NCBI GenBank assembly: GCA_021647945.1
Contig: JAKITT010000008.1
Location: forward strand, 569-64,568
From: Candidatus Polarisedimenticolaceae bacterium
GTDB lineage: Bacteria > Pseudomonadota > Gammaproteobacteria > Chromatiales > Chromatiaceae
Length of the DNA: 64,000 nt
Direction of reading: 5' to 3'
Part shown: piece by piece, positions 1 to 64,000 of the stretch
Numbering within the stretch: the first letter of the stretch is position 1
How the letters are laid out: the number at the start of each line of letters is the position of its first letter
Program-made: the position numbers and the translations under genes
Notes under the pieces: generated by a model
Told to the model about the DNA's origin: nothing
What the model saw: only the letters and a program-made list of their open reading frames with translations
Databases searched by the model: none

Positions 1-1185
1 GATGGGTAGACGGGGCACCTCAATCTGCATGTCGATGCGGTCTAACAGTGGGCCGGAGATCCGATTTCGGTAGCGGCTAACTTGATCCATGCTACAGCGG
101 CAGCGCCCGTTGGGGTCGCCAAGATAGCCGCAGGGACAGGGGTTCATAGCGGCAATGAGTTGGAATTTGGCTGGGAAGTCGGCCTGTCTGGCGGCGCGAG
201 AGATGGTGATTTTGCCGCTCTCCAGTGGCTCACGCAGCACCTCAAGTACACGGCGGTCAAATTCAGGCAGTTCATCGAGAAACAAAACACCATTGTGACT
301 CAAGCTTATTTCGCCCGGTCGTGGATTGCTGCCACCACCGACCAATGCAACACCGGAGCAGGTGTGATGGGGTGATCTAAAGGGGCGCTGCCGCCACTGT
401 TCGATATTAATAGGTCGCCCGCTGATGGAGGCGATAGCAGCCGTTTCGAGTGCCTCTTGCTCGCTCATCTCCGGCAATATGCTTGGCAGGCGGCTGGCTA
501 ACATCGATTTTCCGGTACCGGGTGGGCCGATCATGAGCAGTGAGTGACCACCTGCGGCGGCGATCTCTAAGGCGCGCCGGGCCTGTTGCTGCCCATGTAC
601 ATCGGCTAGGTCGGGTTGAAGGCGCTCAGTCGTTGATGGTTGTGGTGCATCGCCATGGTATGTGGCGAGAGGGGCGGTGCCATTGAGTTCACCGCACACC
701 TCCAATATATGGCTGGCGGGATGGATGGTTAACCCCTTCACCAGCGCTGCCTCGGCGGCATTGGTCAGAGGCAGAATGAGGGCGCGACCACTGTTTCGTG
801 CGGCCAGAGCCAGTGGCAGGATGCCCTGTACAGGTCTCAAGTCACCTGATAGGGCCAACTCACCGATAAACTCATAACGACTCAGTGGCTCTTTGGGCAG
901 TTGCCCCGAAGCGGCAAGAATGCCGATGGCGATGGCGAGATCAAAACGGCCGCCCTCTTTGGGCAGGTCTGCGGGTGCGAGATTGATGGTGGTGCGTCTG
1001 GGAGGAAACTCAAAGAGGCTGGTGAGTAGTGCGCCGCGGACGCGATCTTTGCTCTCCCGAACGGCCATTTCAGGTAGGCCGACAATGGAGAGTGAGGGGA
1101 GGCCATTGGCTAGATGCACCTCAACGGTGACCAGTGGTGCATCGACACCTTCGCTGGCGCGGCTATAGGTGACCGCGAGTGACAT
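1..1185 (-). CDS. comM: Mg-chelatase-like AAA+ protein ComM/YifB. The C-terminus runs off the window, so it has no in-window stop and is absent from the supplied ORF track.
   Basis: My own minus-strand translation from the ATG at 1185 gives [56 protein letters not shown]... It stays in frame to position 1 (...[46 protein letters not shown]). A Walker A motif, GPPGTGKS, is encoded near 505-535. This architecture is typical of YifB/ComM. Confidence 0.85.
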
Positions 1186-1217
1186 TTAAACCATCCATGG
1201 CAGAGTAATTCCGTTGC

Positions 1218-1481
1218 TTATTTGTTGGTCGCTGTACCGCTTAATGTCTGTTCAAGCTCCGCCACATCTTTTTCCAGCTTTTCCAGCTTCTCTCGGGTGC
1301 GTGCGAGGACGGCGCTCTGCACATCAAAATCATTTCGAGTCACTAGATCAAGTTTTGAGAGGTTGGCTTCAAGCGTGGCCCGTAGGTTGCGTTTCAGATC
1401 ATCCTGCAATAGCTGAATGCCTGAGGGCACGCTTCCGGCGAGTTGCGCGGCTAAATCATCGAGTAGTTTTGCATCAATCAT
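1218..1481 (-). CDS. ubiK: Ubiquinone biosynthesis accessory factor UbiK (YqiC/BMFP family)
   Basis: 87-aa coiled-coil protein. The KLDLVTRNDFDVQSAVLARTREKLEKLE core is characteristic of the YqiC/UbiK family. Confidence 0.8.
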   Translation of the reverse strand: MIDAKLLDDLAAQLAGSVPSGIQLLQDDLKRNLRATLEANLSKLDLVTRNDFDVQSAVLARTREKLEKLEKDVAELEQTLSGTATNK

Positions 1482-1675
1482 AAGGGGTGAAGATACCAGA
1501 CTGAGAGGGCTTGTCTACTTCTGAATCAGATGGCTGTTGATGAGTGGTATCGGCAAAAGACACGCGCTATTTTGGTGCGTTGTCTCACTGATGTAGGGCA
1601 TATGGTGTTATGTGGTTTTTCAGTGCACGGAAGAAAATTCTCTTATCTTGTTGTTATAGAAGGGGATTTGTAGTT

Positions 1676-1691
1676 TGGCATGTGCTGTGCA
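1676..1691 (+). promoter_or_regulatory. Putative sigma-54 (-24/-12) promoter for glnK-amtB
   Basis: TGGCATGTGCTGTGCA has GG (1677-1678) and GC (1689-1690) separated by exactly 10 nt, as in the TGGCAC-N5-TTGCA consensus. It lies about 55 nt upstream of the glnK ATG. glnK-amtB operons are classically NtrC/sigma-54 dependent. Confidence 0.55.
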
Positions 1692-1746
1692 AAGGGAGGT
1701 GTAATTGGCCACTGTAGCCAGCGATTTTGCATAGGAGAGAAGAGAG

Positions 1747-2085
1747 ATGAAATTAGTTTCCGCTGTTATTAAGCCCTTTAAATTGGATGATGTGCGTGAG
1801 CGCCTTTCAGAAATTGGTATCACCGGTATTACCGTTGCTGAGGTCAAAGGTTTTGGCCGCCAGAAGGGGCATACCGAACTCTATCGTGGTGCTGAGTATG
1901 TGGTTGATTTTCTGCCAAAAATTAAGGTTGAGATTGCCGTTGATGACGCGCTGCTTGAGCAGACCATTGAGGCGATAACCGTTGCGGCTAAGACCGGCAA
2001 GATTGGTGATGGCAAGATTTTTGTCTACGAGCTACAGCATGTAGTGCGTATCCGTACCGGTGAGACAGGTGCTGAAGCGCTCTAA
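1747..2085 (+). CDS. glnK: Nitrogen regulatory protein P-II (GlnK type)
   Basis: 112 aa, [20 protein letters not shown]..., with the T-loop [17 protein letters not shown] containing Tyr51. It sits immediately upstream of amtB. Confidence 0.95.
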
Positions 2086-2121
2086 CGGCCGCAGCCAATA
2101 ACTTAATTTTAGGAGAAAATT

Positions 2122-3384
2122 GTGGATGAAATAATTCAACTCGCTTATGCATTAGATACCTTCTATTTTCTAATGTCAGGTGCACTGGTCATGTGGATGG
2201 CTGCCGGATTTGCCATGCTTGAGGCGGGTCTTGTCCGTGGTAAAAATACGGTTGAGATTCTGACCAAAAATGTGGCGCTGTTTGCCATCGCTTGCATCAT
2301 GTACCTCTTGGTGGGGTACGGCATTATGTACCCGGCTGATGGCAATGGTGTTATCCCCTATATTGATCTGAGCTTTATGTTTGGTGGTGATCATGCCACT
2401 GCCGATGTACTAGCGAGTAAAGGTGAGACCTACTACTCCAAAATGTCAGACTTCTTCTTTCAGGTGGTCTTTGTAGCGACTGCTATGTCGATCATCTCGG
2501 GTGCGGTTGCCGAGCGTATGAAACTCTGGTCATTCCTCGCCTTTGCCGTGGTGATGACGGGCCTGATCTATCCACTACAGGGTTACTGGAAATGGGGTGG
2601 GGGGTTTCTTGATGCTGCTGGCTTTAGCGATTTTGCCGGATCGGGTGTGGTTCATCTTTGTGGTGCATCGGCTGCATTGGCGGGTGTATTACTGCTAGGT
2701 GCGCGTAAAGGCAAATATGGTGAGGATGGTTCGATTCGGGCTATACCAGGTGCCAATATGCCACTAGCTACGCTAGGTACCTTTATTCTCTGGCTGGGTT
2801 GGTTCGGTTTCAATGGCGGCTCAGAGCTTAAGCTCTCCAACATTGAAGAGGCAAATGCCGTTGCGTTGATCTTTGTAAACACCAATGCAGCAGCAGCGGG
2901 TGGTGTGATTGCCGCACTGTTGGCTGCTCGTGCCATCTTTGGTAAAGCCGATCTAACCATGACATTAAATGGTGCATTGGCCGGTTTGGTTGCCATCACC
3001 GCTGAACCATTAGCGCCTAGCCCTATTTGGGCCACAATTGTCGGTATGATCGGTGGTGTCATCGTCGTTTTTGCCATTCTTGGTCTTGATAAGCTGAAAA
3101 TTGATGATCCTGTTGGTGCCATTTCCGTTCATGGTGTGGTGGGCACCTGGGGTTTGCTCGCTGTGCCACTGTCGAACAGTGAGGCCACCTTTGGTGCACA
3201 GCTACTCGGTCTAGCCGTTATTTTTGCATGGACCTTTGGGGCCAGTTTTGCTACTTGGTTCATCATTAAAAAGGTCTTTGGTATCCGCGTCACGAAAGAG
3301 GAGGAGTACAATGGTGTTGATATCAGCGAGTGTGGGATTGAGGCCTATCCAGAGTTTACGGGTGGTCGAAGTCCTGGCATGTAA
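2122..3384 (+). CDS. amtB: Ammonium transporter AmtB
   Basis: 420-aa polytopic membrane protein with Amt signatures (AGFAMLEAGLVR, FAGSGVVHL, DDPVGAISVHGVVGTWG). GTG start with an AGGAG RBS at 2111-2115. Confidence 0.95.
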   Translation: MDEIIQLAYALDTFYFLMSGALVMWMAAGFAMLEAGLVRGKNTVEILTKNVALFAIACIMYLLVGYGIMYPADGNGVIPYIDLSFMFGGDHATADVLASKGETYYSKMSDFFFQVVFVATAMSIISGAVAERMKLWSFLAFAVVMTGLIYPLQGYWKWGGGFLDAAGFSDFAGSGVVHLCGASAALAGVLLLGARKGKYGEDGSIRAIPGANMPLATLGTFILWLGWFGFNGGSELKLSNIEEANAVALIFVNTNAAAAGGVIAALLAARAIFGKADLTMTLNGALAGLVAITAEPLAPSPIWATIVGMIGGVIVVFAILGLDKLKIDDPVGAISVHGVVGTWGLLAVPLSNSEATFGAQLLGLAVIFAWTFGASFATWFIIKKVFGIRVTKEEEYNGVDISECGIEAYPEFTGGRSPGM

Positions 3385-3411
3385 TCAACCCCCACGTATG
3401 TGAACTATTCA

Positions 3412-3438
3412 ACGGGTGCTTCGGCACCCGTTTTTTTT
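3412..3438 (+). terminator. Rho-independent terminator after amtB
   Basis: The ACGGGTGC-TTCG-GCACCCGT hairpin is followed by an 8-T run. Confidence 0.85.
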
Positions 3439-3486
3439 GCGCTATATTAGGAGGTATAATCTTTATTTGGGGGAAAGGGTGGTCGT

Positions 3487-3933
3487 GTGGCAAGGTTTTT
3501 TGTGATCGTACTACTGACGCTATTTAGCGGCGTGCTTTGTAGTGCGGTCTATCGCTGGACAGATGCGGACGGCAAGGTACACTTTACAGACCGGCCCGTA
3601 GAAAATGCCGAGCAGATGCGACTTAAAGTCTCACCCATAACAGTTAGGCCGCCTGCAAAGTTGGCTGTTGAGAGAAAACAGCTACAACAGCGACTGTTGG
3701 ATGTTTTTCGTGAAGAGCGAGAAGAGAGAGAAAAACGTCGGAATGAGCAGAAAATAGAGCGCAAAAAAAGCAAGCAGAAGTGCCTAAAGGCGAAGAGTGA
3801 GCTTGTGAAATATCGAGATTCAAGAGCGATCTACAGCACGACAGATCGCGGTGAACGAGAGTACTACTCACTAGAGAGACGTAAGAAATATATTGAACAC
3901 CTAAAGAGCAGGGTTGCTAAGTGGTGTGGTTAG
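3487..3933 (+). CDS. DUF4124-like secreted protein with a basic coiled-coil tail
   Basis: Signal peptide, then YRWTDADGKVHFTDRP, the hallmark of DUF4124. The rest is K/R/E-rich. Confidence 0.65.
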   Translation: MARFFVIVLLTLFSGVLCSAVYRWTDADGKVHFTDRPVENAEQMRLKVSPITVRPPAKLAVERKQLQQRLLDVFREEREEREKRRNEQKIERKKSKQKCLKAKSELVKYRDSRAIYSTTDRGEREYYSLERRKKYIEHLKSRVAKWCG

Positions 3934-3938
3934 GGTAG

Positions 3939-4985
3939 ATGCAGAAGAGAGATAAAAAAAAGCATAATCAAGCAGCCTCTCATGCGTTGACGTTTGAGTT
4001 CGCGATGGAGATGGCTGATAGATTGACCCTACAGCCAGACTACCTGTCGCTGACGGAAGAGCTGTTAGCACAACTACACATTATACCTACGCTACAGTGT
4101 GCCCGAGTATTTGAGGTGCATAGTGCAACAAAGAGTGTTGATTATAGTGTTGTTTCAACCGATGACTTGATTGTCAGAGAGGTGGTGAATGATCTTGATG
4201 ATCTTCGTCCGTTTAATGACATCGCCTCGCTCAGCCGCTCTATTCAACGAATGAAAACAGGTGCTGACCAGGAGCTACCGACCTCCTTCCAACAGATTCT
4301 CTTACCTGTTCCTGGTGAAAATGGTCAGATGCGTGTTCTGCTAATTGAGGCAGATTATGTCGATGTTGAGTATTGGGGTTTGATCCATTGCTTGCTAAAT
4401 ATCTATCGAAATCAGCTGCTAATATTTGATGAGAAGGAGAGAGATCAGCTGACGGGGCTATATAATCGCCAGACGTTTGATGAAAAACTCTCTCGGGTGA
4501 TGAGTTTCTATCAGAAAAGGGCGGGAATCGCAGGCAGAAATACAGACCATAAAAGCTGGTTGGCTATTCTTGATATTGACCATTTTAAGAAGGTTAATGA
4601 CACTTTTGGTCATCTTATTGGTGACGAGGTTCTGCTGCTGTTTGCTCGAGTTATGGAGCAATCATTTAGACATACGGATATGCTGTTTCGGTATGGTGGT
4701 GAGGAGTTTATTGTCATACTTAATGGCACAGATGATGAGGGGGCACGAGTGGCGTTGGAGCGCTTTCGTTCCTGCGTGGCCAGTTATGCATTCCCTCAAG
4801 TGGGTCGGGTCACCGTCTCAACGGGTTATGTGCAGGTGGAAAAGAGCTATTTGCCGATATCATTAATTGAGCAAGCAGATAAGGCTCTGTACTATGCTAA
4901 GGATCATGGGCGAGACCAAGTCATCTGTTATGACCTTATTGCGGCAGAGGACTCGGCCAAAGAGGGTGATATTGAGTTGTTCTAA
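3939..4985 (+). CDS. Diguanylate cyclase (GGDEF domain) with an unassigned N-terminal half of about 170 aa
   Basis: LTGLYNRQTF, DIDHFKKVNDTFGH, and RYGGEEF preceded by an RxxD I-site (RHTD five residues upstream). Confidence 0.85.
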   Translation: MQKRDKKKHNQAASHALTFEFAMEMADRLTLQPDYLSLTEELLAQLHIIPTLQCARVFEVHSATKSVDYSVVSTDDLIVREVVNDLDDLRPFNDIASLSRSIQRMKTGADQELPTSFQQILLPVPGENGQMRVLLIEADYVDVEYWGLIHCLLNIYRNQLLIFDEKERDQLTGLYNRQTFDEKLSRVMSFYQKRAGIAGRNTDHKSWLAILDIDHFKKVNDTFGHLIGDEVLLLFARVMEQSFRHTDMLFRYGGEEFIVILNGTDDEGARVALERFRSCVASYAFPQVGRVTVSTGYVQVEKSYLPISLIEQADKALYYAKDHGRDQVICYDLIAAEDSAKEGDIELF

Positions 4986-5031
4986 AATAAGCAGACTTAA
5001 GATAGATATTTCCTAGTCGTACTGAAAGGTT

Positions 5032-6144
5032 TTGGTGGAACGCATGGATGAAAAAAAACGTATTCTTGTAGTTGATGATGAGCAGTTTAATGTAGCCATC
5101 CTTGAAGAGCTACTGGAAGATGAGGGATTTGAGGTCACGCCTGCGTACAGTGGCGAGTCCGCCATTGAAGCATTTGAAGAGTGCCATCCGCATCTGGTTT
5201 TACTGGATGTGATGATGCCAGGGATTGATGGCTATGAGACCTGTCGCCGGCTCCGAGAGTCTGGCCATAGCCAGATACCCGTAGTCTTCCTCTCTGCCAA
5301 AGCCTATCTAGAGGATAAACTCAAGGGCTACCAAGCGGGGGGTGATGACTACATTACAAAGCCCTTTACCAACGAAGAACTTATCGCAAAAGTGACGGTG
5401 CTGCTGAATAAAAAGCAGCAGCTTGAGCAGCTTAAGCAGAGCAGTGACGAGGCGACATCACTCGCCTACTCCTTGATGAGCACCTCATCCAAGGTTGGTT
5501 TCATTGGTCGATTTGTCAGTGAGAGCATGCGCTGTAAGGATGTTTCCTCCTTATGCACACTCTTTTTTAAAACTACGCAAGAGGGGTTTGGCATGCACGG
5601 CTTGATCCGCGTGGTCGCGGATGATGGCATCCATCTCTATAGTGATGATGGCGATATTCGTGCGTTGGATAGGGAGATTTTAGAGAGCTGTCGAGCAGAG
5701 GCTAGAATCACTCAGTTTGGTAATGATCGTGCCCTATTTTCATGGGGTGATGTGACGCTGTTAGTGCGTAATCTGCGTGAAGATGTCGATACACTCGCTA
5801 TCCTGTTGGACGGCTTCTGCAGTAGTCTGAATACCATTCAGTCGAGAAATGAGATGTTGCGGCTGGTTGATGATTTTCGTGAGAAAAATTTGTCATTAAA
5901 ACAACAGGCTATGAAGCTGCTGGATGAACTCACTGATGATCTAAGAGAACTATTTATCCATAGTGGGTCGCACTCAAATATTTCAGAAGAGGAAGAGGAG
6001 GCGTTGGTGACCGTCGTGGACAAGACCAGTGATCGCTTGGATAAACTGTTGGTTGAAGGTGAGGTAATGGAAGGACAGTTGGCTGCCGCACTGCAAAGAA
6101 TGGAGGTCGCTGAGTCGACTGAGGAGGAACCAGAGCTCTTCTAA
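5032..6144 (+). CDS. Response regulator (CheY-like receiver) with an unassigned C-terminal domain of about 240 aa
   Basis: ILVVDDEQFN...LVLLDVMMPGIDG...SAK...KPF receiver signatures. The C-terminal part has no motif I can name. An alternative ATG start lies at 5044. Confidence 0.8.
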   Translation: MVERMDEKKRILVVDDEQFNVAILEELLEDEGFEVTPAYSGESAIEAFEECHPHLVLLDVMMPGIDGYETCRRLRESGHSQIPVVFLSAKAYLEDKLKGYQAGGDDYITKPFTNEELIAKVTVLLNKKQQLEQLKQSSDEATSLAYSLMSTSSKVGFIGRFVSESMRCKDVSSLCTLFFKTTQEGFGMHGLIRVVADDGIHLYSDDGDIRALDREILESCRAEARITQFGNDRALFSWGDVTLLVRNLREDVDTLAILLDGFCSSLNTIQSRNEMLRLVDDFREKNLSLKQQAMKLLDELTDDLRELFIHSGSHSNISEEEEEALVTVVDKTSDRLDKLLVEGEVMEGQLAAALQRMEVAESTEEEPELF

Positions 6145-6731
6145 TCGACCTCTCTATTGCGGTGATGCAGATTGACGTGCCTCCTAGCCGTGCTAAATCT
6201 GTGATAAAAAGCCCTGAAAAATTTTGTTAGATTGATTTTCTCGAGCACCTAAGTTGCTCTCATTTTCTTCCGTTATCCCGCGCTATTCTGGACAAGATCT
6301 TCTCCCCCTTTGTCTCACTTGTAAATCTTAAATAGCAGCCCAAATAACCGCATTTTTAGTGGGGTAATGTGCGGTTGAACAGATGATTTTTCTTTATGCG
6401 AAGTTATGAAAAAAAACTTTAATCATCGACCATATCAAATCGCATAAAAAACACCTCGTGGTAATGTGTGCTCTATCCTGTTGTTTTTAATGACTAATAG
6501 TGAATTTTGATTTGTTTTTAAAATTACTGTTGGGATAGTCAAGAGCCAATACCCGACTATTTCCCTATGTTGTACGGGGTTGAACTTTGTGCAATATTTC
6601 ATGCCGCTCTGCCAGATCGTAGTTGAGGGGTTGAAAAATCATCTCCTCAGCTCTGGTAAGAAAAGCACCAGTTTTTAACAGCTGCTTTAGGCAGGATTTT
6701 GCAAGACAGCTGCAATAGAGGTAGATCGGGT

Positions 6732-7124
6732 ATGTTAATTGAACCGCAAGGTCAGAGCCTGACCGCGATACAAGAGCTAGAGCGGTCGACAGGTGAGAAG
6801 ATCACCGACTGCTATCAGTGCGGAAAATGTACCGCAGGTTGTCCAGCCTCAATGGATCCGCCGCCAAGCGTGCTTATCCGTAAGCTTCAGCTGGGCATGT
6901 TTGATGAGGTGGTGAGCGAACAGTCAATCTGGTCATGTATGGCCTGCCTAACCTGTTCTGAGCGCTGCCCTAAGGGTGTCAGTCCCGCTGCCATTATTGA
7001 GGGGCTAAAGCTCATCCATCTCCGCGACATGGACCCACAGGTTCAGGCCGAAGAGCTGGGGCAAGAGTTCCTGGCCCAATCGACCCAACAAGCCGTTGTC
7101 AGCGGCTTCCGGAAATTCATCTGA
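6732..7124 (+). CDS. hdrC: HdrC-like iron-sulfur subunit (two 4Fe-4S motifs)
   Basis: CYQCGKCTAGCP and CMACLTCSERCP motifs. The track ORF starts at TTG 6699; I prefer the ATG at 6732, but the start is uncertain. Confidence 0.75.
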   Translation: MLIEPQGQSLTAIQELERSTGEKITDCYQCGKCTAGCPASMDPPPSVLIRKLQLGMFDEVVSEQSIWSCMACLTCSERCPKGVSPAAIIEGLKLIHLRDMDPQVQAEELGQEFLAQSTQQAVVSGFRKFI

Positions 7125-7133
7125 GGAGTATGC

Positions 7134-8048
7134 ATGTCATCCGAAGGTAACATCCGAGTCCCTTATTACCCAGGCTGCACCTTGAAGACTAAGGCGCAGG
7201 GGTTTGAGCGCTCCGCCATGGAGTGCTCTGAGGCACTTGGTTTCGTATTGGATGAGCTGAAGGATTGGAACTGCTGCGGCGCCTCCTTCCCGCTCACAAA
7301 AGATAATCTGATGGGGCTGGCTGGTCCGACTAATGTATTGATCGAGGCCGAAAAGCACTGTCAGGAGCATAATGTCGCCCCAAGTGTCGTGACGCTCTGC
7401 TCCTTCTGCTACAACACGCTGAAGCGCACCTCGCATGCCTTTAAGGAAGATCCGAGCAAACGTACCACGCTGAACGCCTTTCTTGAGCGTGACTATCAAG
7501 GCACCATCAAGGTTGAACACTACCTTGAGTACCTGCGCGACACATATGGTTTTGACAAGCTTGCTGAGCAGGTCAAGGTTGATATGAGCAGCATTCGGGT
7601 CGCCCCTTACTACGGCTGTCTGTTGTTGAAGCCGGGTAAAGAGATTGGTCTGGATGACCCAGAAGAGCCCACCATCCTGCACGATTTCCTTGATGCGATC
7701 GGCGTCACCGTTGTCGATTTCCCCGCTCAGGTGGATTGTTGTGGTTCCTACCTCGTGATGCGCGAGCCAGAGAAGGCGATGAACCTCTCCTCAGGCATTC
7801 TCGATGAGGCGGGTGAGTATGGTGCGCAAGCGCTTGTCACGGCCTGTCCATTATGTCAGTCCAATCTGGATAAATGTCAGCGCAGCAAAACATCGACAAA
7901 AGATGGCCTGCCCGTCCTCTATTTCACTCAGTTGTTAGCCATGGCACTTGGGCTAAGCACTGAAAATCATCAGTTTGAAGATCACCAGATCGATCCTCGG
8001 CCTGTTATCACAGCCTGCGGCATCGGTTGCAGCGAAAAAAGCGAATAG
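7134..8048 (+). CDS. hdrB: HdrB-like subunit with two CCG domains
   Basis: Two complete Cx(n)CCGx(m)CxxC units: YYPGC...NCCGAS...LCSFCYNTL and YYGC...DCCGSY...ACPLCQSNL. GAGGAG RBS upstream. Confidence 0.85.
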   Translation: MSSEGNIRVPYYPGCTLKTKAQGFERSAMECSEALGFVLDELKDWNCCGASFPLTKDNLMGLAGPTNVLIEAEKHCQEHNVAPSVVTLCSFCYNTLKRTSHAFKEDPSKRTTLNAFLERDYQGTIKVEHYLEYLRDTYGFDKLAEQVKVDMSSIRVAPYYGCLLLKPGKEIGLDDPEEPTILHDFLDAIGVTVVDFPAQVDCCGSYLVMREPEKAMNLSSGILDEAGEYGAQALVTACPLCQSNLDKCQRSKTSTKDGLPVLYFTQLLAMALGLSTENHQFEDHQIDPRPVITACGIGCSEKSE

Positions 8049-8058
8049 GAGTCAGCCT

Positions 8059-8844
8059 GTGGAAACAAGCTCTCAAGATAAACCCATGATGACCGGTGAC
8101 CGCACCATCCCGCCAGAGGGTGCGCGTTACATCACTATATATATTATGGGACAGGCTTATGAAATACCTGAAACCCTAACCATCCTCAAGGCACTAGAGT
8201 TTGCCGGATTCCAATACAAACGCGGTTGCGGTTGTCGTGGCGGAATCTGTGGCGCTTGTGGCACCTTCTATCGTAAAGAGGGTGACCATACCCTGTTTAC
8301 CGGCCTCGCCTGCCAAACGGTCGCTGAAGATGGCATGATCCTGGCTCAACTCCCCTTCTTCCCCGCAAATCGGGCAGATCATGCGGGTGTTGATATGGAT
8401 CTCTCTCCCGATGAGCAGATCAATACTCTCTACCCAGAGATCTTCCGTTGTGTCGGTTGTGGAACCTGTACCCGCACCTGCCCTATGGATATCGATGTGA
8501 TGGGATACATTGCCCACTTCAAACGGGGTGATGTGGCACGCGGTGCTAAGACCTCCTTTGATTGCATCATGTGTGGACTCTGTGTCAGCCGCTGCCCTGC
8601 AAACATCTCGCAGATGAATGTAGCCATGGCAGGTCGTCGCATCTATGCCGCGCAGATGATGCCACGCTCGGAGGCCACCAAGAGCCGTGCCGATCAGGTA
8701 CGCGAAGGGCGCTACGAGCCAGCACTGGCCGAATTGGCTCAGATGAGCAAAGAGGAGCTGAAAGAGCTCTACGTCGGTCGCGAACGCGAACCTGATCTCT
8801 CCAAGCCAGGCGAGTGGATGCCGGCTGATACGACTAACTTATAA
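8059..8844 (+). CDS. frdB: Succinate dehydrogenase/fumarate reductase iron-sulfur subunit-like protein (FrdB-like)
   Basis: N-terminal 2Fe-2S pattern (CGCRGGICGACG...C) followed by CVGCGTCTRTCP and CIMCGLCVSRCP. I place the start at GTG 8059 (AGGAG at 8047-8051, 7-nt spacer). The track start at 7975 would overlap hdrB by 74 nt. Confidence 0.75.
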   Translation: METSSQDKPMMTGDRTIPPEGARYITIYIMGQAYEIPETLTILKALEFAGFQYKRGCGCRGGICGACGTFYRKEGDHTLFTGLACQTVAEDGMILAQLPFFPANRADHAGVDMDLSPDEQINTLYPEIFRCVGCGTCTRTCPMDIDVMGYIAHFKRGDVARGAKTSFDCIMCGLCVSRCPANISQMNVAMAGRRIYAAQMMPRSEATKSRADQVREGRYEPALAELAQMSKEELKELYVGREREPDLSKPGEWMPADTTNL

Positions 8845-8855
8845 AGGGTAAACCC

Positions 8856-10526
8856 ATGCAACACGGTTACACTCCTGAAATGCTGGAACAGATTAAACGC
8901 GTTGAAGCGAGCCGCCCTGAGCGCCTTGCAGAGTCGCAAGCGGGCAAAGCGTTCCAAGCTATGTCAATGGATCAGCGCGATGAAGTGCTGAATGCCTATC
9001 ACCCAGATTACACCGAAGAGGGGCGCAGAGCGCTCGGCATCGGTGCTAATAAAGGCGAAGTCTACCCAGAAGAGCTAGTCGATCTGCTTGAGTCACGTAG
9101 TTTCATCGAAGGTGTTGAGGTCGATCTCAGCAAGCCAGATATTGAGACCGATGTACTCGTGATTGGTGGCGGCGGTGCAGGTACAGCCTGTGCGTTGACC
9201 GCAGCCCAAGCGGGCCTCAATGTCATCGTCTCAACTAAGCTACGCCATGGTGATTCAAACACCGTCATGGCCGAGGGTGGTATTCAGGGTGCTGATCAAG
9301 AGCCTGACTCTCCCTACTTCCACTATCTGGACGTAATCGGTGGTGGTCACTTCAAAAATGACCGTGGTTTGGTTGCTGCAATGACCAATGACGCACCGCT
9401 CATCATCGAATGGCTGGAGAGCCTCGGCATGATGTTCGACAAACACCCCGATGGCCGCATGCAAGTGCGTCATGGTGGTGGTACCAGCCGTAAACGTATG
9501 CACTCCGCCGGTGATATGACCGGTGCTGAGATCATGCGTGTGCTGCGTGATGAGTCACGTGACCATAAAGATAAAATCAAAGTTCTTGAGTTCTCACCAG
9601 CCGTTGAGCTGCTGATGGATGAGAATGGCCGCTGTGCTGGCGCCATCTTGAACAACATTGAGACCGCTACTTATCAAGTGGTCAAAGCCAAATCAGTCGT
9701 TATCGCCACTGGCGGTACTGGTCGTCTGCACTATCGTGGTTTTGCTTGTACTAATCACTACGGTGCAACCGGTGATGGCCTGGTAATGGCCTACCGTGCT
9801 GGAGCCAAATTGGGTTACATGGAGTCTGTTCAGTACCATCCAACCGGTACTGCATTTCCAGAGCAGAACGTTGGCTTGCTAGTGACCGAGAAAGTACGTG
9901 GTCTTGGCGGTCAACTGCTTAATATTGAAGGCGAGCAGTTCGTATTTCCACTGGAGCCGCGTGATGTTGAGTCCGCCGCGATTATTCGTGAGTGTGTCGG
10001 CCGCAAAAAGGGTGTTCGCACCCCAACTGGTCGCCTGGGTGTCTGGCTTGATTCACCGCTGATTGATCAGCTGCACGGTGCTGGCACCGTTGAGCGTGAG
10101 CTGCCTGCCAAGTACATTCAGTTCAAACGCTTTGGCATCGATATCGCCAAAGTGCCAATGCTGATCTACCCAACACTGCACTATCAAAATGGCGGCATCA
10201 CCATTGATGATAAATCACAGACCACCATTCCAGGCCTCTATGCGGCTGGTGAAACCACAGGCGGCGTGCATGGTCACAACCGTCTGATGGGCAACTCACT
10301 GCTCGACATTCTGGTCTTTGGTCGTCGCGCTGCCCTGGCTGCCGTTGCCGCTATTGAGGCTGGCGACCTGCCTGGTGCAGCTAATCTCAACCATCTGACC
10401 ACCTATGCAGATGAGTTGGAAGCAGCAAATTTGGATCGTGGCATTAAGAGTCCAATGATTCTACCTAACTACGCAACCGATGAAATTCGCGCACATCGCT
10501 GGAATGTTGACTCTCCAGTTATCTAA
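8856..10526 (+). CDS. frdA: Fumarate reductase/succinate dehydrogenase-type flavoprotein (FrdA-like, probably non-covalent FAD)
   Basis: VLVIGGGGAGTACAL dinucleotide fold, YHPTG, LEPRDVES, HYQNGGI and GGVHGHNRLMGNSLLD signatures. SNTVMAEGG stands where FrdA/SdhA have SHTVAAEGG. Confidence 0.85.
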   Translation: MQHGYTPEMLEQIKRVEASRPERLAESQAGKAFQAMSMDQRDEVLNAYHPDYTEEGRRALGIGANKGEVYPEELVDLLESRSFIEGVEVDLSKPDIETDVLVIGGGGAGTACALTAAQAGLNVIVSTKLRHGDSNTVMAEGGIQGADQEPDSPYFHYLDVIGGGHFKNDRGLVAAMTNDAPLIIEWLESLGMMFDKHPDGRMQVRHGGGTSRKRMHSAGDMTGAEIMRVLRDESRDHKDKIKVLEFSPAVELLMDENGRCAGAILNNIETATYQVVKAKSVVIATGGTGRLHYRGFACTNHYGATGDGLVMAYRAGAKLGYMESVQYHPTGTAFPEQNVGLLVTEKVRGLGGQLLNIEGEQFVFPLEPRDVESAAIIRECVGRKKGVRTPTGRLGVWLDSPLIDQLHGAGTVERELPAKYIQFKRFGIDIAKVPMLIYPTLHYQNGGITIDDKSQTTIPGLYAAGETTGGVHGHNRLMGNSLLDILVFGRRAALAAVAAIEAGDLPGAANLNHLTTYADELEAANLDRGIKSPMILPNYATDEIRAHRWNVDSPVI

Positions 10527-10551
10527 ACGAATCGGTGGTTAAGGAGTAAAT

Positions 10552-12603
10552 ATGGCTAAGATCGGTGTCTTTGTCTGTCAATGCGGCAACAATATTGCGC
10601 GCACTGTCGACACAGCAGACGTAGCAAAAGATGCCAGCGAGCAGAGCGGCGTAGTCTTTGTAGAAGACTACAAGTTCATGTGTTCTGCACCTGGTCAAGA
10701 GGCGTTCAAAAAGGCGATCAGAGATCACGATCTTGATGGCTGTATTGTCTCTGCATGTAGCCCAAAAATGCACGAAGCAACATTTCGTAATGCGGCTGAA
10801 GCAGCAGGGCTGAACCCTTTTAAGGTTGAGATCGCAAACATTCGTGAGCAGTGCTCATGGGTGCATAATGACAAAGAGATCGGCACCGCCAAATCGAAAG
10901 ATTTGACCCGCATGATGATCCAGCGGGTTAAGTATAACCGTCCGCTTGAGCGTTATCGCATGACGATGACTAAACGTGCGTTGATTCTTGGTGGCGGTAT
11001 CGCCGGTATCCAAGCAGCGCTCGATCTGGCTAACGCCGGAACGCCGGTCACCATCGTTGAGAAAGAGCCTTCATTGGGCGGCAATATGGCCCGTCTCTCT
11101 GAGACATTTCCAACCCTCGATTGCTCGCAGTGTATCCTCACACCAAAAATGGTGGAGGTGCAGAATCACCCGCTGATCACCATTCGTGCCTTTGCTGAAC
11201 TAGAGAAGCTAGATGGTTACATCGGTAACTTCAAAGCTACCATTCGCCAAAAAGCGAAAAGTGTTATCGACAAAGATTGCACCGGTTGTGGTGACTGTTG
11301 GGAGAAGTGTCCGTTCACTGTAGAGAGTGAATTTGACATGAACCTGATCAAGCGGAAGGTGATCTACATTCCGTTCCCTCAGGCGGTACCGACTGTTCCG
11401 GTGATTGATCGTGCCAACTGTCCAAAATTTCTCAAAGACAAATGTGGTATCTGTGCCGATGTCTGTGGTCCAGATTGTATCGATTTTACTCAAGAAGATG
11501 AGATCATCGAAGAGGAGTTTGGTGCGGTTATTGTAGCGACTGGCTTCGAATTGATGCCGAATGTCTACAAAGAGTACGGTGGCAGCAGCATGCCGCAGCA
11601 TCTCATCCCGAAGAAGATGAACAAGAAGCAGCGCGCTGCACAGCCACGCTCCACCTCGGGTCGTCTGCCAGATGTGATCAATGGCTTAGAGTTTGAGCGT
11701 CTTGCCTCTGCTTCTGGCCCAACGGGTGGTGAGATACGTCGTCCATCGGATGGCAAGAAACCTAAAACTGTTGTCTTTATCGCCTGTGTTGGTTCGCGTG
11801 ATGCCAGTAAAGGTGTCGAGTACTGCTCAAAGATCTGCTGTATGTACACTGCCAAACACACCATGCTCTATAACCACAGCGTGGATGATGGCAAAGCCTA
11901 CGTCTTCTATATGGATATCCGTGCCGGTGGTAAAGGGTACGAAGAGTTTATCAATCGCGCCCAGGATGAGGGGGCCGAGTATATCCGTGGCCGCGTCTCC
12001 GCTCTGAGAAAGAAGGGCGATAAGATTCTGGTCAAAGGTGCAGATACCCTACAAGGGTGCGCCGTTGAGATTGAAGCCGATATGGTTGTGTTGGCAACCG
12101 CCATGGTGCCGCAGGCTGATGCGATAGATTTCGCTAAAACCCTCGGTATTAGCTACGACAAACACGGTTTCTACTCAGAGCAGCATCCAAAACTGATGCC
12201 GGTTGATTCATCGACCGGTGGTATCTACCTCGCTGGCGCCTGTCAGGGTGTGAAAGATGTTCCAGAGACGGTTGCTCAGGCCTCAGCCGCCGCATCAAAG
12301 GTGATGCAGCTCTTCTCCAAAGAGGAGTTGATGCGTGAACCTGAAGTGGCGATTGTTGATAAAGAGCACTGCATGAACTGCTGGGATTGCGTCACGGTCT
12401 GTCCTTACTTGGCGATCAGCCCAGAAGAGGTCAAAGATCGTAACGGCAACGTGGTGAAGATGGTCGCAAACGTCAACCCAGGCCTCTGCCAAGGTTGCGG
12501 ACTTTGCAACACCGTTTGCCGCTCGAAAAGTATCGAACTACAGGGCTATACCGATCAACAGGTCTACGCCCAGATTACCGCCTTTGAAGGAGCTTTTGTC
12601 TAA
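10552..12603 (+). CDS. hdrA: HdrA-like FAD/iron-sulfur subunit
   Basis: 683 aa. N-terminal IGVFVCQCGNNI, an FAD fold (ALILGGGIAGIQAALDLA), internal Cys clusters (CTGCGDCWEKCP) and C-terminal CMNCWDCVTVCP / CQGCGLCNTVC ferredoxin motifs. AAGGAG RBS. Confidence 0.85.
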   Translation: MAKIGVFVCQCGNNIARTVDTADVAKDASEQSGVVFVEDYKFMCSAPGQEAFKKAIRDHDLDGCIVSACSPKMHEATFRNAAEAAGLNPFKVEIANIREQCSWVHNDKEIGTAKSKDLTRMMIQRVKYNRPLERYRMTMTKRALILGGGIAGIQAALDLANAGTPVTIVEKEPSLGGNMARLSETFPTLDCSQCILTPKMVEVQNHPLITIRAFAELEKLDGYIGNFKATIRQKAKSVIDKDCTGCGDCWEKCPFTVESEFDMNLIKRKVIYIPFPQAVPTVPVIDRANCPKFLKDKCGICADVCGPDCIDFTQEDEIIEEEFGAVIVATGFELMPNVYKEYGGSSMPQHLIPKKMNKKQRAAQPRSTSGRLPDVINGLEFERLASASGPTGGEIRRPSDGKKPKTVVFIACVGSRDASKGVEYCSKICCMYTAKHTMLYNHSVDDGKAYVFYMDIRAGGKGYEEFINRAQDEGAEYIRGRVSALRKKGDKILVKGADTLQGCAVEIEADMVVLATAMVPQADAIDFAKTLGISYDKHGFYSEQHPKLMPVDSSTGGIYLAGACQGVKDVPETVAQASAAASKVMQLFSKEELMREPEVAIVDKEHCMNCWDCVTVCPYLAISPEEVKDRNGNVVKMVANVNPGLCQGCGLCNTVCRSKSIELQGYTDQQVYAQITAFEGAFV

Positions 12604-13088
12604 TGAGCAAAGGTATCGTACGGCACGATTTTGAGCCGAAAATCATGGGCTTTGTCTGTAAGTGGTGTACCTATTCCGGTGCCGATCTGGCTGGAACCAG
12701 CCGTATGGACTACTCGCCTCATGTACGCATGGTGCGCTTGCCATGTTCCGGTCGAATTGACCCGCAATTTGTTATCAAAGCCTTTGAACAAGGTGCAGAT
12801 GGCGTCATCATCTCAGGTTGTCACCCAGGTGACTGCCACTACAACGAGGGTAACTATTATGCCCGTCGTCGTAATTTGGCCTTCCGTAATTTGATGGAGT
12901 TCAATGGCATCGATATCAAACGCCTGGAGTTCTCTTGGATCTCCGCCGCTGAAGCGATCAAATTTACGCAGATCATCGATAAATTTACCAATCAAGTGCG
13001 TGATCTTGGGCCCAATGAAGGATACAGAGCGCTGCTTGACCCCTATGCATCTAGATTGGTTAAGTCCTCTGAGGAGTCCGCCGCATGA
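12603..13088 (+). CDS. mvhD: MvhD/FlpD-like (FlxD-like) iron-sulfur subunit
   Basis: IMGFVCKWCTYSGADLAG...VRLPCSGRIDP...GADGVIISGCHPGDCHY is the FlpD/MvhD signature. The start overlaps the hdrA stop (TAATG). Confidence 0.85.
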   Translation: MSKGIVRHDFEPKIMGFVCKWCTYSGADLAGTSRMDYSPHVRMVRLPCSGRIDPQFVIKAFEQGADGVIISGCHPGDCHYNEGNYYARRRNLAFRNLMEFNGIDIKRLEFSWISAAEAIKFTQIIDKFTNQVRDLGPNEGYRALLDPYASRLVKSSEESAA

Positions 13089-13978
13089 TTGAGCAGATTC
13101 GAGAAAAAGCCCGCGAGCTACTAGAGAGTGGTGAGTTGGATGTGGTGATTGGTTACGCCGAAGGGAGTGACCCGACCCGCACCACCCCCATCTTCTGCCG
13201 CAAACCAGAAGATACCGATAAACTGGTTCTTGATGGCCGCTGCGTTAATACGCTGCCCGCTTATCTAAATAAGCGCCATGAGTATCCAAAAAAGGGTTGG
13301 AAGAAGACCGGCATCATCGGTAAAGGGTGTGATATTCGCGCCATTACGCAGTTGATCGCTGAGAATCAGTTGAAGCGTGATGAGGTCTACATCTTCGGTG
13401 CCGAGTGTGAAGGTGTCGTTGCCCATCCCGAGAAGTGGGATGGCTCACTGCATGAAGGCAACTGTGCCAGCAAATGCAGCGCATGTGATGTGAAGATTCC
13501 GCTGGATACCGATTTCTATCCTGGTGAAAAACCGGAGGTGGATCGTTCTGGCCCCTACATGGTGTCAGCGCCTGCACTGGCTACCCTAGTGAAGATGGAT
13601 GATGAAGATCGTTTCGCCTTCTGGCGTGATGATTTCGATCGTTGCTTCAAGTGTTACGCCTGCCGCGAGGTCTGCCCTCACTGCTCCTGTAACATCTGTA
13701 TTACAGATCGCACCATGCCAAGTTGGGTTGATCAGGCCGCACATACCAAGGGTGTGTTTGGTTGGCATCTGACCCGCGCTATGCATCTTGTTGGCCGCTG
13801 TACCGGCTGTGGTGAATGTACCCGCGCCTGCCCTGTCAACATTCAAGTCGACCTCTTCAATCAAAAAATGAAAGAGGTTATTCAGGAGTCCTTCGATTAT
13901 AAATCGGGTTACTCAATGGAGGTCAAGCCACCGCTGATCACCTATAACACCGACGATCAGGAGACCTACATCCGTTAG
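13085..13978 (+). CDS. Iron-sulfur protein, FlxC-like (4Fe-4S motifs)
   Basis: CFKCYACREVCPHCSC and CTGCGECTRACP motifs. ATGA overlap with the mvhD stop. The family assignment rests on motif and context only. Confidence 0.6.
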   Translation: MIEQIREKARELLESGELDVVIGYAEGSDPTRTTPIFCRKPEDTDKLVLDGRCVNTLPAYLNKRHEYPKKGWKKTGIIGKGCDIRAITQLIAENQLKRDEVYIFGAECEGVVAHPEKWDGSLHEGNCASKCSACDVKIPLDTDFYPGEKPEVDRSGPYMVSAPALATLVKMDDEDRFAFWRDDFDRCFKCYACREVCPHCSCNICITDRTMPSWVDQAAHTKGVFGWHLTRAMHLVGRCTGCGECTRACPVNIQVDLFNQKMKEVIQESFDYKSGYSMEVKPPLITYNTDDQETYIR

Positions 13979-13980
13979 GA

Positions 13981-15096
13981 TTGTTTGAAGTTATGAGAAC
14001 AGCTACCCTACAAAAAAACGATCTCGACCGAGTGATCGACCTGCTTTCGCAGGCGGACTACCGGGTCATCGCGCCGCAAAACCAGCCGCGTTTAGATGGG
14101 CCAGACTCGATTGATGTCGCTGTCTTTAAAGAGATTCAGTCAGGTGACAGCCATAATATTGGTGAAGGCCTGAGCACAACTGGAATTAAACCCTTTCTCT
14201 TCCCGAAGGATGAACCACTGTTTGCCTACGAAAATCGTGGCAAAAAGGTGGTGCTTACTGAGGTGAGTCTCGACTTTCCAAAGACCGTTATTCTCGGTGT
14301 GCGCCCTTGTGATGTCGCTTCGGTCAGCTCACTGGATGCCGTTTTTAGCGATAAAAATGCCGGTTTTAACGACGAGCTTTTTACTAAGCGCCTAGAGAAG
14401 ACCACCTTCGTCAGCTACTCTTGCACTGAACCCGATGTGAGCTGTTTTTGCACCTCCGTCGGCCTAGCTCCAGATAGTGACAAAGGCTCCGATCTGCACA
14501 TGACAGAGCTGCCTGATGGCACGCTACATGTTGAGGTGAAAACCAAAGCGGGCGAGAAGATTGCAGCAGTCATTGACGCACTACTCAGTGGTGATGGTGA
14601 TGCCGTTGCTCGCCAGCAGGCTGGGGTTGCAGCAGCAGAGAAGATTACCCGGCTGCGCGATTCAGCACCGATTCTGCCCTGGTTGCAAGACCTGGGTAAC
14701 TTTGGTGATGAGATGTGGCAGCGCCTGGGCGAGAAGTGTCTCGGCTGTGGTGCATGCACCTTTGAGTGCCCCACCTGTCACTGCTTTGATATTGTCGATG
14801 AGAATAGCGGCAATAAAGGCTATAGGGTTAAGTTCTGGGACTCTTGTCAGTTTGATCACTTCACCCTACACGCCTCCGGTCACAACACGCGTAATTCGCA
14901 GTTTGAGCGCTATCGCAACCGTTTTAACTGTAAGTTCAAGATCTATGAGGATGTGTTTGGTGAGAAGGGTTGTGTCGGTTGTGGTCGATGCATCCGTGGT
15001 TGCCCGGTCAACTTAGATATTACCGAGTATATGGCAGAGGTGGCGCATAAAGCGGCCATACCAAACGCCATGTCAGCCGATCCCGATTTTGAGTAG
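13981..15096 (+). CDS. Iron-sulfur protein of the AsrA / sulfhydrogenase-beta / FlxB type
   Basis: CLGCGACTFECPTCHCFD (CPTCxCF signature) and CVGCGRCIRGCP. TTG start at 13981, or ATG at 13993. Confidence 0.65.
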   Translation: MFEVMRTATLQKNDLDRVIDLLSQADYRVIAPQNQPRLDGPDSIDVAVFKEIQSGDSHNIGEGLSTTGIKPFLFPKDEPLFAYENRGKKVVLTEVSLDFPKTVILGVRPCDVASVSSLDAVFSDKNAGFNDELFTKRLEKTTFVSYSCTEPDVSCFCTSVGLAPDSDKGSDLHMTELPDGTLHVEVKTKAGEKIAAVIDALLSGDGDAVARQQAGVAAAEKITRLRDSAPILPWLQDLGNFGDEMWQRLGEKCLGCGACTFECPTCHCFDIVDENSGNKGYRVKFWDSCQFDHFTLHASGHNTRNSQFERYRNRFNCKFKIYEDVFGEKGCVGCGRCIRGCPVNLDITEYMAEVAHKAAIPNAMSADPDFE

Positions 15097-15951
15097 TTGC
15101 CGAGGACCAGATTAGTGCCAAACATCTACCAACCAAACTTAATGACCATCAAAAAGGTCATTAATGAGACACCTGATACCAAGACTTTCCATCTGGTCTT
15201 TCAGGATGAAGAACTGCAAGAAAACTTTGAGTTCGAGACCGGTCAATTCGGTGAATACTCCTGTTTTGGTGCGGGCGAGAGTACCTTCTGTATCGCCTCT
15301 TCACCGACCCGCAAAGGGCATATCGAGTGCTGTTTTCGTAAAACAGGCAAGGTGACTAACGCACTGTTCGAACTCTCTGAGGGTGACACCATCGGTTTTC
15401 GTGGCCCATTTGGCAATACTTTTCCAATTGAAGAGTGGGAAGGTAAAAATGTCATTTTTGTGGGTGGTGGTATCGCATTGCCTCCACTGCGTTCTGTGAT
15501 TTGGAACCTACTTGACCTGCGTGATAAATATAAAGATATCTCCATCGTCTACGGTGCACGTAGCGTGGCTGATCTTGTATACAAGCAGGAAATCGCTGAG
15601 TGGGAAGCGCGTGATGACGTCAATATGGTCAAGACGGTTGATCCCGGTGGCGAGACGGATGATTGGGATGGCTATGTCGGTTTTGTTCCGCACATTCTTG
15701 AGAACGATTTCAAGCCCGATCCAGAGAACACCGTCGTGGTTGTTTGTGGTCCTCCGATCATGATTAAGTTCACCTTTGAGGCATTAGAGCGTCTGGGTTT
15801 CAAACAGGATCAGCTGATTACCACATTGGAAAATCGTATGAAATGCGGTCTTGGCAAGTGTGGTCGTTGCAACATTGGCTCAACTTATGTCTGCATAGAT
15901 GGGCCTGTTTTCAAAGCTGCTGAGATAGATCTACTTCCTCCCGAGTATTAA
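15097..15951 (+). CDS. FAD/NAD(P)H-binding oxidoreductase subunit with C-terminal 2Fe-2S (AsrB / PyrK / FlxA-like)
   Basis: FNR-like fold (flavin-binding segment FCIASSP, VIFVGGGIALPP) with a C-terminal CGLGKCGRCNIGSTYVCIDGP cluster. The start is ambiguous (TTG 15097 or GTG 15115). Confidence 0.75.
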   Translation: MPRTRLVPNIYQPNLMTIKKVINETPDTKTFHLVFQDEELQENFEFETGQFGEYSCFGAGESTFCIASSPTRKGHIECCFRKTGKVTNALFELSEGDTIGFRGPFGNTFPIEEWEGKNVIFVGGGIALPPLRSVIWNLLDLRDKYKDISIVYGARSVADLVYKQEIAEWEARDDVNMVKTVDPGGETDDWDGYVGFVPHILENDFKPDPENTVVVVCGPPIMIKFTFEALERLGFKQDQLITTLENRMKCGLGKCGRCNIGSTYVCIDGPVFKAAEIDLLPPEY

Positions 15952-15992
15952 GGAAGCGCTGATTAAGAAGAGGCAATCAAGGTCATTTAAGA

Positions 15993-16022
15993 GGCGGGGT
16001 GCAAATGCACCCCGCCTTTTTT
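15993..16022 (+). terminator. Rho-independent terminator closing the nine-gene operon
   Basis: The GGCGGGGTGCA-AA-TGCACCCCGCC hairpin is followed by TTTTTT. Confidence 0.9.
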
Positions 16023-16058
16023 ATGGATTAAACCCAATGACCGTTCAAATTAACTGAA

Positions 16059-16203
16059 GGGGGGTATCCACTTCATTGGTCTTTTTCCGCTCCAGACACT
16101 TTATGCCCGTGTAGGGTTGCATTTATGCGACCAGCCGAACCTGCAAACGTGCACATGAATGTGCACCTACAGCCATATTAGGCCAATGGAGTGGATACCC
16201 CTT
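16059..16203. mobile_element. MITE-like element, copy 1 (about 145 bp, terminal inverted repeats, 9-bp flanking direct repeat)
   Basis: The ends GGGGTATCCACTTCATTGG and CCAATGGAGTGGATACCCC are inverted repeats with 1 mismatch. TTAACTGAA occurs on both flanks (16050-16058 and 16204-16212). A second, inverted copy lies at 49947-50076. Confidence 0.7.
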
Positions 16204-17532
16204 TTAACTGAAATAATCTCGAGAGAGTTTGAATACGACTGGGGCGAGCAGTATGAGTGCGATGAGGTTCGGTAGTGCCATAAGCGCGTTGAGTGTATCG
16301 GCCAATAACCAGATGAAATCAAGCTGAGCCATGGCGCCCAAAGGGATAACAGCTACCCATAAAATGCGGAATGGTGCGATCGATTTGACGCCAAATAGAT
16401 ATTCGACGCAGCGTTCACCGTAGTAACTCCAGCCGAGAATGGTGGTGAAGGCAAATAGCGATAGGGCGATGGTGACGAGATATTCACCCCCGGGGATGGT
16501 GGTTGCGAAAGCTGCTGAAGAGAGCGATGCACCAGTCTTCCCTGTTGTCCATGCCCCCGAAGTGATGATCACTAAACCGGTGATGGTGCAGATGATAAGT
16601 GTGTCGATAAAGGTGCCCAACATGGCGATCAGGCCCTGCTTTACCGGGCTGTTTGTTGTGGCAGCGGCATGCGCAATGGGGGCACTGCCCAGCCCCGCTT
16701 CGTTAGAAAATATTCCACGCGCCACACCAAACTGAATGGCTGCCCACACTGCGGCACCGGCAAATCCGCCAGTAGCGGCGGTGCCTGTAAAAGCGCTGTT
16801 GAAAATAAGTGCAAAAGCAGCAGGAATGGCCTCTGCATTGATAATTAATACAATAAGACCGGCAGCGACATAACTGATGGCCATAAAAGGGACCAGTTTT
16901 CCGGCCACACTTGAGATGCGTTTAATGCCTCCCACAAGCACGGCACCTACGAGTACCATCAGTGTCAGGCCTGTTAGCCAGGTGGGAATGTTAAATGATG
17001 CATTCAGCACGTCAGCCACTGAGTTGGCTTGTACGGTGTTGCCAATCCCGAAACCTGCAATGGCGCCGAATAGCGCGAAAGCGCTGCCCAGCCACGCCCA
17101 TCTGCTGCTGAGTCCATTCTTTATATAGTACATCGGGCCGCCAACATGCATGCCGCGCTCGTCGGTCTCACGATAGTGTACGGCACATACCGCCTCGGCA
17201 TATTTGGTGGCCATGCCAACAAGTGCAGTACACCACATCCAAAAGAGTGCGCCAGGCCCACCCAAAAAGATGGCGGTGGCGACTCCTGCAATATTGCCTG
17301 TACCAATGGTGGCGGCCAGTGAGGTCATCAAGGCGCGAAATGGAGGGATATCGCCCTCGCCGCTGGCTGTTCTGCCTTGCCAGAGTAGTTGGATGCCGAG
17401 TATCAGTTTTCTGGGTGGTAAGAACCGAAGCCCAATCATTAAAAAGAGGCCAGTACCCAAAATGGCTATGAGCATCGGGACGCCCCAAACGATGCCATTG
17501 ATTGACGAAATGAGTTGTTGTAGTGCTTCCAA
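16204..17532 (-). CDS. Alanine/glycine:cation symporter (AGCS family)
   Basis: 442-aa polytopic protein. The N-terminus (INGIVWGVPMLIAILGTGLFL) and GTGNIAGVATAI are typical AGCS signatures. Confidence 0.9.
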   Translation of the reverse strand: MEALQQLISSINGIVWGVPMLIAILGTGLFLMIGLRFLPPRKLILGIQLLWQGRTASGEGDIPPFRALMTSLAATIGTGNIAGVATAIFLGGPGALFWMWCTALVGMATKYAEAVCAVHYRETDERGMHVGGPMYYIKNGLSSRWAWLGSAFALFGAIAGFGIGNTVQANSVADVLNASFNIPTWLTGLTLMVLVGAVLVGGIKRISSVAGKLVPFMAISYVAAGLIVLIINAEAIPAAFALIFNSAFTGTAATGGFAGAAVWAAIQFGVARGIFSNEAGLGSAPIAHAAATTNSPVKQGLIAMLGTFIDTLIICTITGLVIITSGAWTTGKTGASLSSAAFATTIPGGEYLVTIALSLFAFTTILGWSYYGERCVEYLFGVKSIAPFRILWVAVIPLGAMAQLDFIWLLADTLNALMALPNLIALILLAPVVFKLSRDYFS

Positions 17533-17934
17533 TCCCTTGTCTCCCTAGTGTGGATGTTGTTGCAGGCATTATAGTCAGATTGTTTGAGTGATTTTTATTT
17601 GTCCCTCGTCTTGGAGGGGGCAAACAAAAGATAGAAATGGTCGACTTTTGGGGTGGTGTGAAGGTGCATATTGCCCTCTATTACTGATTTCCAGAGGCTT
17701 CATAGGGGCTTCTACAGTCGAAATGTTTTGTATTTAGACGCGATTGCCTTAAAATGCAGCAACCTAAAATTTTTAAGAGCTGAATCAGGACGCAAACTAC
17801 AGAGGTTACTTCGAACCGCTCTCACGAGATCTGTTTGAATACACCAATCAACGTAAGCACACCCTAATCAGAATTCCTGTTTTTCATTAAACGAGAAGCG
17901 GTAGGGTTGGTCTGCGCTGGGTTGCGTCCTTCAT

Positions 17935-20900
17935 TTGGAGGAGAGTACATTGACTAAAGGTATGAAGGTTACTTATGACGGTATTGAAGCTGCCGCCTAT
18001 GTTGCCCACAAAACGAACGAAGTAATTGCTATTTATCCCATCACCCCCTCTTCAGGTATGGGTGAGTTGTGTGATGAATATTCCTCCCAAGGTCAGAAAA
18101 ACATTTGGGGTACTGTCCCTAATGTTACCGAGATGCAACATGAAGGTGGCGCTGTAGCGACCGTTCATGGCGCACTTCAAACCGGCGCAATGACCACAAC
18201 CTTTACATCATCACAGGGTCTCCTGCTGATGATTCCTAGCATGTACAAAATTGCTGGTGAGTTGACGCCTTCTGTTATTCACGTTGCAGCTCGTTCAATT
18301 GCAGCTCAAGGCCTCTCAATTTTTGGTGATCACAGTGATGTGATGTCAATTCGTATGACTGGTTACGCCATCTTGGGCTCTAACACCCCACAAGAGGCGA
18401 TGGATAACGCGCTAATCAGCCAAGCTGCCAGTCTGAAATCTCGCATTCCTTTTCTTCACTTCTTTGATGGTTTCCGTACCTCTCATGAAGTAGCCAATTG
18501 TGAACTACTGGGTGACAAAGTCATTCGCGACATGATTGATGATGAACTGGTTCGTGCTCACCGTCTGCGTGGTATGAGTCCTGATCGTCCCGTTCTACGT
18601 GGCACCTCACAGAACGCTGATGTCTACTTCCAAGGTCGTGAGACGGTCAATACCTATTACGATAAGGTTCCTGGCATCGTTCAGGGGACTATGGATGAGT
18701 TTGCTGCCATGACAGGTCGACAGTACAAACTGTTTGACTACTATGGTTCAGCCGACGCCGAGCGCGTGCTTGTTCTGATGGGGTCGGGCTGTGAAGCGGT
18801 TGAAGAGACGGTTGAAGCACTGAATGCTCAAGGCGAAAATGTTGGCATGATCTGCGTTCGTCTGTTCCGTCCATTCTCACCCCAGCATCTTATTGATGCG
18901 CTGCCAGCCTGTGTTAAGAAAATTGGTGTGCTTGATCGCTGTAAAGAGCCAGGTGCCGATGGCGAGCCCCTCTACAAAGATGTGATCACCGCGTTGGCTA
19001 ACCACAGCATCACCGGTGGTGAGAAATTTGCCAAATTACCACGCGTTGTTGGCGGCCGTTTTGGACTCTCCTCTAAAGAGTTCAATCCTGCGATGATCAA
19101 AGGCATCTATGAAGAGCTAGAGAAAGACGCCCCTAAGAATAACTTCACTGTGGGTATTATTGATGATGTTACCCACACTAGTCTTGAGTGGGACAGTAGC
19201 TACCACACCGTTGACCCTGATCGCGTCAACCAGTGTATCTTCTTTGGTCTTGGTTCAGACGGTACTGTTAGTGCTAACAAGAACTCGATCAAAATTATCT
19301 GTGAAGGCACAGACCTTTATGGCCAGGGTTACTTTGTATACGACTCTAAGAAAGCGGGTGCGGTTACCACCTCACATCTGCGTTTCGGTCCAGATAAGAT
19401 CCGCTCAACCTATCTAATTGGTAAAGGCCAAGCTGGGTTTGTTGCCTGTCATCAACCTATCTTCCTTGATCGCTACGAGATGCTTGATTTCGCTAGAGAG
19501 GGTGGCATCTTCCTGCTCAATACGCCTGCTTCACCTGCAACCGCTTGGAGTACGCTACCGAAGAAGGTTCAGGAACAGATCGTTGAGAAGAGTCTCGATG
19601 TCTATGTAATCGACGCCTATAAAGTGGCTGAAGAGAGCGGCATGGGTCGTCGTATCAACACCATCATGCAGACCTGTTTCTTCGCTATCTCTGGCGTTCT
19701 CTCTAGTAAAGAGGAGGCGATTGCCAAGATTAAAGAGGCTGCTGAGAAGACCTACGGCAAAAAAGGCCAACAGGTTGTTGATCAGAACTTTAAGGCAATT
19801 GATGCTTCTGTTGCCAGCATGCACAAAATTGATGTGCCAAAAGCTGTCAGTTCTAACATTCCTATGATTCCACCTATCATGCCATCTGCACCAGAATTTG
19901 TGCGCGATGTTGTTGGTGCAATCAGCGCCGGACGTGGTGATGAATTGCCTGTTAGTGCTATCCCAGCTGATGGTACATGGCCAACCGGTAGTGCTGCATT
20001 TGAGAAGCGCAACCTAGCCCTAGAGATTCCTGTATGGGATGAAGATCTCTGTATCTACTGTGGTAAGTGTGTATTTGTCTGCCCTCACTCCGCTATTCGA
20101 AGCAAAGTGTTTGATGTTGCGCTGACTAAAAATGCACCTGAGACCTTCAAGCACATCCAGGTGACAGGTAAGGAGTTTGCTGAAGGTGAGCACATTACCT
20201 ATCAGGTCGCGCCTGAAGATTGCACGGGCTGTACGCTCTGCGTAGAGATCTGTCCTGCCATCGATAAAGAGAACCCAGCACATAGAGCGCTGGATATGAT
20301 GCCACAGCCTCCTATACGTGACCAAGAGCGCGAAAACTGGGAGTTCTACCTGACACTGCCTGAGTATGCTCGCGATAAGATCAAATGGGGCACCATGAAG
20401 AGCGCCATGCTAGCAGAGCCACTGTTTGAGGCTTCTGGCGCATGTGTTGGCTGTGGTGAGACCGCTTACATCCGTCTTGCGACCCAGCTATTCGGTGACC
20501 GTATGGTTATCGGTAACTCAACCGGCTGTTCATCAATCTACGGTGGTAACCTACCAAGCACGCCTTACTCTAAAAATGCCCAGGGTAGAGGGCCAACCTG
20601 GAACAACTCACTGTTTGAGGATACGGCAGAGTTTAGTCTTGGTTTTCGTGTCTCTATCGATCGTCAAGAACAGTACGCTTTAGAGCTACTCGAGAAGATG
20701 CGTGATCAGATTGGCGGTGATGTGGTTGATGAGATCAAATCTGCTGACCAGACAACTGAGCCAGGAATTTTTGAACAGCGTGACCGCATTGATCTTGTTA
20801 AAGCCAAGTTGAGGGGTATTGACAGCAACGATGCGCGTAACCTTGAGACTGTCGTTGATATGGCGGCTAAGAAGAGTGTTTGGGCCTTTGGTGGAGACGG

Positions 20901-21537
20901 CTGGGCATACGATATCGGTTATGGTGGATTAGACCATGTTCTCGCTTCTGGTCAGAATATAAACATTCTGGTTCTGGATACTGAGGTCTACTCCAACACC
21001 GGTGGTCAGATGTCAAAATCGACCCCACTCGGCGCAGTCGCTAAGTTTGCTGCTGGCGGTAAACCAAGCAAGAAGAAAGATCTTGGTATGATCGCAATGG
21101 CCTATGAAGGCGTCTATGTTGCACAGGTCGCCTACAGTGAGAAAGATGTTCGCACCTTGAGAGCATTCCAAGAGGCTGAGTCTTACGAGGGTGTCTCTCT
21201 GATCATCGCTTATAGTCCTTGTATTGCGATGGGCATCGATCTAACCGACAACCATCAGCAGCAGCATCTTGCGGTTACTAGTGGTCACTTCCCACTCTAC
21301 CGTTACGATCCACGTCGTGTTGATGAGGGTAAGAATCCACTGATCCTAGACTCTAAGCCACCAAGTATCGACTATAAGGACTTCAGTAAAACAGAAGGAC
21401 GCTTTAGCATGCTGGCTCGTTCTAAGCCTGAGCAGGCTGCTAAGTTTGTTGAAATGGCACACAATGATGTTCGTCGACGTTTCAAATATTACGAATCTCT
21501 AGCCGCTATTAACTTCGATAAACCTGAAGATAAGTAG
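17935..21537 (+). CDS. nifJ: Pyruvate:ferredoxin (flavodoxin) oxidoreductase, single-polypeptide NifJ/PFOR type
   Basis: About 1190-1200 aa. Two ferredoxin motifs (CIYCGKCVFVCP, CTGCTLCVEICP) and the TPP motif GGDGWAYDIGYGGLDH. The start is ambiguous (TTG 17935, TTG 17950 or ATG 17962). Confidence 0.95.
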   Translation: MEESTLTKGMKVTYDGIEAAAYVAHKTNEVIAIYPITPSSGMGELCDEYSSQGQKNIWGTVPNVTEMQHEGGAVATVHGALQTGAMTTTFTSSQGLLLMIPSMYKIAGELTPSVIHVAARSIAAQGLSIFGDHSDVMSIRMTGYAILGSNTPQEAMDNALISQAASLKSRIPFLHFFDGFRTSHEVANCELLGDKVIRDMIDDELVRAHRLRGMSPDRPVLRGTSQNADVYFQGRETVNTYYDKVPGIVQGTMDEFAAMTGRQYKLFDYYGSADAERVLVLMGSGCEAVEETVEALNAQGENVGMICVRLFRPFSPQHLIDALPACVKKIGVLDRCKEPGADGEPLYKDVITALANHSITGGEKFAKLPRVVGGRFGLSSKEFNPAMIKGIYEELEKDAPKNNFTVGIIDDVTHTSLEWDSSYHTVDPDRVNQCIFFGLGSDGTVSANKNSIKIICEGTDLYGQGYFVYDSKKAGAVTTSHLRFGPDKIRSTYLIGKGQAGFVACHQPIFLDRYEMLDFAREGGIFLLNTPASPATAWSTLPKKVQEQIVEKSLDVYVIDAYKVAEESGMGRRINTIMQTCFFAISGVLSSKEEAIAKIKEAAEKTYGKKGQQVVDQNFKAIDASVASMHKIDVPKAVSSNIPMIPPIMPSAPEFVRDVVGAISAGRGDELPVSAIPADGTWPTGSAAFEKRNLALEIPVWDEDLCIYCGKCVFVCPHSAIRSKVFDVALTKNAPETFKHIQVTGKEFAEGEHITYQVAPEDCTGCTLCVEICPAIDKENPAHRALDMMPQPPIRDQERENWEFYLTLPEYARDKIKWGTMKSAMLAEPLFEASGACVGCGETAYIRLATQLFGDRMVIGNSTGCSSIYGGNLPSTPYSKNAQGRGPTWNNSLFEDTAEFSLGFRVSIDRQEQYALELLEKMRDQIGGDVVDEIKSADQTTEPGIFEQRDRIDLVKAKLRGIDSNDARNLETVVDMAAKKSVWAFGGDGWAYDIGYGGLDHVLASGQNINILVLDTEVYSNTGGQMSKSTPLGAVAKFAAGGKPSKKKDLGMIAMAYEGVYVAQVAYSEKDVRTLRAFQEAESYEGVSLIIAYSPCIAMGIDLTDNHQQQHLAVTSGHFPLYRYDPRRVDEGKNPLILDSKPPSIDYKDFSKTEGRFSMLARSKPEQAAKFVEMAHNDVRRRFKYYESLAAINFDKPEDK

Positions 21538-21564
21538 CTATATAACTAGCAAAGAGAAACAGAA

Positions 21565-21589
21565 AAGCGGCCTTCGGGTCGCTTTTTTT
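21565..21589 (+). terminator. Rho-independent terminator after PFOR
   Basis: The GCGGCC-TTCG-GGTCGC hairpin is followed by TTTTTTT. Confidence 0.8.
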
Positions 21590-21651
21590 ATGTGCTACGA
21601 TTAATTCCACACTCCAGTAAAAATGACGTTCATTTAGGTTGAGATAAAAAT

Positions 21652-22464
21652 ATGGCAAGAGAGTTAAATGCAATCGTTAGTGAGACCATCCTGGTTAATG
21701 CTGAGACACTGATCGTGCGAGTTGTTCCTGATGGCTGGGAGTTAGCTGAACACCAGCCTGGCCAATATTGTGTGATAGGACTTCCTGGTAGCGCACCTAG
21801 ATGTGACCTCTCCGAACCAGATGAGAAAGAGGTTGACCCAGATAAGATGATTATTCGGGCCTACTCAATTGCCTCTGGTTCAAACCAACAGAAACACATG
21901 GAGTTCTATGTCACCTTGGTTCGGTCAGGCGCCCTAACACCCCGTCTATTTTCACTGAAACGTGGTGATCGAATTCACCTAGGCCAAAAGGTGACAGGGG
22001 TGTTTACCCTGAAAGAGATTCCGGAAGATGCCAATCTCGTATTGATGGCTACCGGCACAGGTTTAGCGCCCTACATGAGCATGATTCGGACCTTTCTCAC
22101 GCCAGAGTCTAAACGACGCTTCTGTGTTATTCATGGGGCTAGGCACTCATGGGACCTGGGCTATAGCGCTCAACTCTCTCTGCTTAACGGGTTGTTGCCA
22201 CATTTTGACTACATTCCTGTGATCAGTCGACCTCAAGATGAGATCACCCCCTGGGGTGGTGAGTCAGGATATATCCAAGATATCTGGAAACGCGGTTTAG
22301 TCGCTGAACGTTGGGGTGAGAAGCCCTGTGCAGAGACAACCCATGCTTTTCTCTGTGGTAACCCCAGTATGGTGGTTGATACGCTGGTGCTACTGGAGGC
22401 AGAGGGTTTTTCCGAGCATACGCGTAAGGTGGCTGGTGAAGTTCACCTTGAGCGTTACTGGTAG
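21652..22464 (+). CDS. fpr: Ferredoxin/flavodoxin-NADP+ reductase (bacterial Fpr type)
   Basis: RAYSIAS FAD motif, MATGTGLAPYMS NADP motif, and a C-terminal ...LERYW (Tyr-Trp end as in E. coli-type Fpr). Confidence 0.85.
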   Translation: MARELNAIVSETILVNAETLIVRVVPDGWELAEHQPGQYCVIGLPGSAPRCDLSEPDEKEVDPDKMIIRAYSIASGSNQQKHMEFYVTLVRSGALTPRLFSLKRGDRIHLGQKVTGVFTLKEIPEDANLVLMATGTGLAPYMSMIRTFLTPESKRRFCVIHGARHSWDLGYSAQLSLLNGLLPHFDYIPVISRPQDEITPWGGESGYIQDIWKRGLVAERWGEKPCAETTHAFLCGNPSMVVDTLVLLEAEGFSEHTRKVAGEVHLERYW

Positions 22465-22470
22465 TTTAAA

Positions 22471-23109
22471 ATGGGCGGTATCTCCTCACTCATCGTGCTT
22501 GCACTGCTCTGGGTGGTCTATGGCTTGATCCACTCACTGCTTGCATCAGAGCAGAGTAAAGTAGGTTTCGCCACAAAATGGCCAGAGGCAGCACGATACT
22601 ATCGGCTACTGTTTAACGCCTCCGCGCTATTTCTGTTGTTGCCACCCCTCTATTTGACCTACTCACTCGCCGGTGAATCAGTCATTGTTTGGCACGGGGC
22701 GTGGCGCTGGGTATCACACCTAATGGCCATTATGGTTGTGGTTGGCTTTCTCTGGTCATTGAGATATTACGACTCAGCTGAGTTCCTCGGTCTGAAGCAG
22801 ATGCGTGAAAACGGAGAGGGTGATGGTGATGCTTTTGTGCTTTCGCCGCTGCATCATTATGTGCGCCATCCTTGGTACGCCCTTGCACTGGTTTTAATCT
22901 GGACAAGAGATATGGATGCTGCGACGTTAGTGAGTGCCGTGGCCATCACGCTCTATTTCATTATCGGCTCTCGTTTTGAAGAGAGGAGCCTGGTCAGGGT
23001 TCATGGTGAGAGGTATCGTGAATATATGCGGCTGGTGGCTGGATTGATCCCGCTTCCGTGGAAGGTTATCTCGCCAGAGAAGGCCGCTGAACTGACGCGT
23101 TATGAGTGA
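22471..23109 (+). CDS. Membrane methyltransferase-family protein (ICMT/PEMT/NnrU-like)
   Basis: Multi-TM protein with RHPWYALALVLIW and a C-terminal EERSLV..HGERYREY segment typical of this family. Confidence 0.55.
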   Translation: MGGISSLIVLALLWVVYGLIHSLLASEQSKVGFATKWPEAARYYRLLFNASALFLLLPPLYLTYSLAGESVIVWHGAWRWVSHLMAIMVVVGFLWSLRYYDSAEFLGLKQMRENGEGDGDAFVLSPLHHYVRHPWYALALVLIWTRDMDAATLVSAVAITLYFIIGSRFEERSLVRVHGERYREYMRLVAGLIPLPWKVISPEKAAELTRYE

Positions 23110-23116
23110 GGTGGTC

Positions 23117-23893
23117 TCAGGTTTGGCCGTTTGATTTTGACGCCTGTTTGGCTGCTGTTGTCTTCTCTGCCAGTTTTCGTGCGGTGATATCCCATGTGAT
23201 ACCAATCATGCGTTCGATTTGGTTGGCATTTGAGCGAAACACTTCACAACGGTCAGCTAAAAAGCGGGTTGTGCCGTCTGGTCGAATGATTCGATACTCC
23301 ACCTCATGAATAAAATCTTCGGCATTTTCGGTGATGCTACTAAGTTGTTTGGTAAGAATGCCTCTGTCATCAGGGTGCAGAAGCTTCAAGAAATCATGAT
23401 ATTTTCCGGAAAAACTCTCTGGTTTTAGTCCATACAACCGGTGAGTTCGGCTATCCCAGCTGAGCTGGTCGTTGATTAAATCCCAGTCCCATGTGCCAAA
23501 TCCCCCTGTATTCAGTGCAAGATTTAGTCGTTCCTCACTCGCTTTTAAGGCCGCCTTAGCCCGCCCTTTGCGAATGAGCCAAGCGTTTGCTTGCTTGAGC
23601 AATTGCTGGGTTTCGGCGTATTTTGGCTGTAGGGGAGTATCATCTTGTTGGTCTGTTGGATGGCTGAAAATGGTGCTGATCATCTTTAGCTCATGGCTGA
23701 TTATGTGGTTGAGATAGGAGCTGCATAGGGTGGCAATGATAACGCTAGCAATAAGGGGCAAGCCGATATGAAATAATGCAATATTCTGTAGATTGTCTCT
23801 GGAGATGTAGAGCACAACAAGTAGAGCGGGAGCGGCTGCAACCATAGTCAATACAATAAAAAGCGATGGTTTGAATGAGTTCTTCTTATGCAT
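23117..23893 (-). CDS. Membrane-anchored PAS-domain protein without a recognisable output domain
   Basis: I use the internal ATG at 23893 (MHKKNSFKPSLFIVLTMVAAAPALLVV...). The track start at 24103 would overlap purE. The PAS-like core is LNTGGFGTWDWDLINDQLSWDSRTHRLYG...HPDD...YRIIRPDGTTRF. Confidence 0.65.
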   Translation of the reverse strand: MHKKNSFKPSLFIVLTMVAAAPALLVVLYISRDNLQNIALFHIGLPLIASVIIATLCSSYLNHIISHELKMISTIFSHPTDQQDDTPLQPKYAETQQLLKQANAWLIRKGRAKAALKASEERLNLALNTGGFGTWDWDLINDQLSWDSRTHRLYGLKPESFSGKYHDFLKLLHPDDRGILTKQLSSITENAEDFIHEVEYRIIRPDGTTRFLADRCEVFRSNANQIERMIGITWDITARKLAEKTTAAKQASKSNGQT

Positions 23894-24008
23894 GCGGATA
23901 ACTCTAACATTAATAATATCTGGCGACTCTGGATAACGTAGCTGAAAGGAGTTATTTAAGGTATGGTTGCCCTCCTTTATATAGCTCTGATCTATCAGGA
24001 TAAAGAAT

Positions 24009-24515
24009 ATGTCTAAGAGATTTGTTGCGGTGCTTATGGGGTCAGATTCTGACCTGCCGGTGATGCAAGCAACCCTGGATGTGCTGAAAAAACTTGGCAT
24101 CACTTATGAAGTTAAAATCACCTCTGCTCATAGAACACCAACGGCCACCCATGCTTATGTAAAAGATGCGGATAGCCGTGATTGTGCAGTCTTTATCTGT
24201 GCAGCTGGTTTAGCTGCTCATTTAGCCGGAAGTGTGGCTGGTTTGACGCTAAAACCCGTGGTCGGTGTGCCGCTAGATGCAGGTCCATTACAGGGTATGG
24301 ATGCACTTCTATCAACGGTGCAGATGCCCGGTGGTATCCCAGTAGCAACAGTTGCGGTGGGCAAAGCGGGGGCAAAAAATGCAGCCTATTTGGCTGCTCA
24401 GATGATGGCATTGTCAGATGAAGCGCTGGCTGGGCGTCTTGCCGAAGAACGGCAGGCGAATGAGGCGGCGGTGATTGAAAAAGATAGGCAGTTACAGATC
24501 TCGTTAGCAGATTGA
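24009..24515 (+). CDS. purE: N5-carboxyaminoimidazole ribonucleotide mutase
   Basis: [20 protein letters not shown] and [10 protein letters not shown] signatures. Confidence 0.95.
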
Positions 24516-24529
24516 GCTTGAGTTGAGGC

Positions 24530-25096
24530 GTGTCTCCCTCTATTCATCCTTGGCATCTACGGCGGGTCAAGGCGATTGTGCAGGCGGGTGGGGTGATCGC
24601 TTACCCAACCGAGTCCGTCTACGGGCTTGGTTGTGACCCGCTTAATCGGCAGGCGGTAGAGCGCCTGCTGAGGCTGAAACAGCGGCCACTCAAAAAGGGG
24701 GTTATTCTCATCGCGGCGGACTTTAGCCAGCTGGCCCCTTTTGTGGGTCGGCTGCCTGAGGCGCGTTTACAAGAGATCTTTGCCACATGGCCAGGGCCTA
24801 ATACCTGGCTATTCCCTACTCGGCCAGAGACGCCCAGTTGGCTATCGGGCCAGAACAGGTCACTTGCTGTGCGGGTGACCAACCATCCAGTCGCGGCCTC
24901 ATTATGCAGAAGCTGTGACTCTCCGCTGGTCTCGACGAGCGCAAATCTGACCGGGCAGCAGCCGGCCAAAACGGCTCTGCGTGTACAGTCATTACTGGGT
25001 CATGGTGTTGATTACGTGGTACATGGCGAGACATTGGGTGTGCGGCGTCCCAGCACTATACGGGATGGCCTGACAGGCAGAGTATTACGCGCATAA
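24530..25096 (+). CDS. tsaC: L-threonylcarbamoyladenylate synthase type 1 (TsaC/YrdC)
   Basis: 188 aa with YPTESVYGLGCD, RLLRLKQRP and SANLTG motifs. GTG start. Confidence 0.85.
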   Translation: MSPSIHPWHLRRVKAIVQAGGVIAYPTESVYGLGCDPLNRQAVERLLRLKQRPLKKGVILIAADFSQLAPFVGRLPEARLQEIFATWPGPNTWLFPTRPETPSWLSGQNRSLAVRVTNHPVAASLCRSCDSPLVSTSANLTGQQPAKTALRVQSLLGHGVDYVVHGETLGVRRPSTIRDGLTGRVLRA

Positions 25097-25413
25097 AAAA
25101 ACCCATCCTGTATGGGATGGGTTAAAACGAACTGACCCTGGAGGAGGTAGAAATTCGTTGATTAACTGATGTAACGGCATCGGTAGAGATAACTTTAGTA
25201 AAAGTGGCGATAAACCGTCACTCTTAATATTCCCGACACCTGGAGCGTTTTTCTGCTCTCAATAGTTGTTAGTCACTAATTTCCTCTCAGGGTTCATACT
25301 ATAAGGTTTTTCTTAGGTAGAGTAGCTTTTGGCCTAAGTCGAGTCGTTTTATTCCTGTCGCACACACTCTTTGCAAGGCGTGATAAAATGGTCGCCATAT
25401 CGTAATAATTTAG

Positions 25414-26438
<1,025 letters not shown>

Positions 26439-26439
<1 letters not shown>

Positions 26440-27251
26440 TGAAAGATCTATACGCAGTAATTGGAACACCGATTCAACATAGCAAATCTCCACAGATTCA
26501 TCAGGCATTTGCAGAGCAGACTGGCGAGGATATTCACTATGACCGTATCCTCGGCCAGCCTGAGAAGCTACCTCTCTATATTAAAGCCTTCAGGGAGATG
26601 CGTGGTTTAGGGCTTAATGTCACCGTGCCTCTAAAAGAAGAGGCTTTCCAGCTGGCTAATGAGCGCAGTGATCGGGCAGAAAGAGCGGGCGCTGTAAATA
26701 CACTGATCTTGCTAGAGGATGGGCGCATTCAAGGTGACAATACGGATGGCATCGGCCTAGTGCGAGACCTCAGCCTCAATCATGATTTTAAATTTAAGGG
26801 CAAACGGGTGCTGATTCTGGGTGCTGGTGGCGCTGTTCGCGGTGTGGTGCAACCGTTGATGGAACAGGGTATTTGTGAACTGGTGATCGCAAATCGTACT
26901 GTATCAAAGGCTGAGACAGTAGCTGCTACCTTTGCAGATTTGGGCTTAATCAGTGGTTGTGGTCTTGATGCAATAACAGGTGAGTTTGATCTGATAATCA
27001 ATGGCACCGCTGCCGGTTTGAGTGGTGAGCTACCCGCTATTCCAGATGGCATTCTGGCAAAAGAGGGTTGGTGTTACGACATGATGTATGGCGATCAGCC
27101 AACGCCCTTTGTCCGTTGGGGCGAAGCGCAGGGTGCGGTTGAATCACTCGATGGCCTCGGTATGTTGGTTGAGCAGGCGGCTGAGTCGTTCTATCTCTGG
27201 CGTGATGTGCGGCCAGAGACAGCGCCCGTTATTCAGATGTTACGGGGTTGA
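26439..27251 (+). CDS. aroE: Shikimate dehydrogenase
   Basis: SKSPQIH, NVTVPLKEE, NTDGIG and GAGGAVRGV motifs. The start abuts the hemB stop. Confidence 0.9.
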
Positions 27252-27531
27252 TGCGGCGCTCGTTGCCATCCCACTGGCCATCTTTAGCTCGCGCTATATA
27301 AGGACGAGCAGTGATTGTCTGCTCTTTAAACAGGCTGCCATCAAGCTGTTTGATTAGGGCCAATCCTGCCTGGCTTGATTCGGTATGGACGACGAGAAAA
27401 TGGTAGTCCCGATCAAAGCAATTTCGCCCCATATGACGCTCAAAACGGGTGTGAACCTCCCGGTTGCCCAATAGCTCGTTTAGCTCAATTAATGTGCCGT
27501 CGGCGGGTAAGTTGCCGATGAAGACATTCAT
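27229..27531 (-). CDS. Small hypothetical protein with an RRM-like (RNP2-like) N-terminus
   Basis: MNVFIGNLP resembles the RNP2 motif. The predicted b-a-b-b-a-b order is plausible, but RNP1 is degenerate. The ATG overlaps the stop of the upstream gamma-CA gene (TAATG), which supports it being a real coding gene. Confidence 0.45.
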   Translation of the reverse strand: MNVFIGNLPADGTLIELNELLGNREVHTRFERHMGRNCFDRDYHFLVVHTESSQAGLALIKQLDGSLFKEQTITARPYIARAKDGQWDGNERRINPVTSE

Positions 27532-28073
27532 TAGAAACGCCGCTGTCCACGGTGGCGCATCATTACGCGTACATAGTGGGCGGCGGAGTATTTGAGTCGC
27601 TCCAGTTCATCGTCGGTCAACTTTCGCGCCCTGCGTGCCGGGGTACCCATCCAGAGATACCCCCCCTCCAGTCGTTTGCCCGGTGTTACCAGGGTGCCAG
27701 CCGCCAGCATGACGTTAGGCTCCAGTACAGCGCCATCCATCACTGTCGAACCCATGCCGATGAAGCAGTTATCCTGAATCTCGCAGGCGTGTAGCGTAGC
27801 GTTGTGGCCAACGGTGACGCGGCTGCCAATGATCAATGGCAAGCCACCTGGGCTGTAGGGGCCATCGTGGGTGACATGCAGCACGGAGCCATCTTGAATG
27901 TTGGTTTCAGTGCCAATACGGATTTTATTGACGTCGCCGCGTAGTACCGCCATTGGCCAGACGGATGAACGTGCGCCAATGGTGACATCACCAATGATAA
28001 CTGCGGCCTCATCGACCCAGGCGTCATGTGCAATACGGGGGAAACGGTCTTCAAAAGGACGGATGTTTGGCAT
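27531..28073 (-). CDS. Gamma-class carbonic anhydrase family protein (left-handed beta-helix, YrdA/PaaY-like)
   Basis: Hexapeptide repeats, with VWPMAVLRGDVNKIRIG, NIQDGSVLH and VTVGHNATLHAC signatures. Confidence 0.85.
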   Translation of the reverse strand: MPNIRPFEDRFPRIAHDAWVDEAAVIIGDVTIGARSSVWPMAVLRGDVNKIRIGTETNIQDGSVLHVTHDGPYSPGGLPLIIGSRVTVGHNATLHACEIQDNCFIGMGSTVMDGAVLEPNVMLAAGTLVTPGKRLEGGYLWMGTPARRARKLTDDELERLKYSAAHYVRVMMRHRGQRRF

Positions 28074-28197
28074 TCAAGATCACCATTGTGCTAAATGTGA
28101 GAACTTGATCCTATCAGAGTTAATGCAATATGGGTGAACTCTGCCGTTCAATTAGCAACGTGATAGACTCCGCTGATGATCAATTTTGGACGTTAAA

Positions 28198-28740
28198 ATG
28201 ATAACCAGATTCTTGCTTCTCCTGTTTTTGGTACTACAGACAGCGCTGGGTTTTGCGGCAGGCCCATTCTTTGATGAATATGGGCAGAGTGATGGATATG
28301 TCGACGATGATGCGGCAGTTTGGCAGGAGAAAAAGCGTGAATTACCGGCGTTACCCCAAGAGGAAAACCTACTCGCTTTTGATGTGGATGAGCCAAAAAG
28401 ACGCTTTAACTACACGATAGATCGTACGTCATTAGTGGCGGGTGAGGATGGCGTGATGCGCTTTAGTTTGGTTATCGAATCGATGAGCGGCGTAAAAAAC
28501 AGCTCCTATGAGGGGATTCGCTGTAGTACTAAGGAGTATAAAGTCTATGCCTATGGCTCAAATGGGCAGTTTAAAACGGTTAGAAAGCCAATATGGCGGC
28601 GCATCATGCCGCGGCATCTTTACTACAACGCACTCTATCTCGACTACCTCTGCCACAGTCAGGGTGTTGTTATCGAGCCACTATCGCCCGAGCAAGCAGT
28701 CAAAAGTATTCTCACTAAAACCCGCCGTCAGGAGTATTAA
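28198..28740 (+). CDS. Periplasmic CNP1-like family protein (tentative)
   Basis: Signal peptide MITRFLLLLFLVLQTALGFA. The central NSSYEGIRCSTKEYKVYAYG segment resembles the CNP1-like family. The track start is TTG 28186. Confidence 0.45.
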   Translation: MITRFLLLLFLVLQTALGFAAGPFFDEYGQSDGYVDDDAAVWQEKKRELPALPQEENLLAFDVDEPKRRFNYTIDRTSLVAGEDGVMRFSLVIESMSGVKNSSYEGIRCSTKEYKVYAYGSNGQFKTVRKPIWRRIMPRHLYYNALYLDYLCHSQGVVIEPLSPEQAVKSILTKTRRQEY

Positions 28741-28742
28741 TT

Positions 28743-30776
28743 ATGAGCAACCCACTGCTTGATATGGGCGGACTGCCAGCCTTCTCGAAAATTGATCCCG
28801 TGCATGTTGAACCCGCTATTGATGAGCTGTTGCGGATCAACCGTGAGCAGATTGCCAAGCTGCTAGAGGGTGAAAGTGACTACAGCTGGAAAAACTTAGT
28901 AGAACCCATTGAACGGTTAGAGGATCGATTAAGTCGTGCTTGGTCGCCAGTCAGCCACATGAACTCGGTGGTCAATAGTGAGGTGCTGCGGGAAGCCTAC
29001 AACGCCTGCCTGCCAAAGCTGAGTGAATATGGTACGGAGATGGGGCAGAACGAAGCACTCTTTCGTGCCTACCAATATGTTGCTGAGCATGACAAAAGTC
29101 TCGATGAGGCACAGCAGAAGGTGATGCAGAATGCCTTGCGTGACTTTCGCCTCTCGGGTGTTGATCTGCCACAAGAGAAGAAAGCGCGTTATAAAGAGCT
29201 GAGCCAGCAGATGAGCCAGCTGACCAGCAAATTTGAAGAAAATATCCTCGACTCAACCAACGCCTGGAGCAAATTGATCGCCGATGCCGAGCAGCTTGCG
29301 GGTCTGCCAGAGTCGGCACTGGATCTCGCCAAACAGAATGCCGAACAGCGCGAGATGGAGGGGTGGCTGCTCACCCTGGAGTTCCCCTCCTACCTGCCGG
29401 TGATGACCTACGCCGACAATCGTGAACTGCGCCATGAACTCTATCAGGCCTTCTCCACCCGCGCCTCTGACCAGGGGCCACAAGCGGGCCAATGGGATAA
29501 TAGCGAGGTGATGGAGGAAATTCTGGCCAATCGTCATGAGAAGGCGCAGCTGCTTGGTTTTGATAACTATGCTGAACGATCACTGGCCACCAAAATGGCC
29601 CGCAATCCCGATGAGGTGATCAGCTTTCTGCACGATCTGGCGGAGCGTTCTCACCCTCAAGCACAACGTGAGTTGGATGAGCTGCGTGACTACGCTAAGC
29701 AGCAGTTTGGTGTTGAACAGCTAGAGGCTTGGGATATTGGCTACTACGCCGAGAAACTGCGCCAGTTTCGTTACAACATCAGCCAGGAGGAGTTGAAACC
29801 CTACCTGCCTGAAACCCGTGTTGTCCCTGGCATGTTTAAGGTGGTCGAACGCCTCTACGGCATCAAAGTGAGTGAGGCGAGTCAGGTTGATGGTTGGCAC
29901 CCTGATGTACGCTTCTTTGAGATCCGCGATAGCCACGGTGCGCTACGTGGCCAGTTCTACCTTGACCTCTATGCCCGCCGTTTCAAACGTGGCGGCGCCT
30001 GGATGGATGAGTGTGCCGGTCGCTTTTTCAGTGATGAGATGGATCAAATTCCGGTGGCGTACCTCACCTGCAACTTCTCACCACCCGTGGGTGATAAACC
30101 CGCTCTCTTTACCCACGATGAGGTGGAGACCCTGTTCCATGAGTTTGGCCATGGTTTGCACCACATGCTGACAAAAATTGACTACCCCGCCGTTTCAGGC
30201 ATCAGTGGAGTCTCCTGGGATGCGGTTGAACTGCCGAGTCAGTTTATGGAGAACTGGTGCTGGCAGCATGAGGCGCTACAGCTCATCTCTGGCCACTATG
30301 AGACGGGAGAGCCGATTCCTGATGAGCTGTATGACCGTATGATTGCCGCAAAGAACTTCCAGTCAGCGATGCAGATGGTACGGCAGCTGGAGTTTTCTCT
30401 CTTTGATTTCCGTATGCACCGTGAATATGACCCGGTGAAGGGCGGCCAGGTCTACGAGGTTTTGCAGCAGGTGCGAGAACAGGTCGCTGTGGTAGAGCCA
30501 CCGAGTTGGAATCGCTTTCCACATGGCTTTTCACACATCTTTGCCGGTGGTTATGCGGCGGGTTACTACAGTTACAAGTGGGCAGAAGTGCTCTCGGCTG
30601 ACGCCTTTTCACTCTTTGAAGAGCAGGGGATCTTTAATGCTGAGGCGGGTGCATCATTCTTGCAGAACATTCTTGAGATGGGTGGTTCGAAGGATGCGAT
30701 GGAGCTGTTTGTTGCCTTTCGTGGGCGGGAGCCGAAGATTGATGCGTTATTGAGTCATTGTGGGATTGGGGTTTAG
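28743..30776 (+). CDS. prlC: Oligopeptidase A (M3 family)
   Basis: 677 aa with the HEFGHGLHH zincin motif and typical M3 length and N-terminus. Confidence 0.95.
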   Translation: MSNPLLDMGGLPAFSKIDPVHVEPAIDELLRINREQIAKLLEGESDYSWKNLVEPIERLEDRLSRAWSPVSHMNSVVNSEVLREAYNACLPKLSEYGTEMGQNEALFRAYQYVAEHDKSLDEAQQKVMQNALRDFRLSGVDLPQEKKARYKELSQQMSQLTSKFEENILDSTNAWSKLIADAEQLAGLPESALDLAKQNAEQREMEGWLLTLEFPSYLPVMTYADNRELRHELYQAFSTRASDQGPQAGQWDNSEVMEEILANRHEKAQLLGFDNYAERSLATKMARNPDEVISFLHDLAERSHPQAQRELDELRDYAKQQFGVEQLEAWDIGYYAEKLRQFRYNISQEELKPYLPETRVVPGMFKVVERLYGIKVSEASQVDGWHPDVRFFEIRDSHGALRGQFYLDLYARRFKRGGAWMDECAGRFFSDEMDQIPVAYLTCNFSPPVGDKPALFTHDEVETLFHEFGHGLHHMLTKIDYPAVSGISGVSWDAVELPSQFMENWCWQHEALQLISGHYETGEPIPDELYDRMIAAKNFQSAMQMVRQLEFSLFDFRMHREYDPVKGGQVYEVLQQVREQVAVVEPPSWNRFPHGFSHIFAGGYAAGYYSYKWAEVLSADAFSLFEEQGIFNAEAGASFLQNILEMGGSKDAMELFVAFRGREPKIDALLSHCGIGV

Positions 30777-30810
30777 ATGCAGATACAGTTTGTATCGCTG
30801 ACGTAGGGCT

Positions 30811-31036
30811 CTGATGTCTTGGGTTTCGCCCTCTGGCGAGTGTCTTTTCTTTGCGCGGCCAAAGAAAAGGCACCAAAAGAAAGGCCGCCCCTATATCGCT
30901 CCCCTATCGGGGTTCCCTGCGCTGCTCACAAAATGACGGTCACTCAGGAACTCGCCCTGGCAAACAGCGCCAGGACTCAGACAGCCTTCGCTCTCTCCGT
31001 CATTTTGATCCGCTGCTCGGAGCGATATAAAGGGGA
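30811..31036. repeat. Left arm of a long inverted repeat flanking the 31092-32492 gene
   Basis: Read against the reverse complement of 32625-32900, it matches over nearly its full length. The right arm carries an insertion of about 55 nt. The arm contains internal hairpins (CTTTTCTTTG-CGCGGC-CAAAGAAAAG; TATATCGCTCC...GGAGCGATATA). Confidence 0.85.
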
Positions 31037-31091
31037 AGGTATAGAGTGACCAAATGAAAAGGTACTAAGCACACTCTTTTTCATACCTTAC

Positions 31092-32492
31092 TTACCCAAC
31101 AACACCCTTATCTTCATGCCCGGAAGGATCTAGTATTTCATTGTTATTTTCCTTTTGAGCATCCCCAATTCCATTATTGTCAGCATCTGAGGCATTATTC
31201 ATACTTTTGACTTTGGGTGGTCGTGGCATCCATTTATTAATATGTTGGCCTACATCCCGATAAAAGTCTGGGACTGATGACAACATAGACTCAACAAAAA
31301 CTTTGCTCCCATTGAACTTCCTGCCTAAATCAATCACCCGTGTAACAATCAAAAAGCGAGGAATATCTTTCATTCCATCTGGGACTAATACATTTGGGTC
31401 TTCGAGAACAGCTGATAAATCTGCCTGAGTATCTGTAACCCTGCCAGGCCAGATGGCTTTGACGATAAGATCCTTAGGTTCTATTGACTTTAATTGACGA
31501 GTAAGCCAATTGATTGCGGCTGTGGATCTAGATCGATCTTTTGGCGCTTCCAGCTTCATGCTGAGTACTACTACTCTACGCATAAAATCTGCAGTTACTG
31601 AGATATTTGAGGCAGCATTAGGAATACACAGTTCATCCGTTAGAGTGTGTTGGCTGACAATCTCATCAATATCTTCATGGAGTTTTGCAGTTGGGTATTT
31701 TACATGAGTCCGAGTGAGCGAAACTTCCACTTGGCTATTTGTAGACATTGAAAGTTCTAGAGCAATATATCGAAAAAGCTGCTGCCAGCTTTCTACTGTT
31801 GACTCACATTCAAGAGAGTTCTTTTTTAATGCAGCTCCTTGCTGGATATGAGTGCAGATATCTTTCCATTCTGTGTTCATCTGACTCATAGGTGACACCC
31901 CAGAATATGGGTGGTTTAAGTATCGCACGAGCTCTTTAAGGATGATCGCTTGCTCTCTATCACCAACACTTTTTGAGCTTGACATGATTGCTGCTTTAGA
32001 TAGAACTGCCATCCATGAGAAATGAAAGAGATCAACTGTACGAGTTTTATGTTTTGACACTGTAACAGGATGATGTGTAGGTATAGTTGCGAACTGATTA
32101 GAGATAGTAATTAATGCATTAACTCCAATCGATTTTGATAGATCTAAATATTTTTCAATTTGTTCTTTATTGAGCTCGTTATTGCCAACTTTTGCCTCAA
32201 CAAGAGCGGACCATGTTTTTTTGCCACGCGAAATAACAATCAAGCCATCTGGTCGCAACCCATTAAACTCTTTTTCATTAAAAGTAACTTCGGTATAGCA
32301 TTTGATTTCTGATCGTTGGCCTATTTTTGCACCGGCCTCAGCTAATATTGATTCGGCAAACTGAGGAACAATCATAAATGTAGAAAGTAATACTGATGTT
32401 GCCCGTTCTTCTTTTTTTGAATCTGCAACTACAGGGATGAGACGAGCCTTTGAGCCAGACTTAATATGAGATGTAATATCACTGTTAGACAT
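31092..32492 (-). CDS. Hypothetical 466-aa protein with an N-terminal PD-(D/E)xK nuclease-like motif
   Basis: It is the only long ORF in a clearly AT-richer segment. ...KKEERATSVL...LRPDGLIVISRGKKTWSALVEAKVG... gives E / PD / ExK in canonical order and spacing. I cannot assign the C-terminal 300 aa. Confidence 0.6.
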   Translation of the reverse strand: MSNSDITSHIKSGSKARLIPVVADSKKEERATSVLLSTFMIVPQFAESILAEAGAKIGQRSEIKCYTEVTFNEKEFNGLRPDGLIVISRGKKTWSALVEAKVGNNELNKEQIEKYLDLSKSIGVNALITISNQFATIPTHHPVTVSKHKTRTVDLFHFSWMAVLSKAAIMSSSKSVGDREQAIILKELVRYLNHPYSGVSPMSQMNTEWKDICTHIQQGAALKKNSLECESTVESWQQLFRYIALELSMSTNSQVEVSLTRTHVKYPTAKLHEDIDEIVSQHTLTDELCIPNAASNISVTADFMRRVVVLSMKLEAPKDRSRSTAAINWLTRQLKSIEPKDLIVKAIWPGRVTDTQADLSAVLEDPNVLVPDGMKDIPRFLIVTRVIDLGRKFNGSKVFVESMLSSVPDFYRDVGQHINKWMPRPPKVKSMNNASDADNNGIGDAQKENNNEILDPSGHEDKGVVG

Positions 32493-32624
32493 TTACCTAC
32501 CCTCCTTGATTCTTATGGCTTTCTTCTAGATATATCTCAGCCCAAGGATAAACGACTTCGATATTCATTTGAAGTTACCTGCAACCCACTGAGAAACCAC
32601 CCAGGCTATCAGTATGCACCCTAA

Positions 32625-32900
32625 TCCCCTTTATATCGCTCCGAGCAGCAGAGCAAAATGACGGAGTGAGCGAAGGCTGTTTGAGTCTTGGCGTTGTTTG
32701 CCAGGGCGAGTTCCTGAGCGACCGTTATTTTGTGAGCAGCGCAGGGAACCCGAAGGGAGCGATATAGGGGCGGCCTTGACGTGCAGGGATGCACTAATGC
32801 CGTGGAGCATATGGATGTGCGGGAGCGGCGCTTTTCGTTAGTTTTTCTTTGGCCGCGCAAAGAAAAGTAACTCGCCAACAGGCGAAACCCCAGCCATCAG
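32625..32900. repeat. Right arm of the long inverted repeat flanking the 31092-32492 gene
   Basis: Reverse complement of 30811-31036 plus an internal insertion of about 55 nt. Confidence 0.85.
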
Positions 32901-32953
32901 TCTCTAACAACAAGCCTTCATCACCCAGAAACCTAAAGGCAGCACCAGCCCCC

Positions 32954-33235
32954 TCAACTGATAGTGGTCAACTCCCTCAAAAAATCCCCCCACCCATGAG
33001 AGAAAATCACCATAAACACCGTCAACCCAAGAAAGATAAAAAAGATACGTCGAAAACGCGCGTGGGCGAAACGCAACTCCATATAGTGATCAATCACCAT
33101 CCCCCCCTTAAATCCAATCAAGAGTGCAACCGTCAACGTCAACGGCCATCCAGCATGACCGGTCTCAGCAAGCCATGTACTGACCAGCGTCAGACCAATA
33201 AGCAGAAACCAGATTTTTTCGCTATGTTGGATCAT
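32954..33235 (-). CDS. Small membrane protein, prokaryotic cytochrome oxidase subunit IV family
   Basis: 93 aa from the ATG at 33235, which overlaps the stop of the upstream CoxIII-like gene (ATGA). It has three hydrophobic helices. The family call rests on size, topology and context. Confidence 0.55.
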   Translation of the reverse strand: MIQHSEKIWFLLIGLTLVSTWLAETGHAGWPLTLTVALLIGFKGGMVIDHYMELRFAHARFRRIFFIFLGLTVFMVIFSHGWGDFLRELTTIS

Positions 33236-33834
33236 CGCAGGATATAGAACAAAGGAAAGATAATCAGCCAGATCACATCGGTGGTGTGCCAAAAAAGAGC
33301 TGCTGCCTCAAGACCTTGATAATCCTTTGATGAATAGATGCCAAAACCTGTTCGAATAGCGACCCAAAACAGCCCTAGCAGGGCCCAGCCGACATGTACT
33401 AAATGGTTAAGGGTGAGGTAGTAGTAGATGGTGTAGAAGGTGCCCGTCTCACCATCGATACCGTTTGCGATATTCCAGCGTATCTCGAATATCTTCACGA
33501 TGGGATAGCCAAACCCCAATACAATGGCGGCAATAATCCAGCGCAGTGTTACTTGCTTATTGTCTCGCCGAATCGCTTCAATGGCTTTGACCATGCAGTA
33601 GCCGCTGGTCAGTAGAAAGAGGGTGATCGTGATGCCTGCTGTGGTGAGCAGTTTGTCGGGGCCGCTGTTGAATGCCTCGGGGTTGTGGACTTTGGCGATG
33701 AAGTAGACTGCAAATAGCAGCGTGAACTCAACCAATACACAGAATATACCGACCCATATCCCACCATTGCCGGGTATGCGGCTGTAGAGGGGGGGCGTAG
33801 TTACTCTCTCGACTGTAGTATCAGAGTGGCTCAT
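33232..33834 (-). CDS. Heme-copper oxidase subunit III family protein (CoxIII/NorE-like)
   Basis: 200 aa with five TM helices. The C-terminal LFWHTTDVIWLIIFPLFY segment matches the subunit III signature. Confidence 0.75.
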   Translation of the reverse strand: MSHSDTTVERVTTPPLYSRIPGNGGIWVGIFCVLVEFTLLFAVYFIAKVHNPEAFNSGPDKLLTTAGITITLFLLTSGYCMVKAIEAIRRDNKQVTLRWIIAAIVLGFGYPIVKIFEIRWNIANGIDGETGTFYTIYYYLTLNHLVHVGWALLGLFWVAIRTGFGIYSSKDYQGLEAAALFWHTTDVIWLIIFPLFYILR

Positions 33835-34002
33835 GTTTTATAGAACTTCATCATGCCCTGTCGTAACGGTGGCATGGGTGTCGCACAGGTGTGAGCTAAG
33901 ATGCCAAATAGTTGCTTTACTGATCCATGACCTAAGTCATATCGAGTGATATTAAGTGTGGAAAACTACGGTTTTGAAAATGAGCTGCTTTTTCCTGCGC
34001 TA

Positions 34003-34196
34003 GGGAACCTCTGATTAAGTCTGGTTGCACTAAAGCATAAGATTCGCTAAAGCTCAGCTAAAATTTAGGGTGAGATAAAACTGTTCCGATTTGTTTCGAA
34101 GTGAGCTGTAATAGTTGTTCTATTGCAGCGATCTTCGGAGCGAGTCGGGGTGGTTTTAGCCAGTCTAAAACAATCATGACTTATTCAGAGGTTCCC
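34003..34196. mobile_element. MITE-like element with 19-bp terminal inverted repeats and a TA duplication in a CTAG target (IS630/Tc1-mariner style)
   Basis: GGGAACCTCTGATTAAGTC (34003-34021) against GACTTATTCAGAGGTTCCC (34178-34196) matches 18/19. Each end is flanked by TA inside CTAG. There is no ORF inside. An internal imperfect hairpin lies around 34095-34140. Confidence 0.65.
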
Positions 34197-35020
34197 TAGA
34201 GCTGTGGATCAAATGCGATGTCACCCTCATCGACCTCACTCTCCTGTGTCAGCCCTTTAAAATCATAGAGGTCACTATCCAACAGATGTGATGGCACCAC
34301 CTGCTGCATCGCGGTAAAGATTGACTCGGTACGGCCAGGATAATCTTTCTCCCAATCGGTCAGCATCTGTTTAACCCGTTGCCGCTGTAGATTATCCTGT
34401 GAGCCACAGAGGTTGCAGGGGATGATCGGAAATTCCAAGGCGCGTGCATAGCGGGCGATGTCCTTCTCTTTGCAGTAGGCGAGCGGTCGGATGACGATAT
34501 TCTCTTTGTCATCGGTGACCAGCTTAGGAGGCATGGTCTTCATTTTGCCGCCAAAGAAGAGGTTGAGAAATAGCGTCTCAACAATATCATCGCGGTGATG
34601 GCCGAGAGCGATCTTGGTGGCCCCTAGCTCTTTTGCGGTACGGTAGATGATGCCGCGACGTAGACGTGAGCAGAGTGAGCAGGTGGTTTTACCAACGGGG
34701 ATCTTCTCCTGCACAATTGAGTAGGTGTCCTCTGCGACGATGTGATATTCAACGCCGAGTGTCTTTAGGTATTCTGGCAGGATGTGGTCGGGGAAGCCGG
34801 GCTGCTTCTGGTCAAGATTCATGGCGATGATCTTGAAGTCGATCGGTGCGCGTTTTTGCAGGGCGGTGAGTACTTTGAGTAGGGTGTAGGAGTCTTTGCC
34901 GCCACTGAGGCAGACCATTACGACATCATCCGCCTCAATCATGTTGAAGTCGGCGATCGCCTTGCCAGTATTGCGCTCTAACAGGCGCTCTAACTTCTTA
35001 CTGTTTCCACTCAGTTTCAT
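34196..35020 (-). CDS. ttcA: tRNA 2-thiocytidine(32) synthetase
   Basis: PP-loop CLSGGKDS and [10 protein letters not shown] motifs, 274 aa. Confidence 0.9.
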
Positions 35021-36081
35021 AGCTCTTTGAGACTCTCTTTTAGTGCAGGCAAAACACGGGTGACGATCAGACGTTGCAGCCCTTGCAGCTCTTCATATCC
35101 AGGGGTGACTTCAACGATGTAACTCAGCGTGAGGGGGATATCTTTCAGATAGCCTGGTTTGCCATCACGCTGGTTGAGGCGGGCGAAGATGCCACTCGCT
35201 TTTAGGTGGCGTTGTACGCCCATCATGTCAAACCAACGCAGAAATCTGCGTTGTGGTTTGTCGATTTTGTTGGCCGGTCGCATTAGTGCGTTAAGACGCC
35301 AATCGGCTGGGTGGTCAAACATCTCATCCAGTAGCCCAGCTTGTGCGGCCCGGTGGTAGTAGGTGAGTGCCCACGCTTTGACCTGTTCGGCAGGCCACTT
35401 GATGTAGCAGTCGCGAAAGAGTGAGACCACATCGTAGGTGATGGGGCCGATCACGGCGTCCTGGAAGTCGATGATGCCTGGGTTGGGTGGTGGTGTGACC
35501 ATCAAGTTTCGAGAGTGGTAGTCGCGGTGTACGTAGGTCTGAGGCTGCTCTAGTGCGCTATCGGCCAACATCTCAAACAGGGTGTCGAGCATCTGCTGCT
35601 CTTCATTGGTGAGTTCTAGCTTAAGCTGTTCACCAATGAGCCATCCGCGGAACAGCTCCATCTCACTCATCAGGAGTGGTCTGTCGTAGTGAGGTGTCTT
35701 CTCTTGTGGCCCACCTTTTTGTAGGGTGATCAGTGCGTCAAGTGCCTCGCTATAGAGACGTTCAGCATTCTCTTCGTTGAGAATATCGAGATAGAGGGTG
35801 GTGCCGAGATCGGTGAGCAGCAGAAAACCTTGTTCTAGATCCTGCGCCAAAATTTTTGGTACGTTGAGGCCTGTTTTAGCGAGTGCGGTGGCGACCTCAA
35901 TGAAGGGGCGACAATCCTCCTGCTCGGGCGGAGCATCCATGGCGATGAAAGAGTCGTTATCAGTGCAGATACGAAAGTAGCGGCGGAAGCTGGCATCGCT
36001 GGATGCGGGGTCAAATGAGAAGGTCTCAAGGCCCGGCTGTTGGTGTAGCCACTGTTGTAACTGTTCGATTCGTTCCGGCAT
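35017..36081 (-). CDS. Aminoglycoside-phosphotransferase-fold kinase (AmgK-like sugar kinase, tentative)
   Basis: Catalytic loop [10 protein letters not shown] and IDFQDA. The stop overlaps the ttcA start (ATGA). Confidence 0.6.
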
Positions 36082-36135
36082 GGTGGACGGCTCTCTCTAG
36101 GCAAAAGGCGCAGGAAGAGTAATCGAAAAGTGAGA

Positions 36136-36630
36136 TTAATAACAGTGGCGGTTGCTGTTTGAGGTCCAGTGTCTGAATAGTGCCTGACACGCCTCTTGCA
36201 GTGGGCCGTGAATCAGCTCGACGTTGCTGCCACCTTGTTGCAGTAAAGTACTGGCAGAGAGGGTGAGTTCATTGAAGCCGGCACCCTCTGCATCAGCAAT
36301 GGTGGCACCATAATAGACCTGTTTTACACGCGCCCAGTGTAGTGCCGACATACACATGGGGCAGGGTTCGCAGGTGGTGGCAACAATGGCGTTGCTGAGG
36401 TGGATATCGCCTATCTTTTGGCAGGCGGCCCTGATCGCATTGATCTCAGCATGGGCGGTGGCATCGGTGTCGGCAACAACACGATTGTGGGCGACAGCGA
36501 TCACTTCACCATTGAGGCTGATGGTACAGCCGAAGGGTGATTGCCCGGCGGCAATCCCTTTTTCAGCTTCACTGATGGCTAAACGCATCAATGTTTCTGC
36601 ATGATCCATCTTGGCGCTTTCAAGGCCCAT
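36136..36630 (-). CDS. Nucleoside/nucleotide deaminase (CDA zinc-binding family)
   Basis: HAE (ATAHAEINAI) and PCPMC zinc motifs. An alternative start lies at 36609. Confidence 0.8.
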   Translation of the reverse strand: MGLESAKMDHAETLMRLAISEAEKGIAAGQSPFGCTISLNGEVIAVAHNRVVADTDATAHAEINAIRAACQKIGDIHLSNAIVATTCEPCPMCMSALHWARVKQVYYGATIADAEGAGFNELTLSASTLLQQGGSNVELIHGPLQEACQALFRHWTSNSNRHCY

Positions 36631-36647
36631 ATTTGGCTATCTCTCTC

Positions 36648-37742
36648 TTAGAACTGAACGGCGAGTTGTAGGGTGGTGGTGTCGGTATCATCTCCACTAC
36701 CGCCTTCATTTTCAGCGTAGTCCTCTTCATGTTTCCACTCGAGTGCTATTGCGGTGTTCTCCAGTAGATCGACCGATAGGGCGGCAGCGGTGCGCTGCTC
36801 AGCAAGCCCTAAAGCAAGTGCTTCATCGGTGCTTTGTATGGCGACAGCGAATGTTGCGGCATGGCCTGTGATAGCAAAGTCATAGGCGATTTCGAAATTG
36901 GAGCTAGAGGGCTGTGCGCCGCTTTTATTAAAAGTGAGGTCAGAGGCCTTAAAGCTGGTGGCAGCGCCTAGATACTCACCCGTGAGTGTGATGGATCCCA
37001 TTGAGAAGCTGACCTGTGCCGTGACGCCCGCGATAGTACTCTCCATTGCGCTGTTGTCTGTAACGCTATCCTGAAGTGTGTTGCTGTCGGCAATGTTACT
37101 TAGGAAGCCGAGGCTGGTGCTGAGTAAGTAACCATGACCTTCATGGTTAAAGCCGATGTTAGCACCGTAACCATCAATCTTTTCATCATCCCCACTCTCC
37201 TCTACGCTGCCATTGAAGATGAAGGCTGAACCGTATAAAGCCCCTTGTTCAAAGTTGAGCTGGATGGCGCTTTCACGTGTTTCGCCCAGTTCAAGAGTGA
37301 GTGGGTCAGAGATAAGATTGGAATCAAATGTCCCAAATGGCAGGTAGAACTGCCCTGTTGTAATGGAGAAGGGGGAGTCACCAAACTGCATGTTGATGAA
37401 TCCTTCGTCCAGTTCAGGTGGGTCGGTATCATCCTCTTCGAATAGGAAGAGCAGATGGGCAGTAACCCCCTTGGTGATGGCCGCTTCGATCTCAAACTGT
37501 GCGGTTGATAGGGTGATATCGCTCGTGTTGCCACCAGGGGCATCGACAAAGCTGGCATCAACCTCAACAGCGCCGCTGATGGTCAGCCCGCTGTTGCTCT
37601 TCAATTGCTGCTCAATTCGGTCGAGTCGTTGGTCAATGGTTTCATTGTTAGCGCTGTTTTGTGCAGCAACATGAGTGGTGGATAGTGCGATGAAGAGTGC
37701 GGCTGGAAGAGTGAGCGTGGCGCCCCTTATATTGAACTTCAT
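36648..37742 (-). CDS. Outer-membrane beta-barrel porin-like protein
   Basis: Signal peptide (...TTHVAAQ), an N-terminal coiled segment (IDQRLDRIEQQLK), alternating beta-strand pattern and a C-terminal ...LQLAVQF ending in Phe. Confidence 0.6.
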   Translation of the reverse strand: MKFNIRGATLTLPAALFIALSTTHVAAQNSANNETIDQRLDRIEQQLKSNSGLTISGAVEVDASFVDAPGGNTSDITLSTAQFEIEAAITKGVTAHLLFLFEEDDTDPPELDEGFINMQFGDSPFSITTGQFYLPFGTFDSNLISDPLTLELGETRESAIQLNFEQGALYGSAFIFNGSVEESGDDEKIDGYGANIGFNHEGHGYLLSTSLGFLSNIADSNTLQDSVTDNSAMESTIAGVTAQVSFSMGSITLTGEYLGAATSFKASDLTFNKSGAQPSSSNFEIAYDFAITGHAATFAVAIQSTDEALALGLAEQRTAAALSVDLLENTAIALEWKHEEDYAENEGGSGDDTDTTTLQLAVQF

Positions 37743-37794
37743 TTGGTTTTCCTATGATTAAAAGCATTTGATCCACAGCATGTATCAATGGGAG

Positions 37795-37874
37795 TAAGCG
37801 TAGTAGGAAGTAGACCGTTTGTTAAGAGAGGGGGCTTAAAAAGAGTGAGGCCCGACCCGATCGGCCCTGTTTTG
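37795..37874 (+). repeat. Repeat module A, copy 1
   Basis: TAAGCGTAGTAGGAAGTAGAC...TTTGTTAAG...AAAAGAGTGAGGCC plus a weak hairpin. The 21-mer is identical to 38037-38057, and the whole module resembles 39264-39342. Confidence 0.7.
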
Positions 37875-38036
37875 TCATATCTGCTGACTTGATACGATAG
37901 CCGATACTTCGCCGCAAGGAGGTCGCATTCACAATCTTCCAACAGTAGGTCACGAAGCGTTATCTGTTTGCCGGGTATGGTCCCCGTGATCATGTAATAA
38001 CCCATTGATCGATCGCTCAATGTGAATCGATTGGAC

Positions 38037-38069
38037 TAAGCGTAGTAGGAAGTAGACGAATTTGTTAAG
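38037..38069 (+). repeat. Repeat module A, copy 2 (5' part only)
   Basis: The exact 21-mer TAAGCGTAGTAGGAAGTAGAC followed by TTTGTTAAG. Confidence 0.7.
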
Positions 38070-38403
38070 CATGTAATGCTGGGCCAGGCTTTTCCTGTAG
38101 ATTCAAATGCCCTCTTTGTGCCGTGCTGCAGCCCTGTCTGATGCCATATGGTGGGACTTCAGATATTTGGTAAAGAATCCTGCTCACGCGGCTCAGTACA
38201 AAATTTCACTCGGTTCCATGGTCAGCTGCTAAAGCTAAAATCCAAGTTGGGTTGCGTTCAAGCGTTGTATGCAGAGGTCAATTATGGCTTCTTGTATAGG
38301 ATGTTCAGAAAAAGGCAGCAACCCCAAACAATATGCTTGACATGGAATGTGGTGCGTGATAGCCAATAGTGGCAATACTACTTAAACTGAGGAGGACATA
38401 ATT

Positions 38404-39120
38404 ATGGCAACTCAGCATTTGATCAAGACGCTTATCTGCGTGGCACTGTGTACTACCGTTAGCCTATCAGAGGCCGCTCTGATTAACAGGGGGACTGACA
38501 CGGTAGGCAATCGGTTGATATATGATGATGTATTAAATGTCACTTGGTATGACTTTACCTACAACGAATATGATTTTACAGATACAGCAGGCATTACATG
38601 GCCATTGAATGCCTGGAATGATGTGAATGCATGGGCGACTGATTTGGTCGTTGACTTTGGTGGTAACAGCTACACGGAGTGGCGGCTGCCAACTACTGGT
38701 GGCAATTGGACGGGGAGTGGTTGGAGTTTCCCTATGGGATACGATGGTCTGAATTCATGGGGCTATAATGTCACCTCTTCCGAGATGGGGCATCTATTCT
38801 ATCTCTCTCTTGGGAATAATGGCTTATATGATACCAGTGGCAATCCTCTTGGTGGGGCAGGTTTAACAGATGTCGGGCCATTTTTGGATCTCGATGAGGC
38901 GATGTATTATTCATCAACCCTAACCACTAGCAGTGCATGGTCGTTCGATTTTAGTTCTGGTTACCAGTATCCCAGAGATACGACAGATGGGGCCAGGGGG
39001 TTGGCGGTTCTGGACGGTGATGTTGCTGGAATCCCAGAGCCTGCCAGCCTGTTACTGCTTGGCCTCGGCATTGTAGGTCTTGGTATGAGCAGAAAGTGGA
39101 TGCTTTCGCATCGTTGCTGA
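38404..39120 (+). CDS. PEP-CTERM sorting-domain protein with a DUF1566-like N-terminal domain
   Basis: C-terminal IPEPASLLLLGLGIVGLGMSRK (PEP motif, TM helix, basic tail). TEWRLPT motif upstream. Signal peptide present. Confidence 0.85.
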   Translation: MATQHLIKTLICVALCTTVSLSEAALINRGTDTVGNRLIYDDVLNVTWYDFTYNEYDFTDTAGITWPLNAWNDVNAWATDLVVDFGGNSYTEWRLPTTGGNWTGSGWSFPMGYDGLNSWGYNVTSSEMGHLFYLSLGNNGLYDTSGNPLGGAGLTDVGPFLDLDEAMYYSSTLTTSSAWSFDFSSGYQYPRDTTDGARGLAVLDGDVAGIPEPASLLLLGLGIVGLGMSRKWMLSHRC

Positions 39121-39263
39121 TAGGCATCTACCTTTTCACACTTATGGAATGAAGGCAGAGTAGCTTGACTGCCCTGCCTTCTCTTCAACTCTTCCTGATT
39201 TATTTAATCCTTAAAACCACGTCCTAAGGAGGTGGTTCTTTACTCGGCTGCCCAGGCCATGAG

Positions 39264-39342
39264 GCGTGAGTAGAAGTAGGTGGTCTGTTACGTGAGGGGA
39301 AAAGAGTGAGGCCGATGGTTCGCTAGTAACCATCGGCCTCAC
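39264..39342 (+). repeat. Repeat module A, copy 3, ending in a strong hairpin
   Basis: GCGTGAGTAGAAGTAGGTGGTCTGTTACGTGAGGGGAAAAGAGTGAGGCC... aligns with copy 1. It includes the 39306-39342 hairpin. Confidence 0.6.
39306..39342. terminator. Hairpin between convergent genes (PEP-CTERM gene and icd), a possible bidirectional terminator
   Basis: GTGAGGCCGATGGTT-CGCTAG-TAACCATCGGCCTCAC, a 15-bp stem. There is no clean T run on either side. Confidence 0.55.
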
Positions 39343-39389
39343 TATCACTACAACATCTGAAATAAGTTTCAGGTGTCAGAGATCAAACC

Positions 39390-41612
39390 TTATACCGCAT
39401 CAATCAAGGCATTGAAGGTTGCGCTTGGGCGCATGACCGCAGTGATTTTTGCTTCATCAGGCATGAAGTAACCGCCCATGTCGACAGGTACACCCTGAAC
39501 GGCATTCATCTCACCGACAATCTTCTGCTCGTTCTCAGCCAGAGTTTTTGCCAGTGGGGCGAATTGTGCTGCCAGCGCTGCATCATCACTCTGATTGGCC
39601 AAAGCTTCTGCCCAGTACATGGCCAGGTAGAAGTGGCTGCCACGGTTATCCAACTCGCCACACTTACGTGAAGGTGATTTGTTGTTATCCAGCAGTTTGC
39701 CAGTCGCTTGGTCAAGTGCAGTTGCCAGCACTTTAGCCTGAGTGTTGCCCGTCAGTGTGCTGACCTGCTCCAGAGAAGGTGCCAGTGCCAGGAACTCACC
39801 GAGTGAATCCCAACGTAGGTGATTCTCTTTAACCAGCTGCTGAACGTGCTTAGGTGCAGAACCACCTGCGCCGGTCTCAAACAGACCGCCACCGTTCATT
39901 AGAGGAACGATAGAGAGCATTTTCGCACTGGTGCCCAGCTCGAGGATTGGGTAGAGATCGGTGTTGTAGTCACGTAGTACGTTACCGGTGACAGAGATGG
40001 TGTTCTCACCAGCACGTTGACGCTCTATAGAGAGCTTGGCTGCGTCATAGACAGACATGATGCGGATATCAAGACCACTGGTGTCGTGGTCTGGTAGGTA
40101 GGCATCAACCTTTTTACGGATCTCACGACCATGGCTGCGATCTTCATCAATCCAGAAAATCGTTGGCCAACCCGTCGCGCGAGCACGAGTAACTGCCAAT
40201 TTCACCCAATCCTGAATGGAGGCATCTTTGACCATAACCATACGCCAGATATCACCCTCTTCTACTGCATTTTCGAGGATGGTGTCGCCGTTAGAGTCAA
40301 CCACGCGGATGGTGCCGTTGGCTGGAGCTTCAAAGGTAGTAGGGTGTGAACCGTACTCTTCAGCTTTGTTTGCCATCAGGCCAACATTAGGCACGGTGCC
40401 CATGGTGGTGACGTCAAGTGCACCGTTAGCAATACAGTTCTCAATGGTTGCGCTGTAGAGCGGTGAGTAGCAGTGATCAGGGATGACGAACTTGGTATCT
40501 TGCAGTTCGCCAGCAGCATTCCACATACGGCCAGAGGTACGGATAGCGGCAGGCATAGAGGCGTCGATGATGACGTCACTTGGAACGTGCAGGTTGGTGA
40601 TGCCTTTGTCAGAATCAACCATGGCGATAGAAGGACGTGTGGCGTAAACAGCCTCAATGTCCGCTTTGATCGCAGCTTGTTGATCTTCAGGCAGGCACTC
40701 GATTTTGGTGTAGAGATCGCCAAGACCGTTGTTGAAGTTGATGCCTAGTTTTTCAATAACAGCAGCATTTTTCTCAATCGCATCTTTGTAGAAAACCTTG
40801 ACGCAGTGACCGAAAACGATAGGGTCGGCGACTTTCATCATGGTCGCTTTCATGTGCAGTGAGAAGAGTACGCCTTTGGCTTTAGCATCTTCGATCTGCT
40901 CGCCAAGGAATTTTACCAGCGCATTTTTGCTCATGAAGGTGGTGTCAACAATCTCACCAGCTAGCAGAGGCACACTTGCTTTCAACACGGAGATGCTGCC
41001 ATCTTGAGCAACAAACTCAACTTTGGCATCGGTGGCGGCAGCCATGGTGGTTGAGCGCTCGTTAGAGCAGTAATCACCGCTGCTCATGGTGGAGACGTGT
41101 GACTTAGAATCTGTGCTCCAAGCGCCCATTGAGTGAGGGTTCTTTTTGGCAAAGTTCTTAACAGCACTTGGGGCGCGGCGATCAGAGTTACCTTCACGCA
41201 GTACAGGGTTTACAGCAGAACCAAGCACTTTTGAGTAACGCTCTTTGATTTCAGCTTCAGCTGCGTTCTGCGGATCTTCTGGGTAGTCAGGTAGGTCGTA
41301 ACCTTTGCCCTTCAGCTCAACCAGTGCCGCTTTTAGCTGTGGCAGTGAAGCAGAGATATTAGGCAGCTTAACGATGTTAGCTTCTGGGGTTTTAGCCAGT
41401 ACGCCTAGACGAGCCAGCTCATCAGGGATTTTCTGATCTTCAGAGAGGTTATCAGGGAAGTTGGCGATGATACGGCCAGCCAGAGAGATATCTCTAGATT
41501 CAACATCTACGCCAGCCGCTTGGGTGAAGGCGTTAACGATGGGTAGAAAAGAGTAGGTTGCCAAAGCGGGCGCTTCGTCAATCTTTGTCCAGATAATCTT
41601 GGATGTAGTCAT
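39390..41612 (-). CDS. icd: Isocitrate dehydrogenase, monomeric NADP type
   Basis: 740 aa. The N-terminus ([22 protein letters not shown]) and overall length are diagnostic of the monomeric IDH family. Confidence 0.95.
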
Positions 41613-41783
41613 GGTATTTCCTCAGTTTTTAAAAAATAAATAATCTATTTAATAGGCCAAAGTTTGGCCCTACCGGAGAACTACTGATGGTGGGGTGTTG
41701 CAAGCGCGTCAGTGCGTTCGTTGCATAGCTGCCGTTTGGCAAACCGTTACCACCATCATTGCCATTAAAAGTTACTCAGGTAG

Positions 41784-41825
41784 TAAAAAAACTTAAAAAC
41801 CGGGCCGGCATTGGCTGGCCCGGTT
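41784..41825 (-). terminator. Rho-independent terminator after the ACL large-subunit gene
   Basis: On the minus strand, the AACCGGGCC-AGCCAATGCC-GGCCCGGTT hairpin is followed by a T-rich run (TTTTTAAGTTTTTTT). Confidence 0.75.
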
Positions 41826-41832
41826 AGTTGCT

Positions 41833-44550
41833 TTAGCCAGCGTATTTACACTTGCTAGCAGCGGTACGCGTATCCATATTCTTACCACGGTTGGTGTGAT
41901 CATCAATCTCTGCAGCGGAGCCGATCATACGACCAAACAAGAATGTGGTGAACGCAGCTGATTCCATGGTGTTATCACTGATTTTGCCTTCAGCATACGG
42001 CTGCCAAAGCATTTTCAGTAGAAGAACAGCAATCACAGCATCAACATTTACACAGAAAACATTCTTTGTCACGCCGGTATCAAAGAGTGACTGTACGAGC
42101 TCTTTATAGAACTCGTGGAAAACATTGTAGTCGCCACGCTCTTCAAACAGCTTACCAACAAAGGCTTCGCGAGGATCATAGTTAACAGCCTCACCCTTGA
42201 AGACCGGATGGCCTGTACAAGGAATTTTGGCGTAACCGATGTTGCCGGCTGCTTTTGCTTTGATCTTGTACGCGAGGTACTCCTTCGCGTAGGTGGTTGC
42301 CATCGCTTTCAGATCTAAACCGTGATCTTTACTACCAGGATCGGTCAGGCCAGAGTCTTTGAAACGATCAACCAAGAAGGAGATCGCCTCATAACCGTTA
42401 CCACCGTGTGCATAACCGGTGTGAGTCAGGAAGCCGATGTAGCCTTTATTGATCTGAATACGCTCTGGAACCTCAGGGCCATCCGCAGAGACAGCGCCTT
42501 TAGCGCCCTGTGCAGAGATGGTGCCTGGGCCGTTGGTGATGATCAGGCCAAGCAGTACAGAGAAGGAGTAGAGTTCCTCTTCGTTTGGACGTTTGCCCAG
42601 CAGTGCCAAATGAGCTGTTTCACTGAAACTCCAGCTGTTGAGCAGGTCACTGTTAGCTACACCACAGAAGGTATCAGCACTCTGCTGATCGCCAGCGGCG
42701 GCAGAACCGACCAGGGTACTGAAGATCTTGAAGTGCCAAGGGATATTTCTGACGGTGATGGCAGAGATGCGCTTACGCATCAGAGCCTTCCAAGCGACGT
42801 GCGTGGTGGTGGCAGCCATCAGCGCAGCAGCGCTCAGCTGAGCACCCGCTTTCTCGGCAACCGCTTTGACGAAGTTGACGAAGATTGAGTTGGCACCACG
42901 TGCTTCAAATGCAGCAGCGATGTTGTCGCTCAAAGCACAAGGCTCGCCCATGGTGAAGAGTGATGCGTCAGCTTCTGCAACCTGAGAGCTGAAATCATAG
43001 CGGGTGTCAGAAGCATCTTCGATACCGCTCTTCTTGAACAGCTCTACCAGAGCAGCCGCAGCAGTACGTGCATTGGCAACCTGATTAGGGCCAACCAGCG
43101 CAACAGCGCTTGATAGTGAGGTGTTAGGGCTGTTGCCCGCTTCACGTGCAGCATCAGCTGCCGCTAGGCCAACTTTGCCTGCTTGATTAACAAAGGCGTT
43201 GAGCATGACGTTGGTCATAGCGGTGCCGTTTGCATCGGGGTATTCGCGGGTCAGACTCTGTACCAGATTCTCTTCGAAACTGTGTGTGGAGGCATCTAGC
43301 ACGGTGGTGCCGTGGATACGCGTGACCTGGGTCTTCGGATCCATCATTGATGCGCCAGAGGTATCTTTCATCGCTTGGCGAGGGAAGACAGCGCCGACCT
43401 GTTCAGAAAGCGCAGCGATCTGATCATTGTAGGGTTCAAGTGCTTCAACCAATGCAGGCTTCAGCGCGGCAGGAAGATCAAGTCCCTGGGTGTTGCTGAA
43501 CCAGCATTTGAGTGAGAGATCACCACGAGGGGCGAAATCTGGCTCTGCTTTGCCGAGTGCCATCACCGCGGTCATAGCGGCTGGGATGTGGGCGATGTTG
43601 GTAACAACTGCACCTTTAGCGCTACAGACTGGATTCTCTGGAGAGAAGATGTCATCGACTTCGAACTTCTCTTTGAACCAATCTTCCTTGGCTTCAGCGT
43701 TATCACCAGTACCGGCGATAGCACCGGCATGGCCACACGCTTTGGTCAGTTTGGCTTTCCAGCGACCAACGATACAAGCGACAACAGGCTTGTTGAACTC
43801 AAGCTTGTGCTCATAGTAACCACCAGGCTCAATGTACATGACGGCACATTTGGAGCGGTCATCATTATGGAATGCATGGGTCCACTCTAGTGCGCCAAAG
43901 TGGATGTAGACATCCTTACCTGATGAGTAAGATACGGTGGTTCCCCAACCGCCAGTCAGCAGATAGACTGCGATGGTGGTGGTGAAGTTACCGGAGTTTG
44001 AGTAGATCGCAACAGAACCAGGAACCAAAGACTCAGCAGGATGACTACCACCCAGTGCGCCGCCGATACGGATCTGTTTGTGTGCATCAGCTAGACCGAG
44101 GCAGTTAGCACCGAAGATGTCGACGCCGTGCATCTGGCCTACCGCGCGGATGATACGTGCATCATGAACCGGCACTTTCTCGGTCAGGATGACGATTTTT
44201 TTCAGGTTCGAGACGACGCGAATCGCTTCGATAACGCCGTCACGTACGCCACCAGGTGGCAGGTAGACAACAACGGTGTTGAACTCATGACCAGCAGCCA
44301 ACGCTTGTGGCAGGTTATCAAATACTGGAATGTTGCCAATTTTGGTCTTCATTGAAGAACCAGAACGGCCTGGAGCGGTACCACAAACAATGTTGCCACC
44401 TGAGAAGACATGGCTTACAGGGGTAACGGTGCGGCTTTCGCCACCGGTGATATTGAGAACGCAGATGCGATCATCTTTGCTGACTAAATCGTCTAGCGAG
44501 TTAACGCCCACATAGTAGTGGGGGAATGCTTCAACGCCTTGCGGATGCAT
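41833..44550 (-). CDS. aclA: ATP-citrate lyase large subunit-like protein (SCS-alpha-like CoA-ligase domain, long insert, citrate-synthase-like lyase domain)
   Basis: Succinyl-CoA-synthetase-alpha signatures (GANCLGL, YSNSGNFTT, phosphohistidine loop ACGHAGAIAGTG). C-terminal citrate-synthase-like motifs (YAHGGNGYEA, GHPVFKGEAVNYDPRE, VNVDA). I place the start at ATG 44550 (AGAGGG RBS, 7-nt spacer), giving 905 aa. The track start at 44592 has no RBS. Confidence 0.8.
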   Translation of the reverse strand: MHPQGVEAFPHYYVGVNSLDDLVSKDDRICVLNITGGESRTVTPVSHVFSGGNIVCGTAPGRSGSSMKTKIGNIPVFDNLPQALAAGHEFNTVVVYLPPGGVRDGVIEAIRVVSNLKKIVILTEKVPVHDARIIRAVGQMHGVDIFGANCLGLADAHKQIRIGGALGGSHPAESLVPGSVAIYSNSGNFTTTIAVYLLTGGWGTTVSYSSGKDVYIHFGALEWTHAFHNDDRSKCAVMYIEPGGYYEHKLEFNKPVVACIVGRWKAKLTKACGHAGAIAGTGDNAEAKEDWFKEKFEVDDIFSPENPVCSAKGAVVTNIAHIPAAMTAVMALGKAEPDFAPRGDLSLKCWFSNTQGLDLPAALKPALVEALEPYNDQIAALSEQVGAVFPRQAMKDTSGASMMDPKTQVTRIHGTTVLDASTHSFEENLVQSLTREYPDANGTAMTNVMLNAFVNQAGKVGLAAADAAREAGNSPNTSLSSAVALVGPNQVANARTAAAALVELFKKSGIEDASDTRYDFSSQVAEADASLFTMGEPCALSDNIAAAFEARGANSIFVNFVKAVAEKAGAQLSAAALMAATTTHVAWKALMRKRISAITVRNIPWHFKIFSTLVGSAAAGDQQSADTFCGVANSDLLNSWSFSETAHLALLGKRPNEEELYSFSVLLGLIITNGPGTISAQGAKGAVSADGPEVPERIQINKGYIGFLTHTGYAHGGNGYEAISFLVDRFKDSGLTDPGSKDHGLDLKAMATTYAKEYLAYKIKAKAAGNIGYAKIPCTGHPVFKGEAVNYDPREAFVGKLFEERGDYNVFHEFYKELVQSLFDTGVTKNVFCVNVDAVIAVLLLKMLWQPYAEGKISDNTMESAAFTTFLFGRMIGSAAEIDDHTNRGKNMDTRTAASKCKYAG

Positions 44551-44741
44551 AATATATCCCTCTTTAAAATCTATATTCTGAGACCCTTTCACGATTCATG
44601 TTTTTCGCTCCAGCGGCGTTAAAAACTTTCTCAAAACCCTCATTTACTCCAGTAAACTCCGGTTTTGCGACTGTTTTTGCTTTGCTGGAACAAAAACTAT
44701 TTCTCGTGCAAAGGTCTCATTCTATGAGTGTCGTTACCGAT

Positions 44742-46016
44742 TTATTCGGTAATGCCCAGTTTCTTGGCAATCTGCTCACGACCACCCTTCTTCATCCACT
44801 CATCAGCGGCTTGAGCGTAGTTAACTACTTCGCTCATGGCTGAGTCGTAACCAAACATCTGGTATGGGATGCCGAGAGAATCTAGGGTGTCACGCAGGTA
44901 ACCGAGGCCACGAATCAAGTTCGGGCCACCACGACCAACCACAACATAAAGTGGGGTAGGGCCGTACTTGTTGAAGTGGTCACGCAGGGCATCAGCCATG
45001 GCGCGGAAAGTCTCATAGATATCGGTGTTGTTAGCTTTACCACCGATGATGAAGAGCACGTTGGACTGCTCCAACCAGTATTTGTAAACAATACGGCTGA
45101 TGTCGTGCATCTTCTCGTAAGGAGGGTTACCGCCAAAATCTGAAGAGAGGTTGGCTGAATCACCCAGAAGTTCAGTGACCAGCGCGTTGGCACCACCACC
45201 GAAAGTCATCGCTGCTATAGTGCCTTGATCATTGATGACGTAGACGTCAGATTGACCCTGGTAGGTACGCAGCTGGTTAACTTCTTGCTCAAAGTCAGAG
45301 TAGCTGGAGGTGTCCAGATCGTCTGGCAGGCCAAGACGCGCAACCGATGGGTCATCGCCATCAAAAGCACATTTGAAGTCACAAGCGACAGGGATCAAGC
45401 GCCCATTTTTGCCTGGCATCATGCGAATAGGGTTGATCTCTAGGGTGGCCATACCGTAGTTGTGGTAGAGATCCCAGAGTTTAGGCAGGTTCTGTACCAG
45501 TGGGCTGATCAGCTCTTTTGGGGCACCCAGTTTGTGCAGTGCATTGGAGATAACAAAACCCTTCAGGCCAGTGAGAGGATCGAATGGGATGACTGCAATC
45601 TTCTCAGGTGGCAGCTCTTCGATATCAACACCACCATGATGAGTCAGGGTGATGACAGGGGCACGAAACTCGGTGCTGTCGCTGATAGAGAAGTAGATTT
45701 CGTACTCAGCCGGCACACCACCTTCAAAGGTGACGCCTTCAGCTTTAGAGACGTTGTTGTTTTGGATATGTTCGGCAAAGTAGAGACGCTCTTTCTCTTT
45801 CATCGCGTCAGCCAGATTAGTGCAATTGCCCATGAGGCCAAGTTTACCTTTCTTGCCAACACCGCCTTTAAAGATCGGTTTGATAAAAACCCGACCACAA
45901 CGGTCGATCAGATCTTTGACCTGCTCACCGGTGGCTTCTGGTCCCAACACCTCTGACGTGGGGAAACCCACATATTTAAGGAGTTTAGACCCCCATAACA
46001 TGCCTGTAACTTGCAT
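44742..46016 (-). CDS. aclB: ATP-citrate lyase small subunit-like protein (ATP-grasp, SCS-beta-like)
   Basis: 424 aa. ATP-grasp N-half (VFIKPIFKGGVGKKGKLGL) and SCS-beta-like C-half (FGGGANA, GGNPP). It lies directly upstream of aclA on the same strand. Confidence 0.8.
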   Translation of the reverse strand: MQVTGMLWGSKLLKYVGFPTSEVLGPEATGEQVKDLIDRCGRVFIKPIFKGGVGKKGKLGLMGNCTNLADAMKEKERLYFAEHIQNNNVSKAEGVTFEGGVPAEYEIYFSISDSTEFRAPVITLTHHGGVDIEELPPEKIAVIPFDPLTGLKGFVISNALHKLGAPKELISPLVQNLPKLWDLYHNYGMATLEINPIRMMPGKNGRLIPVACDFKCAFDGDDPSVARLGLPDDLDTSSYSDFEQEVNQLRTYQGQSDVYVINDQGTIAAMTFGGGANALVTELLGDSANLSSDFGGNPPYEKMHDISRIVYKYWLEQSNVLFIIGGKANNTDIYETFRAMADALRDHFNKYGPTPLYVVVGRGGPNLIRGLGYLRDTLDSLGIPYQMFGYDSAMSEVVNYAQAADEWMKKGGREQIAKKLGITE

Positions 46017-46027
46017 ATGTTTAGCTC

Positions 46028-46963
46028 CTAGATTCCTGTTTCAGCAACAGTTGTCTTCACTGCGTTTAAGGTAGTTTCAAGTAAATTCTGTTCTTCGGGG
46101 GTTAGCTCGAACTCAAGGATCTTTTCGATGCCGCCTGCGCCAATCACGCAGGGCACGCCCATAAAGTAACCGTCGATCCCATACTCACCCTCACACAGAG
46201 CGGCGGATGGAATGACGCGTTTTTTATCTTTTAGATAGGCTTCAGCCATCTCAACCACGGCGGCTGCCGGGCTGTAGAAGGCGCTGCCATTGCCGAGTAG
46301 CTGCACGATTTCAGTGCCCGCTTCGCGGGTACGTTCAGCGATCTCCTCGATCTTCTCAGCAGAGAGCAGATCGGTGATCGGTACGCCGCCAATAGTGGCG
46401 GTGCGGATCAGTGGGATCATGGTTGGGCCGTGGCCGCCCATCACCAGTGCGGATACATCCTGCACTGAGAGGCCAGTCTCCATCGCCAGAAAGGTCTTGA
46501 AGCGAGCAGTATCAAGACTGCCTGCCATGCCGACGATCTGGTTTTTAGGGAAACCGGTAAATTTATGGAATGCGTAGACCATCGCATCCAGTGGATTGGT
46601 GGTTAGCACGACAAATGCATTAGGTGCGTGGGTTTTGATCGATTCGGCGACGGACTTCATCACCTTAAGATTGATCTCTGTGAGGTCATCACGGGTCATG
46701 CCCGGCTTGCGTGGTACACCCGCAGTGATCAGCACGATATCAGCACCTTTCAGTGCTGCAAAATCACCACTGCCGGTGAGTTCAACGTCATAACCGTCAT
46801 GAGGGCGTGAGGCCATCAGATCCAGCATCTTGCCTTTGACCGTTCCTTCCATCTGAGGAAGATCGATCATCACAACGTCGCCTAGCTCTTTCTCTGCGCA
46901 TATCATAGCCAGGATGCCACCGATCTGGCCTCCCCCAATCAACGCAATCTTTTTTCTACCCAT
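46028..46963 (-). CDS. mdh: Malate dehydrogenase (LDH-like MDH)
   Basis: KIALIGGGQIGG, GVPRKPGMTRDDL, LDTARF and GGHG signatures. Confidence 0.95.
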   Translation of the reverse strand: MGRKKIALIGGGQIGGILAMICAEKELGDVVMIDLPQMEGTVKGKMLDLMASRPHDGYDVELTGSGDFAALKGADIVLITAGVPRKPGMTRDDLTEINLKVMKSVAESIKTHAPNAFVVLTTNPLDAMVYAFHKFTGFPKNQIVGMAGSLDTARFKTFLAMETGLSVQDVSALVMGGHGPTMIPLIRTATIGGVPITDLLSAEKIEEIAERTREAGTEIVQLLGNGSAFYSPAAAVVEMAEAYLKDKKRVIPSAALCEGEYGIDGYFMGVPCVIGAGGIEKILEFELTPEEQNLLETTLNAVKTTVAETGI

Positions 46964-47289
46964 GTTATTTCCTCTTTCTAATCAATGGCTTGTCATCGCT
47001 ACAAATGAAGCGGCAAGAGGCCTTTTGACAAGCTCGAATCTTCTGCCTGGAATCGCTACAAAGCCCATTGGGCTGGGCGATTCGGACTAATTGGGACGCC
47101 ATATCATACGGATATGTTGTTCGGTGTCTATTTTTTATTCAATTTTGACCGGAGAGAGGTCGATAAATGCAAGTATTAGATAGCCTGCTACTATCTTTGT
47201 ACCAGCTTAAAAGAGAATATAGATCCCAGTATTGCTGGGAAAAATTAATAGAATTTACGGTCGATTATCGGCTTTGAGGAGTCTCAACC

Positions 47290-48585
47290 ATGGCAGCAAA
47301 AACCTTCACACTTACGGATAACAGTAATAACAGATCAATGGAGTTGCCCGTCCGGCAGGGTACCCAGGGGCCGCCGACCATTGAGATTGCCAGCCTTTAT
47401 AAAGAGATGGGTGTCTTTACCTATGATCCTGGTTTCCTTGGAACCGGCAGCTGCAACAGTGCTATTACCTATATAGATGGTGAGGAGGGTATCCTTCAGT
47501 ACCGTGGTTACCCGATTGAGCAGCTGGCCGAGAAGAGCTCGTTTCTCGAAGTGGCCTATCTGCTGCTTTATGGTGAGTTACCGGCGGCTACTGAGCTGGC
47601 AACATTTGAGAATATGATCATTCATCACACTATGATCAATGAGAACCTGAAGAACCTCTATAACGGTTTTCATTATGATGCCCATCCAATGGCGATCATG
47701 ACCGGTGTGGTTGGCTCTCTGTCGGCGTTCTATCACGATTCACTTGATATCCATAACCCGCGGCACCGTGAGATCTCTGCGCATCGGCTGATTGCTAAAA
47801 TGCCTACCATTGCTGCGGCTAGCTACAAGCACAGTAAATGTGAACCGTTTATCTACCCCAGAAACGATATGGGGTTTTGTGCCAACTTTCTGCACATGAT
47901 GTTCGCCTCACCCTGCGAAGAGTATGTGCCAGACCCCGTGGCGGTTAAGGCCATTGAAGTGCTCTTTATACTGCATGCTGATCATGAACAGAATGCCAGC
48001 ACCTCTACCGTGCGTTTGGCAGGTAGCTCGCAAGCTAACCCATTTGCCTGTATCGCCGCCGGTATCGCCTCTCTTTGGGGGCCAGCGCATGGTGGTGCCA
48101 ATGAGGCGGTACTTAACATGTTGGAAGAGATCGGTGATGTTTCACAGGTTGAGAAGTATGTTCTCAAAGCGAAAGATAAAGATGACCCTTTTCGTCTGAT
48201 GGGTTTTGGCCATCGGGTCTACAAAAATTATGACCCGCGTGCCCGTATTATCCGCAAGGTGTGCCATGAAGTATTAGCAAGTACCGGTCATGCCGATAGC
48301 CCCTTGATGGAGTTGGCGGTCAAATTGGAAGAGATTGCACTGAAGGATGACTACTTTATCGAGCGTAAACTCTACCCTAATGTCGATTTCTACTCCGGCA
48401 TCATCTATCGGGCGCTTGGTATCCCTAATAATATGTTCACGGTGATGTTTGCCATCGCCCGTTCGGTGGGTTGGACCGCACATTGGATGGAGATGATTGC
48501 TGACCCAAGCCAGCGTATCGGTCGGCCACGCCAAGTCTATGATGGCGCACCAAAGCGGGATTATGTTCCTGTAGATAAACGATAA
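47290..48585 (+). CDS. gltA: Citrate synthase (type II)
   Basis: [24 protein letters not shown] and PNVDFYSG motifs, 431 aa. Confidence 0.95.
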
Positions 48586-48663
48586 TTAAGTCGGGGTTTT
48601 GCTGTTAGTCTTGGCGGTATGCAGCGTCATACCAGCCTCTTTCTGAGCTGTAAATCACAATAA

Positions 48664-48694
48664 AGCCGGTGAGTTTTACTCTCACTGGCTTTTT
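48664..48694 (+). terminator. Rho-independent terminator after gltA
   Basis: AGCCGGTGAG-TTTTA-CTCACTGGCT (one G-U pair) followed by TTTT. Confidence 0.75.
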
Positions 48695-48737
48695 AAATGG
48701 GTGATTAGGTACAAAGCTCAGTCATTCAGATGATTCA

Positions 48738-48857
48738 CTGTAGGAGCGGCGCCTCGCCGCGATGCCTACATGGATGTAGGTAAGGAGCGTGAGCAGGATG
48801 CGGAAGCTTTGAATCCCGCTGCCAAGCCCAATCGCGGCGAGGGTGCCGCTCCTACAG
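48738..48857. repeat. Palindromic REP/MITE-like element (about 120 bp)
   Basis: CTGTAGGAGCGGCGCCTCGCCGCGAT ... ATCGCGGCGAGGGTGCCGCTCCTACAG. The ends are inverted repeats of about 26 nt with a few mismatches. Confidence 0.7.
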
Positions 48858-48932
48858 GCTCTTTACATAGACATGCTAATCACCATTAATTATGGGTTTA
48901 AGCTGCTCATCCATGAATTAATAGAGGTGCCC

Positions 48933-49652
48933 TTATTTTGAATGTGCTGCTGCGAGTCTAAATGTCTTGCCTTTGTAGTGAATATGCCCGGCTTCATCTA
49001 AGCGGCGTAGGCTGCGGCTGACCGTTTCAGGTGTGAGCCCTAGATAGTTGGCAATATCCTCTTTGATCATCGGCAGGGTAAGTTCATCGCATGCGGTCTG
49101 TTGCCGTTCCAGTAATCGTTCGGATAGGTCACCGAGAAAATCCAATATCCGTTGATCAGCCGTTCGGCCCCGGACATTTATAAGATTCAGATGAGTGCGT
49201 GCGTGTCGTCCAATCAGCTTGAAGAGGTCATTCAGGGTCTTTGGATGCTGTTGGCAGAGACTGTTGAGTGATGAGATGGAGAGTTCACAGAGCCAGGTGC
49301 GCTCAATCGCATAGGCATCGTAGACATGGTGTGTTTCGCCTAAAGCCTCAATGCCAAATATCTCTCCACGTAAGTGGAAGCCCGTTGTCTGAATGTAACC
49401 TTCATAGGTAATGGTTTCTGTCTTAACGCTTCCAGAGGTGACGGCATAGATTGCATTGAGAGGCTCGCCGCTCTTGTAGACGCGATCACCCGGAAGGAAT
49501 GGTCCGCGACATTTGATGGCGTTGGTTATTTCAGATGATTGCTTATCGATATCGGAGGTTTTTAGTAGCAGTTTCTTGATATCACAGATGCTACAGGTGT
49601 GTTTTACATTAACGTGGTGAAGATTTGAGACGGAGGTTAATGGTGTACCCAT
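48933..49652 (-). CDS. Crp/Fnr-family transcription regulator, FNR-like
   Basis: Cys20-x2-Cys23 and Cys122 at E. coli FNR numbering, a cNMP-like beta-roll, and the FNR-type recognition helix ETVSRSLRRL. Confidence 0.85.
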   Translation of the reverse strand: MGTPLTSVSNLHHVNVKHTCSICDIKKLLLKTSDIDKQSSEITNAIKCRGPFLPGDRVYKSGEPLNAIYAVTSGSVKTETITYEGYIQTTGFHLRGEIFGIEALGETHHVYDAYAIERTWLCELSISSLNSLCQQHPKTLNDLFKLIGRHARTHLNLINVRGRTADQRILDFLGDLSERLLERQQTACDELTLPMIKEDIANYLGLTPETVSRSLRRLDEAGHIHYKGKTFRLAAAHSK

Positions 49653-49946
49653 AAATTTAAAGACCTATTGCCTGCATGTTGTATGAAATGCGCCAAAGCA
49701 GGAAGTAATGTCCTTATGTTATGCATGTGAATCAGCTGCTTATACTCAATTAGGCGATTCTATAGTGCTTCTTCTTGATGTGCAATTTATATAGCCGTTC
49801 CTGATTACCCGCCAATCTCAGCCATTGAAAAGCTAAATTGTGTGCTAAGGGCCACTATAAACACGAATATGTGCATGAAACTCCACTCCTTGGTAAGGTG
49901 AAAGATCAAAATTCTTGCTTATACTATTACGGGTTATTTGCTTTAA

Positions 49947-50076
49947 GGGGTATCCACTCCATTGGCCTAATAGGGCTGTAGGTGCACATTCATGTGCATG
50001 TTTGGCTGGTCGCATAAATGCGACCCTACACGAGCATAAGGTGTCTGGAGTGGAAAAAGGCCAATGAAGTGAAACG
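49947..50076. mobile_element. MITE-like element, copy 2 (inverted relative to copy 1, one degenerate end)
   Basis: GGGGTATCCACTCCATTGGCCTAATAGGGCTGTAGGTGCACATTCATGTGCA... matches the reverse complement of 16059-16203. The far end (CCAATGAAGTGAAACG) has lost the terminal repeat. Confidence 0.65.
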
Positions 50077-50097
50077 TAATCCTGGGATATAGGTCAA

Positions 50098-50130
50098 GCC
50101 CCCGGATTCCACTCTGTTTCATCCAGGCTA
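50098..50130. repeat. REP-like unit
   Basis: GCCCCCGGATTCCACTCTGTTTCATCCAGGCTA is the reverse-complement relative of 58012-58043 (TAGCCTGGATG...AATCCGGGGG). Confidence 0.55.
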
Positions 50131-50286
50131 TTTGCTGACCCAAACTGCTGCTCACTGCCTTTTCCTCCCTCTTTTAAATTACTCTTAAACATACAAGGCA
50201 TTAGGAGGGCGCTCTCAATCAAAAGGTGCGGCCATATTGCCTAGTATCCTTGATGCCAAATCAGGATTAGGCACGCAAAAAAAGAG

Positions 50287-51123
50287 ATGACACAAAAGTT
50301 CACAAGTGCAGATGCCTTTTATTCTGGATTATCAAAGATAATAGATCGATATTTTCAGACTGAAGATGGAGCATTGGGTGTGCGTATAGCAATATTGGAA
50401 GATGATACAGCTCAGGTTGAACTGCTCGAATTATGGTTTGGTTCAGCAGGCCACAAATGCCACGCCTATACGATAGGCAGCGCCTTCCAGGATGCGCTTC
50501 GAAAAGAGACTTATGATCTGCTGATAATCGATTGGAATCTGCCGGATACTACAGGGCTTGAAGTGTTGGGATGGATCCGCCATAACCTGGACTGGCATAT
50601 CCCTGTGCTCTTCACCACTAGTCGTGACTGGGAAGAGGATCTCGTCTTTGCGCTTGATCGCGGAGCAGATGATTACATGATCAAACCCATCAAACGGGCC
50701 GAGACCTTGGCACGCGTGGCAGCACTGGCGCGCCGGTCACTGCCCGGTAATGAAGCAGAGAAGTGGTTTCGGAGTAAACCCTATGCATTTGATATTGCCA
50801 ACCGTTCTGTCCATGTGGATGGTCAGGCCATTGAGCTGACCCACAAAGAGTTTGCTCTTGGACTGTTGTTATTTCGAAATGCTGGCCGCTTGCTGTCGCG
50901 CAGTTACCTGTTGGAGACTGTGTGGGGCACCAGTGGGGATCTGAATACCCGCACGGTAGATACCCATATCAGCCGGGTGCGGCGTAAGCTGGCCATTCAC
51001 CCCGATAAAGGCTGGCGGCTCAATGCCATCTATCATCATGGTTACCGCTTAGAGAATTTATTACCATCTGGATCCGCTGATTCCGGGTTAGAGGGAGAGG
51101 ACCTGGAAGGTGCAGAAATATAA
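50287..51123 (+). CDS. OmpR/PhoB-family response regulator with an N-terminal extension of about 30 aa
   Basis: Receiver (ILEDD...LLIIDWNLPD...KP) plus winged helix (LTHKEFALGLLLF...VDTHISRVRRKL). Confidence 0.85.
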   Translation: MTQKFTSADAFYSGLSKIIDRYFQTEDGALGVRIAILEDDTAQVELLELWFGSAGHKCHAYTIGSAFQDALRKETYDLLIIDWNLPDTTGLEVLGWIRHNLDWHIPVLFTTSRDWEEDLVFALDRGADDYMIKPIKRAETLARVAALARRSLPGNEAEKWFRSKPYAFDIANRSVHVDGQAIELTHKEFALGLLLFRNAGRLLSRSYLLETVWGTSGDLNTRTVDTHISRVRRKLAIHPDKGWRLNAIYHHGYRLENLLPSGSADSGLEGEDLEGAEI

Positions 51124-52798
51124 CAGGACGTGCGAACGCCTTCATGAAAAAGAGGCGACCTCCATACACGGGCGGCGAGGGCAGTGGTTTGCTGTTTGCG
51201 TGGGACTGTTGCTGCTGTTCATCGCCTTGCCGATTGTGGCTCAAGAGTGGGTCTATACTGTGCGGCCTGGGGACAACATCTGGAATTTGACCAAGAAATA
51301 CTGCACCAGTGTGCGCTACTGGAAAAAGGTAGAGCGACACAACAAACTTAAACCCGATCAATATATTCCACCTGGAACCAAGCTGCGTTTTCCCCTGGCC
51401 TGGCTCAAACACCAACCGGCATCCGCTCAGGTCACCCAGCTAACGGGTAAGGCAGAGGTGATGCGTGTGCAAAGTGGCATCAAGGTGGCCTTGACTCTGG
51501 ATACAGAGCTCAATAGCGGCGATCTGATTCGTACCGCTCCGGATGGCAGCCTTACGCTTCGCTTTGCAGATGGCTCTGAGCTATTGGTACAAGGGGGGAG
51601 CGAACTCAAATTGGATCACCTCAGCGCCTATGGCAGCACAGGTATGGTGGATACCCGTGTGCGCCTGGAGAGAGGGCGTGTGGATACCAAAGTCAAACCG
51701 AGCAAAGGTTTTGGCAGCCGCTACCATATCATCACGCCAGCGGCTGTAGCGGCAGTACGTGGCACCCTGTTTCGAGTCAGTGCAGACAACAATGGGTCGG
51801 CAATTACCCGTAGCGAGGTGCTCGAAGGTGAGGTGAAGGTAAGTGGCGCCAGTGAAAGCCAACTGGTGCCCGCTGGTTTTGGTATTGTTGCTGAGGCGGG
51901 AAAACCGCCAGCACCACCAAAGAAACTATTGCCTGCACCTCAGTTGTCGAGGTTACAGACCCATTTCGACACGCTACCACTGCAGTTCACTTGGCTGGCA
52001 TTGCCGGGTGCCCAGAACTATCGTCTCCAGATCGCCCCCGATGAACAATTTAACCGCCTGCTGGCGGATGCTGTGGTATCAGCACCCACAGGCCATTTGA
52101 CCGATCTGCCTGATGGGGATTACCGGCTGCGAGTCCGTGGTATCGACAGCAGCGGTCTGGAAGGGTATAACACCGTGCGAGCCTTTGTCGTCGATGCCAA
52201 GCCTGAACCGCCACAGCTGGTGGGGCTGGTGGATGACCACCTGATGCGAGAGCCTCAACCCGAGTTCCATTGGTTCCAGCCTGAAGCCGCGGAAGGCTAT
52301 CACTTCCAGCTAGCACGAGATAAGAATTTCCAAGAATTGGTAATGGAGCGGGAACAACAACAGGAGAATAGCCTGCAGTTGGAAACACCCTTGCCTCCCG
52401 GTTTTTTTTACTGGCGTATTGCGGCATGGGATGCACAGGGGCGGGGGCCGTTCAGTGATCCACAACGTTTTGAGTACCGGCCCAAGCCCCACCCTCCGGA
52501 GCTGCTGGCCACAGTGCTGGGTGAGGAGCGGTTGTTGTTCCGTTGGAAGTCAGCAGGTGACGATATGCGCTACCAGTTCCAGCTGGCCACCGATCAGAAT
52601 TTCAAACAGATTGTCACTGAGAAGAGCGTAGAGAGCACGCAGCTTACGATTTTCCGTCCAGTCGCCCGGCACTACTACTTCCGTCTCCGCACGCTGGAAC
52701 GGGATGGCGATGCAAGCCCTTATGGTCGTGTGCATGAGATTGATGTTCCGGTTGATAACTACTGGTCGTTACTCGTGCTTCTGTTGCTCTTTCTTTAA
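51110..52798 (+). CDS. LysM plus FecR-domain periplasmic protein with C-terminal repeated beta-rich modules
   Basis: LysM (YTVRPGDNIWNLTKKY...), a FecR-like segment (GDLIRTAPDGSLTLRFADGSELLV...), then repeated F(Q/H)W..(A/P)....Y.(L/F)Q(I/L)A modules. GTG start overlaps the response-regulator stop. Confidence 0.7.
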   Translation: MQKYNRTCERLHEKEATSIHGRRGQWFAVCVGLLLLFIALPIVAQEWVYTVRPGDNIWNLTKKYCTSVRYWKKVERHNKLKPDQYIPPGTKLRFPLAWLKHQPASAQVTQLTGKAEVMRVQSGIKVALTLDTELNSGDLIRTAPDGSLTLRFADGSELLVQGGSELKLDHLSAYGSTGMVDTRVRLERGRVDTKVKPSKGFGSRYHIITPAAVAAVRGTLFRVSADNNGSAITRSEVLEGEVKVSGASESQLVPAGFGIVAEAGKPPAPPKKLLPAPQLSRLQTHFDTLPLQFTWLALPGAQNYRLQIAPDEQFNRLLADAVVSAPTGHLTDLPDGDYRLRVRGIDSSGLEGYNTVRAFVVDAKPEPPQLVGLVDDHLMREPQPEFHWFQPEAAEGYHFQLARDKNFQELVMEREQQQENSLQLETPLPPGFFYWRIAAWDAQGRGPFSDPQRFEYRPKPHPPELLATVLGEERLLFRWKSAGDDMRYQFQLATDQNFKQIVTEKSVESTQLTIFRPVARHYYFRLRTLERDGDASPYGRVHEIDVPVDNYWSLLVLLLLFL

Positions 52799-52800
52799 CG

Positions 52801-55449
52801 ATGCTACGATCCAGCCGTCGCCTTGCCCTGCCGGATTGTCTCATTCTGGCACTGCTGCTGGTTGGTCTCTCCCTTCTCCTGATCTCTCAGGGGTGGTTGT
52901 GGCGCTGGGATGGGCTGCTCTATGACGCCCAACTGCAACGCTGGTCCCGGCCTGCAGCCGACGATGTCATCATCATCGCCATCGATGAAGCCAGCCTGAG
53001 CCAATTCGGACGCTGGCCCTGGCCTCGGCGTCTGCATGCCCAGCTGCTTGAGCGACTCAATAACGAACATCCTCGTGCCATTGCCTTCGATATCATCTTC
53101 TCTGAGGCGGATCATCAGGATCCGGCGGGGGATCTCACCTTTGCCAATGAGATAAAAAAAAGCGGCAATGTGGTGCTGCCTATACTCATGGAGCGGCAGC
53201 ATCAGGGTGGGCCGCTAATCGAAACCCTGCCGCTACCCATGCTGGCCGACGTCGCAGCTGCTCTTGGGCATGTGCATGTTGAACTCGATCCGGATGGTAT
53301 CGTGCGCAGCCTCTATCTACGTGAGGGGTTGGGGGAGCCTTACTGGCCACACCTCACTCTTGCACTGCTGAGTCTCACGGGTGAGATGCAGAGCGAATTT
53401 TCAGTGCCTGAGAGCACTGCCCTGGCGGGTGGGCCATATGTATGGCACCGGGCCTACCCTCTGCTGATTCCATTTGCCGGTCCTCCAGGGCATTTTCAGC
53501 AGATCTCATATGCCCAGGTGATGCAGGGGGCTTATGAGAAAGGGCGCTTCCGCGATAAGTACATCCTGATAGGCATCACCGCCGCTGGCCTAGGTGATGC
53601 CCTGCCAACACCGGTCTCAGGTTTTAGCCACGCTATGGCTGGGGTGGAGATCAATGCAAATATCCTGCATGCCCTGCGTCAGGAGATCCACATCAGGCCG
53701 CTGGCTACATCTTGGCAACTGCTGTTGACGGCTATTATTGCGCTGCTGCCCATGTTGATCTTTCCCCGCTTTGCACCCCGGACCAATCTGCTCGTCGTGG
53801 CATTGCTACAAGCGGCGACATTGGCTCTCTGTGCACTCTTGCTCATGGTGTTTCAGCGATGGTTTCCACCCACGGCCGCCTTGATCACATTGGCACTGAG
53901 CTACCCCCTGTGGAGCTGGCGACGCCTGGAACAAGCGATACGTTATCTGAACCTGGCGTTGGATCAACTGCATGCCCAGCAGGTGGAACTCGCTATTCAT
54001 CAGCAGCCTGAGCTGGTGGGTTCCTTGGATTTTGTCTGCCAGATCCTGCCGATAGAGGGGTGGTCTCTGAGTAATGCCGAGGGTAGACGGCTGGTTGGCT
54101 CCCTCTGCCACCACGCACGGCAAGTGAGCGGCCTGCAATCAGGTCAATGGCTGCGGGATGGGGAATTTCTCTACGCACCTCAGCACTATGAGGGAGAGAG
54201 CGTACAACTTACCTTGTGTTGGCGTGAGGAGCGGGAGCCGGATCCTGAGGAGCAAAGGATATTAGACGAACTGCTGCGTATATCGGTGGGTGAAACGGAG
54301 GAGGCAGCAGAGGAGCATGGAGATATTCTGCAGAAGCGTATTCAGCAGATCCAACTGGCCACCACCCGTCTGCAAGAGCTGCGTCGATTCGTCGATGACA
54401 GTCTCGCCAACATGGCGGATGGGGTATTGGTGACCGATGCCCTGGGGCAGGTGTTGCTCTCCAATGCCCGAGCAGAGTCCTACCTCGGCCAAGAGAGGAA
54501 GTGCTCGCTCAAGGGGGAGTCTCTGCACAGGTTGTTAGAGGAGCTCAAGCCGCAAGGCCCCTTGGAGTGGCCATCCCTGCTGCACAAGGCGGTGTTACAG
54601 CAGGAACAGATTCAGTGCGAGGCACGATATGAGAATGGACGCGATCTGCTGGTACAGATAACCTCTCTCTCAGAACAGCACAGCACCCACGCCACAGGCC
54701 TGATTGTCACCTTCTCTGATATCAGCCAGCTAAAGGCCTGTGAGCGCAAGCGCAACGAGTTGCTCAACTTCCTATCCCATGACCTGCGCTCCCCATTGGT
54801 ATCCCTGCTGGCACTTCTGGAACTTGCCCGTGGTAAGGAGGCCTCAGGGCAAGTTCACGCACTGCTGGGACGCATGCAGGGTTATACAGAAGAGACCCTT
54901 AGGTTTGCTGAACAGTTCCTGCAGTTGGCGCGTGCAGAAAGTGCAGAAGAGCTCCCCTTCCAAGAGCTGGATTTTACCAGTGTTGCCTTGAACGCGCTGG
55001 AACAGGTCTGGGGGCAAGCCCAGGCGAAAGAGATGCGTCTGAGCCAGCAACTGGAGCTGGATGAGGTGTGGATAAGAGGGGAAGGTAGTCTGCTGGAGCG
55101 CGCACTGGTTAATCTTCTGGGCAATGCCATCAAATACAGTGAACCTGGGCGAGAGGTTCAGTTACATCTCTACGCCCATGCCGGCGAGTTGTATTGTTGT
55201 GTAAAAGATCAGGGCTTCGGTATTGCCGCCGAGGATATCCCCCGACTGTTTGACCGTTTTCAGCGGCTACGCTCAAAGGATGGAGGCAAAGCACGGGGTA
55301 TCGGGTTGGGTCTGGCCTTTGTGAAAGCGACCGCCCTTCGCCATGGAGGGCGTATTGAGGTTGATAGTAAAGAGGGGGAGGGTTCTCAATTCTCTCTCAT
55401 CCTTCCCTTGCATGAAGAGAGCGGTTTTGTTGCAAACCACACCCTATAG
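52801..55449 (+). CDS. CHASE2-domain sensor histidine kinase
   Basis: N-terminal CHASE2 (IIAIDEASL...GRWPWPR), TM helices, HisKA H-box (FLSHDLRSPL) and HATPase (GIGLGLAFV). Confidence 0.85.
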   Translation: MLRSSRRLALPDCLILALLLVGLSLLLISQGWLWRWDGLLYDAQLQRWSRPAADDVIIIAIDEASLSQFGRWPWPRRLHAQLLERLNNEHPRAIAFDIIFSEADHQDPAGDLTFANEIKKSGNVVLPILMERQHQGGPLIETLPLPMLADVAAALGHVHVELDPDGIVRSLYLREGLGEPYWPHLTLALLSLTGEMQSEFSVPESTALAGGPYVWHRAYPLLIPFAGPPGHFQQISYAQVMQGAYEKGRFRDKYILIGITAAGLGDALPTPVSGFSHAMAGVEINANILHALRQEIHIRPLATSWQLLLTAIIALLPMLIFPRFAPRTNLLVVALLQAATLALCALLLMVFQRWFPPTAALITLALSYPLWSWRRLEQAIRYLNLALDQLHAQQVELAIHQQPELVGSLDFVCQILPIEGWSLSNAEGRRLVGSLCHHARQVSGLQSGQWLRDGEFLYAPQHYEGESVQLTLCWREEREPDPEEQRILDELLRISVGETEEAAEEHGDILQKRIQQIQLATTRLQELRRFVDDSLANMADGVLVTDALGQVLLSNARAESYLGQERKCSLKGESLHRLLEELKPQGPLEWPSLLHKAVLQQEQIQCEARYENGRDLLVQITSLSEQHSTHATGLIVTFSDISQLKACERKRNELLNFLSHDLRSPLVSLLALLELARGKEASGQVHALLGRMQGYTEETLRFAEQFLQLARAESAEELPFQELDFTSVALNALEQVWGQAQAKEMRLSQQLELDEVWIRGEGSLLERALVNLLGNAIKYSEPGREVQLHLYAHAGELYCCVKDQGFGIAAEDIPRLFDRFQRLRSKDGGKARGIGLGLAFVKATALRHGGRIEVDSKEGEGSQFSLILPLHEESGFVANHTL

Positions 55450-55680
55450 CTGAGCCTGTGTTAAACATCTTGGATTCAACTCGTTAGTACAGCAGGCGGA
55501 TATCACATGGGTTATTTTGTGAACAATTGTAACGTTAAGATTTTTGATATTGTTTGCTGTTTTCATCGTGGTTATAGTTCATCTCAGCAACAAAATATTC
55601 GGTAACAATAATAGCCCATAATGGAGAAAAATCGTGTTCAATGGATTTAAAAAAAATTGCCTTAAGGGCAATCTGGTCAT

Positions 55681-56094
55681 ATGGCCGCAGGCATCATCAT
55701 CGGTGCTCTGTTCAGCAAGATCTTGCAGCTTATTTATGGAAGATGTGCTGATGCCGTTCATCGAATACTAACGATGTACTGCCATAAATGTTGGAAGTAT
55801 TTGGGGTTGTGCAAATGTAGCAACAAAGCGCAAGAGGCCGCTACATCTGCAGTTGAGCGTACTGTTTTGCTGCATTGTACGCCAGAGCTGCCAGGGGTTG
55901 AGGGACGGGAGTGTTGTGTGGAGCTAATCAATACTGGCGAATGGTGCATAGCGAAATACAGCGAAGTTACCAAGTGCTGGATGCTCGCACACGGTGCACC
56001 AGTAGATGAAGTTCGACCATTCCAAGTAGAGCAATGGTTCTACTTGGACGAAGTGGCTTACAGCCTACCGCATAGATGCTCCCAGTCAGTCTAA
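55681..56094 (+). CDS. Hypothetical Cys-rich small protein (orphan ORF in an AT-rich islet)
   Basis: ORF only. MYCHKCWKYLGLCKC may be the true N-terminus. No recognisable motif. Confidence 0.3.
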   Translation: MAAGIIIGALFSKILQLIYGRCADAVHRILTMYCHKCWKYLGLCKCSNKAQEAATSAVERTVLLHCTPELPGVEGRECCVELINTGEWCIAKYSEVTKCWMLAHGAPVDEVRPFQVEQWFYLDEVAYSLPHRCSQSV

Positions 56095-56130
56095 TGAGTA
56101 GAGGAAGCCTCAACAGAGTCAATCTGTGGG

Positions 56131-56664
56131 GTGCTCCACCCACTACACTTCGTGGCATTAAAGAGAATTCACATTGAAAGAGACACAAAGCTAGTGGGTA
56201 CACATCTGAAGCGGGAACAGGCGATGTGCCAGCAGTTTATAATAATCGCCAATATGGGGGCGTTTACTCCAGACGCTCTTTTCCCAAAAAGAGAGGGATG
56301 GCTTGATGAAAAGCCGGTAACGGTAGAGTTGATCGGCCAGGATGCAACTTCACGTCAATACTCATTTCGTCTTATGTATGATGACAAAATATTCGAGTTC
56401 CGTGTGCTGCCTGGAACTAAAATTAGTACAGGCACGCTATGCTGCACTAAGGCAATAGTGTTAACAAGCGGCTCTGTCCATCAAGAGCATTATCACACGG
56501 CAGCAGACAAGGTGTTGGCATCCATTCTAACCATCTTTTACCATATGCAAGTTAGATGTTCTCCTGCCTTTCACAAAGTCGATGACCGCGAACGGTCACT
56601 TTCAAATGTTACTTGTGCAGGCAAGCTAAATTTCTTCACAGCTCGACGTACTGCAACAACATAA
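56131..56664 (+). CDS. Hypothetical protein (orphan ORF in an AT-rich islet)
   Basis: ORF only, with no recognisable motif. Confidence 0.3.
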   Translation: MLHPLHFVALKRIHIERDTKLVGTHLKREQAMCQQFIIIANMGAFTPDALFPKREGWLDEKPVTVELIGQDATSRQYSFRLMYDDKIFEFRVLPGTKISTGTLCCTKAIVLTSGSVHQEHYHTAADKVLASILTIFYHMQVRCSPAFHKVDDRERSLSNVTCAGKLNFFTARRTATT

Positions 56665-56695
56665 ACAAAGAAGAAAAGGTAGATGGCAACGCCTC

Positions 56696-57883
56696 TTATC
56701 CACCAAGCCGCTGAAGATAATGGTGAAAAAGAGCGGGATTGCATGCCTTTAACGCCTTTCTGTTTGCCATAAAATCGCTGTCAACGGTTAGTAATTGGCC
56801 ATCCATTAGCGCCAGGGTAAGTAACCACGCCTCGGGTGGTTTTGTCGGCAATCCATCCATGTTGGCCAGTTGTTTGCTCAGTCCCGGTTCGTTAACCATG
56901 ACCCAGGCGGGGAAATCTTGGTTGGGTAGTTCCGGCTCCAGCTCAATGAAGTTTTGCCAGCGTCGTCGCCAGGGTGGTTCGGCCTCCAGCCGGATAGGTT
57001 CAGCCTGGTCGGGGAAGTGCCAACAGAGTAGGAACCAGTCTGACACAGCCTCCGTCTCCTGATGCAAGCGTCCACAGGCTTGGGCATGACGACGGATCAG
57101 CAGCGGCTGTTGTTGCCATGCTTGCTCAGACGCTACGTTGGTTTTCACTTGCTGCCAGTCCATCGCTTGCATGGCGCTGTAACTGCTATGTAGTTGTGGC
57201 GTTTCGGCATCAAACGCCCGCCCTCTTAAGGCTAGTGTCAGCCGGTGCCATTGTGGCGTGAGAAAGTGCCGACTGCCAGACTCCAGTAGATCAGCTGCAA
57301 GTGGTGATAACTCTTGTTGTAGACGGTTGAGCAGCTCAGCCGGGGCATTGACGGGTAATGTGAGCGCTTCAGCGGCCTCCACCAGTTGCTCCAGACCGCC
57401 GAGTCGGTTGTTTCCTGGATCGCTATCAAATAGCTGATTCAGTAGACGTCTCGCCTCAGGGTAGTTGCGTTCGATCAATGCCTGGGTGGTGCCGTTGACC
57501 AGAACGGTGCCGGTAGAATCCATGAAGAGATCTAGTTGAGGAATATCGGCAGATTTACGGTAACGGGTATGGAAAAGGCCATTAAATGCAGAATTGGCGC
57601 TGAAGCAGAGGGTGCTGTTTCCGCTGTTGCCCCACACTGAATAGTGGAGCCTCTCGGCGATAAGGTTGAGTTTGTCTGCATACCCGGCGGCCTCACTTAG
57701 TAACTGTTTGCACTGTTTGGGATCGCCAAACAGGGTACTCTCCAGTTCGGATAACTCACCGCCTCGCCAGGACTCATAATCACAGTAGAGAAGCCTGCCC
57801 TCAGCTAGCAGTAGCTCTAATGGCGTGTAGTAACCCTGCTCCATCAGCAGTTGATCTACGGCTTGCTGGGTCTTCTGGTTCAT
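56696..57883 (-). CDS. Hypothetical 395-aa protein downstream of the SWIM-SNF2 helicase
   Basis: Long ORF on the same strand as the helicase, with coding-like composition. Rich in W, Q and L, with no motif I can name. Confidence 0.6.
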   Translation of the reverse strand: MNQKTQQAVDQLLMEQGYYTPLELLLAEGRLLYCDYESWRGGELSELESTLFGDPKQCKQLLSEAAGYADKLNLIAERLHYSVWGNSGNSTLCFSANSAFNGLFHTRYRKSADIPQLDLFMDSTGTVLVNGTTQALIERNYPEARRLLNQLFDSDPGNNRLGGLEQLVEAAEALTLPVNAPAELLNRLQQELSPLAADLLESGSRHFLTPQWHRLTLALRGRAFDAETPQLHSSYSAMQAMDWQQVKTNVASEQAWQQQPLLIRRHAQACGRLHQETEAVSDWFLLCWHFPDQAEPIRLEAEPPWRRRWQNFIELEPELPNQDFPAWVMVNEPGLSKQLANMDGLPTKPPEAWLLTLALMDGQLLTVDSDFMANRKALKACNPALFHHYLQRLGG

Positions 57884-58010
57884 TTTTTACGGCTGTTCAG
57901 CATATTGGGAGCGTGATTGAAAAATCATTATTTTAGCCGGGAATAGACGCAGATGAACATCTATTTTTTCCTGGTTAGCTGTAACTCAGCTGTGCGATGC
58001 AGGGACAACA

Positions 58011-58085
58011 TGTAGCCTGGATGTAGCGAAGCGAAATCCGGGGGAGGTCTATTCCTGGATACCGTTGCACTGCATCCAGTGCTAC
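58011..58085. repeat. REP-like palindromic unit in the helicase/partner spacer
   Basis: TGTAGCCTGGATGTAGCGAAGCGAAATCCGGGGG...GCACTGCATCCAGTGCTACA. Hairpin-forming, and related to 50098-50130. Confidence 0.55.
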
Positions 58086-58199
58086 AGGGAGACATGGCAT
58101 GGCACTAATCAGTGTTTTTTGACAAGATTATTGCAAAGCAACAACTCTATTCCCCTTAATTATTTGCGTTCATACGCATATATTTGTGGCTGAACTTCT

Positions 58200-61100
58200 C
58201 TAGCCTAGTGGCTCAAACATGGCATCAAGATCCGCTTCGCTCCACCACTCATTGTGGCTATCGGTGTGCTCAAAAAGGCTGTCGGCGAGCTGCTGTTTGC
58301 GGGCCTGCATCGCCTGGATATTCTCTTCGACGCTGCCTGCGGTGATCAGCTTATAGACAAATACCGGGTTTGATTGGCCAATTCGGTGCGCCCGGTCGGT
58401 GGCTTGGCGCTCTACGGCGGGGTTCCACCATGGATCGTAATGTATCACGCAATCGGCGCGGGTGAGGTTGAGGCCAACGCCGCCTGCTTTTAAGCTGATC
58501 AGGAACAGTGGCACCTCACCCTGCTGAAAACGTTCGATCTGGCGGGCGCGGTTGACGGTCTTACCGGTCAATTTTGCATAGCCGATATCGACCCTTTTGA
58601 GCGCTATTTCGATCAGTTCTAACATGCCGGTAAATTGCGAGAAGAGCAGTATCCGTCGCCCCTCTGCAATCATCTCTGGCAGCATCTCCATCAGCAGATC
58701 TAACTTGGCAGAGCGGCGGGTGCCTGCGGCACTCTCGCTGGGGAGTAGACGAGGGTCACAGCAGACTTGGCGCATCCTCAATAGGGCATTGAGGATCAGA
58801 ATACGGCACTGGCCAATGCCCTTTTCTGCCACCGCCGTTTTGATTTTATTGCGCATATCGCGGCGGATCTTTTCATAGAGTGCCCGTTGCTCACCCTCCA
58901 GCTCTACGCTACGTACGATTTCGGTCTTGGCGGGCAGCTCAGTGGCGACCTCCTGTTTGGTGCGACGCAACATAAATGGGCGTAACCAGCCGGCCAGCCG
59001 TTGGCTGATCTCCTGATTGCCTGACTTCTCGATAGGGTTGCGAATCATTCTTTTAAACTGCTGCTCTGCCCCCAGCAGCCCCGGTAGCAGAAAGTCAAAG
59101 AGCGCCCACAGTTCACCGAGATGATTCTCCATCGGTGTCCCTGTTAGGCAGAGCCGGTGTCTGGCGGGGATCTCCCGCACCAGCTGGCTGACTTTGGCTT
59201 GTGGGTTCTTGATGAGCTGCGCCTCATCCAGAATGAGCAGATGAAAACGCTGTCGGCAGATTGTTTTGTAATCACGCAGCAGCAGAGGGTAAGTGGTGAT
59301 GATCAGGTCGTTATAGGGGATGTCGGCGAACCGTTTCTGCCGTGCTTGACCGTGCAGGATCAACACCTTGAGATCGGGCGTAAAGCGCCGTGCCTCCTGA
59401 CGCCAGTTGACCACCAGGCTGGTGGGGGCGATAACGAGACAAGGGTGTTGCAGGCGACCCTGCTCCTTCTCCATCAAGATGTGAGCCAGTGCCTGAATGG
59501 TTTTTCCTAGCCCCATGTCATCCGCCAGGATGCCTGCCAATTCGTTGTCACGTAGAAATTGTAGCCACGCTAGCCCTTGCTGCTGATAGTCGCGTAGATT
59601 GGCCTGTAGCCCGTTGGGTGGGGCCACCTCGGTGGGGTGTGATAACTGCCGCAAGCGTTCTGCCAATGCGCGCACCTCACTGCGGTCAAGCCAGTGGCTC
59701 TCGGTTGTTCCATCGTCGTTGCTTAAACTATTCAGGCGGATGAGTTGGCTCTTAGTGAGGGGGAGATAGCCCGCCTTATCCAGAGCGTCGGCCTGAAAGA
59801 GTTCAAAAAGGTTGTCCAGTATCGGCTGGATCTTTGCCATCGGCGTGGCCACCCATTGTCCATCTTCAAGGGGCAGATAGAAGCAGTGCTGAGGTGATAA
59901 TAGGTGCAGCCGATTCCATCCCTGTTGGTGCAGAAGGGGAGTCAGTTCTGGCAGTAGATTGATCGGTTCACCATCCACTTGTACACCGAAACTGAAGCGG
60001 TAGCTGCCACCATGCTCCGTCGGTTCGAGGGTGGTGAACCACTCTTCTACAATGGCCAAGCGGTAGCTAAAGTGATCATCAACCTTAATCTGCCAGCCTT
60101 GCTCTTTCAGGTGAGTGAGGGGTTGCTGCTGTAGTTTGAACCAGGCCTCTGGGCTATTTTTTAGGCTGAAGATGTCCTCCATGTTTTTGTTTTTGATGCT
60201 GCGTAGGCCGGTTGCCCACAGCTGCTCGATACAGGCCTCTTCAAATGCCTGCTGTCGTGCCACCTGAATTACCTTATCGCCCTGTAGAAATTGAGATGGC
60301 TGTGCTCTACAGAGTTGTAGGCCGTGATAATCAAAGCTGAGCCTGATTTGATGGCTTGCTGGCGTGTCAGTTGTACGGCTGGAGAGCGTGGTGAAATGCA
60401 GGTGTGGTGTGGGTTGGCATGCTGCCAGTTGTTCCAGTTTTAGCGGTTTAGGTGAGGTGATCTGAAGGGCTGGATGATCCGCCATTAACGCTTGGTAGTA
60501 GTGCGCAACCTGTAGTGGGTTCATGGCGGGTTGGTGCAGCATCTTCTCGATGATGGGTGCGGGCAGTGCTGTTGTCAGCGCTCCACACTCACCCGATTGT
60601 GGGTCAAGGTAGTGAGCAGCAGGCATCAGAAACAGTATGGTGGCTGAGGGTTCTATCTTGAGTTCGGGCTGCTGGTTACCTTGTGTGTCAAGTCGCCACT
60701 GTAGTGTGCCGGTGCGGCGCTTGCCCCTCTTCAGTGGCTGCTCAAGCTGGCCTAAAAAACAGCGGCCGCTCTCAAGCATATGCTGCAACATCTGACGACC
60801 ATGCGTGCCGTGTAGTCGGCGTCGCTGTTGATGCGGTTTGAGCGGCAATTTATCCAGTGCTGCAAGCAGTTGTTGGTCGCTATCAAGCAGATAGCGTGGT
60901 GCAGTTCCAGAGCAGGCCCAGCTTGGCTCGTAGGCCAGTAGATGGCTATAACCGCCGCCTTTGACCTGCTTGGCGGAGAATGTGCAGATCTCAATGCCGT
61001 CGATGTCATTAGTGGTTGGGAAGAGTAGATAGAGCAGCCGTTGCTGGATATGTGCCGGGTAGTCAGATGTTGCGGTTTGGCTTGTAAGCGGTGCTATAGA

Positions 61101-61412
61101 GGTCGTGCTGATATTATCTGTCGATGCCTCCGCTAGGGCTTTGAGCAGAACGGCGGCAATGTGCTGGCAGTGCTTCTTGCCACAACAGCTGCATTCGCCC
61201 TGAATGGAGGTTGAGTGCCCCTCCTCACTGTCGGCGATGCGGATATAGATGCGGATGGGGGCTTCATCTGGGATGCGGATCAATGATGTGATCAGCTGCC
61301 CGCTGTGCCGAATATCGGGTGCGGTCAGCTGCTCACGTGCTAAGAGGGCATCGGCGTCGAGCAGTACAGAGGGGTCGAAAAGCGCTTGAAGATCGACATG
61401 AGAGAACAGCAT
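58200..61412 (-). CDS. SNF2-family helicase with N-terminal SWIM zinc finger
   Basis: SWIM CxC...CxH (CSCCGKKHCQHIAAVLL). Helicase motifs ILADDMGLGKT (I), LILDEAQLIKN (II), LTGTPMEN (III), LISLKAGGVGLNLT (V) and DPWWNPAVERQATDRAHRIGQ (VI). Confidence 0.9.
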   Translation of the reverse strand: MLFSHVDLQALFDPSVLLDADALLAREQLTAPDIRHSGQLITSLIRIPDEAPIRIYIRIADSEEGHSTSIQGECSCCGKKHCQHIAAVLLKALAEASTDNISTTSIAPLTSQTATSDYPAHIQQRLLYLLFPTTNDIDGIEICTFSAKQVKGGGYSHLLAYEPSWACSGTAPRYLLDSDQQLLAALDKLPLKPHQQRRRLHGTHGRQMLQHMLESGRCFLGQLEQPLKRGKRRTGTLQWRLDTQGNQQPELKIEPSATILFLMPAAHYLDPQSGECGALTTALPAPIIEKMLHQPAMNPLQVAHYYQALMADHPALQITSPKPLKLEQLAACQPTPHLHFTTLSSRTTDTPASHQIRLSFDYHGLQLCRAQPSQFLQGDKVIQVARQQAFEEACIEQLWATGLRSIKNKNMEDIFSLKNSPEAWFKLQQQPLTHLKEQGWQIKVDDHFSYRLAIVEEWFTTLEPTEHGGSYRFSFGVQVDGEPINLLPELTPLLHQQGWNRLHLLSPQHCFYLPLEDGQWVATPMAKIQPILDNLFELFQADALDKAGYLPLTKSQLIRLNSLSNDDGTTESHWLDRSEVRALAERLRQLSHPTEVAPPNGLQANLRDYQQQGLAWLQFLRDNELAGILADDMGLGKTIQALAHILMEKEQGRLQHPCLVIAPTSLVVNWRQEARRFTPDLKVLILHGQARQKRFADIPYNDLIITTYPLLLRDYKTICRQRFHLLILDEAQLIKNPQAKVSQLVREIPARHRLCLTGTPMENHLGELWALFDFLLPGLLGAEQQFKRMIRNPIEKSGNQEISQRLAGWLRPFMLRRTKQEVATELPAKTEIVRSVELEGEQRALYEKIRRDMRNKIKTAVAEKGIGQCRILILNALLRMRQVCCDPRLLPSESAAGTRRSAKLDLLMEMLPEMIAEGRRILLFSQFTGMLELIEIALKRVDIGYAKLTGKTVNRARQIERFQQGEVPLFLISLKAGGVGLNLTRADCVIHYDPWWNPAVERQATDRAHRIGQSNPVFVYKLITAGSVEENIQAMQARKQQLADSLFEHTDSHNEWWSEADLDAMFEPLG

Positions 61413-61502
61413 GGTAGGTGGTTGGTAACCATTCCAGTCAAATGTAGAGATCCGGCTGAGAGGCCAGTGGAGCTATGGGCAGCCCGCAGGGGTGCCGCTG
61501 TA

Positions 61503-62063
61503 TCAAGTGCTGGTTTTCTGCGCTCTCTGCTCAGCTGGAGCGGAGTAGTCGATATCCTCAACAATCACGACATCATCATTTGGGTAGCGGATGATCATAT
61601 CATCAGGCAATTTGCACTGTTTGGCCAAGTGCATGGCATCTGACTCCATCACGATCAAGATGAGTACGGTGACTAAGGTGGGCAGGATGCCTACACCGCC
61701 AACAGTGGCATAAGCGGCTATCTTCATCATGCCAAAGTAGGCGTAGCCAACCCAGCCGAGGCCCGCAACGCAGGACATCATAAGTAGCATGCCGATAAAG
61801 AGGCGGCTACGCCTGGCGGCAATTTGCCAATGACACATCACAAACCAAGAGTCGGTTTTCTTGGCCTGTCTTGCACGCCATAGGGTGTAGATCAAGGTAC
61901 AGAAAGAGATGACAGGAACCATTGCCAGGGGCTGCCAATAGCTGCCGACCATGCCGAGGGCGGAGACAAACATAAGTATATGATTCCCCGCCATATTGGT
62001 TATAAAAATTTCATGTGGAATGCGCGCTTTTTTCCACTCTTCTTCCGCAATCTCAAATTTCAT
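61503..62063 (-). CDS. Hypothetical membrane protein (about 4 TM)
   Basis: Hydrophobic helices. I place the start at ATG 62063 (MKFEIAEEEW...). It lies on the same strand directly upstream of the helicase. Confidence 0.5.
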   Translation of the reverse strand: MKFEIAEEEWKKARIPHEIFITNMAGNHILMFVSALGMVGSYWQPLAMVPVISFCTLIYTLWRARQAKKTDSWFVMCHWQIAARRSRLFIGMLLMMSCVAGLGWVGYAYFGMMKIAAYATVGGVGILPTLVTVLILIVMESDAMHLAKQCKLPDDMIIRYPNDDVVIVEDIDYSAPAEQRAQKTST

Positions 62064-62315
62064 TGGCAAACCTATACAAGACCGCAATCACTGCGGTTTT
62101 TAGATCTAAATTACACTGGTGAAGAGGGAGAGGCTACCACTTTCCGTTCTATATTGCATAGAGGCTCTCTAGGTTGATTGTGCCGCAATTTCACACGGTT
62201 GAATGTCTGTTTGAGGCGCTTGTAGTACTAAATCATAGCAGCCATCGAAAGCGGAGAAATCGGTTTATCCGGCCATGGCATGCGCTTCTTAGTAGTTTAG
62301 CTCCTTAGACAATAC

Positions 62316-62329
62316 TTGACATTTGTCAA
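62316..62329. promoter_or_regulatory. FNR/ANR box upstream of ccoN
   Basis: TTGAC-ATTT-GTCAA is a perfect palindrome matching TTGAT-N4-ATCAA at 8 of 10 half-site positions. It lies about 110 nt upstream of the ccoN ATG. cbb3 oxidase operons are classic FNR/ANR targets. Confidence 0.7.
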
Positions 62330-62434
62330 GGATGGGAGTGATATATGTGACACTTCCGCATATCCCGGTTTTTTTAGGGATTGACGGTTAGGCAGAAAAA
62401 TTATTTTAGTTCATAACATTTTTAAGGGGGGTTC

Positions 62435-63868
62435 ATGGACGCCGTAGCTGAGCAGAAGTACGACTTTGACGTTGTACGCTGGTTCTCCGTCATGGCAGTA
62501 GTCTACCTAGTGGTAGGTGCTTCTGTCGGAGTCTATATCGCTTCAGAACTGGCATGGCCAGTGCTGAATTTTGATATTCCGTACATAACTTTTGGGCGTT
62601 TACGTCCGCTTCACACGAACGCTGTTATTTTTGCGTTTGGCGGCTGTACCTTGATGGCAACAGCGTTCTACAGTGTTCAACGCACCTGTGGTGTCAGACT
62701 CTGGAGTAACAAGCTGGCATGGTTCACCTTTTGGGGCTGGAATCTGGTCATCGTCTCTGCAGTCATCACCCTGCCACTGGGTCTTACCCAGGGTAAAGAG
62801 TATGCCGAGCTAGAGTGGCCTATTGATATCGCGATTGCGGTGGTATGGCTCTCATACTTCCTTAACTTCGTGATGACCGTTGCAACTCGCAAAAGCTCAC
62901 ACATCTACGTGTCGAACTGGTTCTTCATCGCCATGATGATCATGATCACCTATCTTCATGTTGTGAACAGCTTGGCTATTCCGGTTGGTCTGATGGACTC
63001 ATACTCCATCTTCTCCGGCGTACAAGATGCGATGATCCAGTGGTGGTGGGGCCATAATGCAGTAGGTTTCTACCTGACGGGTGGCTTCCTAGGAATTATG
63101 TACTACTTCGTACCTAAACAGGCGGGTCGTCCTGTCTACTCATACAGCCTCTCAGTGATTCACTTCTGGGCACTGACCTTTGGTTATGTATGGTTGGGTG
63201 CGCATCATCTGCAATACACCGCTCTTCCAGATTGGACCGGTTCATTGGCTGCTGCTGTATCGCTGGCTATGATCATCCCATCATGGGGTGGCGCGCTGAA
63301 CGGCATGATGACTCTCTCTGGTGCATGGGACAAACTGCGTACCGATTACGTGCTTCGCTTCCTGATTATGTCACTGGCTTTCTATGCTATGTCGACCTTT
63401 GAAGGTCCTGTGATGGCAATCAAAACCGTCAACGCCCTCTCTCACTACACTGACTGGACTATCGGTCATGTGCACTCTGGTGCGTTGGGTTGGGTAGCTA
63501 TGGTTGCTATTGGTGCCATCTACCACATGATGATCCGTCTGTTCCACACTGAGATGTGGTCAGTGAAACTGATCAATGCCCACTTCTGGTTGGCAACGAT
63601 CGGTGCGGTGGTCTACATCATTGCGATGTGGGTATCAGGAATCATGCAGGGGCTGATGTGGAGAGCCTACGATGACTACGGCACATTGGCTTACACCTTT
63701 GCTGAGTCTGTAGAGGCGATGCATCCTTACTACGCTATGCGTGCTGTGGGTGGTGCTATCTTCTTGTCGGGTGCGGTTCTGATGCTGATTAACGTCATCA
63801 TGACTGTTCTTAAGTCTTCATCTGAAGGCAGTCTACAGCAGGCTCGTACTGCTCCAGTTTCTGCATAA
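62435..63868 (+). CDS. ccoN: cbb3-type cytochrome c oxidase subunit I
   Basis: 477 aa, 12+ TM, with [10 protein letters not shown] and [12 protein letters not shown] heme/Cu ligand regions. Confidence 0.95.
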
Positions 63869-63881
63869 GGGAGGATCTAAA

Positions 63882-64000
63882 ATGTCGAATAACAATGAAA
63901 CAGGTGGCCTCCAAAGCAAATTGGAAGTCAATGTCTGGGCTTTTGTTCTAGTCACCGCGCTTGCGCTTTCGGTCGGTGGTATCGTCGAAATTGTTCCGCT
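63882..64000 (+). CDS. ccoO: cbb3-type cytochrome c oxidase subunit II, N-terminal fragment (runs off the window)
   Basis: My own translation gives MSNNNETGGLQSKLEVNVWAFVLVTALALSVGGIVEIVP. The SVGGIVEIVP anchor is typical of CcoO. GGGAGG RBS upstream. Confidence 0.85.
   Translation, partial: MSNNNETGGLQSKLEVNVWAFVLVTALALSVGGIVEIVP

Follow-up and report, generated by a model that had tools for sequence, protein, structure and literature searches.

The TwoAYGGAY RNA motif (Rfam RF01731) was described by Weinberg et al. (2010, PMC2864571), and extended TwoAYGGAY elements, enriched as divergent doublets, have since been reported in Pseudomonadota (Li et al. 2026, bioRxiv 10.64898/2026.09.22.753630). 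Of the reported doublets, which have a median spacing of 249 bp and were called mobile-element-like, 68% are divergently oriented; the AYGGAY loops were put forward as sites that bind Csr/Rsm (Li et al., bioRxiv 10.64898/2026.09.22.753630). Swings in the copy number of the family have likewise come to light only recently. The words “nuclease” and “cargo” do not occur in the main text of that preprint. There appears to be no earlier report of a TwoAYGGAY doublet enclosing a protein-coding gene, at least among those that our searches reached, and a literature search with the sequence of the arm module described below returned irrelevant primer matches only.

The window (the whole 64-kb stretch of DNA analyzed here) contains a 2.1-kb interval downstream of prlC that is, on balance, probably a cassette gained horizontally and made of two nested things, a repeat-doublet shell and a one-gene cargo. 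Most likely, the cargo is a stand-alone defense-type nuclease, a function that we put forward as a proposal. The open reading frame was verified at positions 31092 to 32492 of the minus strand and encodes 466 amino acids. It was predicted to be more AT rich than its flanks, and computation agrees: its GC content is 39.6%, compared with 50.5% for the whole window and 53.5% for prlC, and a sliding GC profile drops to 0.35 to 0.43 over the gene. The two arms that flank it have GC contents of 56.2% and 55.4%. A strong Shine-Dalgarno sequence (AAGGAGG) is located 8 nt ahead of the ATG, within an AT-rich upstream region of 132 nt (32493 to 32624, minus strand) that is presumed to hold the promoter, and a sigma-70 promoter scan of the gene's strand detected none. 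The stop codon is separated from the left arm by a 55-nt spacer (31037 to 31091, minus strand). Comparison with two relatives (L093 and L097) places the cassette in a larger lineage-specific interval (30779 to 34197), which also comprises cox-like genes and 362 nt of noncoding DNA. The COX4_pro-like gene (32954 to 33292) and the COX3-like gene (33232 to 33834), both identified by Pfam matches, are, like the cassette, absent from these two closest syntenic relatives, and the CoxIV-like neighbor does not provide the housekeeping context that was claimed for it.

The left arm (30811 to 31036, 226 nt) and the right arm (32625 to 32900, 276 nt) are inverted copies of each other, as originally noted, and are 88 to 100% complementary in three blocks (127 nt at 94%, 23 nt at 100%, and 58 nt at 88%). 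No further arm copy occurs within the 64-kb window, and a high-copy dispersed repeat was rejected on the scale of the window rather than of the whole genome. In each arm, a small GC hairpin on the outside is followed inward by a strongly conserved module, about 50 nt in length, and then by an imperfect hairpin, some 150 nt long, that is conserved in structure but not in sequence. At the outer limits are the two halves of a hairpin stem, GGGCTCTGATGTCTTGGGTT on the left (30806 to 30825) and AACCCCAGCCATCAGTCTC on the right (32885 to 32903), which were delimited by blastn and by alignment of the window junctions to the locus of another relative (L095). A terminator scan identified the small GC hairpins, which are terminator-like and point inward; the left one (TTCGCC-CTCT-GGCGAG, leading into the T-rich beginning of the module; 30825 to 30840, plus strand) does so from the side of prlC and the right one (TTCGCC-TGTT-GGCGAG with a T-rich tail; 32871 to 32886, minus strand) from the side of the cox genes. 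With the T-rich module starts, the doublet ends look like inward-facing terminators, which would insulate the cargo from read-through from prlC and the cox genes.

The conserved terminal module was detected by nhmmer in the left arm (30840 to 30892, plus strand; E = 2.3e-15) and in the right arm (32824 to 32871, minus strand; E = 7.5e-10). The left copy contains a 14-bp hairpin, GTGTCTTTTCTTTG-N6-CAAAGAAAAGGCAC, followed by CAAAAGAAAGGCCGCCCC, and the module may be described as an A/T-rich hairpin of 14 bp plus an A-rich repeat of the 3' half of that hairpin. Among 12 copies of the module hairpin, 92.9% of cells are paired and eight pairs have changed on both sides, a level of covariation attained by none of 500 shuffles. 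The left long hairpin (30881 to 31036; basal stem CCCCTATATCGCTCC / GGAGCGATATAAAGGGG) was recovered in folds with both DNA parameters (dG −47.5, z −4.1) and RNA parameters (156-nt pair span, z −3.4), and the right long hairpin (32625 to 32777) is its inverted copy. The insertion in the right arm, estimated at about 55 nt and left unexplained in the original prediction, is a segment of 66 nt (32778 to 32843, plus strand) that pushes the third motif of the right module away; motif searches and folds resolve it into a pair of small hairpins whose loops contain GGA, in the plus sense GUGCA-GGGA-UGCAC and GCAUA-UGGA-UGUGC. The second of these contains AUGGAU, which fits AYGGAY, and both lie 3' of the basal hairpin and outside it. 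Folded alone, the 66-nt segment is no more stable than shuffled sequences.

The terminal module and the long hairpin are common to the arms and to elements in Aeromonas, Pasteurella, Ralstonia, Burkholderia, and Pseudoalteromonas, and the left module is 85 to 94% identical to the copies in the first four genera. The link to TwoAYGGAY emerged solely from an Rfam scan of the arms of other genomes, in which the Pseudoalteromonas arm hairpin scored 56.7 bits against RF01731 (cut-off 43) and the Aeromonas arm, near the cut-off, scored 41.5 bits. An Rfam scan of the window, including its own arms, gave no match at the gathering score or at an E value of ≤10. Because they share the module and the architecture, and because the right arm carries GGA hairpins, the arms of the window, themselves without an Rfam score, probably belong to the TwoAYGGAY-type family of structured repeats. 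They resemble TwoAYGGAY elements in their long basal hairpin followed by further conserved hairpins, in the 50-nt module that they have in common with the true RF01731 match in Pseudoalteromonas, and in the GGA/AYGGAY loops of the right arm. Furthermore, they resemble the extended elements in the additional 3' module hairpin with covariation and in being divergent in the RNA sense. They differ in that the left arm has no AYGGAY motif and in that the doublet spacer is 1.6 kb long and contains a protein-coding gene, whereas the median spacing reported is 249 bp. Pasteurella and Ralstonia have inverted arm pairs without a gene; solo arms are found in Aeromonas, in Burkholderia, and at one further locus of the protein family (L014). 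In the doublets lacking a gene, the spacer is only about 60 to 260 nt, the place occupied here by the cargo gene. Elsewhere, one to three arm copies are found per replicon, and in many genomes the arms are inserted at gene 3' ends beside GC hairpins. The arm is absent from E. coli, the module has one match in IMG/VR, and an exact 20-mer of the arm has no match in the genome contig collection, of which the window's own genome is not a member.

In the two relatives L093 and L097, whose prlC genes are 89 to 90% identical to that of the window, prlC is followed by 35 nt and then by ttcA, with no cassette; this absence and the low GC content of the gene agree with the horizontal acquisition originally proposed. 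At L095, blastn and alignment found the outer hairpin (dG −24.1, z −8.5) intact and contiguous where the window has the cassette, and the outermost 25 nt or so of each arm is, as far as this alignment tells, half of a split host hairpin. The doublet would have been placed at the tip of a preexisting hairpin just downstream of prlC; alternatively, what is seen at L095 may be the scar of a deletion and not the target. The proposal that the gene is carried in a palindromic repeat element is supported by the gene-less arm pairs of other genomes and by this empty site. A second unit (L004) has homologous arms around a gene 64% identical to that of the window, at an unrelated site and in a host with a GC content of 61.6%, compared with about 52% for the window's host. 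The order of its parts is the same, and the upstream spacing is 135 nt, against 132 nt in the window, with partial similarity between the two upstream regions. Because this locus repeats the arrangement (homologous arms, order, and spacing) elsewhere, we infer one origin followed by movement of the doublet and the gene as one unit. Chance or hotspot juxtaposition, through illegitimate recombination into a fragile palindrome or independent insertion of two arms and with no role of the arms in spread, is an unlikely explanation. Long palindromes are recombination hotspots, and this explanation fits both the arm insertions beside GC hairpins at gene 3' ends in many genomes and the region 3' of prlC, which is rearranged in every relative examined; it does not fit the recurrence of the same arrangement at L004.

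The cassette, which we take to have moved as a unit, resembles mobile insertion cassettes and miniature inverted-repeat elements (MITEs) in its terminal inverted repeats around a nontransposase passenger gene, in the existence of gene-less miniature forms, and in the empty site in relatives. It differs from them in its ends, which are complex structured units of 200 to 280 nt, and in the lack of a target-site duplication, as none could be defined. Both sides of the cassette carry the small hairpin TCGCC-N4-GGCGA, with loops that differ, and two copies of the small hairpin in Ralstonia are in inverted, not direct, relation. No mobilizing enzyme or transposase with these ends was found, and we know of no autonomous IS or transposase related to the cassette.

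The N-terminal domain (amino acids 17 to 190) of the encoded protein is predicted by sequence motifs and structural modeling to be a PD-(D/E)xK nuclease of the RecB/Cas4-like type, with E28, E68, D82, E99-x-K101, and Q111-xxx-Y115. Near-invariant residues are R17, E28, E68, R80-P-D82-G, E99, K101, Q111, Y115, H157, and W160; among 92 diverse members of the family, D82, E99, and Q111 are each 99% conserved and K101 and Y115 are 100% conserved. The AF2 model (pLDDT 93.1, pTM 0.85) has the alpha-beta-beta-beta-alpha-beta core fold, formed by helix 27-41, strands 62-71, 83-89, and 92-100, helix 109-122, and strand 126-131, all at pLDDT above 95. The elements KKEERATS, RPDGLIVIS, and ALVEAKVG, from which such a nuclease core was first suggested, map to helix 27-41 and to strands 83-89 and 92-100, respectively. 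The best PDB matches in Foldseek, MspJI, EcoT38I, PaqCI, and BamHI, are restriction endonucleases and, with the conserved catalytic residues and the model, uphold that suggestion, although these matches are weak (E = 2e-3, TM 0.18 to 0.25, about 200 residues covered); a phage PD-(D/E)XK nuclease was matched in BFVD (E = 1.8e-4). Pfam VRR_NUC scored 13.2 bits against the window protein (cut-off 23.8), and 18 of the 92 members matched VRR_NUC below the Pfam threshold (best member E value, 0.0012), with further subthreshold matches to PDDEXK_4, TnsA_N, and Mrr_cat. No significant match to any curated family profile was found, PADLOC-DB v2 gave no defense family at an E value of ≤1, profile searches of PHROGs and NCBIfam gave nothing, and PDB sequences yielded no significant match, either to the protein alone or to an alignment profile.

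The order of motifs (E, D, ExK, QxxxY) is shared with RecB, Cas4, and AddB, and the QxxxY motif presumably assigns the domain to the RecB/Cas4 clade. Unlike those proteins, the family has no conserved cysteines for an Fe-S cluster (none at ≥80% in 92 sequences), no helicase or Cas partner, and no profile match. The protein also resembles restriction endonucleases without a methyltransferase, such as MspJI (4f0p) and EcoT38I (7e8r), in the nuclease core fold with D...ExK and in its solitary, horizontally transferred gene; it differs from them in that its nuclease domain is N terminal and that it has no SRA-like or other known reader. The original prediction that the remaining 300 or so amino acids match nothing holds for both Pfam and PDB. 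The C-terminal 240 amino acids or so are modeled confidently (pLDDT 92 for this half alone), with a conserved domain at amino acids 200 to 435 that has an unmatched fold; the best PDB match of the C-terminal half alone in Foldseek has an E value of 0.045 and a probability of 0.23. No modified-base reader domain was recognized there in Pfam or PDB. A second, degenerate nuclease domain with a C-terminal alpha-beta-beta-beta-alpha-beta arrangement was considered and rejected, as it had no PDB match in Foldseek and no conserved polar residues. The C-terminal part is presumably a conserved noncatalytic domain for target recognition or regulation, and the acidic, Asn-rich tail (amino acids 436 to 466) is disordered, modeled with low confidence, and not conserved.

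The protein has more than 1,879 homologues, which form 1,575 clusters at 50% identity and align over amino acids 5 to 435. Hosts include many orders of Gammaproteobacteria in addition to Flavobacteriales, Verrucomicrobia, Anaerolineae, Zetaproteobacteria, and Rhodospirillales, the distribution is patchy, and there is no synteny between hosts. Family loci were searched with a 13-sequence alignment as the seed, and in most of 85 loci the gene has a GC content below that of its flanks. No neighbor gene is conserved across about 45 loci, which agrees with the absence of a partner noted originally. The neighbors are mostly housekeeping genes, and some loci adjoin Gabija, Hachiman, retron I-B, integrases, transposases, or tRNAs, so that the association of the family with defense islands is modest. 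No homologue was found in the phage collection. Among the roughly 80 family loci, no more than three carry arms, namely, the window, L004, and L014. The gene lies inside a doublet at two of them; at L014 it lies outside the arm. Inverted repeats as a general feature of the family were rejected, since only L004/L005 among 85 loci have flanking inverted repeats in a scan that terminal repeats under 20 bp would escape.

The enzyme is best explained, we infer, as a stand-alone accessory DNA nuclease of defense type that needs no partner. As in Type IV restriction, the nuclease stands alone without a methyltransferase, and the enzyme may be Type IV restriction-like or an abortive-infection effector, with the arms serving as vehicle and insulator of its gene rather than as substrate. 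The defense or restriction role put forward in the original prediction has found no PADLOC match and only the modest island association given above. The three loci that pair the gene family with the arms are more than a pure passenger model predicts. They bear on a second reading, again an unlikely one, in which the gene is a RAYT-like master copy flanked by its own substrate, the nuclease cuts and propagates TwoAYGGAY-type elements, and the gene-less doublets would be nonautonomous progeny. In its favor, the module adjoins the gene at three independent loci and nowhere else in about 868 kb scanned, a single gene is bracketed by inverted repeats, the profile of the protein is weakly similar to structure-specific nucleases (VRR_NUC), and, according to Li et al. 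(bioRxiv 10.64898/2026.09.22.753630), no enzyme is known to mobilize TwoAYGGAY doublets. However, about 77 of 80 family loci have neither the module nor a flanking inverted repeat, 13 further loci have no Csr-clan RNA, and a 4.9-Mb record of Aeromonas caviae has three arms and no tblastn match to the protein; the single pair of arms in the 64-kb window and the position of the gene outside the arm at L014 also weigh against it. That the 466-aa protein itself mobilizes TwoAYGGAY-type repeats, with the window and L004 as the autonomous arm-nuclease-arm form, is distinctly unlikely. If true, it would define a new class of mobile element, akin to RAYT/REPIN, that is driven by a nuclease and targets hairpins. 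In RAYT/REPIN, too, a structured repeat brackets one gene as two inverted copies and also forms gene-less inverted doublets. The window protein, however, has a PD-(D/E)xK fold rather than being a Y1/HUH transposase, the arms exceed REPs about 10-fold in length, no dispersed copies of the repeat occur in the 64-kb window, and most family members have no arms.

PD-(D/E)xK homing nucleases and junction-resolving enzymes are known, and a homing-type selfish nuclease would cut the center of an empty doublet or cruciform, with repair copying the gene in. The gene lies exactly in the central doublet spacer in two genomes with similar spacing and empty doublets exist, but most family members lie outside doublets, an empty doublet and the gene never occurred in the same genome among those examined here, and the gene, which is not set in an intron or intein, comes with an upstream region of its own, 132 nt long. 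This mechanism, already named in the original prediction, is very unlikely with arms at 3 of about 80 loci. An equally improbable reading is a conserved cellular nuclease of DNA repair or recombination, housekeeping-like and lying in a variable region; the large family, conserved over its full length, its RecB/Cas4-like QxxxY motif, and its many housekeeping neighbors are compatible with it, whereas the absence of the gene from the closest relatives, the missing synteny, the GC content below that of the host in most loci, and the patchy taxonomic spread are not. The least probable reading is an RNA-level unit, in which the arms bind Csr/Rsm and the product acts on RNA or is controlled by CsrA; the GGA-loop hairpins of the right arm, the AYGGAY loops proposed as Csr/Rsm sites (Li et al., bioRxiv 10.64898/2026.09.22.753630), the grouping of TwoAYGGAY with RsmW in Rfam clan CL00106, and a CsrA-family gene 1 kb upstream at the locus of the closest homologue (L001) stand against a left arm without AYGGAY, a window without Rfam matches, a CsrA co-occurrence that is single, and arms that read outward from the gene and therefore would be no part of its mRNA.

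A doublet with a gene inside it, an empty site in a relative, and a second instance at an unrelated locus make the movement of a doublet as a unit and the carriage of cargo directly testable, and the cassette is a first protein-coding handle on the spread of TwoAYGGAY-type repeats and of orphan nucleases. The position of the arms at 3'-end hairpins, together with terminator-like ends, bears on how genomes tolerate such elements. The family is very large (at least 1,575 clusters at 50% identity, in many phyla), has no Pfam, NCBIfam, PADLOC, or PHROGs model, and is a candidate for a new single-gene defense or DNA-processing function. A search of long family members for informative domain fusions yielded one GYF_2 tail only. 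Homologues on actinobacterial plasmids (Rhodococcus and Streptomyces), annotated as “TerD family protein,” are fused to TerD. They share the same 420-aa module at 31% identity and retain the catalytic motifs, and they differ in having an N-terminal TerD domain, which is absent from the window protein; no arms were seen beside them. The TerD fusion is an independent hint of a link to stress or phage.

The one long ORF of the region (31092-32492, minus strand) encodes a 466-amino-acid protein and is preceded by a strong ribosome-binding site (AAGGAGG, 8 nt before the ATG). Its GC content is 39.6%, versus 50.5% for the window, 53.5% for prlC and 56.2% and 55.4% for the two flanking arms (30811-31036 and 32625-32900), and the sliding GC profile drops to 0.35 to 0.43 across the ORF. 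The arms are reverse complements of each other in three blocks (127 nt, 94%; 23 nt, 100%; 58 nt, 88%), which confirms the original prediction of an AT-rich single-gene cassette between inverted arms. No further copy of the arms was found within the 64-kb window, and neither a tRNA nor an Rfam family at gathering score is present in the region. Two additional ORFs, 30819-31049 (plus strand, 76 amino acids) and 32621-32878 (minus strand, 85 amino acids), are mutually mirrored translations of the arms that gene callers might annotate but that are almost certainly spurious.

The closest relatives by prlC, L097 (90%) and L093 (89%), retain the gene order of the window on both sides, and in both of them prlC is followed by 35 nt and then by convergent ttcA. 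The window therefore holds 3.4 kb of extra DNA (30779-34197), consisting of the cassette, genes for COX4_pro-like (112 amino acids) and COX3-like (200 amino acids) proteins identified with Pfam, and 362 nt of noncoding DNA, the genes and the noncoding DNA together occupying 32954-34195. The cox-like genes had been regarded as a housekeeping neighbor, but they are absent from L093 and L097, where ttcA follows prlC, so the lineage-specific part is the whole interval rather than the cassette alone. In this clade, the DNA that follows prlC is a hotspot of rearrangement.

The cassette itself can be delimited by comparison with a more distant relative, L095 (prlC, 81%). The alignment of the window with L095 stops at 30830 and restarts at 32872, at the adjacent L095 positions 9092 and 9088. 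At this junction, L095 has a single strong hairpin, CTCTGATGTTTTGGGTTCGCC-AGCA-GGCAAAACCCTAAAACATCAGAG (dG, -24.1; z, -8.5), the two halves of which are the outermost portions of the window arms, and everything else sits at the hairpin tip. Part of the reported inverted repeat is thus a split hairpin that is intact elsewhere. L095 accordingly represents an empty site, although its hairpin may instead be a scar remaining after deletion of the interior of the palindrome. The cassette gene was acquired horizontally. Nearby, L095 also has a chimeric ORF (9174-9548, minus strand) in which the N terminus of an IS1380-type DDE_Tnp_1_4 transposase runs into the final ~20 codons of the COX4-like gene.

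A second arm-gene-arm unit is found at an unrelated site, between DUF1015 and ycgL genes on a metagenomic contig with flanks of 61.6% GC (L004). The encoded protein is 64% identical to that of the window, and its gene is flanked by homologous inverted arms in the same order, with 135 nt upstream of the ATG versus 132 nt in the window. Beyond L004, no flanking inverted repeats were detected among the 85 family loci. L004 also has, between the nuclease gene and the downstream arm, an extra GTAGG-type, REP-like hairpin (7425-7506; 31-nt arms, 81% complementary) that is absent from the window. A search of plasmid and chromid records with the arms recovered a 50-nt piece (85 to 94% identity) in unannotated DNA, at one to three places per replicon, in Aeromonas, Pasteurella, Pseudoalteromonas, Ralstonia and Burkholderia; the piece is absent from E. 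coli.

These loci share a common arm architecture: a small GC-rich tetraloop hairpin is followed by a module comprising a 14-bp hairpin, (N)ACTTTTCTTTG-N6-CAAAGAAAAGT(N), and then CAAAAGAAAGGC, and a long imperfect hairpin begins at the next CCCC after the module. The module hairpin covaries across 12 copies (92.9% of cells paired, both sides changing in 8 of 14 pairs), and none of 500 shuffles reached the observed values. The long hairpins have no shared sequence; their pairs span 125 to 340 nt with z-scores of -2 to -8, except in the truncated Burkholderia copy. Back-to-back arm pairs without a gene occur in Pasteurella (between dapF and a DUF484 gene) and Ralstonia (after cphA), and single arms lie just downstream of a gene in Burkholderia, Aeromonas and L014, one of the nuclease family loci. 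In a profile search of ~868 kb of DNA, the module matched only at these arm loci and stood beside a nuclease gene only in the window, L004 and L014.

Both junctions of the cassette score as intrinsic-terminator-like (TTCGCC-N4-GGCGAG, then the T-rich module start) and point inward, one from the prlC side and one from the cox gene side. In this way the element would block read-through from either of its convergent neighbors. The same hairpin-plus-module arrangement is present at other arm instances, and this conserved, covarying 50-nt module with terminator-like ends, common to Beta- and Gammaproteobacteria, is new here. Neither a transposase nor a recombinase with matching ends was identified, and a target-site duplication could not be defined because the two small hairpins of Ralstonia are inverted, rather than direct, copies of each other. 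Unrelated sites carry a similar short sequence outside the module (window 30790-30806, TTGTATCGCTGACGTAG; L004 5598-5614 and 7753-7769, TTGTGTCGCTAGCGCGA; L092, a Burkholderia cepacia plasmid, ~5960-5975, GTCTGCTAGCGTCGCC), and the two L004 copies make up a perfect outer inverted repeat of 17 nt. This sequence could indicate either where the element truly ends or a preferred target. In the aceF-lpdA gap of L092, the Rfam sRNA candidate Bp1_684 (5900-6011, minus strand; 118.8 bits) directly abuts the 50-nt module, and this predicted sRNA may belong to the same repeat element.

In the Pseudoalteromonas arm, the long hairpin gives a full-length match to the Rfam family TwoAYGGAY (RF01731; 56.7 bits versus a cutoff of 43), and 263 nt away there is another copy that is partial and divergent. 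The Aeromonas arm reaches 41.5 bits with the same model (cutoff, 43), and the upstream arm of L004 has a weak RsmW-like match (23.7 bits; E = 0.28) from the same clan, CL00106. These Rfam matches lie on the other strand from the module, which is therefore a 3' extension of the element when read in the RNA sense. Weinberg et al. (2010, PMC2864571) had included TwoAYGGAY among probable RNAs. Elements of this family number from zero to 202 copies per genome in Pseudomonadota and are enriched as divergently oriented doublets (68.4% of doublets; median spacing, 249 bp), and the AYGGAY loops are proposed as Csr/Rsm binding sites (Li et al. 2026 preprint, 10.64898/2026.09.22.753630). The words “nuclease,” “cargo” and “terminator” do not occur in the main text of that preprint.

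The arm pair of the window is divergently oriented like these doublets, but its spacer is 1.6 kb long and protein coding. Neither window arm obtained an Rfam score, even at an E value of ≤10, and the left arm contains no AYGGAY motif. The extra segment of the right arm that was previously noted as an insertion measures 66 nt (32778-32843); in the RNA sense it consists of two small hairpins, the first with GGGA in its loop and the second with UGGA and including AUGGAU. Folded by itself, the segment is no more stable than its shuffles. These loops give the window arms a motif link to the TwoAYGGAY family in addition to the shared module, and the shell of the cassette is a divergent TwoAYGGAY-type doublet positioned at the tip of a hairpin.

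An identical 466-amino-acid protein is already recorded as a hypothetical protein of a “Candidatus Polarisedimenticolaceae” metagenome-assembled genome. More than 1,879 homologues were recovered by a word-indexed search, and an exhaustive search gave 1,575 clusters at 50% identity, aligned over residues 5 to 435 and mostly 430 to 500 amino acids long. No matching family was found in Pfam, NCBIfam, PADLOC or PHROGs, and PDB sequence searches returned nothing significant. In Pfam, only VRR_NUC gives a signal, and its 13.2 bits fall short of the cutoff; among 92 diverse members, the weak Pfam matches are consistently to PD-(D/E)xK families (VRR_NUC, 18; PDDEXK_4, 4; TnsA_N, 2; Mrr_cat, 1). In the 92-member alignment, the conserved polar residues all fall within positions 17 to 187 (R17, E28, S33, E68, R80-P81-D82-G83, E99, K101, Q111, Y115, T129, S131, N132, H157, S159, W160 and E187). 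The resulting order, E ... D ... ExK ... QxxxY, corresponds to the motif set known for RecB/Cas4-type PD-(D/E)xK nucleases; no Fe-S cluster cysteines are conserved in the family.

The 92-sequence alignment yielded a confident AlphaFold2 model (pLDDT, 93.1; pTM, 0.85) that places the conserved residues on a helix-strand-strand-strand-helix-strand core. The top Foldseek matches in the PDB are restriction endonucleases (MspJI, E = 2e-3, then EcoT38I, PaqCI and BamHI), and that in BFVD is a phage “PD-(D/E)XK nuclease superfamily protein” (E = 1.8e-4; target TM, 0.52), with matches in both databases spanning only about 200 residues. The predicted N-terminal PD-(D/E)xK core is thus borne out, as is the statement that the rest of the protein matches nothing. 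The C-terminal half, considered as a second, degenerate nuclease domain, has no meaningful PDB neighbor (best E = 0.045; probability, 0.23), and only hydrophobic/aromatic positions are conserved in it, which indicates a conserved, noncatalytic domain of unmatched fold (pLDDT, 92.1 when modeled alone). The final 30 residues are disordered and not conserved. The gene is real, intact and under purifying selection and belongs to a large uncharacterized PD-(D/E)xK family.

Genome matches are found in Gammaproteobacteria (Thiohalomonadaceae, Thiodiazotropha, Pseudohongiellaceae, Cellvibrionales, Endozoicomonas, Halomonas, Cycloclasticus, Spongiibacter, Alcanivoracaceae and Lysobacterales) and in Flavobacteriales, Verrucomicrobia, Anaerolineae, Eisenbacteria, Zetaproteobacteria and Rhodospirillales; there are none in phage records. 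On actinobacterial plasmids, a TerD domain (amino acids 6 to 171) is fused to the nuclease module (amino acids 294 to 713; 31% identity) with the catalytic motifs retained. On one of these, Rhodococcus plasmid pR8L1 (L088), the fusion is followed by a pair of genes whose annotations are RES-family NAD+ phosphorylase and helix-turn-helix protein (6509-7783). The pair resembles a RES-Xre toxin-antitoxin system, which would fit an accessory or defense-rich neighborhood.

The GC content of the gene is below that of its flanks in most of 85 family loci, and no synteny exists between their neighborhoods. In a census of 148 neighboring proteins from about 45 loci, no family recurs more than four times, which supports the claim that the gene has no conserved partner. 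Most neighbors are ordinary metabolic or transport genes; bona fide defense genes (GajA/GajB, HamA/HamB, a retron I-B reverse transcriptase with ATPase-Toprim and OLD/ABC-type ATPases) and integrases and rve transposases are also among them. Three loci have tRNA genes or group II intron pieces next to the nuclease gene: tRNA genes, which are typical of island insertion sites, in L048 (4643-4715) and L060 (6823-6909), and intron segments on both sides in Endozoicomonas L055 (4403-4786 and 8721-9050). This pattern is that of a solitary, horizontally moving accessory gene that at times resides in defense islands.

The enzyme is most plausibly a stand-alone accessory putative DNA nuclease of defense type, as it requires no methyltransferase or other partner, is sometimes found in defense islands and is fused to TerD in actinobacteria. 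The doublet and its cargo gene probably moved as one unit, and the arms would serve as both vehicle and transcriptional insulator. The main rival is that the nuclease mobilizes the arms, by analogy with RAYT and REPs; members of the family do occur in or next to arms three times, but arms are missing at about 77 of 80 family loci, and an Aeromonas replicon with three arms has no nuclease homologue. There is less support for homing of the gene into doublet centers, for hotspot juxtaposition of gene and arms, for a housekeeping function in repair and for a role at the RNA level (Csr). The nuclease superfamily and the repeat family were both already known; new are the definition of a very large unnamed nuclease family with an unmatched C-terminal domain and a TerD fusion, protein-coding cargo within a TwoAYGGAY-type doublet and empty-site evidence for the cassette.

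The gene for the closest homologue (L001; 72% identity) is set between two gene groups (4376-5614 and 7699-13422) in what may be an uncharacterized island. The downstream group consists of four genes without a Pfam match and a DEAD/ResIII helicase, and the upstream group consists of three XRE-type helix-turn-helix genes and a CsrA-family gene, the last of which is notable because the arms are related to proposed Csr-binding RNAs.

What the first reader, a model, noticed from the sequence alone, without database searches (positions are those of the whole stretch)
41833..46016. Divergent ATP-citrate lyase: large subunit about 300 aa longer than canonical bacterial AclA
The pair is an ATP-grasp/SCS-beta-like protein of 424 aa followed by a protein with an SCS-alpha-like N-terminus and a citrate-synthase-like C-terminus. 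That is the ACL architecture. The phosphohistidine loop ACGHAGAIAG lies near residue 275 of the 905-aa form. The clear citrate-synthase-like motifs (HGGNG, GHPVFK..YDPRE, NVDA) appear only after about residue 700. Canonical AclA from green sulfur bacteria is about 600 aa, so roughly 300 residues are extra. This extra region spans about positions 330-630, is Ala-rich, and has no motif I can name. It sits between the ligase and lyase parts. A divergent type II ACL has been proposed from genome data for a few proteobacteria, including tubeworm symbionts, but as far as I know the role of the extra region is unexplained. A 190-nt untranslated spacer separates aclB from aclA.
Basis: partly seen in the sequence, partly recalled or inferred. 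Interest (0 to 1): 0.6.

Follow-up and report, generated by a model that had tools for sequence, protein, structure and literature searches.

The report
Type II ATP-citrate lyase, duplicated lyase domain
This gene pair is a typical member of the named but biochemically untested "type II" ATP-citrate lyase family, and its large subunit is about 300 residues too long mainly because it carries a second, catalytically dead copy of its own citrate-cleaving domain.

Summary
aclB (424 aa) and aclA (905 aa from the ATG at 44550) lie on the minus strand between mdh and a monomeric IDH gene, inside a reverse-TCA gene island. All quoted motifs are present. The extra region is Ala-rich and matches no Pfam family or PDB sequence.

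The pair belongs to the "type II ACL" family proposed by Hügler and Sievert in 2011. At least 553 species genomes from many phyla carry it, not just a few proteobacteria.

The extra region resolves into two parts:
- Residues 332-416 are a family-specific linker with an invariant, probably flexible loop (RQxMKDxSGASMMDPKTQ).
- Residues 417-630 are a degenerate tandem copy of the protein's own C-terminal citryl-CoA-lyase (CCL) domain. Profile-profile alignment gives 97% probability and E 3e-11, and shuffled controls stay at 3.5% or below. An AlphaFold model of the insert alone finds only CCL modules in the PDB. The copy lacks all three catalytic residues, which are invariant in the real domain.

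I could not test what the dead domain does. A scaffold or pseudo-dimer partner for the live domain is my inference.

The 190-nt spacer is not a family feature. It is a 45-nt spacer plus a 139-nt MITE-like insertion.

I found no paper describing the duplication, but earlier agents in this scan reported it on other genomes.

The parts
44742..46016 (-). aclB, type II ACL small subunit (424 aa): ATP-grasp plus citrate-binding domain
   Evidence: Pfam Citrate_bind 2.4e-19 and ATP-grasp_2 1.4e-14. Best PDB sequence hit is the citryl-CoA synthetase large subunit 6hxq_B at 1e-39. It is the only Citrate_bind protein in the genome.
44551..44741 (-). aclB-aclA intergenic spacer (191 nt), expanded by an insertion
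   Evidence: The spacer is 45 nt in the closest relative L087.
44580..44718 (-). 139-nt MITE-like insertion with about 15-bp terminal inverted repeats GAGACC(C)TTT(G/C)CACGA and a 5-bp AGAAT target duplication (44575-44579 and 44719-44723)
   Evidence: Clean indel against L087. Partial copies lie on three other contigs of the genome. No Rfam match.
41833..44550 (-). aclA, type II ACL large subunit (905 aa plus stop)
   Evidence: [quoted passage not shown]
43558..44550 (-). Residues 1-331: SCS-alpha / CcsB-like CoA-binding and phosphohistidine domain
   Evidence: PDB sequence hits: 6hxq_A 2.4e-29, SCS-alpha chains 1e-27 to 1e-15, Chlorobium AclA 5e-11. Foldseek TM 0.77-0.85 to these chains.
43729..43731 (-). 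Codon of His274, the predicted phosphohistidine (GHAGA loop)
   Evidence: Invariant in 44 of 44 family members. Sequence checked.
43303..43557 (-). Residues 332-416: family-specific linker with no detectable relative
   Evidence: No Pfam match, no PDB sequence match and no hhalign match to any other part of the protein. 28 of 85 columns are at least 95% conserved. The model is mostly coil with low pLDDT.
43327..43389 (-). Residues 388-408: near-invariant loop VFPRQAMKDTSGASMMDPKTQ, predicted flexible
   Evidence: Conservation. pLDDT is below 50 in both models.
42661..43302 (-). Residues 417-630: degenerate, catalytically dead duplicate of the citryl-CoA-lyase (CCL/CSH) domain
   Evidence: hhalign against the protein's own C-terminal domain gives 97.2% probability, E 2.9e-11 and 202 columns, with controls at 3.5% or below. 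Foldseek on the insert-only model gives Hydrogenobacter CCL 6hxp as the top hit (E 2.2e-4, TM 0.61), and the next 36 hits are all ACL/ACLY structures aligned through their CCL module. The catalytic His/His/Asp are absent.
41836..42660 (-). Residues 631-905: catalytic citryl-CoA-lyase-like domain, with H715 (42406-42408), H781 (42208-42210) and D837 (42040-42042)
   Evidence: NCBIfam citryl-CoA lyase NF004869 at 2.5e-11 over residues 644-919 of the 919-aa form. H715, H781, D837 and four Arg are invariant in 116 of 116 members. Best PDB sequence hit is CCL 6hxp_A at 0.039.
46028..46963 (-). mdh (malate dehydrogenase), upstream gene on the same strand
   Evidence: Pfam Ldh_1_N and Ldh_1_C. The same synteny is seen in L087.
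39390..41612 (-). Monomeric isocitrate dehydrogenase, downstream gene on the same strand
   Evidence: Pfam IDH at 1264 bits. IDH is adjacent to aclA in many related loci.
47290..48585 (+). gltA, the only canonical citrate synthase of the genome, divergently transcribed
8856..21537 (+). rTCA-type context: TfrA-like flavoprotein, HdrA-like and Fe-S proteins, and a 1200-aa pyruvate:ferredoxin oxidoreductase
   Evidence: Pfam. This matches the tfr/hdr plus acl island described by Rubin-Blum et al. 2019.

Best explanation
The two genes encode a type II ATP-citrate lyase.

The small subunit (ATP-grasp plus citrate-binding domain) and residues 1-331 of the large subunit (CoA-binding domain with phosphohistidine His274) form the citryl-CoA-synthesising half. 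Residues 631-905 are a citryl-CoA-lyase-type domain with the citrate-synthase catalytic set His715/His781/Asp837. It would cleave citryl-CoA to acetyl-CoA and oxaloacetate. In this genome that is the committed step of a reverse TCA cycle.

The extra roughly 300 residues have two parts:
- Residues 332-416 are a linker found only in this family. It contains a near-invariant, probably mobile loop.
- Residues 417-630 are a tandem duplicate of the lyase domain that has lost every catalytic residue but is still under constraint.

What is shown: the architecture, the duplication, the loss of catalytic residues, and the family-wide conservation.

What is inferred: the ACL activity itself, which no purified type II enzyme has demonstrated, and the role of the dead domain. 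My guess at that role is structural. In canonical ACL the lyase domains of four chains build the oligomeric core. Here the dead copy may serve as a built-in partner surface for the live lyase domain.
For: - Architecture and motifs.
[quoted passage not shown] Literature.
- Duplication by sequence: with 116 family members, hhalign of residues 417-630 against 631-905 gives 97.2% probability, E 2.9e-11, 202 columns and 45 identities in the window protein. The reversed control and 20 column-shuffled controls score 10-24, at 3.5% probability or below.
- Duplication by structure: AF2 of the insert alone has pLDDT 85.9 (above 90 across the helical domain). Foldseek finds only CCL/ACL lyase modules at the top: 6hxp at E 2.2e-4 and TM 0.61, then 36 further ACL/ACLY entries, then citrate synthases.
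- The two type II domains are far closer to each other than either is to type I lyase domains (hhalign score 79 against 22-25). This points to a duplication within this lineage.
- Dead versus live: H715, H781, D837, R794, R874, R888 and R895 are invariant in 116 of 116 members in the C-terminal domain. The aligned positions in the copy are variable or deleted.
- Constraint on the copy: 34 of 214 columns are at least 95% conserved, and it is present in every full-length member.
- Role in the cell: this is the only Citrate_bind protein in the genome, with one citrate synthase and no RuBisCO found. PFOR and a TfrA/Hdr-like cluster are in the window, and a second 2-oxoacid:ferredoxin oxidoreductase lies elsewhere.
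Against: - No purified type II enzyme has been assayed, as far as the searchable literature shows. Activity is inferred from cell-extract, proteomic and transcriptomic work on symbionts, as cited.
- The scaffold or pseudo-dimer role is untested. I had no access to model coordinates, PAE or multimer prediction.
- The Foldseek E-values for the dead domain are modest (2e-4 to 5e-2) with TM about 0.5-0.6.
- The type I profile used is shallow (6 sequences).
- The MAG is 94.6% complete, so the absence of RuBisCO or of another citrate-cleaving enzyme is not certain.
- Earlier notes in this scan report the same family beside citrate-uptake genes in soil heterotrophs, so the family is not tied to CO2 fixation.
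Confidence: 0.8

Rival explanations
1. The dead lyase copy is a regulatory module. It would bind a metabolite such as CoA, acetyl-CoA, citrate or oxaloacetate and tune the ligase or lyase activity allosterically, rather than acting as a scaffold.
For: The domain keeps a confident CCL fold and has conserved patches, for example W587, R594, W605 and the PWHFRIFSTLVGSAA segment. From my own recollection, untested here, the lyase module of human ACLY has been reported to bind CoA.
Against: The residues that make the canonical oxaloacetate/citrate pocket are variable or deleted in the copy: the two His, the Asp and the Arg equivalents of R874, R888 and R895. No ligand-binding motif was detected.
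Confidence: 0.2
2. The extra region is not an insertion. It would be the remainder of one large, full-length citrate-synthase-like domain.
For: The whole region from about 417 to 905 is helical and of citrate-synthase-family fold. Citrate synthases appear among the lower Foldseek hits.
Against: hhalign maps residues 421-623 onto columns 8-255 of the 275-residue C-terminal domain. These are the same structural elements repeated, not complementary ones. The top structural matches are 256-265-residue CCL modules, with TM 0.5-0.6 normalised to the target, not 360-430-residue citrate synthases, which give TM about 0.25-0.3.
Confidence: 0.05
3. The enzyme is not a CO2-fixation ACL in this organism. 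It could serve citrate catabolism or acetyl-CoA supply, or act on another tricarboxylate, with the reverse-TCA context being incidental.
For: A canonical citrate synthase is encoded divergently next to the operon. Earlier scan notes place the family beside citrate transporters in aerobic heterotrophs (untested here). NCBIfam scores are far below the cut-offs of every curated model.
Against: PFOR, a TfrA/Hdr-like cluster and a second 2-oxoacid:ferredoxin oxidoreductase are present, and no RuBisCO was found. The same mdh-aclBA-idh synteny occurs in tubeworm symbionts, where rTCA use is supported by proteomic, enzymatic and isotopic data as cited. The Citrate_bind domain passes Pfam's threshold (70 bits against 26.8).
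Confidence: 0.15
4. The dead copy is a decaying relic with no function, tolerated only as a spacer.
For: It is the least conserved part of the protein (mean majority-residue frequency 0.68, against 0.82-0.84 for the catalytic domains) and is Ala-rich.
Against: It is retained at nearly constant length in every full-length member across several phyla, down to about 31% identity in the insert. It has 34 columns at least 95% conserved. It is modelled with pLDDT above 90.
Confidence: 0.07

Closest known systems
Type II ATP-citrate lyase (proposed by Hügler & Sievert 2011; Ca. Endoriftia persephone and other tubeworm symbionts, Thioflavicoccus mobilis, Magnetococcus; Thiel et al. 2012 PMC3522073; Rubin-Blum et al. 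2019 PMC6315080)
   Same: Same two-gene aclB-aclA layout, same 905-925-aa large subunit, and 60-77% identity to the named symbiont and Magnetococcus proteins. The mdh-aclBA-idh synteny and the tfr/hdr rTCA island are also shared.
   Different: Nothing essential differs, so this is a member of the family. This copy has a MITE-like insertion in the intergenic spacer, and no RuBisCO gene was found in the genome, whereas the tubeworm symbionts carry RuBisCO. The papers I could read do not describe the domain make-up of the extra region.
Citryl-CoA synthetase (CcsA/CcsB, PDB 6hxq) plus citryl-CoA lyase (Ccl, PDB 6hxp) of Hydrogenobacter thermophilus
   Same: These are the best solved-structure matches for all three catalytic parts. 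AclB matches CcsA at 1e-39, the AclA N-terminus matches CcsB at 2.4e-29, the C-terminal domain matches Ccl at 0.039, and the dead domain matches Ccl by Foldseek at 2.2e-4. The overall chemistry is the same two steps.
   Different: In Hydrogenobacter the lyase is a separate protein. Here it is fused to the small ligase subunit and is present twice, once dead. A sister relation between type II AclB and CcsA has only weak support in a tree (81/38, long branches). CcsA is about as similar to this genome's own SucC as it is to AclB (31% each).
Type I ATP-citrate lyase (Chlorobium limicola AclB/AclA, PDB 6hxj; Methanothrix ACL, 6hxi; human ACLY)
   Same: Same order of modules (ATP-grasp, citrate-binding, CoA-binding with phospho-His, lyase domain) and the same catalytic residue types. 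Foldseek aligns the whole chain to these structures.
   Different: The type I large subunit is about 616-620 aa with one lyase domain directly after the ligase part. Sequence similarity is much lower: AclB against Chlorobium AclB gives 1e-8, and the AclA N-terminus against Chlorobium AclA gives 5e-11. The type II and type I lyase-domain profiles barely recognise each other (hhalign E 0.03).
Succinyl-CoA synthetase (SucC/SucD)
   Same: Homologous ATP-grasp and CoA-binding/phosphohistidine folds.
   Different: Scores are far below the NCBIfam cut-offs (115 against 336 for SucD, 64 against 370 for SucC). The small subunit has a citrate-binding domain and the large subunit has two CCL-fold domains. 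The genome has separate sucC and sucD homologs on contig C136.

Membership tests
Type II ATP-citrate lyase | Adjacent aclB-like (about 420-450 aa) and long aclA-like (about 900-925 aa) genes | tested here: met
   424 aa and 905 aa, adjacent on the same strand. The same pairing is seen in 77 of 80 related loci.
Type II ATP-citrate lyase | High full-length sequence identity to the proteins on which the type was proposed (Endoriftia, Magnetococcus) | tested here: met
   75% identity overall to Ca. Endoriftia persephone (P0020), 68% to Magnetococcus marinus MC-1 (P0067) and 70% to the M. massalia 'putative type II ACL AclA' (P0062).
Type II ATP-citrate lyase | About 300 extra residues between the ligase and lyase parts, conserved in the family | tested here: met
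   Residues 332-630 are present in all full-length members. The insert alone finds 273 cluster representatives, and those listed are family members or gene fragments, with no clearly different architecture among them.
Type II ATP-citrate lyase | ATP- and CoA-dependent cleavage of citrate to acetyl-CoA and oxaloacetate | not testable with these tools
   I found no assay of a purified type II enzyme in the searchable literature.
Type I ATP-citrate lyase (Chlorobium/human) | ATP-grasp plus citrate-binding domain in the beta part | tested here: met
   Pfam ATP-grasp_2 and Citrate_bind are both over threshold.
Type I ATP-citrate lyase (Chlorobium/human) | Phosphohistidine in a GHAG loop of the alpha part | tested here: met
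   ACGHAGAIAG with His274 invariant.
Type I ATP-citrate lyase (Chlorobium/human) | A single lyase (CSH) domain directly following the ligase part, giving a large subunit of about 610-620 aa | tested here: not met
   905 aa, with a linker and a second, dead CCL-fold domain before the catalytic one.
Type I ATP-citrate lyase (Chlorobium/human) | Homotetrameric lyase core holding four ligase modules | not testable with these tools
   No multimer prediction or model coordinates were available.
Citryl-CoA synthetase / citryl-CoA lyase system (Aquificaceae) | Lyase encoded as a separate protein of about 260 aa | tested here: not met
   The lyase domain is fused to the CcsB-like part in one 905-aa ORF. 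No other citrate-synthase-family gene exists in the genome apart from gltA.
Citryl-CoA synthetase / citryl-CoA lyase system (Aquificaceae) | Closest sequence relatives among solved structures | tested here: met
   6hxq_B at 1e-39, 6hxq_A at 2.4e-29 and 6hxp_A as the top, weak hit. Clade membership is unresolved in the tree.
Succinyl-CoA synthetase | Score above the NCBIfam equivalog cut-offs for SucC and SucD | tested here: not met
   115 bits against 336, and 64 bits against 370.

The most novel reading that the evidence does not exclude
The dead-plus-live tandem of lyase domains forms an intramolecular pseudo-dimer. Two large subunits, instead of four, would then build the four-domain lyase core seen in canonical ACL. 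The type II holoenzyme would be an (alpha-beta)2 complex with two live and two dead lyase sites. The invariant flexible loop at residues 388-408 would help pass citryl-CoA between the ligase and lyase sites. Type II ACL would also represent a second, independent fusion of a CCS-like ligase with a CCL-like lyase, and so a convergent route to ATP-citrate lyase.
Probability: 0.3. Interest if true: 0.6.

Novelty: new member of a known kind. Interest (0 to 1): 0.4.

Why it matters
ATP-citrate lyase is the diagnostic enzyme of the reverse TCA cycle. The type II form is what tubeworm symbionts, Magnetococcales, many Nitrospinota and many sediment sulfur oxidisers carry. It has remained "putative" since 2011, and public annotation calls it merely a "CoA-binding protein" or "succinyl-CoA synthetase alpha subunit".

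Knowing that the unexplained 300 residues are a linker plus a dead duplicate of the lyase domain has three uses:
- It gives clear domain boundaries for expression constructs.
- It gives a concrete hypothesis about oligomeric state and stoichiometry.
- It gives point mutants to test (H274, H715, H781, D837, and the 388-408 loop).

It also supports better annotation rules for carbon-fixation surveys. For this window the result is mainly confirmatory, since the gene pair is an ordinary, intact member of that family.

Tried and rejected
- Pfam scans of the insert and of its two halves at E<=10 gave only chance-level hits.
- A phmmer search of residues 285-425 against PDB sequences gave nothing. 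An hhalign of the linker against every other part of the protein and against type I AclA also gave nothing.
- hhalign of the lyase and pseudo-lyase profiles against the window's own GltA as a single sequence was too weak to map residues. I relied on the motifs directly instead.
- The full-length profile against the PDB detected only the N-terminal domain.
- Foldseek on the full-length model was dominated by SCS-alpha hits. I therefore modelled the insert separately.
- I checked whether the 190-nt spacer is a conserved regulatory RNA. There is no Rfam hit and no promoter or terminator signal above shuffled expectation. The length varies among relatives, and the excess is a MITE-like insertion.
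- I compared that insertion with the MITE noted earlier at 16.06 and 49.95 kb and found no relation.
- A tree of beta-type subunits, meant to test a CCS origin, put type II with CcsA only at 81/38 support on very long branches. It is unresolved. The CcsA and Methanothrix rows were partial sequences transcribed from the HMMER alignment.
- I tried to reach Leptospirillum-type CCS through the phylum of locus L030. That phylum holds only 14 genomes, and the extra hits are SucC-like.

Full report
**What is there.**
On the minus strand, window 44742-46016 encodes a 424-aa protein. Window 41833-44592 holds a 919-aa frame. The real start of the second gene is the ATG at 44550, which gives 905 aa. It has an AGAGGGA ribosome-binding site about 8 nt upstream, and nearly all relatives are 905-925 aa and start MHPxGV.

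The genes sit in the order mdh, aclB, aclA, monomeric IDH. A canonical citrate synthase (gltA) and a Crp/Fnr-type regulator lie divergently upstream. Further upstream the window carries a TfrA-like flavoprotein, HdrA-like and Fe-S proteins, and a 1200-aa pyruvate:ferredoxin oxidoreductase. This is the reverse-TCA island layout described for tubeworm symbionts and some Chromatiaceae (PMC6315080).

**Check of the observation.**
All quoted motifs are present: ACGHAGAIAG with His274, HGGNG with His715, GHPVFK with His781, and NVDA with Asp837.
- In the small subunit, Pfam finds ATP-grasp_2 and Citrate_bind.
- In the large subunit it finds CoA-binding and Succ_CoA_lig at the N-terminus and a weak Citrate_synt match at the C-terminus.
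- NCBIfam's citryl-CoA-lyase model matches residues 644-919 of the 919-aa form.
- Nothing matches the middle, even at E<=10.

Solved type I AclA chains are 616-617 aa, so about 300 residues are extra. That stretch is 19% Ala, against 10-11% in the flanks.

**What family it is.**
The insert alone retrieves 1763 proteins at E<=0.001 from the 5.8-billion-protein collection. The best are 905-925-aa proteins from several groups:
- Ca. Endoriftia persephone;
- the Escarpia and Seepiophila symbionts;
- Sedimenticola, Rhodocyclaceae and Magnetococcales.

An exhaustive phmmer of the insert against 1.8 billion cluster representatives finds 273 hits. Those listed are full-length family members or shorter gene fragments, and no clearly different architecture appears among them.

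They include Sedimenticolaceae, Chromatiaceae, Thiomargarita, Magnetococcales, Nitrospirota, Nitrospinota, Thermodesulfobacteriota and a Rokubacteria MAG. In one phylum reached through a locus (Nitrospinota-like), 104 of 120 genomes have a Citrate_bind protein, and 21 of the 30 loci I sampled are type II.

The literature names the type (Hügler & Sievert 2011, as cited in PMC3522073) and notes its oddity in Nitrospina gracilis (PMC3578206). None of the papers I could search explains the extra region or reports an assay of purified enzyme.

**What the extra 300 residues are.**
The SCS-alpha fold continues to about residue 331. The AF2 secondary structure shows this, and Foldseek gives TM 0.77-0.85 to SCS-alpha and CcsB chains.

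I sliced a 116-member family alignment and ran profile-profile comparison. Residues 417-630 align to the protein's own C-terminal domain, residues 631-905, over 202 columns. The result is 97.2% probability, E 2.9e-11 and score 79. The window protein itself shows 45 identities, about 22%. Matching segments include:
- ALVELFKKSGIEDASD against FLVDRFKDSGLTDPGS;
- AFEARGANSIFVNFVKAV against LFEERGDYNVFHEFYKEL;
- HVAWKALMRKRISAITVRNIPWHFKIFSTLVGSAAAGDQQ against KMLWQPYAEGKISDNTMESAAFTTFLFGRMIGSAAEIDDH.

The reversed control and 20 column-shuffled controls score 10-24, with probability at most 3.5%. Ala-rich composition therefore does not explain the match.

A structural test agrees. An AF2 model of residues 296-632 alone has pLDDT 85.9 and pTM 0.73, with pLDDT above 90 across the helical part. 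In a Foldseek search of the PDB, its top hit is the Hydrogenobacter citryl-CoA lyase 6hxp (E 2.2e-4, 247 columns, TM 0.61). The next 36 hits are all ACL or ACLY structures, matched through their citryl-CoA-lyase module. Citrate synthases follow.

The two type II domains resemble each other far more than either resembles type I lyase domains. The hhalign score is 79 against 22-25, with the caveat that the type I profile has only six sequences. The simplest history is a tandem duplication within the type II lineage.

**Live and dead copies.**
In the C-terminal domain, H715, H781, D837, R794, R874, R888 and R895 are invariant in 116 of 116 members. By motif these correspond to the citrate-synthase His/His/Asp set and its substrate-binding arginines.

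At the aligned positions of the first copy the picture is different:

| Catalytic residue | Equivalent in the first copy |
|---|---|
| H715 | E, Q, K or R |
| H781 | lies in a deletion |
| D837 | Q, S, N, D or A |
| R874 | T |
| R888, R895 | deleted |

The copy is nevertheless retained at constant length in every full-length member, down to about 31% identity in the insert. It has 34 columns at least 95% conserved.

That leaves about 85 residues (332-416) with no relative anywhere. This linker is mostly coil in the models. It contains a near-invariant loop, RQxMKDxSGASMMDPKTQ at residues 391-408, with pLDDT below 50. That combination is typical of a functional mobile element.

**How it most likely works.**
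By homology, the reaction would run in four steps:
1. ATP phosphorylates His274.
2. Citrate bound by AclB is activated to citryl-phosphate.
3. CoA attack gives citryl-CoA.
4. The C-terminal lyase domain cleaves citryl-CoA by a retro-Claisen reaction using D837, H715 and H781.

These steps are inferred from conserved residues and from the solved type I and CCS/CCL enzymes. They are not shown for this family.

For the dead domain I favour a structural role, as a built-in partner surface for the live lyase domain and hence for the oligomeric core. The reasons are that its substrate pocket is destroyed, its fold is kept and its length is fixed. A regulatory ligand-binding role is the main rival.

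**Role in this genome.**
The assembly is a 3.43-Mb MAG, 94.6% complete. It has one citrate synthase (gltA in the window), one Citrate_bind protein (this AclB), no detectable RuBisCO large subunit, and two 2-oxoacid:ferredoxin oxidoreductase alpha-type genes. If the organism is autotrophic, this enzyme is its only evident citrate-cleaving step, and the reverse TCA cycle is its only evident carbon-fixation pathway. Tubeworm symbionts, by contrast, carry both cycles.

**Relation to known enzymes.**
All three catalytic parts find the Hydrogenobacter CCS/CCL system as the best solved relative:

| Part | CCS/CCL hit | Type I ACL hit |
|---|---|---|
| AclB | CcsA 1e-39 | Chlorobium AclB 1e-8 |
| AclA N-terminus | CcsB 2.4e-29 | Chlorobium AclA 5e-11 |
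| C-terminal lyase domain | Ccl 0.039 (top hit) | none |

However, CcsA is about as similar to this genome's SucC as it is to AclB (31% each). In a maximum-likelihood tree of beta-type subunits, the type II plus CcsA grouping has only 81/38 support on very long branches. Whether type II ACL is an independent CCS-CCL fusion remains open.

**The spacer.**
The 191-nt aclB-aclA gap is not a family feature. It ranges from about 0 to 333 nt (one outlier of 819) in 77 related loci. In the closest relative, which is 95% identical in protein, it is 45 nt.

Alignment shows a clean 139-nt insertion at 44580-44718. It has roughly 15-bp terminal inverted repeats, a 5-bp AGAAT target duplication and a very stable fold. 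Partial copies lie on three other contigs. It matches no Rfam family and is unrelated to the MITE at 16 kb. It is a MITE-like element that landed in the spacer, apparently without adding a terminator.

**Verdict.**
The gene pair is an intact, ordinary member of the known but biochemically untested type II ACL family.

The useful addition is the domain-level explanation of the extra length: a linker plus a dead duplicate of the lyase domain. I did not find this in the searchable literature. Three earlier agents of this scan reached the same reading on other genomes, and I re-tested it here from scratch with controls.

Noticed in passing
window 44575-44723: A 139-nt MITE-like element lies in the aclB-aclA spacer. 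It has terminal inverted repeats GAGACC(C)TTT(G/C)CACGA, a 5-bp AGAAT target duplication and a fold of -59 kcal/mol. It is absent from the closest relative. Partial copies lie at G000 C159:10111-10241 (84% identity), C62:13533-13606 and C79:3960-4006.
   Followed up: yes
whole genome G000: No RuBisCO large-subunit gene was found in this 94.6%-complete MAG, although its closest named relatives (tubeworm symbionts, Sedimenticolaceae) usually carry both the Calvin and reverse TCA cycles. The organism may rely on the reverse TCA cycle alone.
   Followed up: partly
L139-L142 (G116:C71, G119:C22, G120:C67, G118:C78): Bacterial MAGs of a Nitrospinota-like phylum encode single-chain, 1024-1028-aa ACLY-like proteins in which the beta and alpha parts are fused as in eukaryotes. 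Two-subunit type I and type II forms occur in the same phylum.
   Followed up: partly
G001 (genome of L055): C98:7464-7964 and C28:3170-3664: One genome carries both a type I ACL (AclB 410 aa plus AclA 619 aa) and a type II ACL.
   Followed up: no
window 41798-41825: A perfect 12-bp GC-rich palindromic hairpin (AACCGGGCCGGC...GCTGGCCCGGTT) lies just after the aclA stop and before the IDH gene. It may be an intra-operon terminator, attenuator or RNA-stability element.
   Followed up: no
L131/L121, L132/L123, L133/L124, L136/L120 (G131:C36, G133:C105, G134:C199, G132:C76): In a small candidate phylum of 14 genomes, a SucC-like gene lies about 3 kb downstream of type II aclB on the same contig, directly after aclA. 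This suggests that succinyl-CoA synthetase and type II ACL genes are clustered there.
   Followed up: no
window 38404-39120: A PEP-CTERM-tailed secreted protein gene lies immediately beside the IDH gene. It is unrelated to the ACL operon.
   Followed up: no
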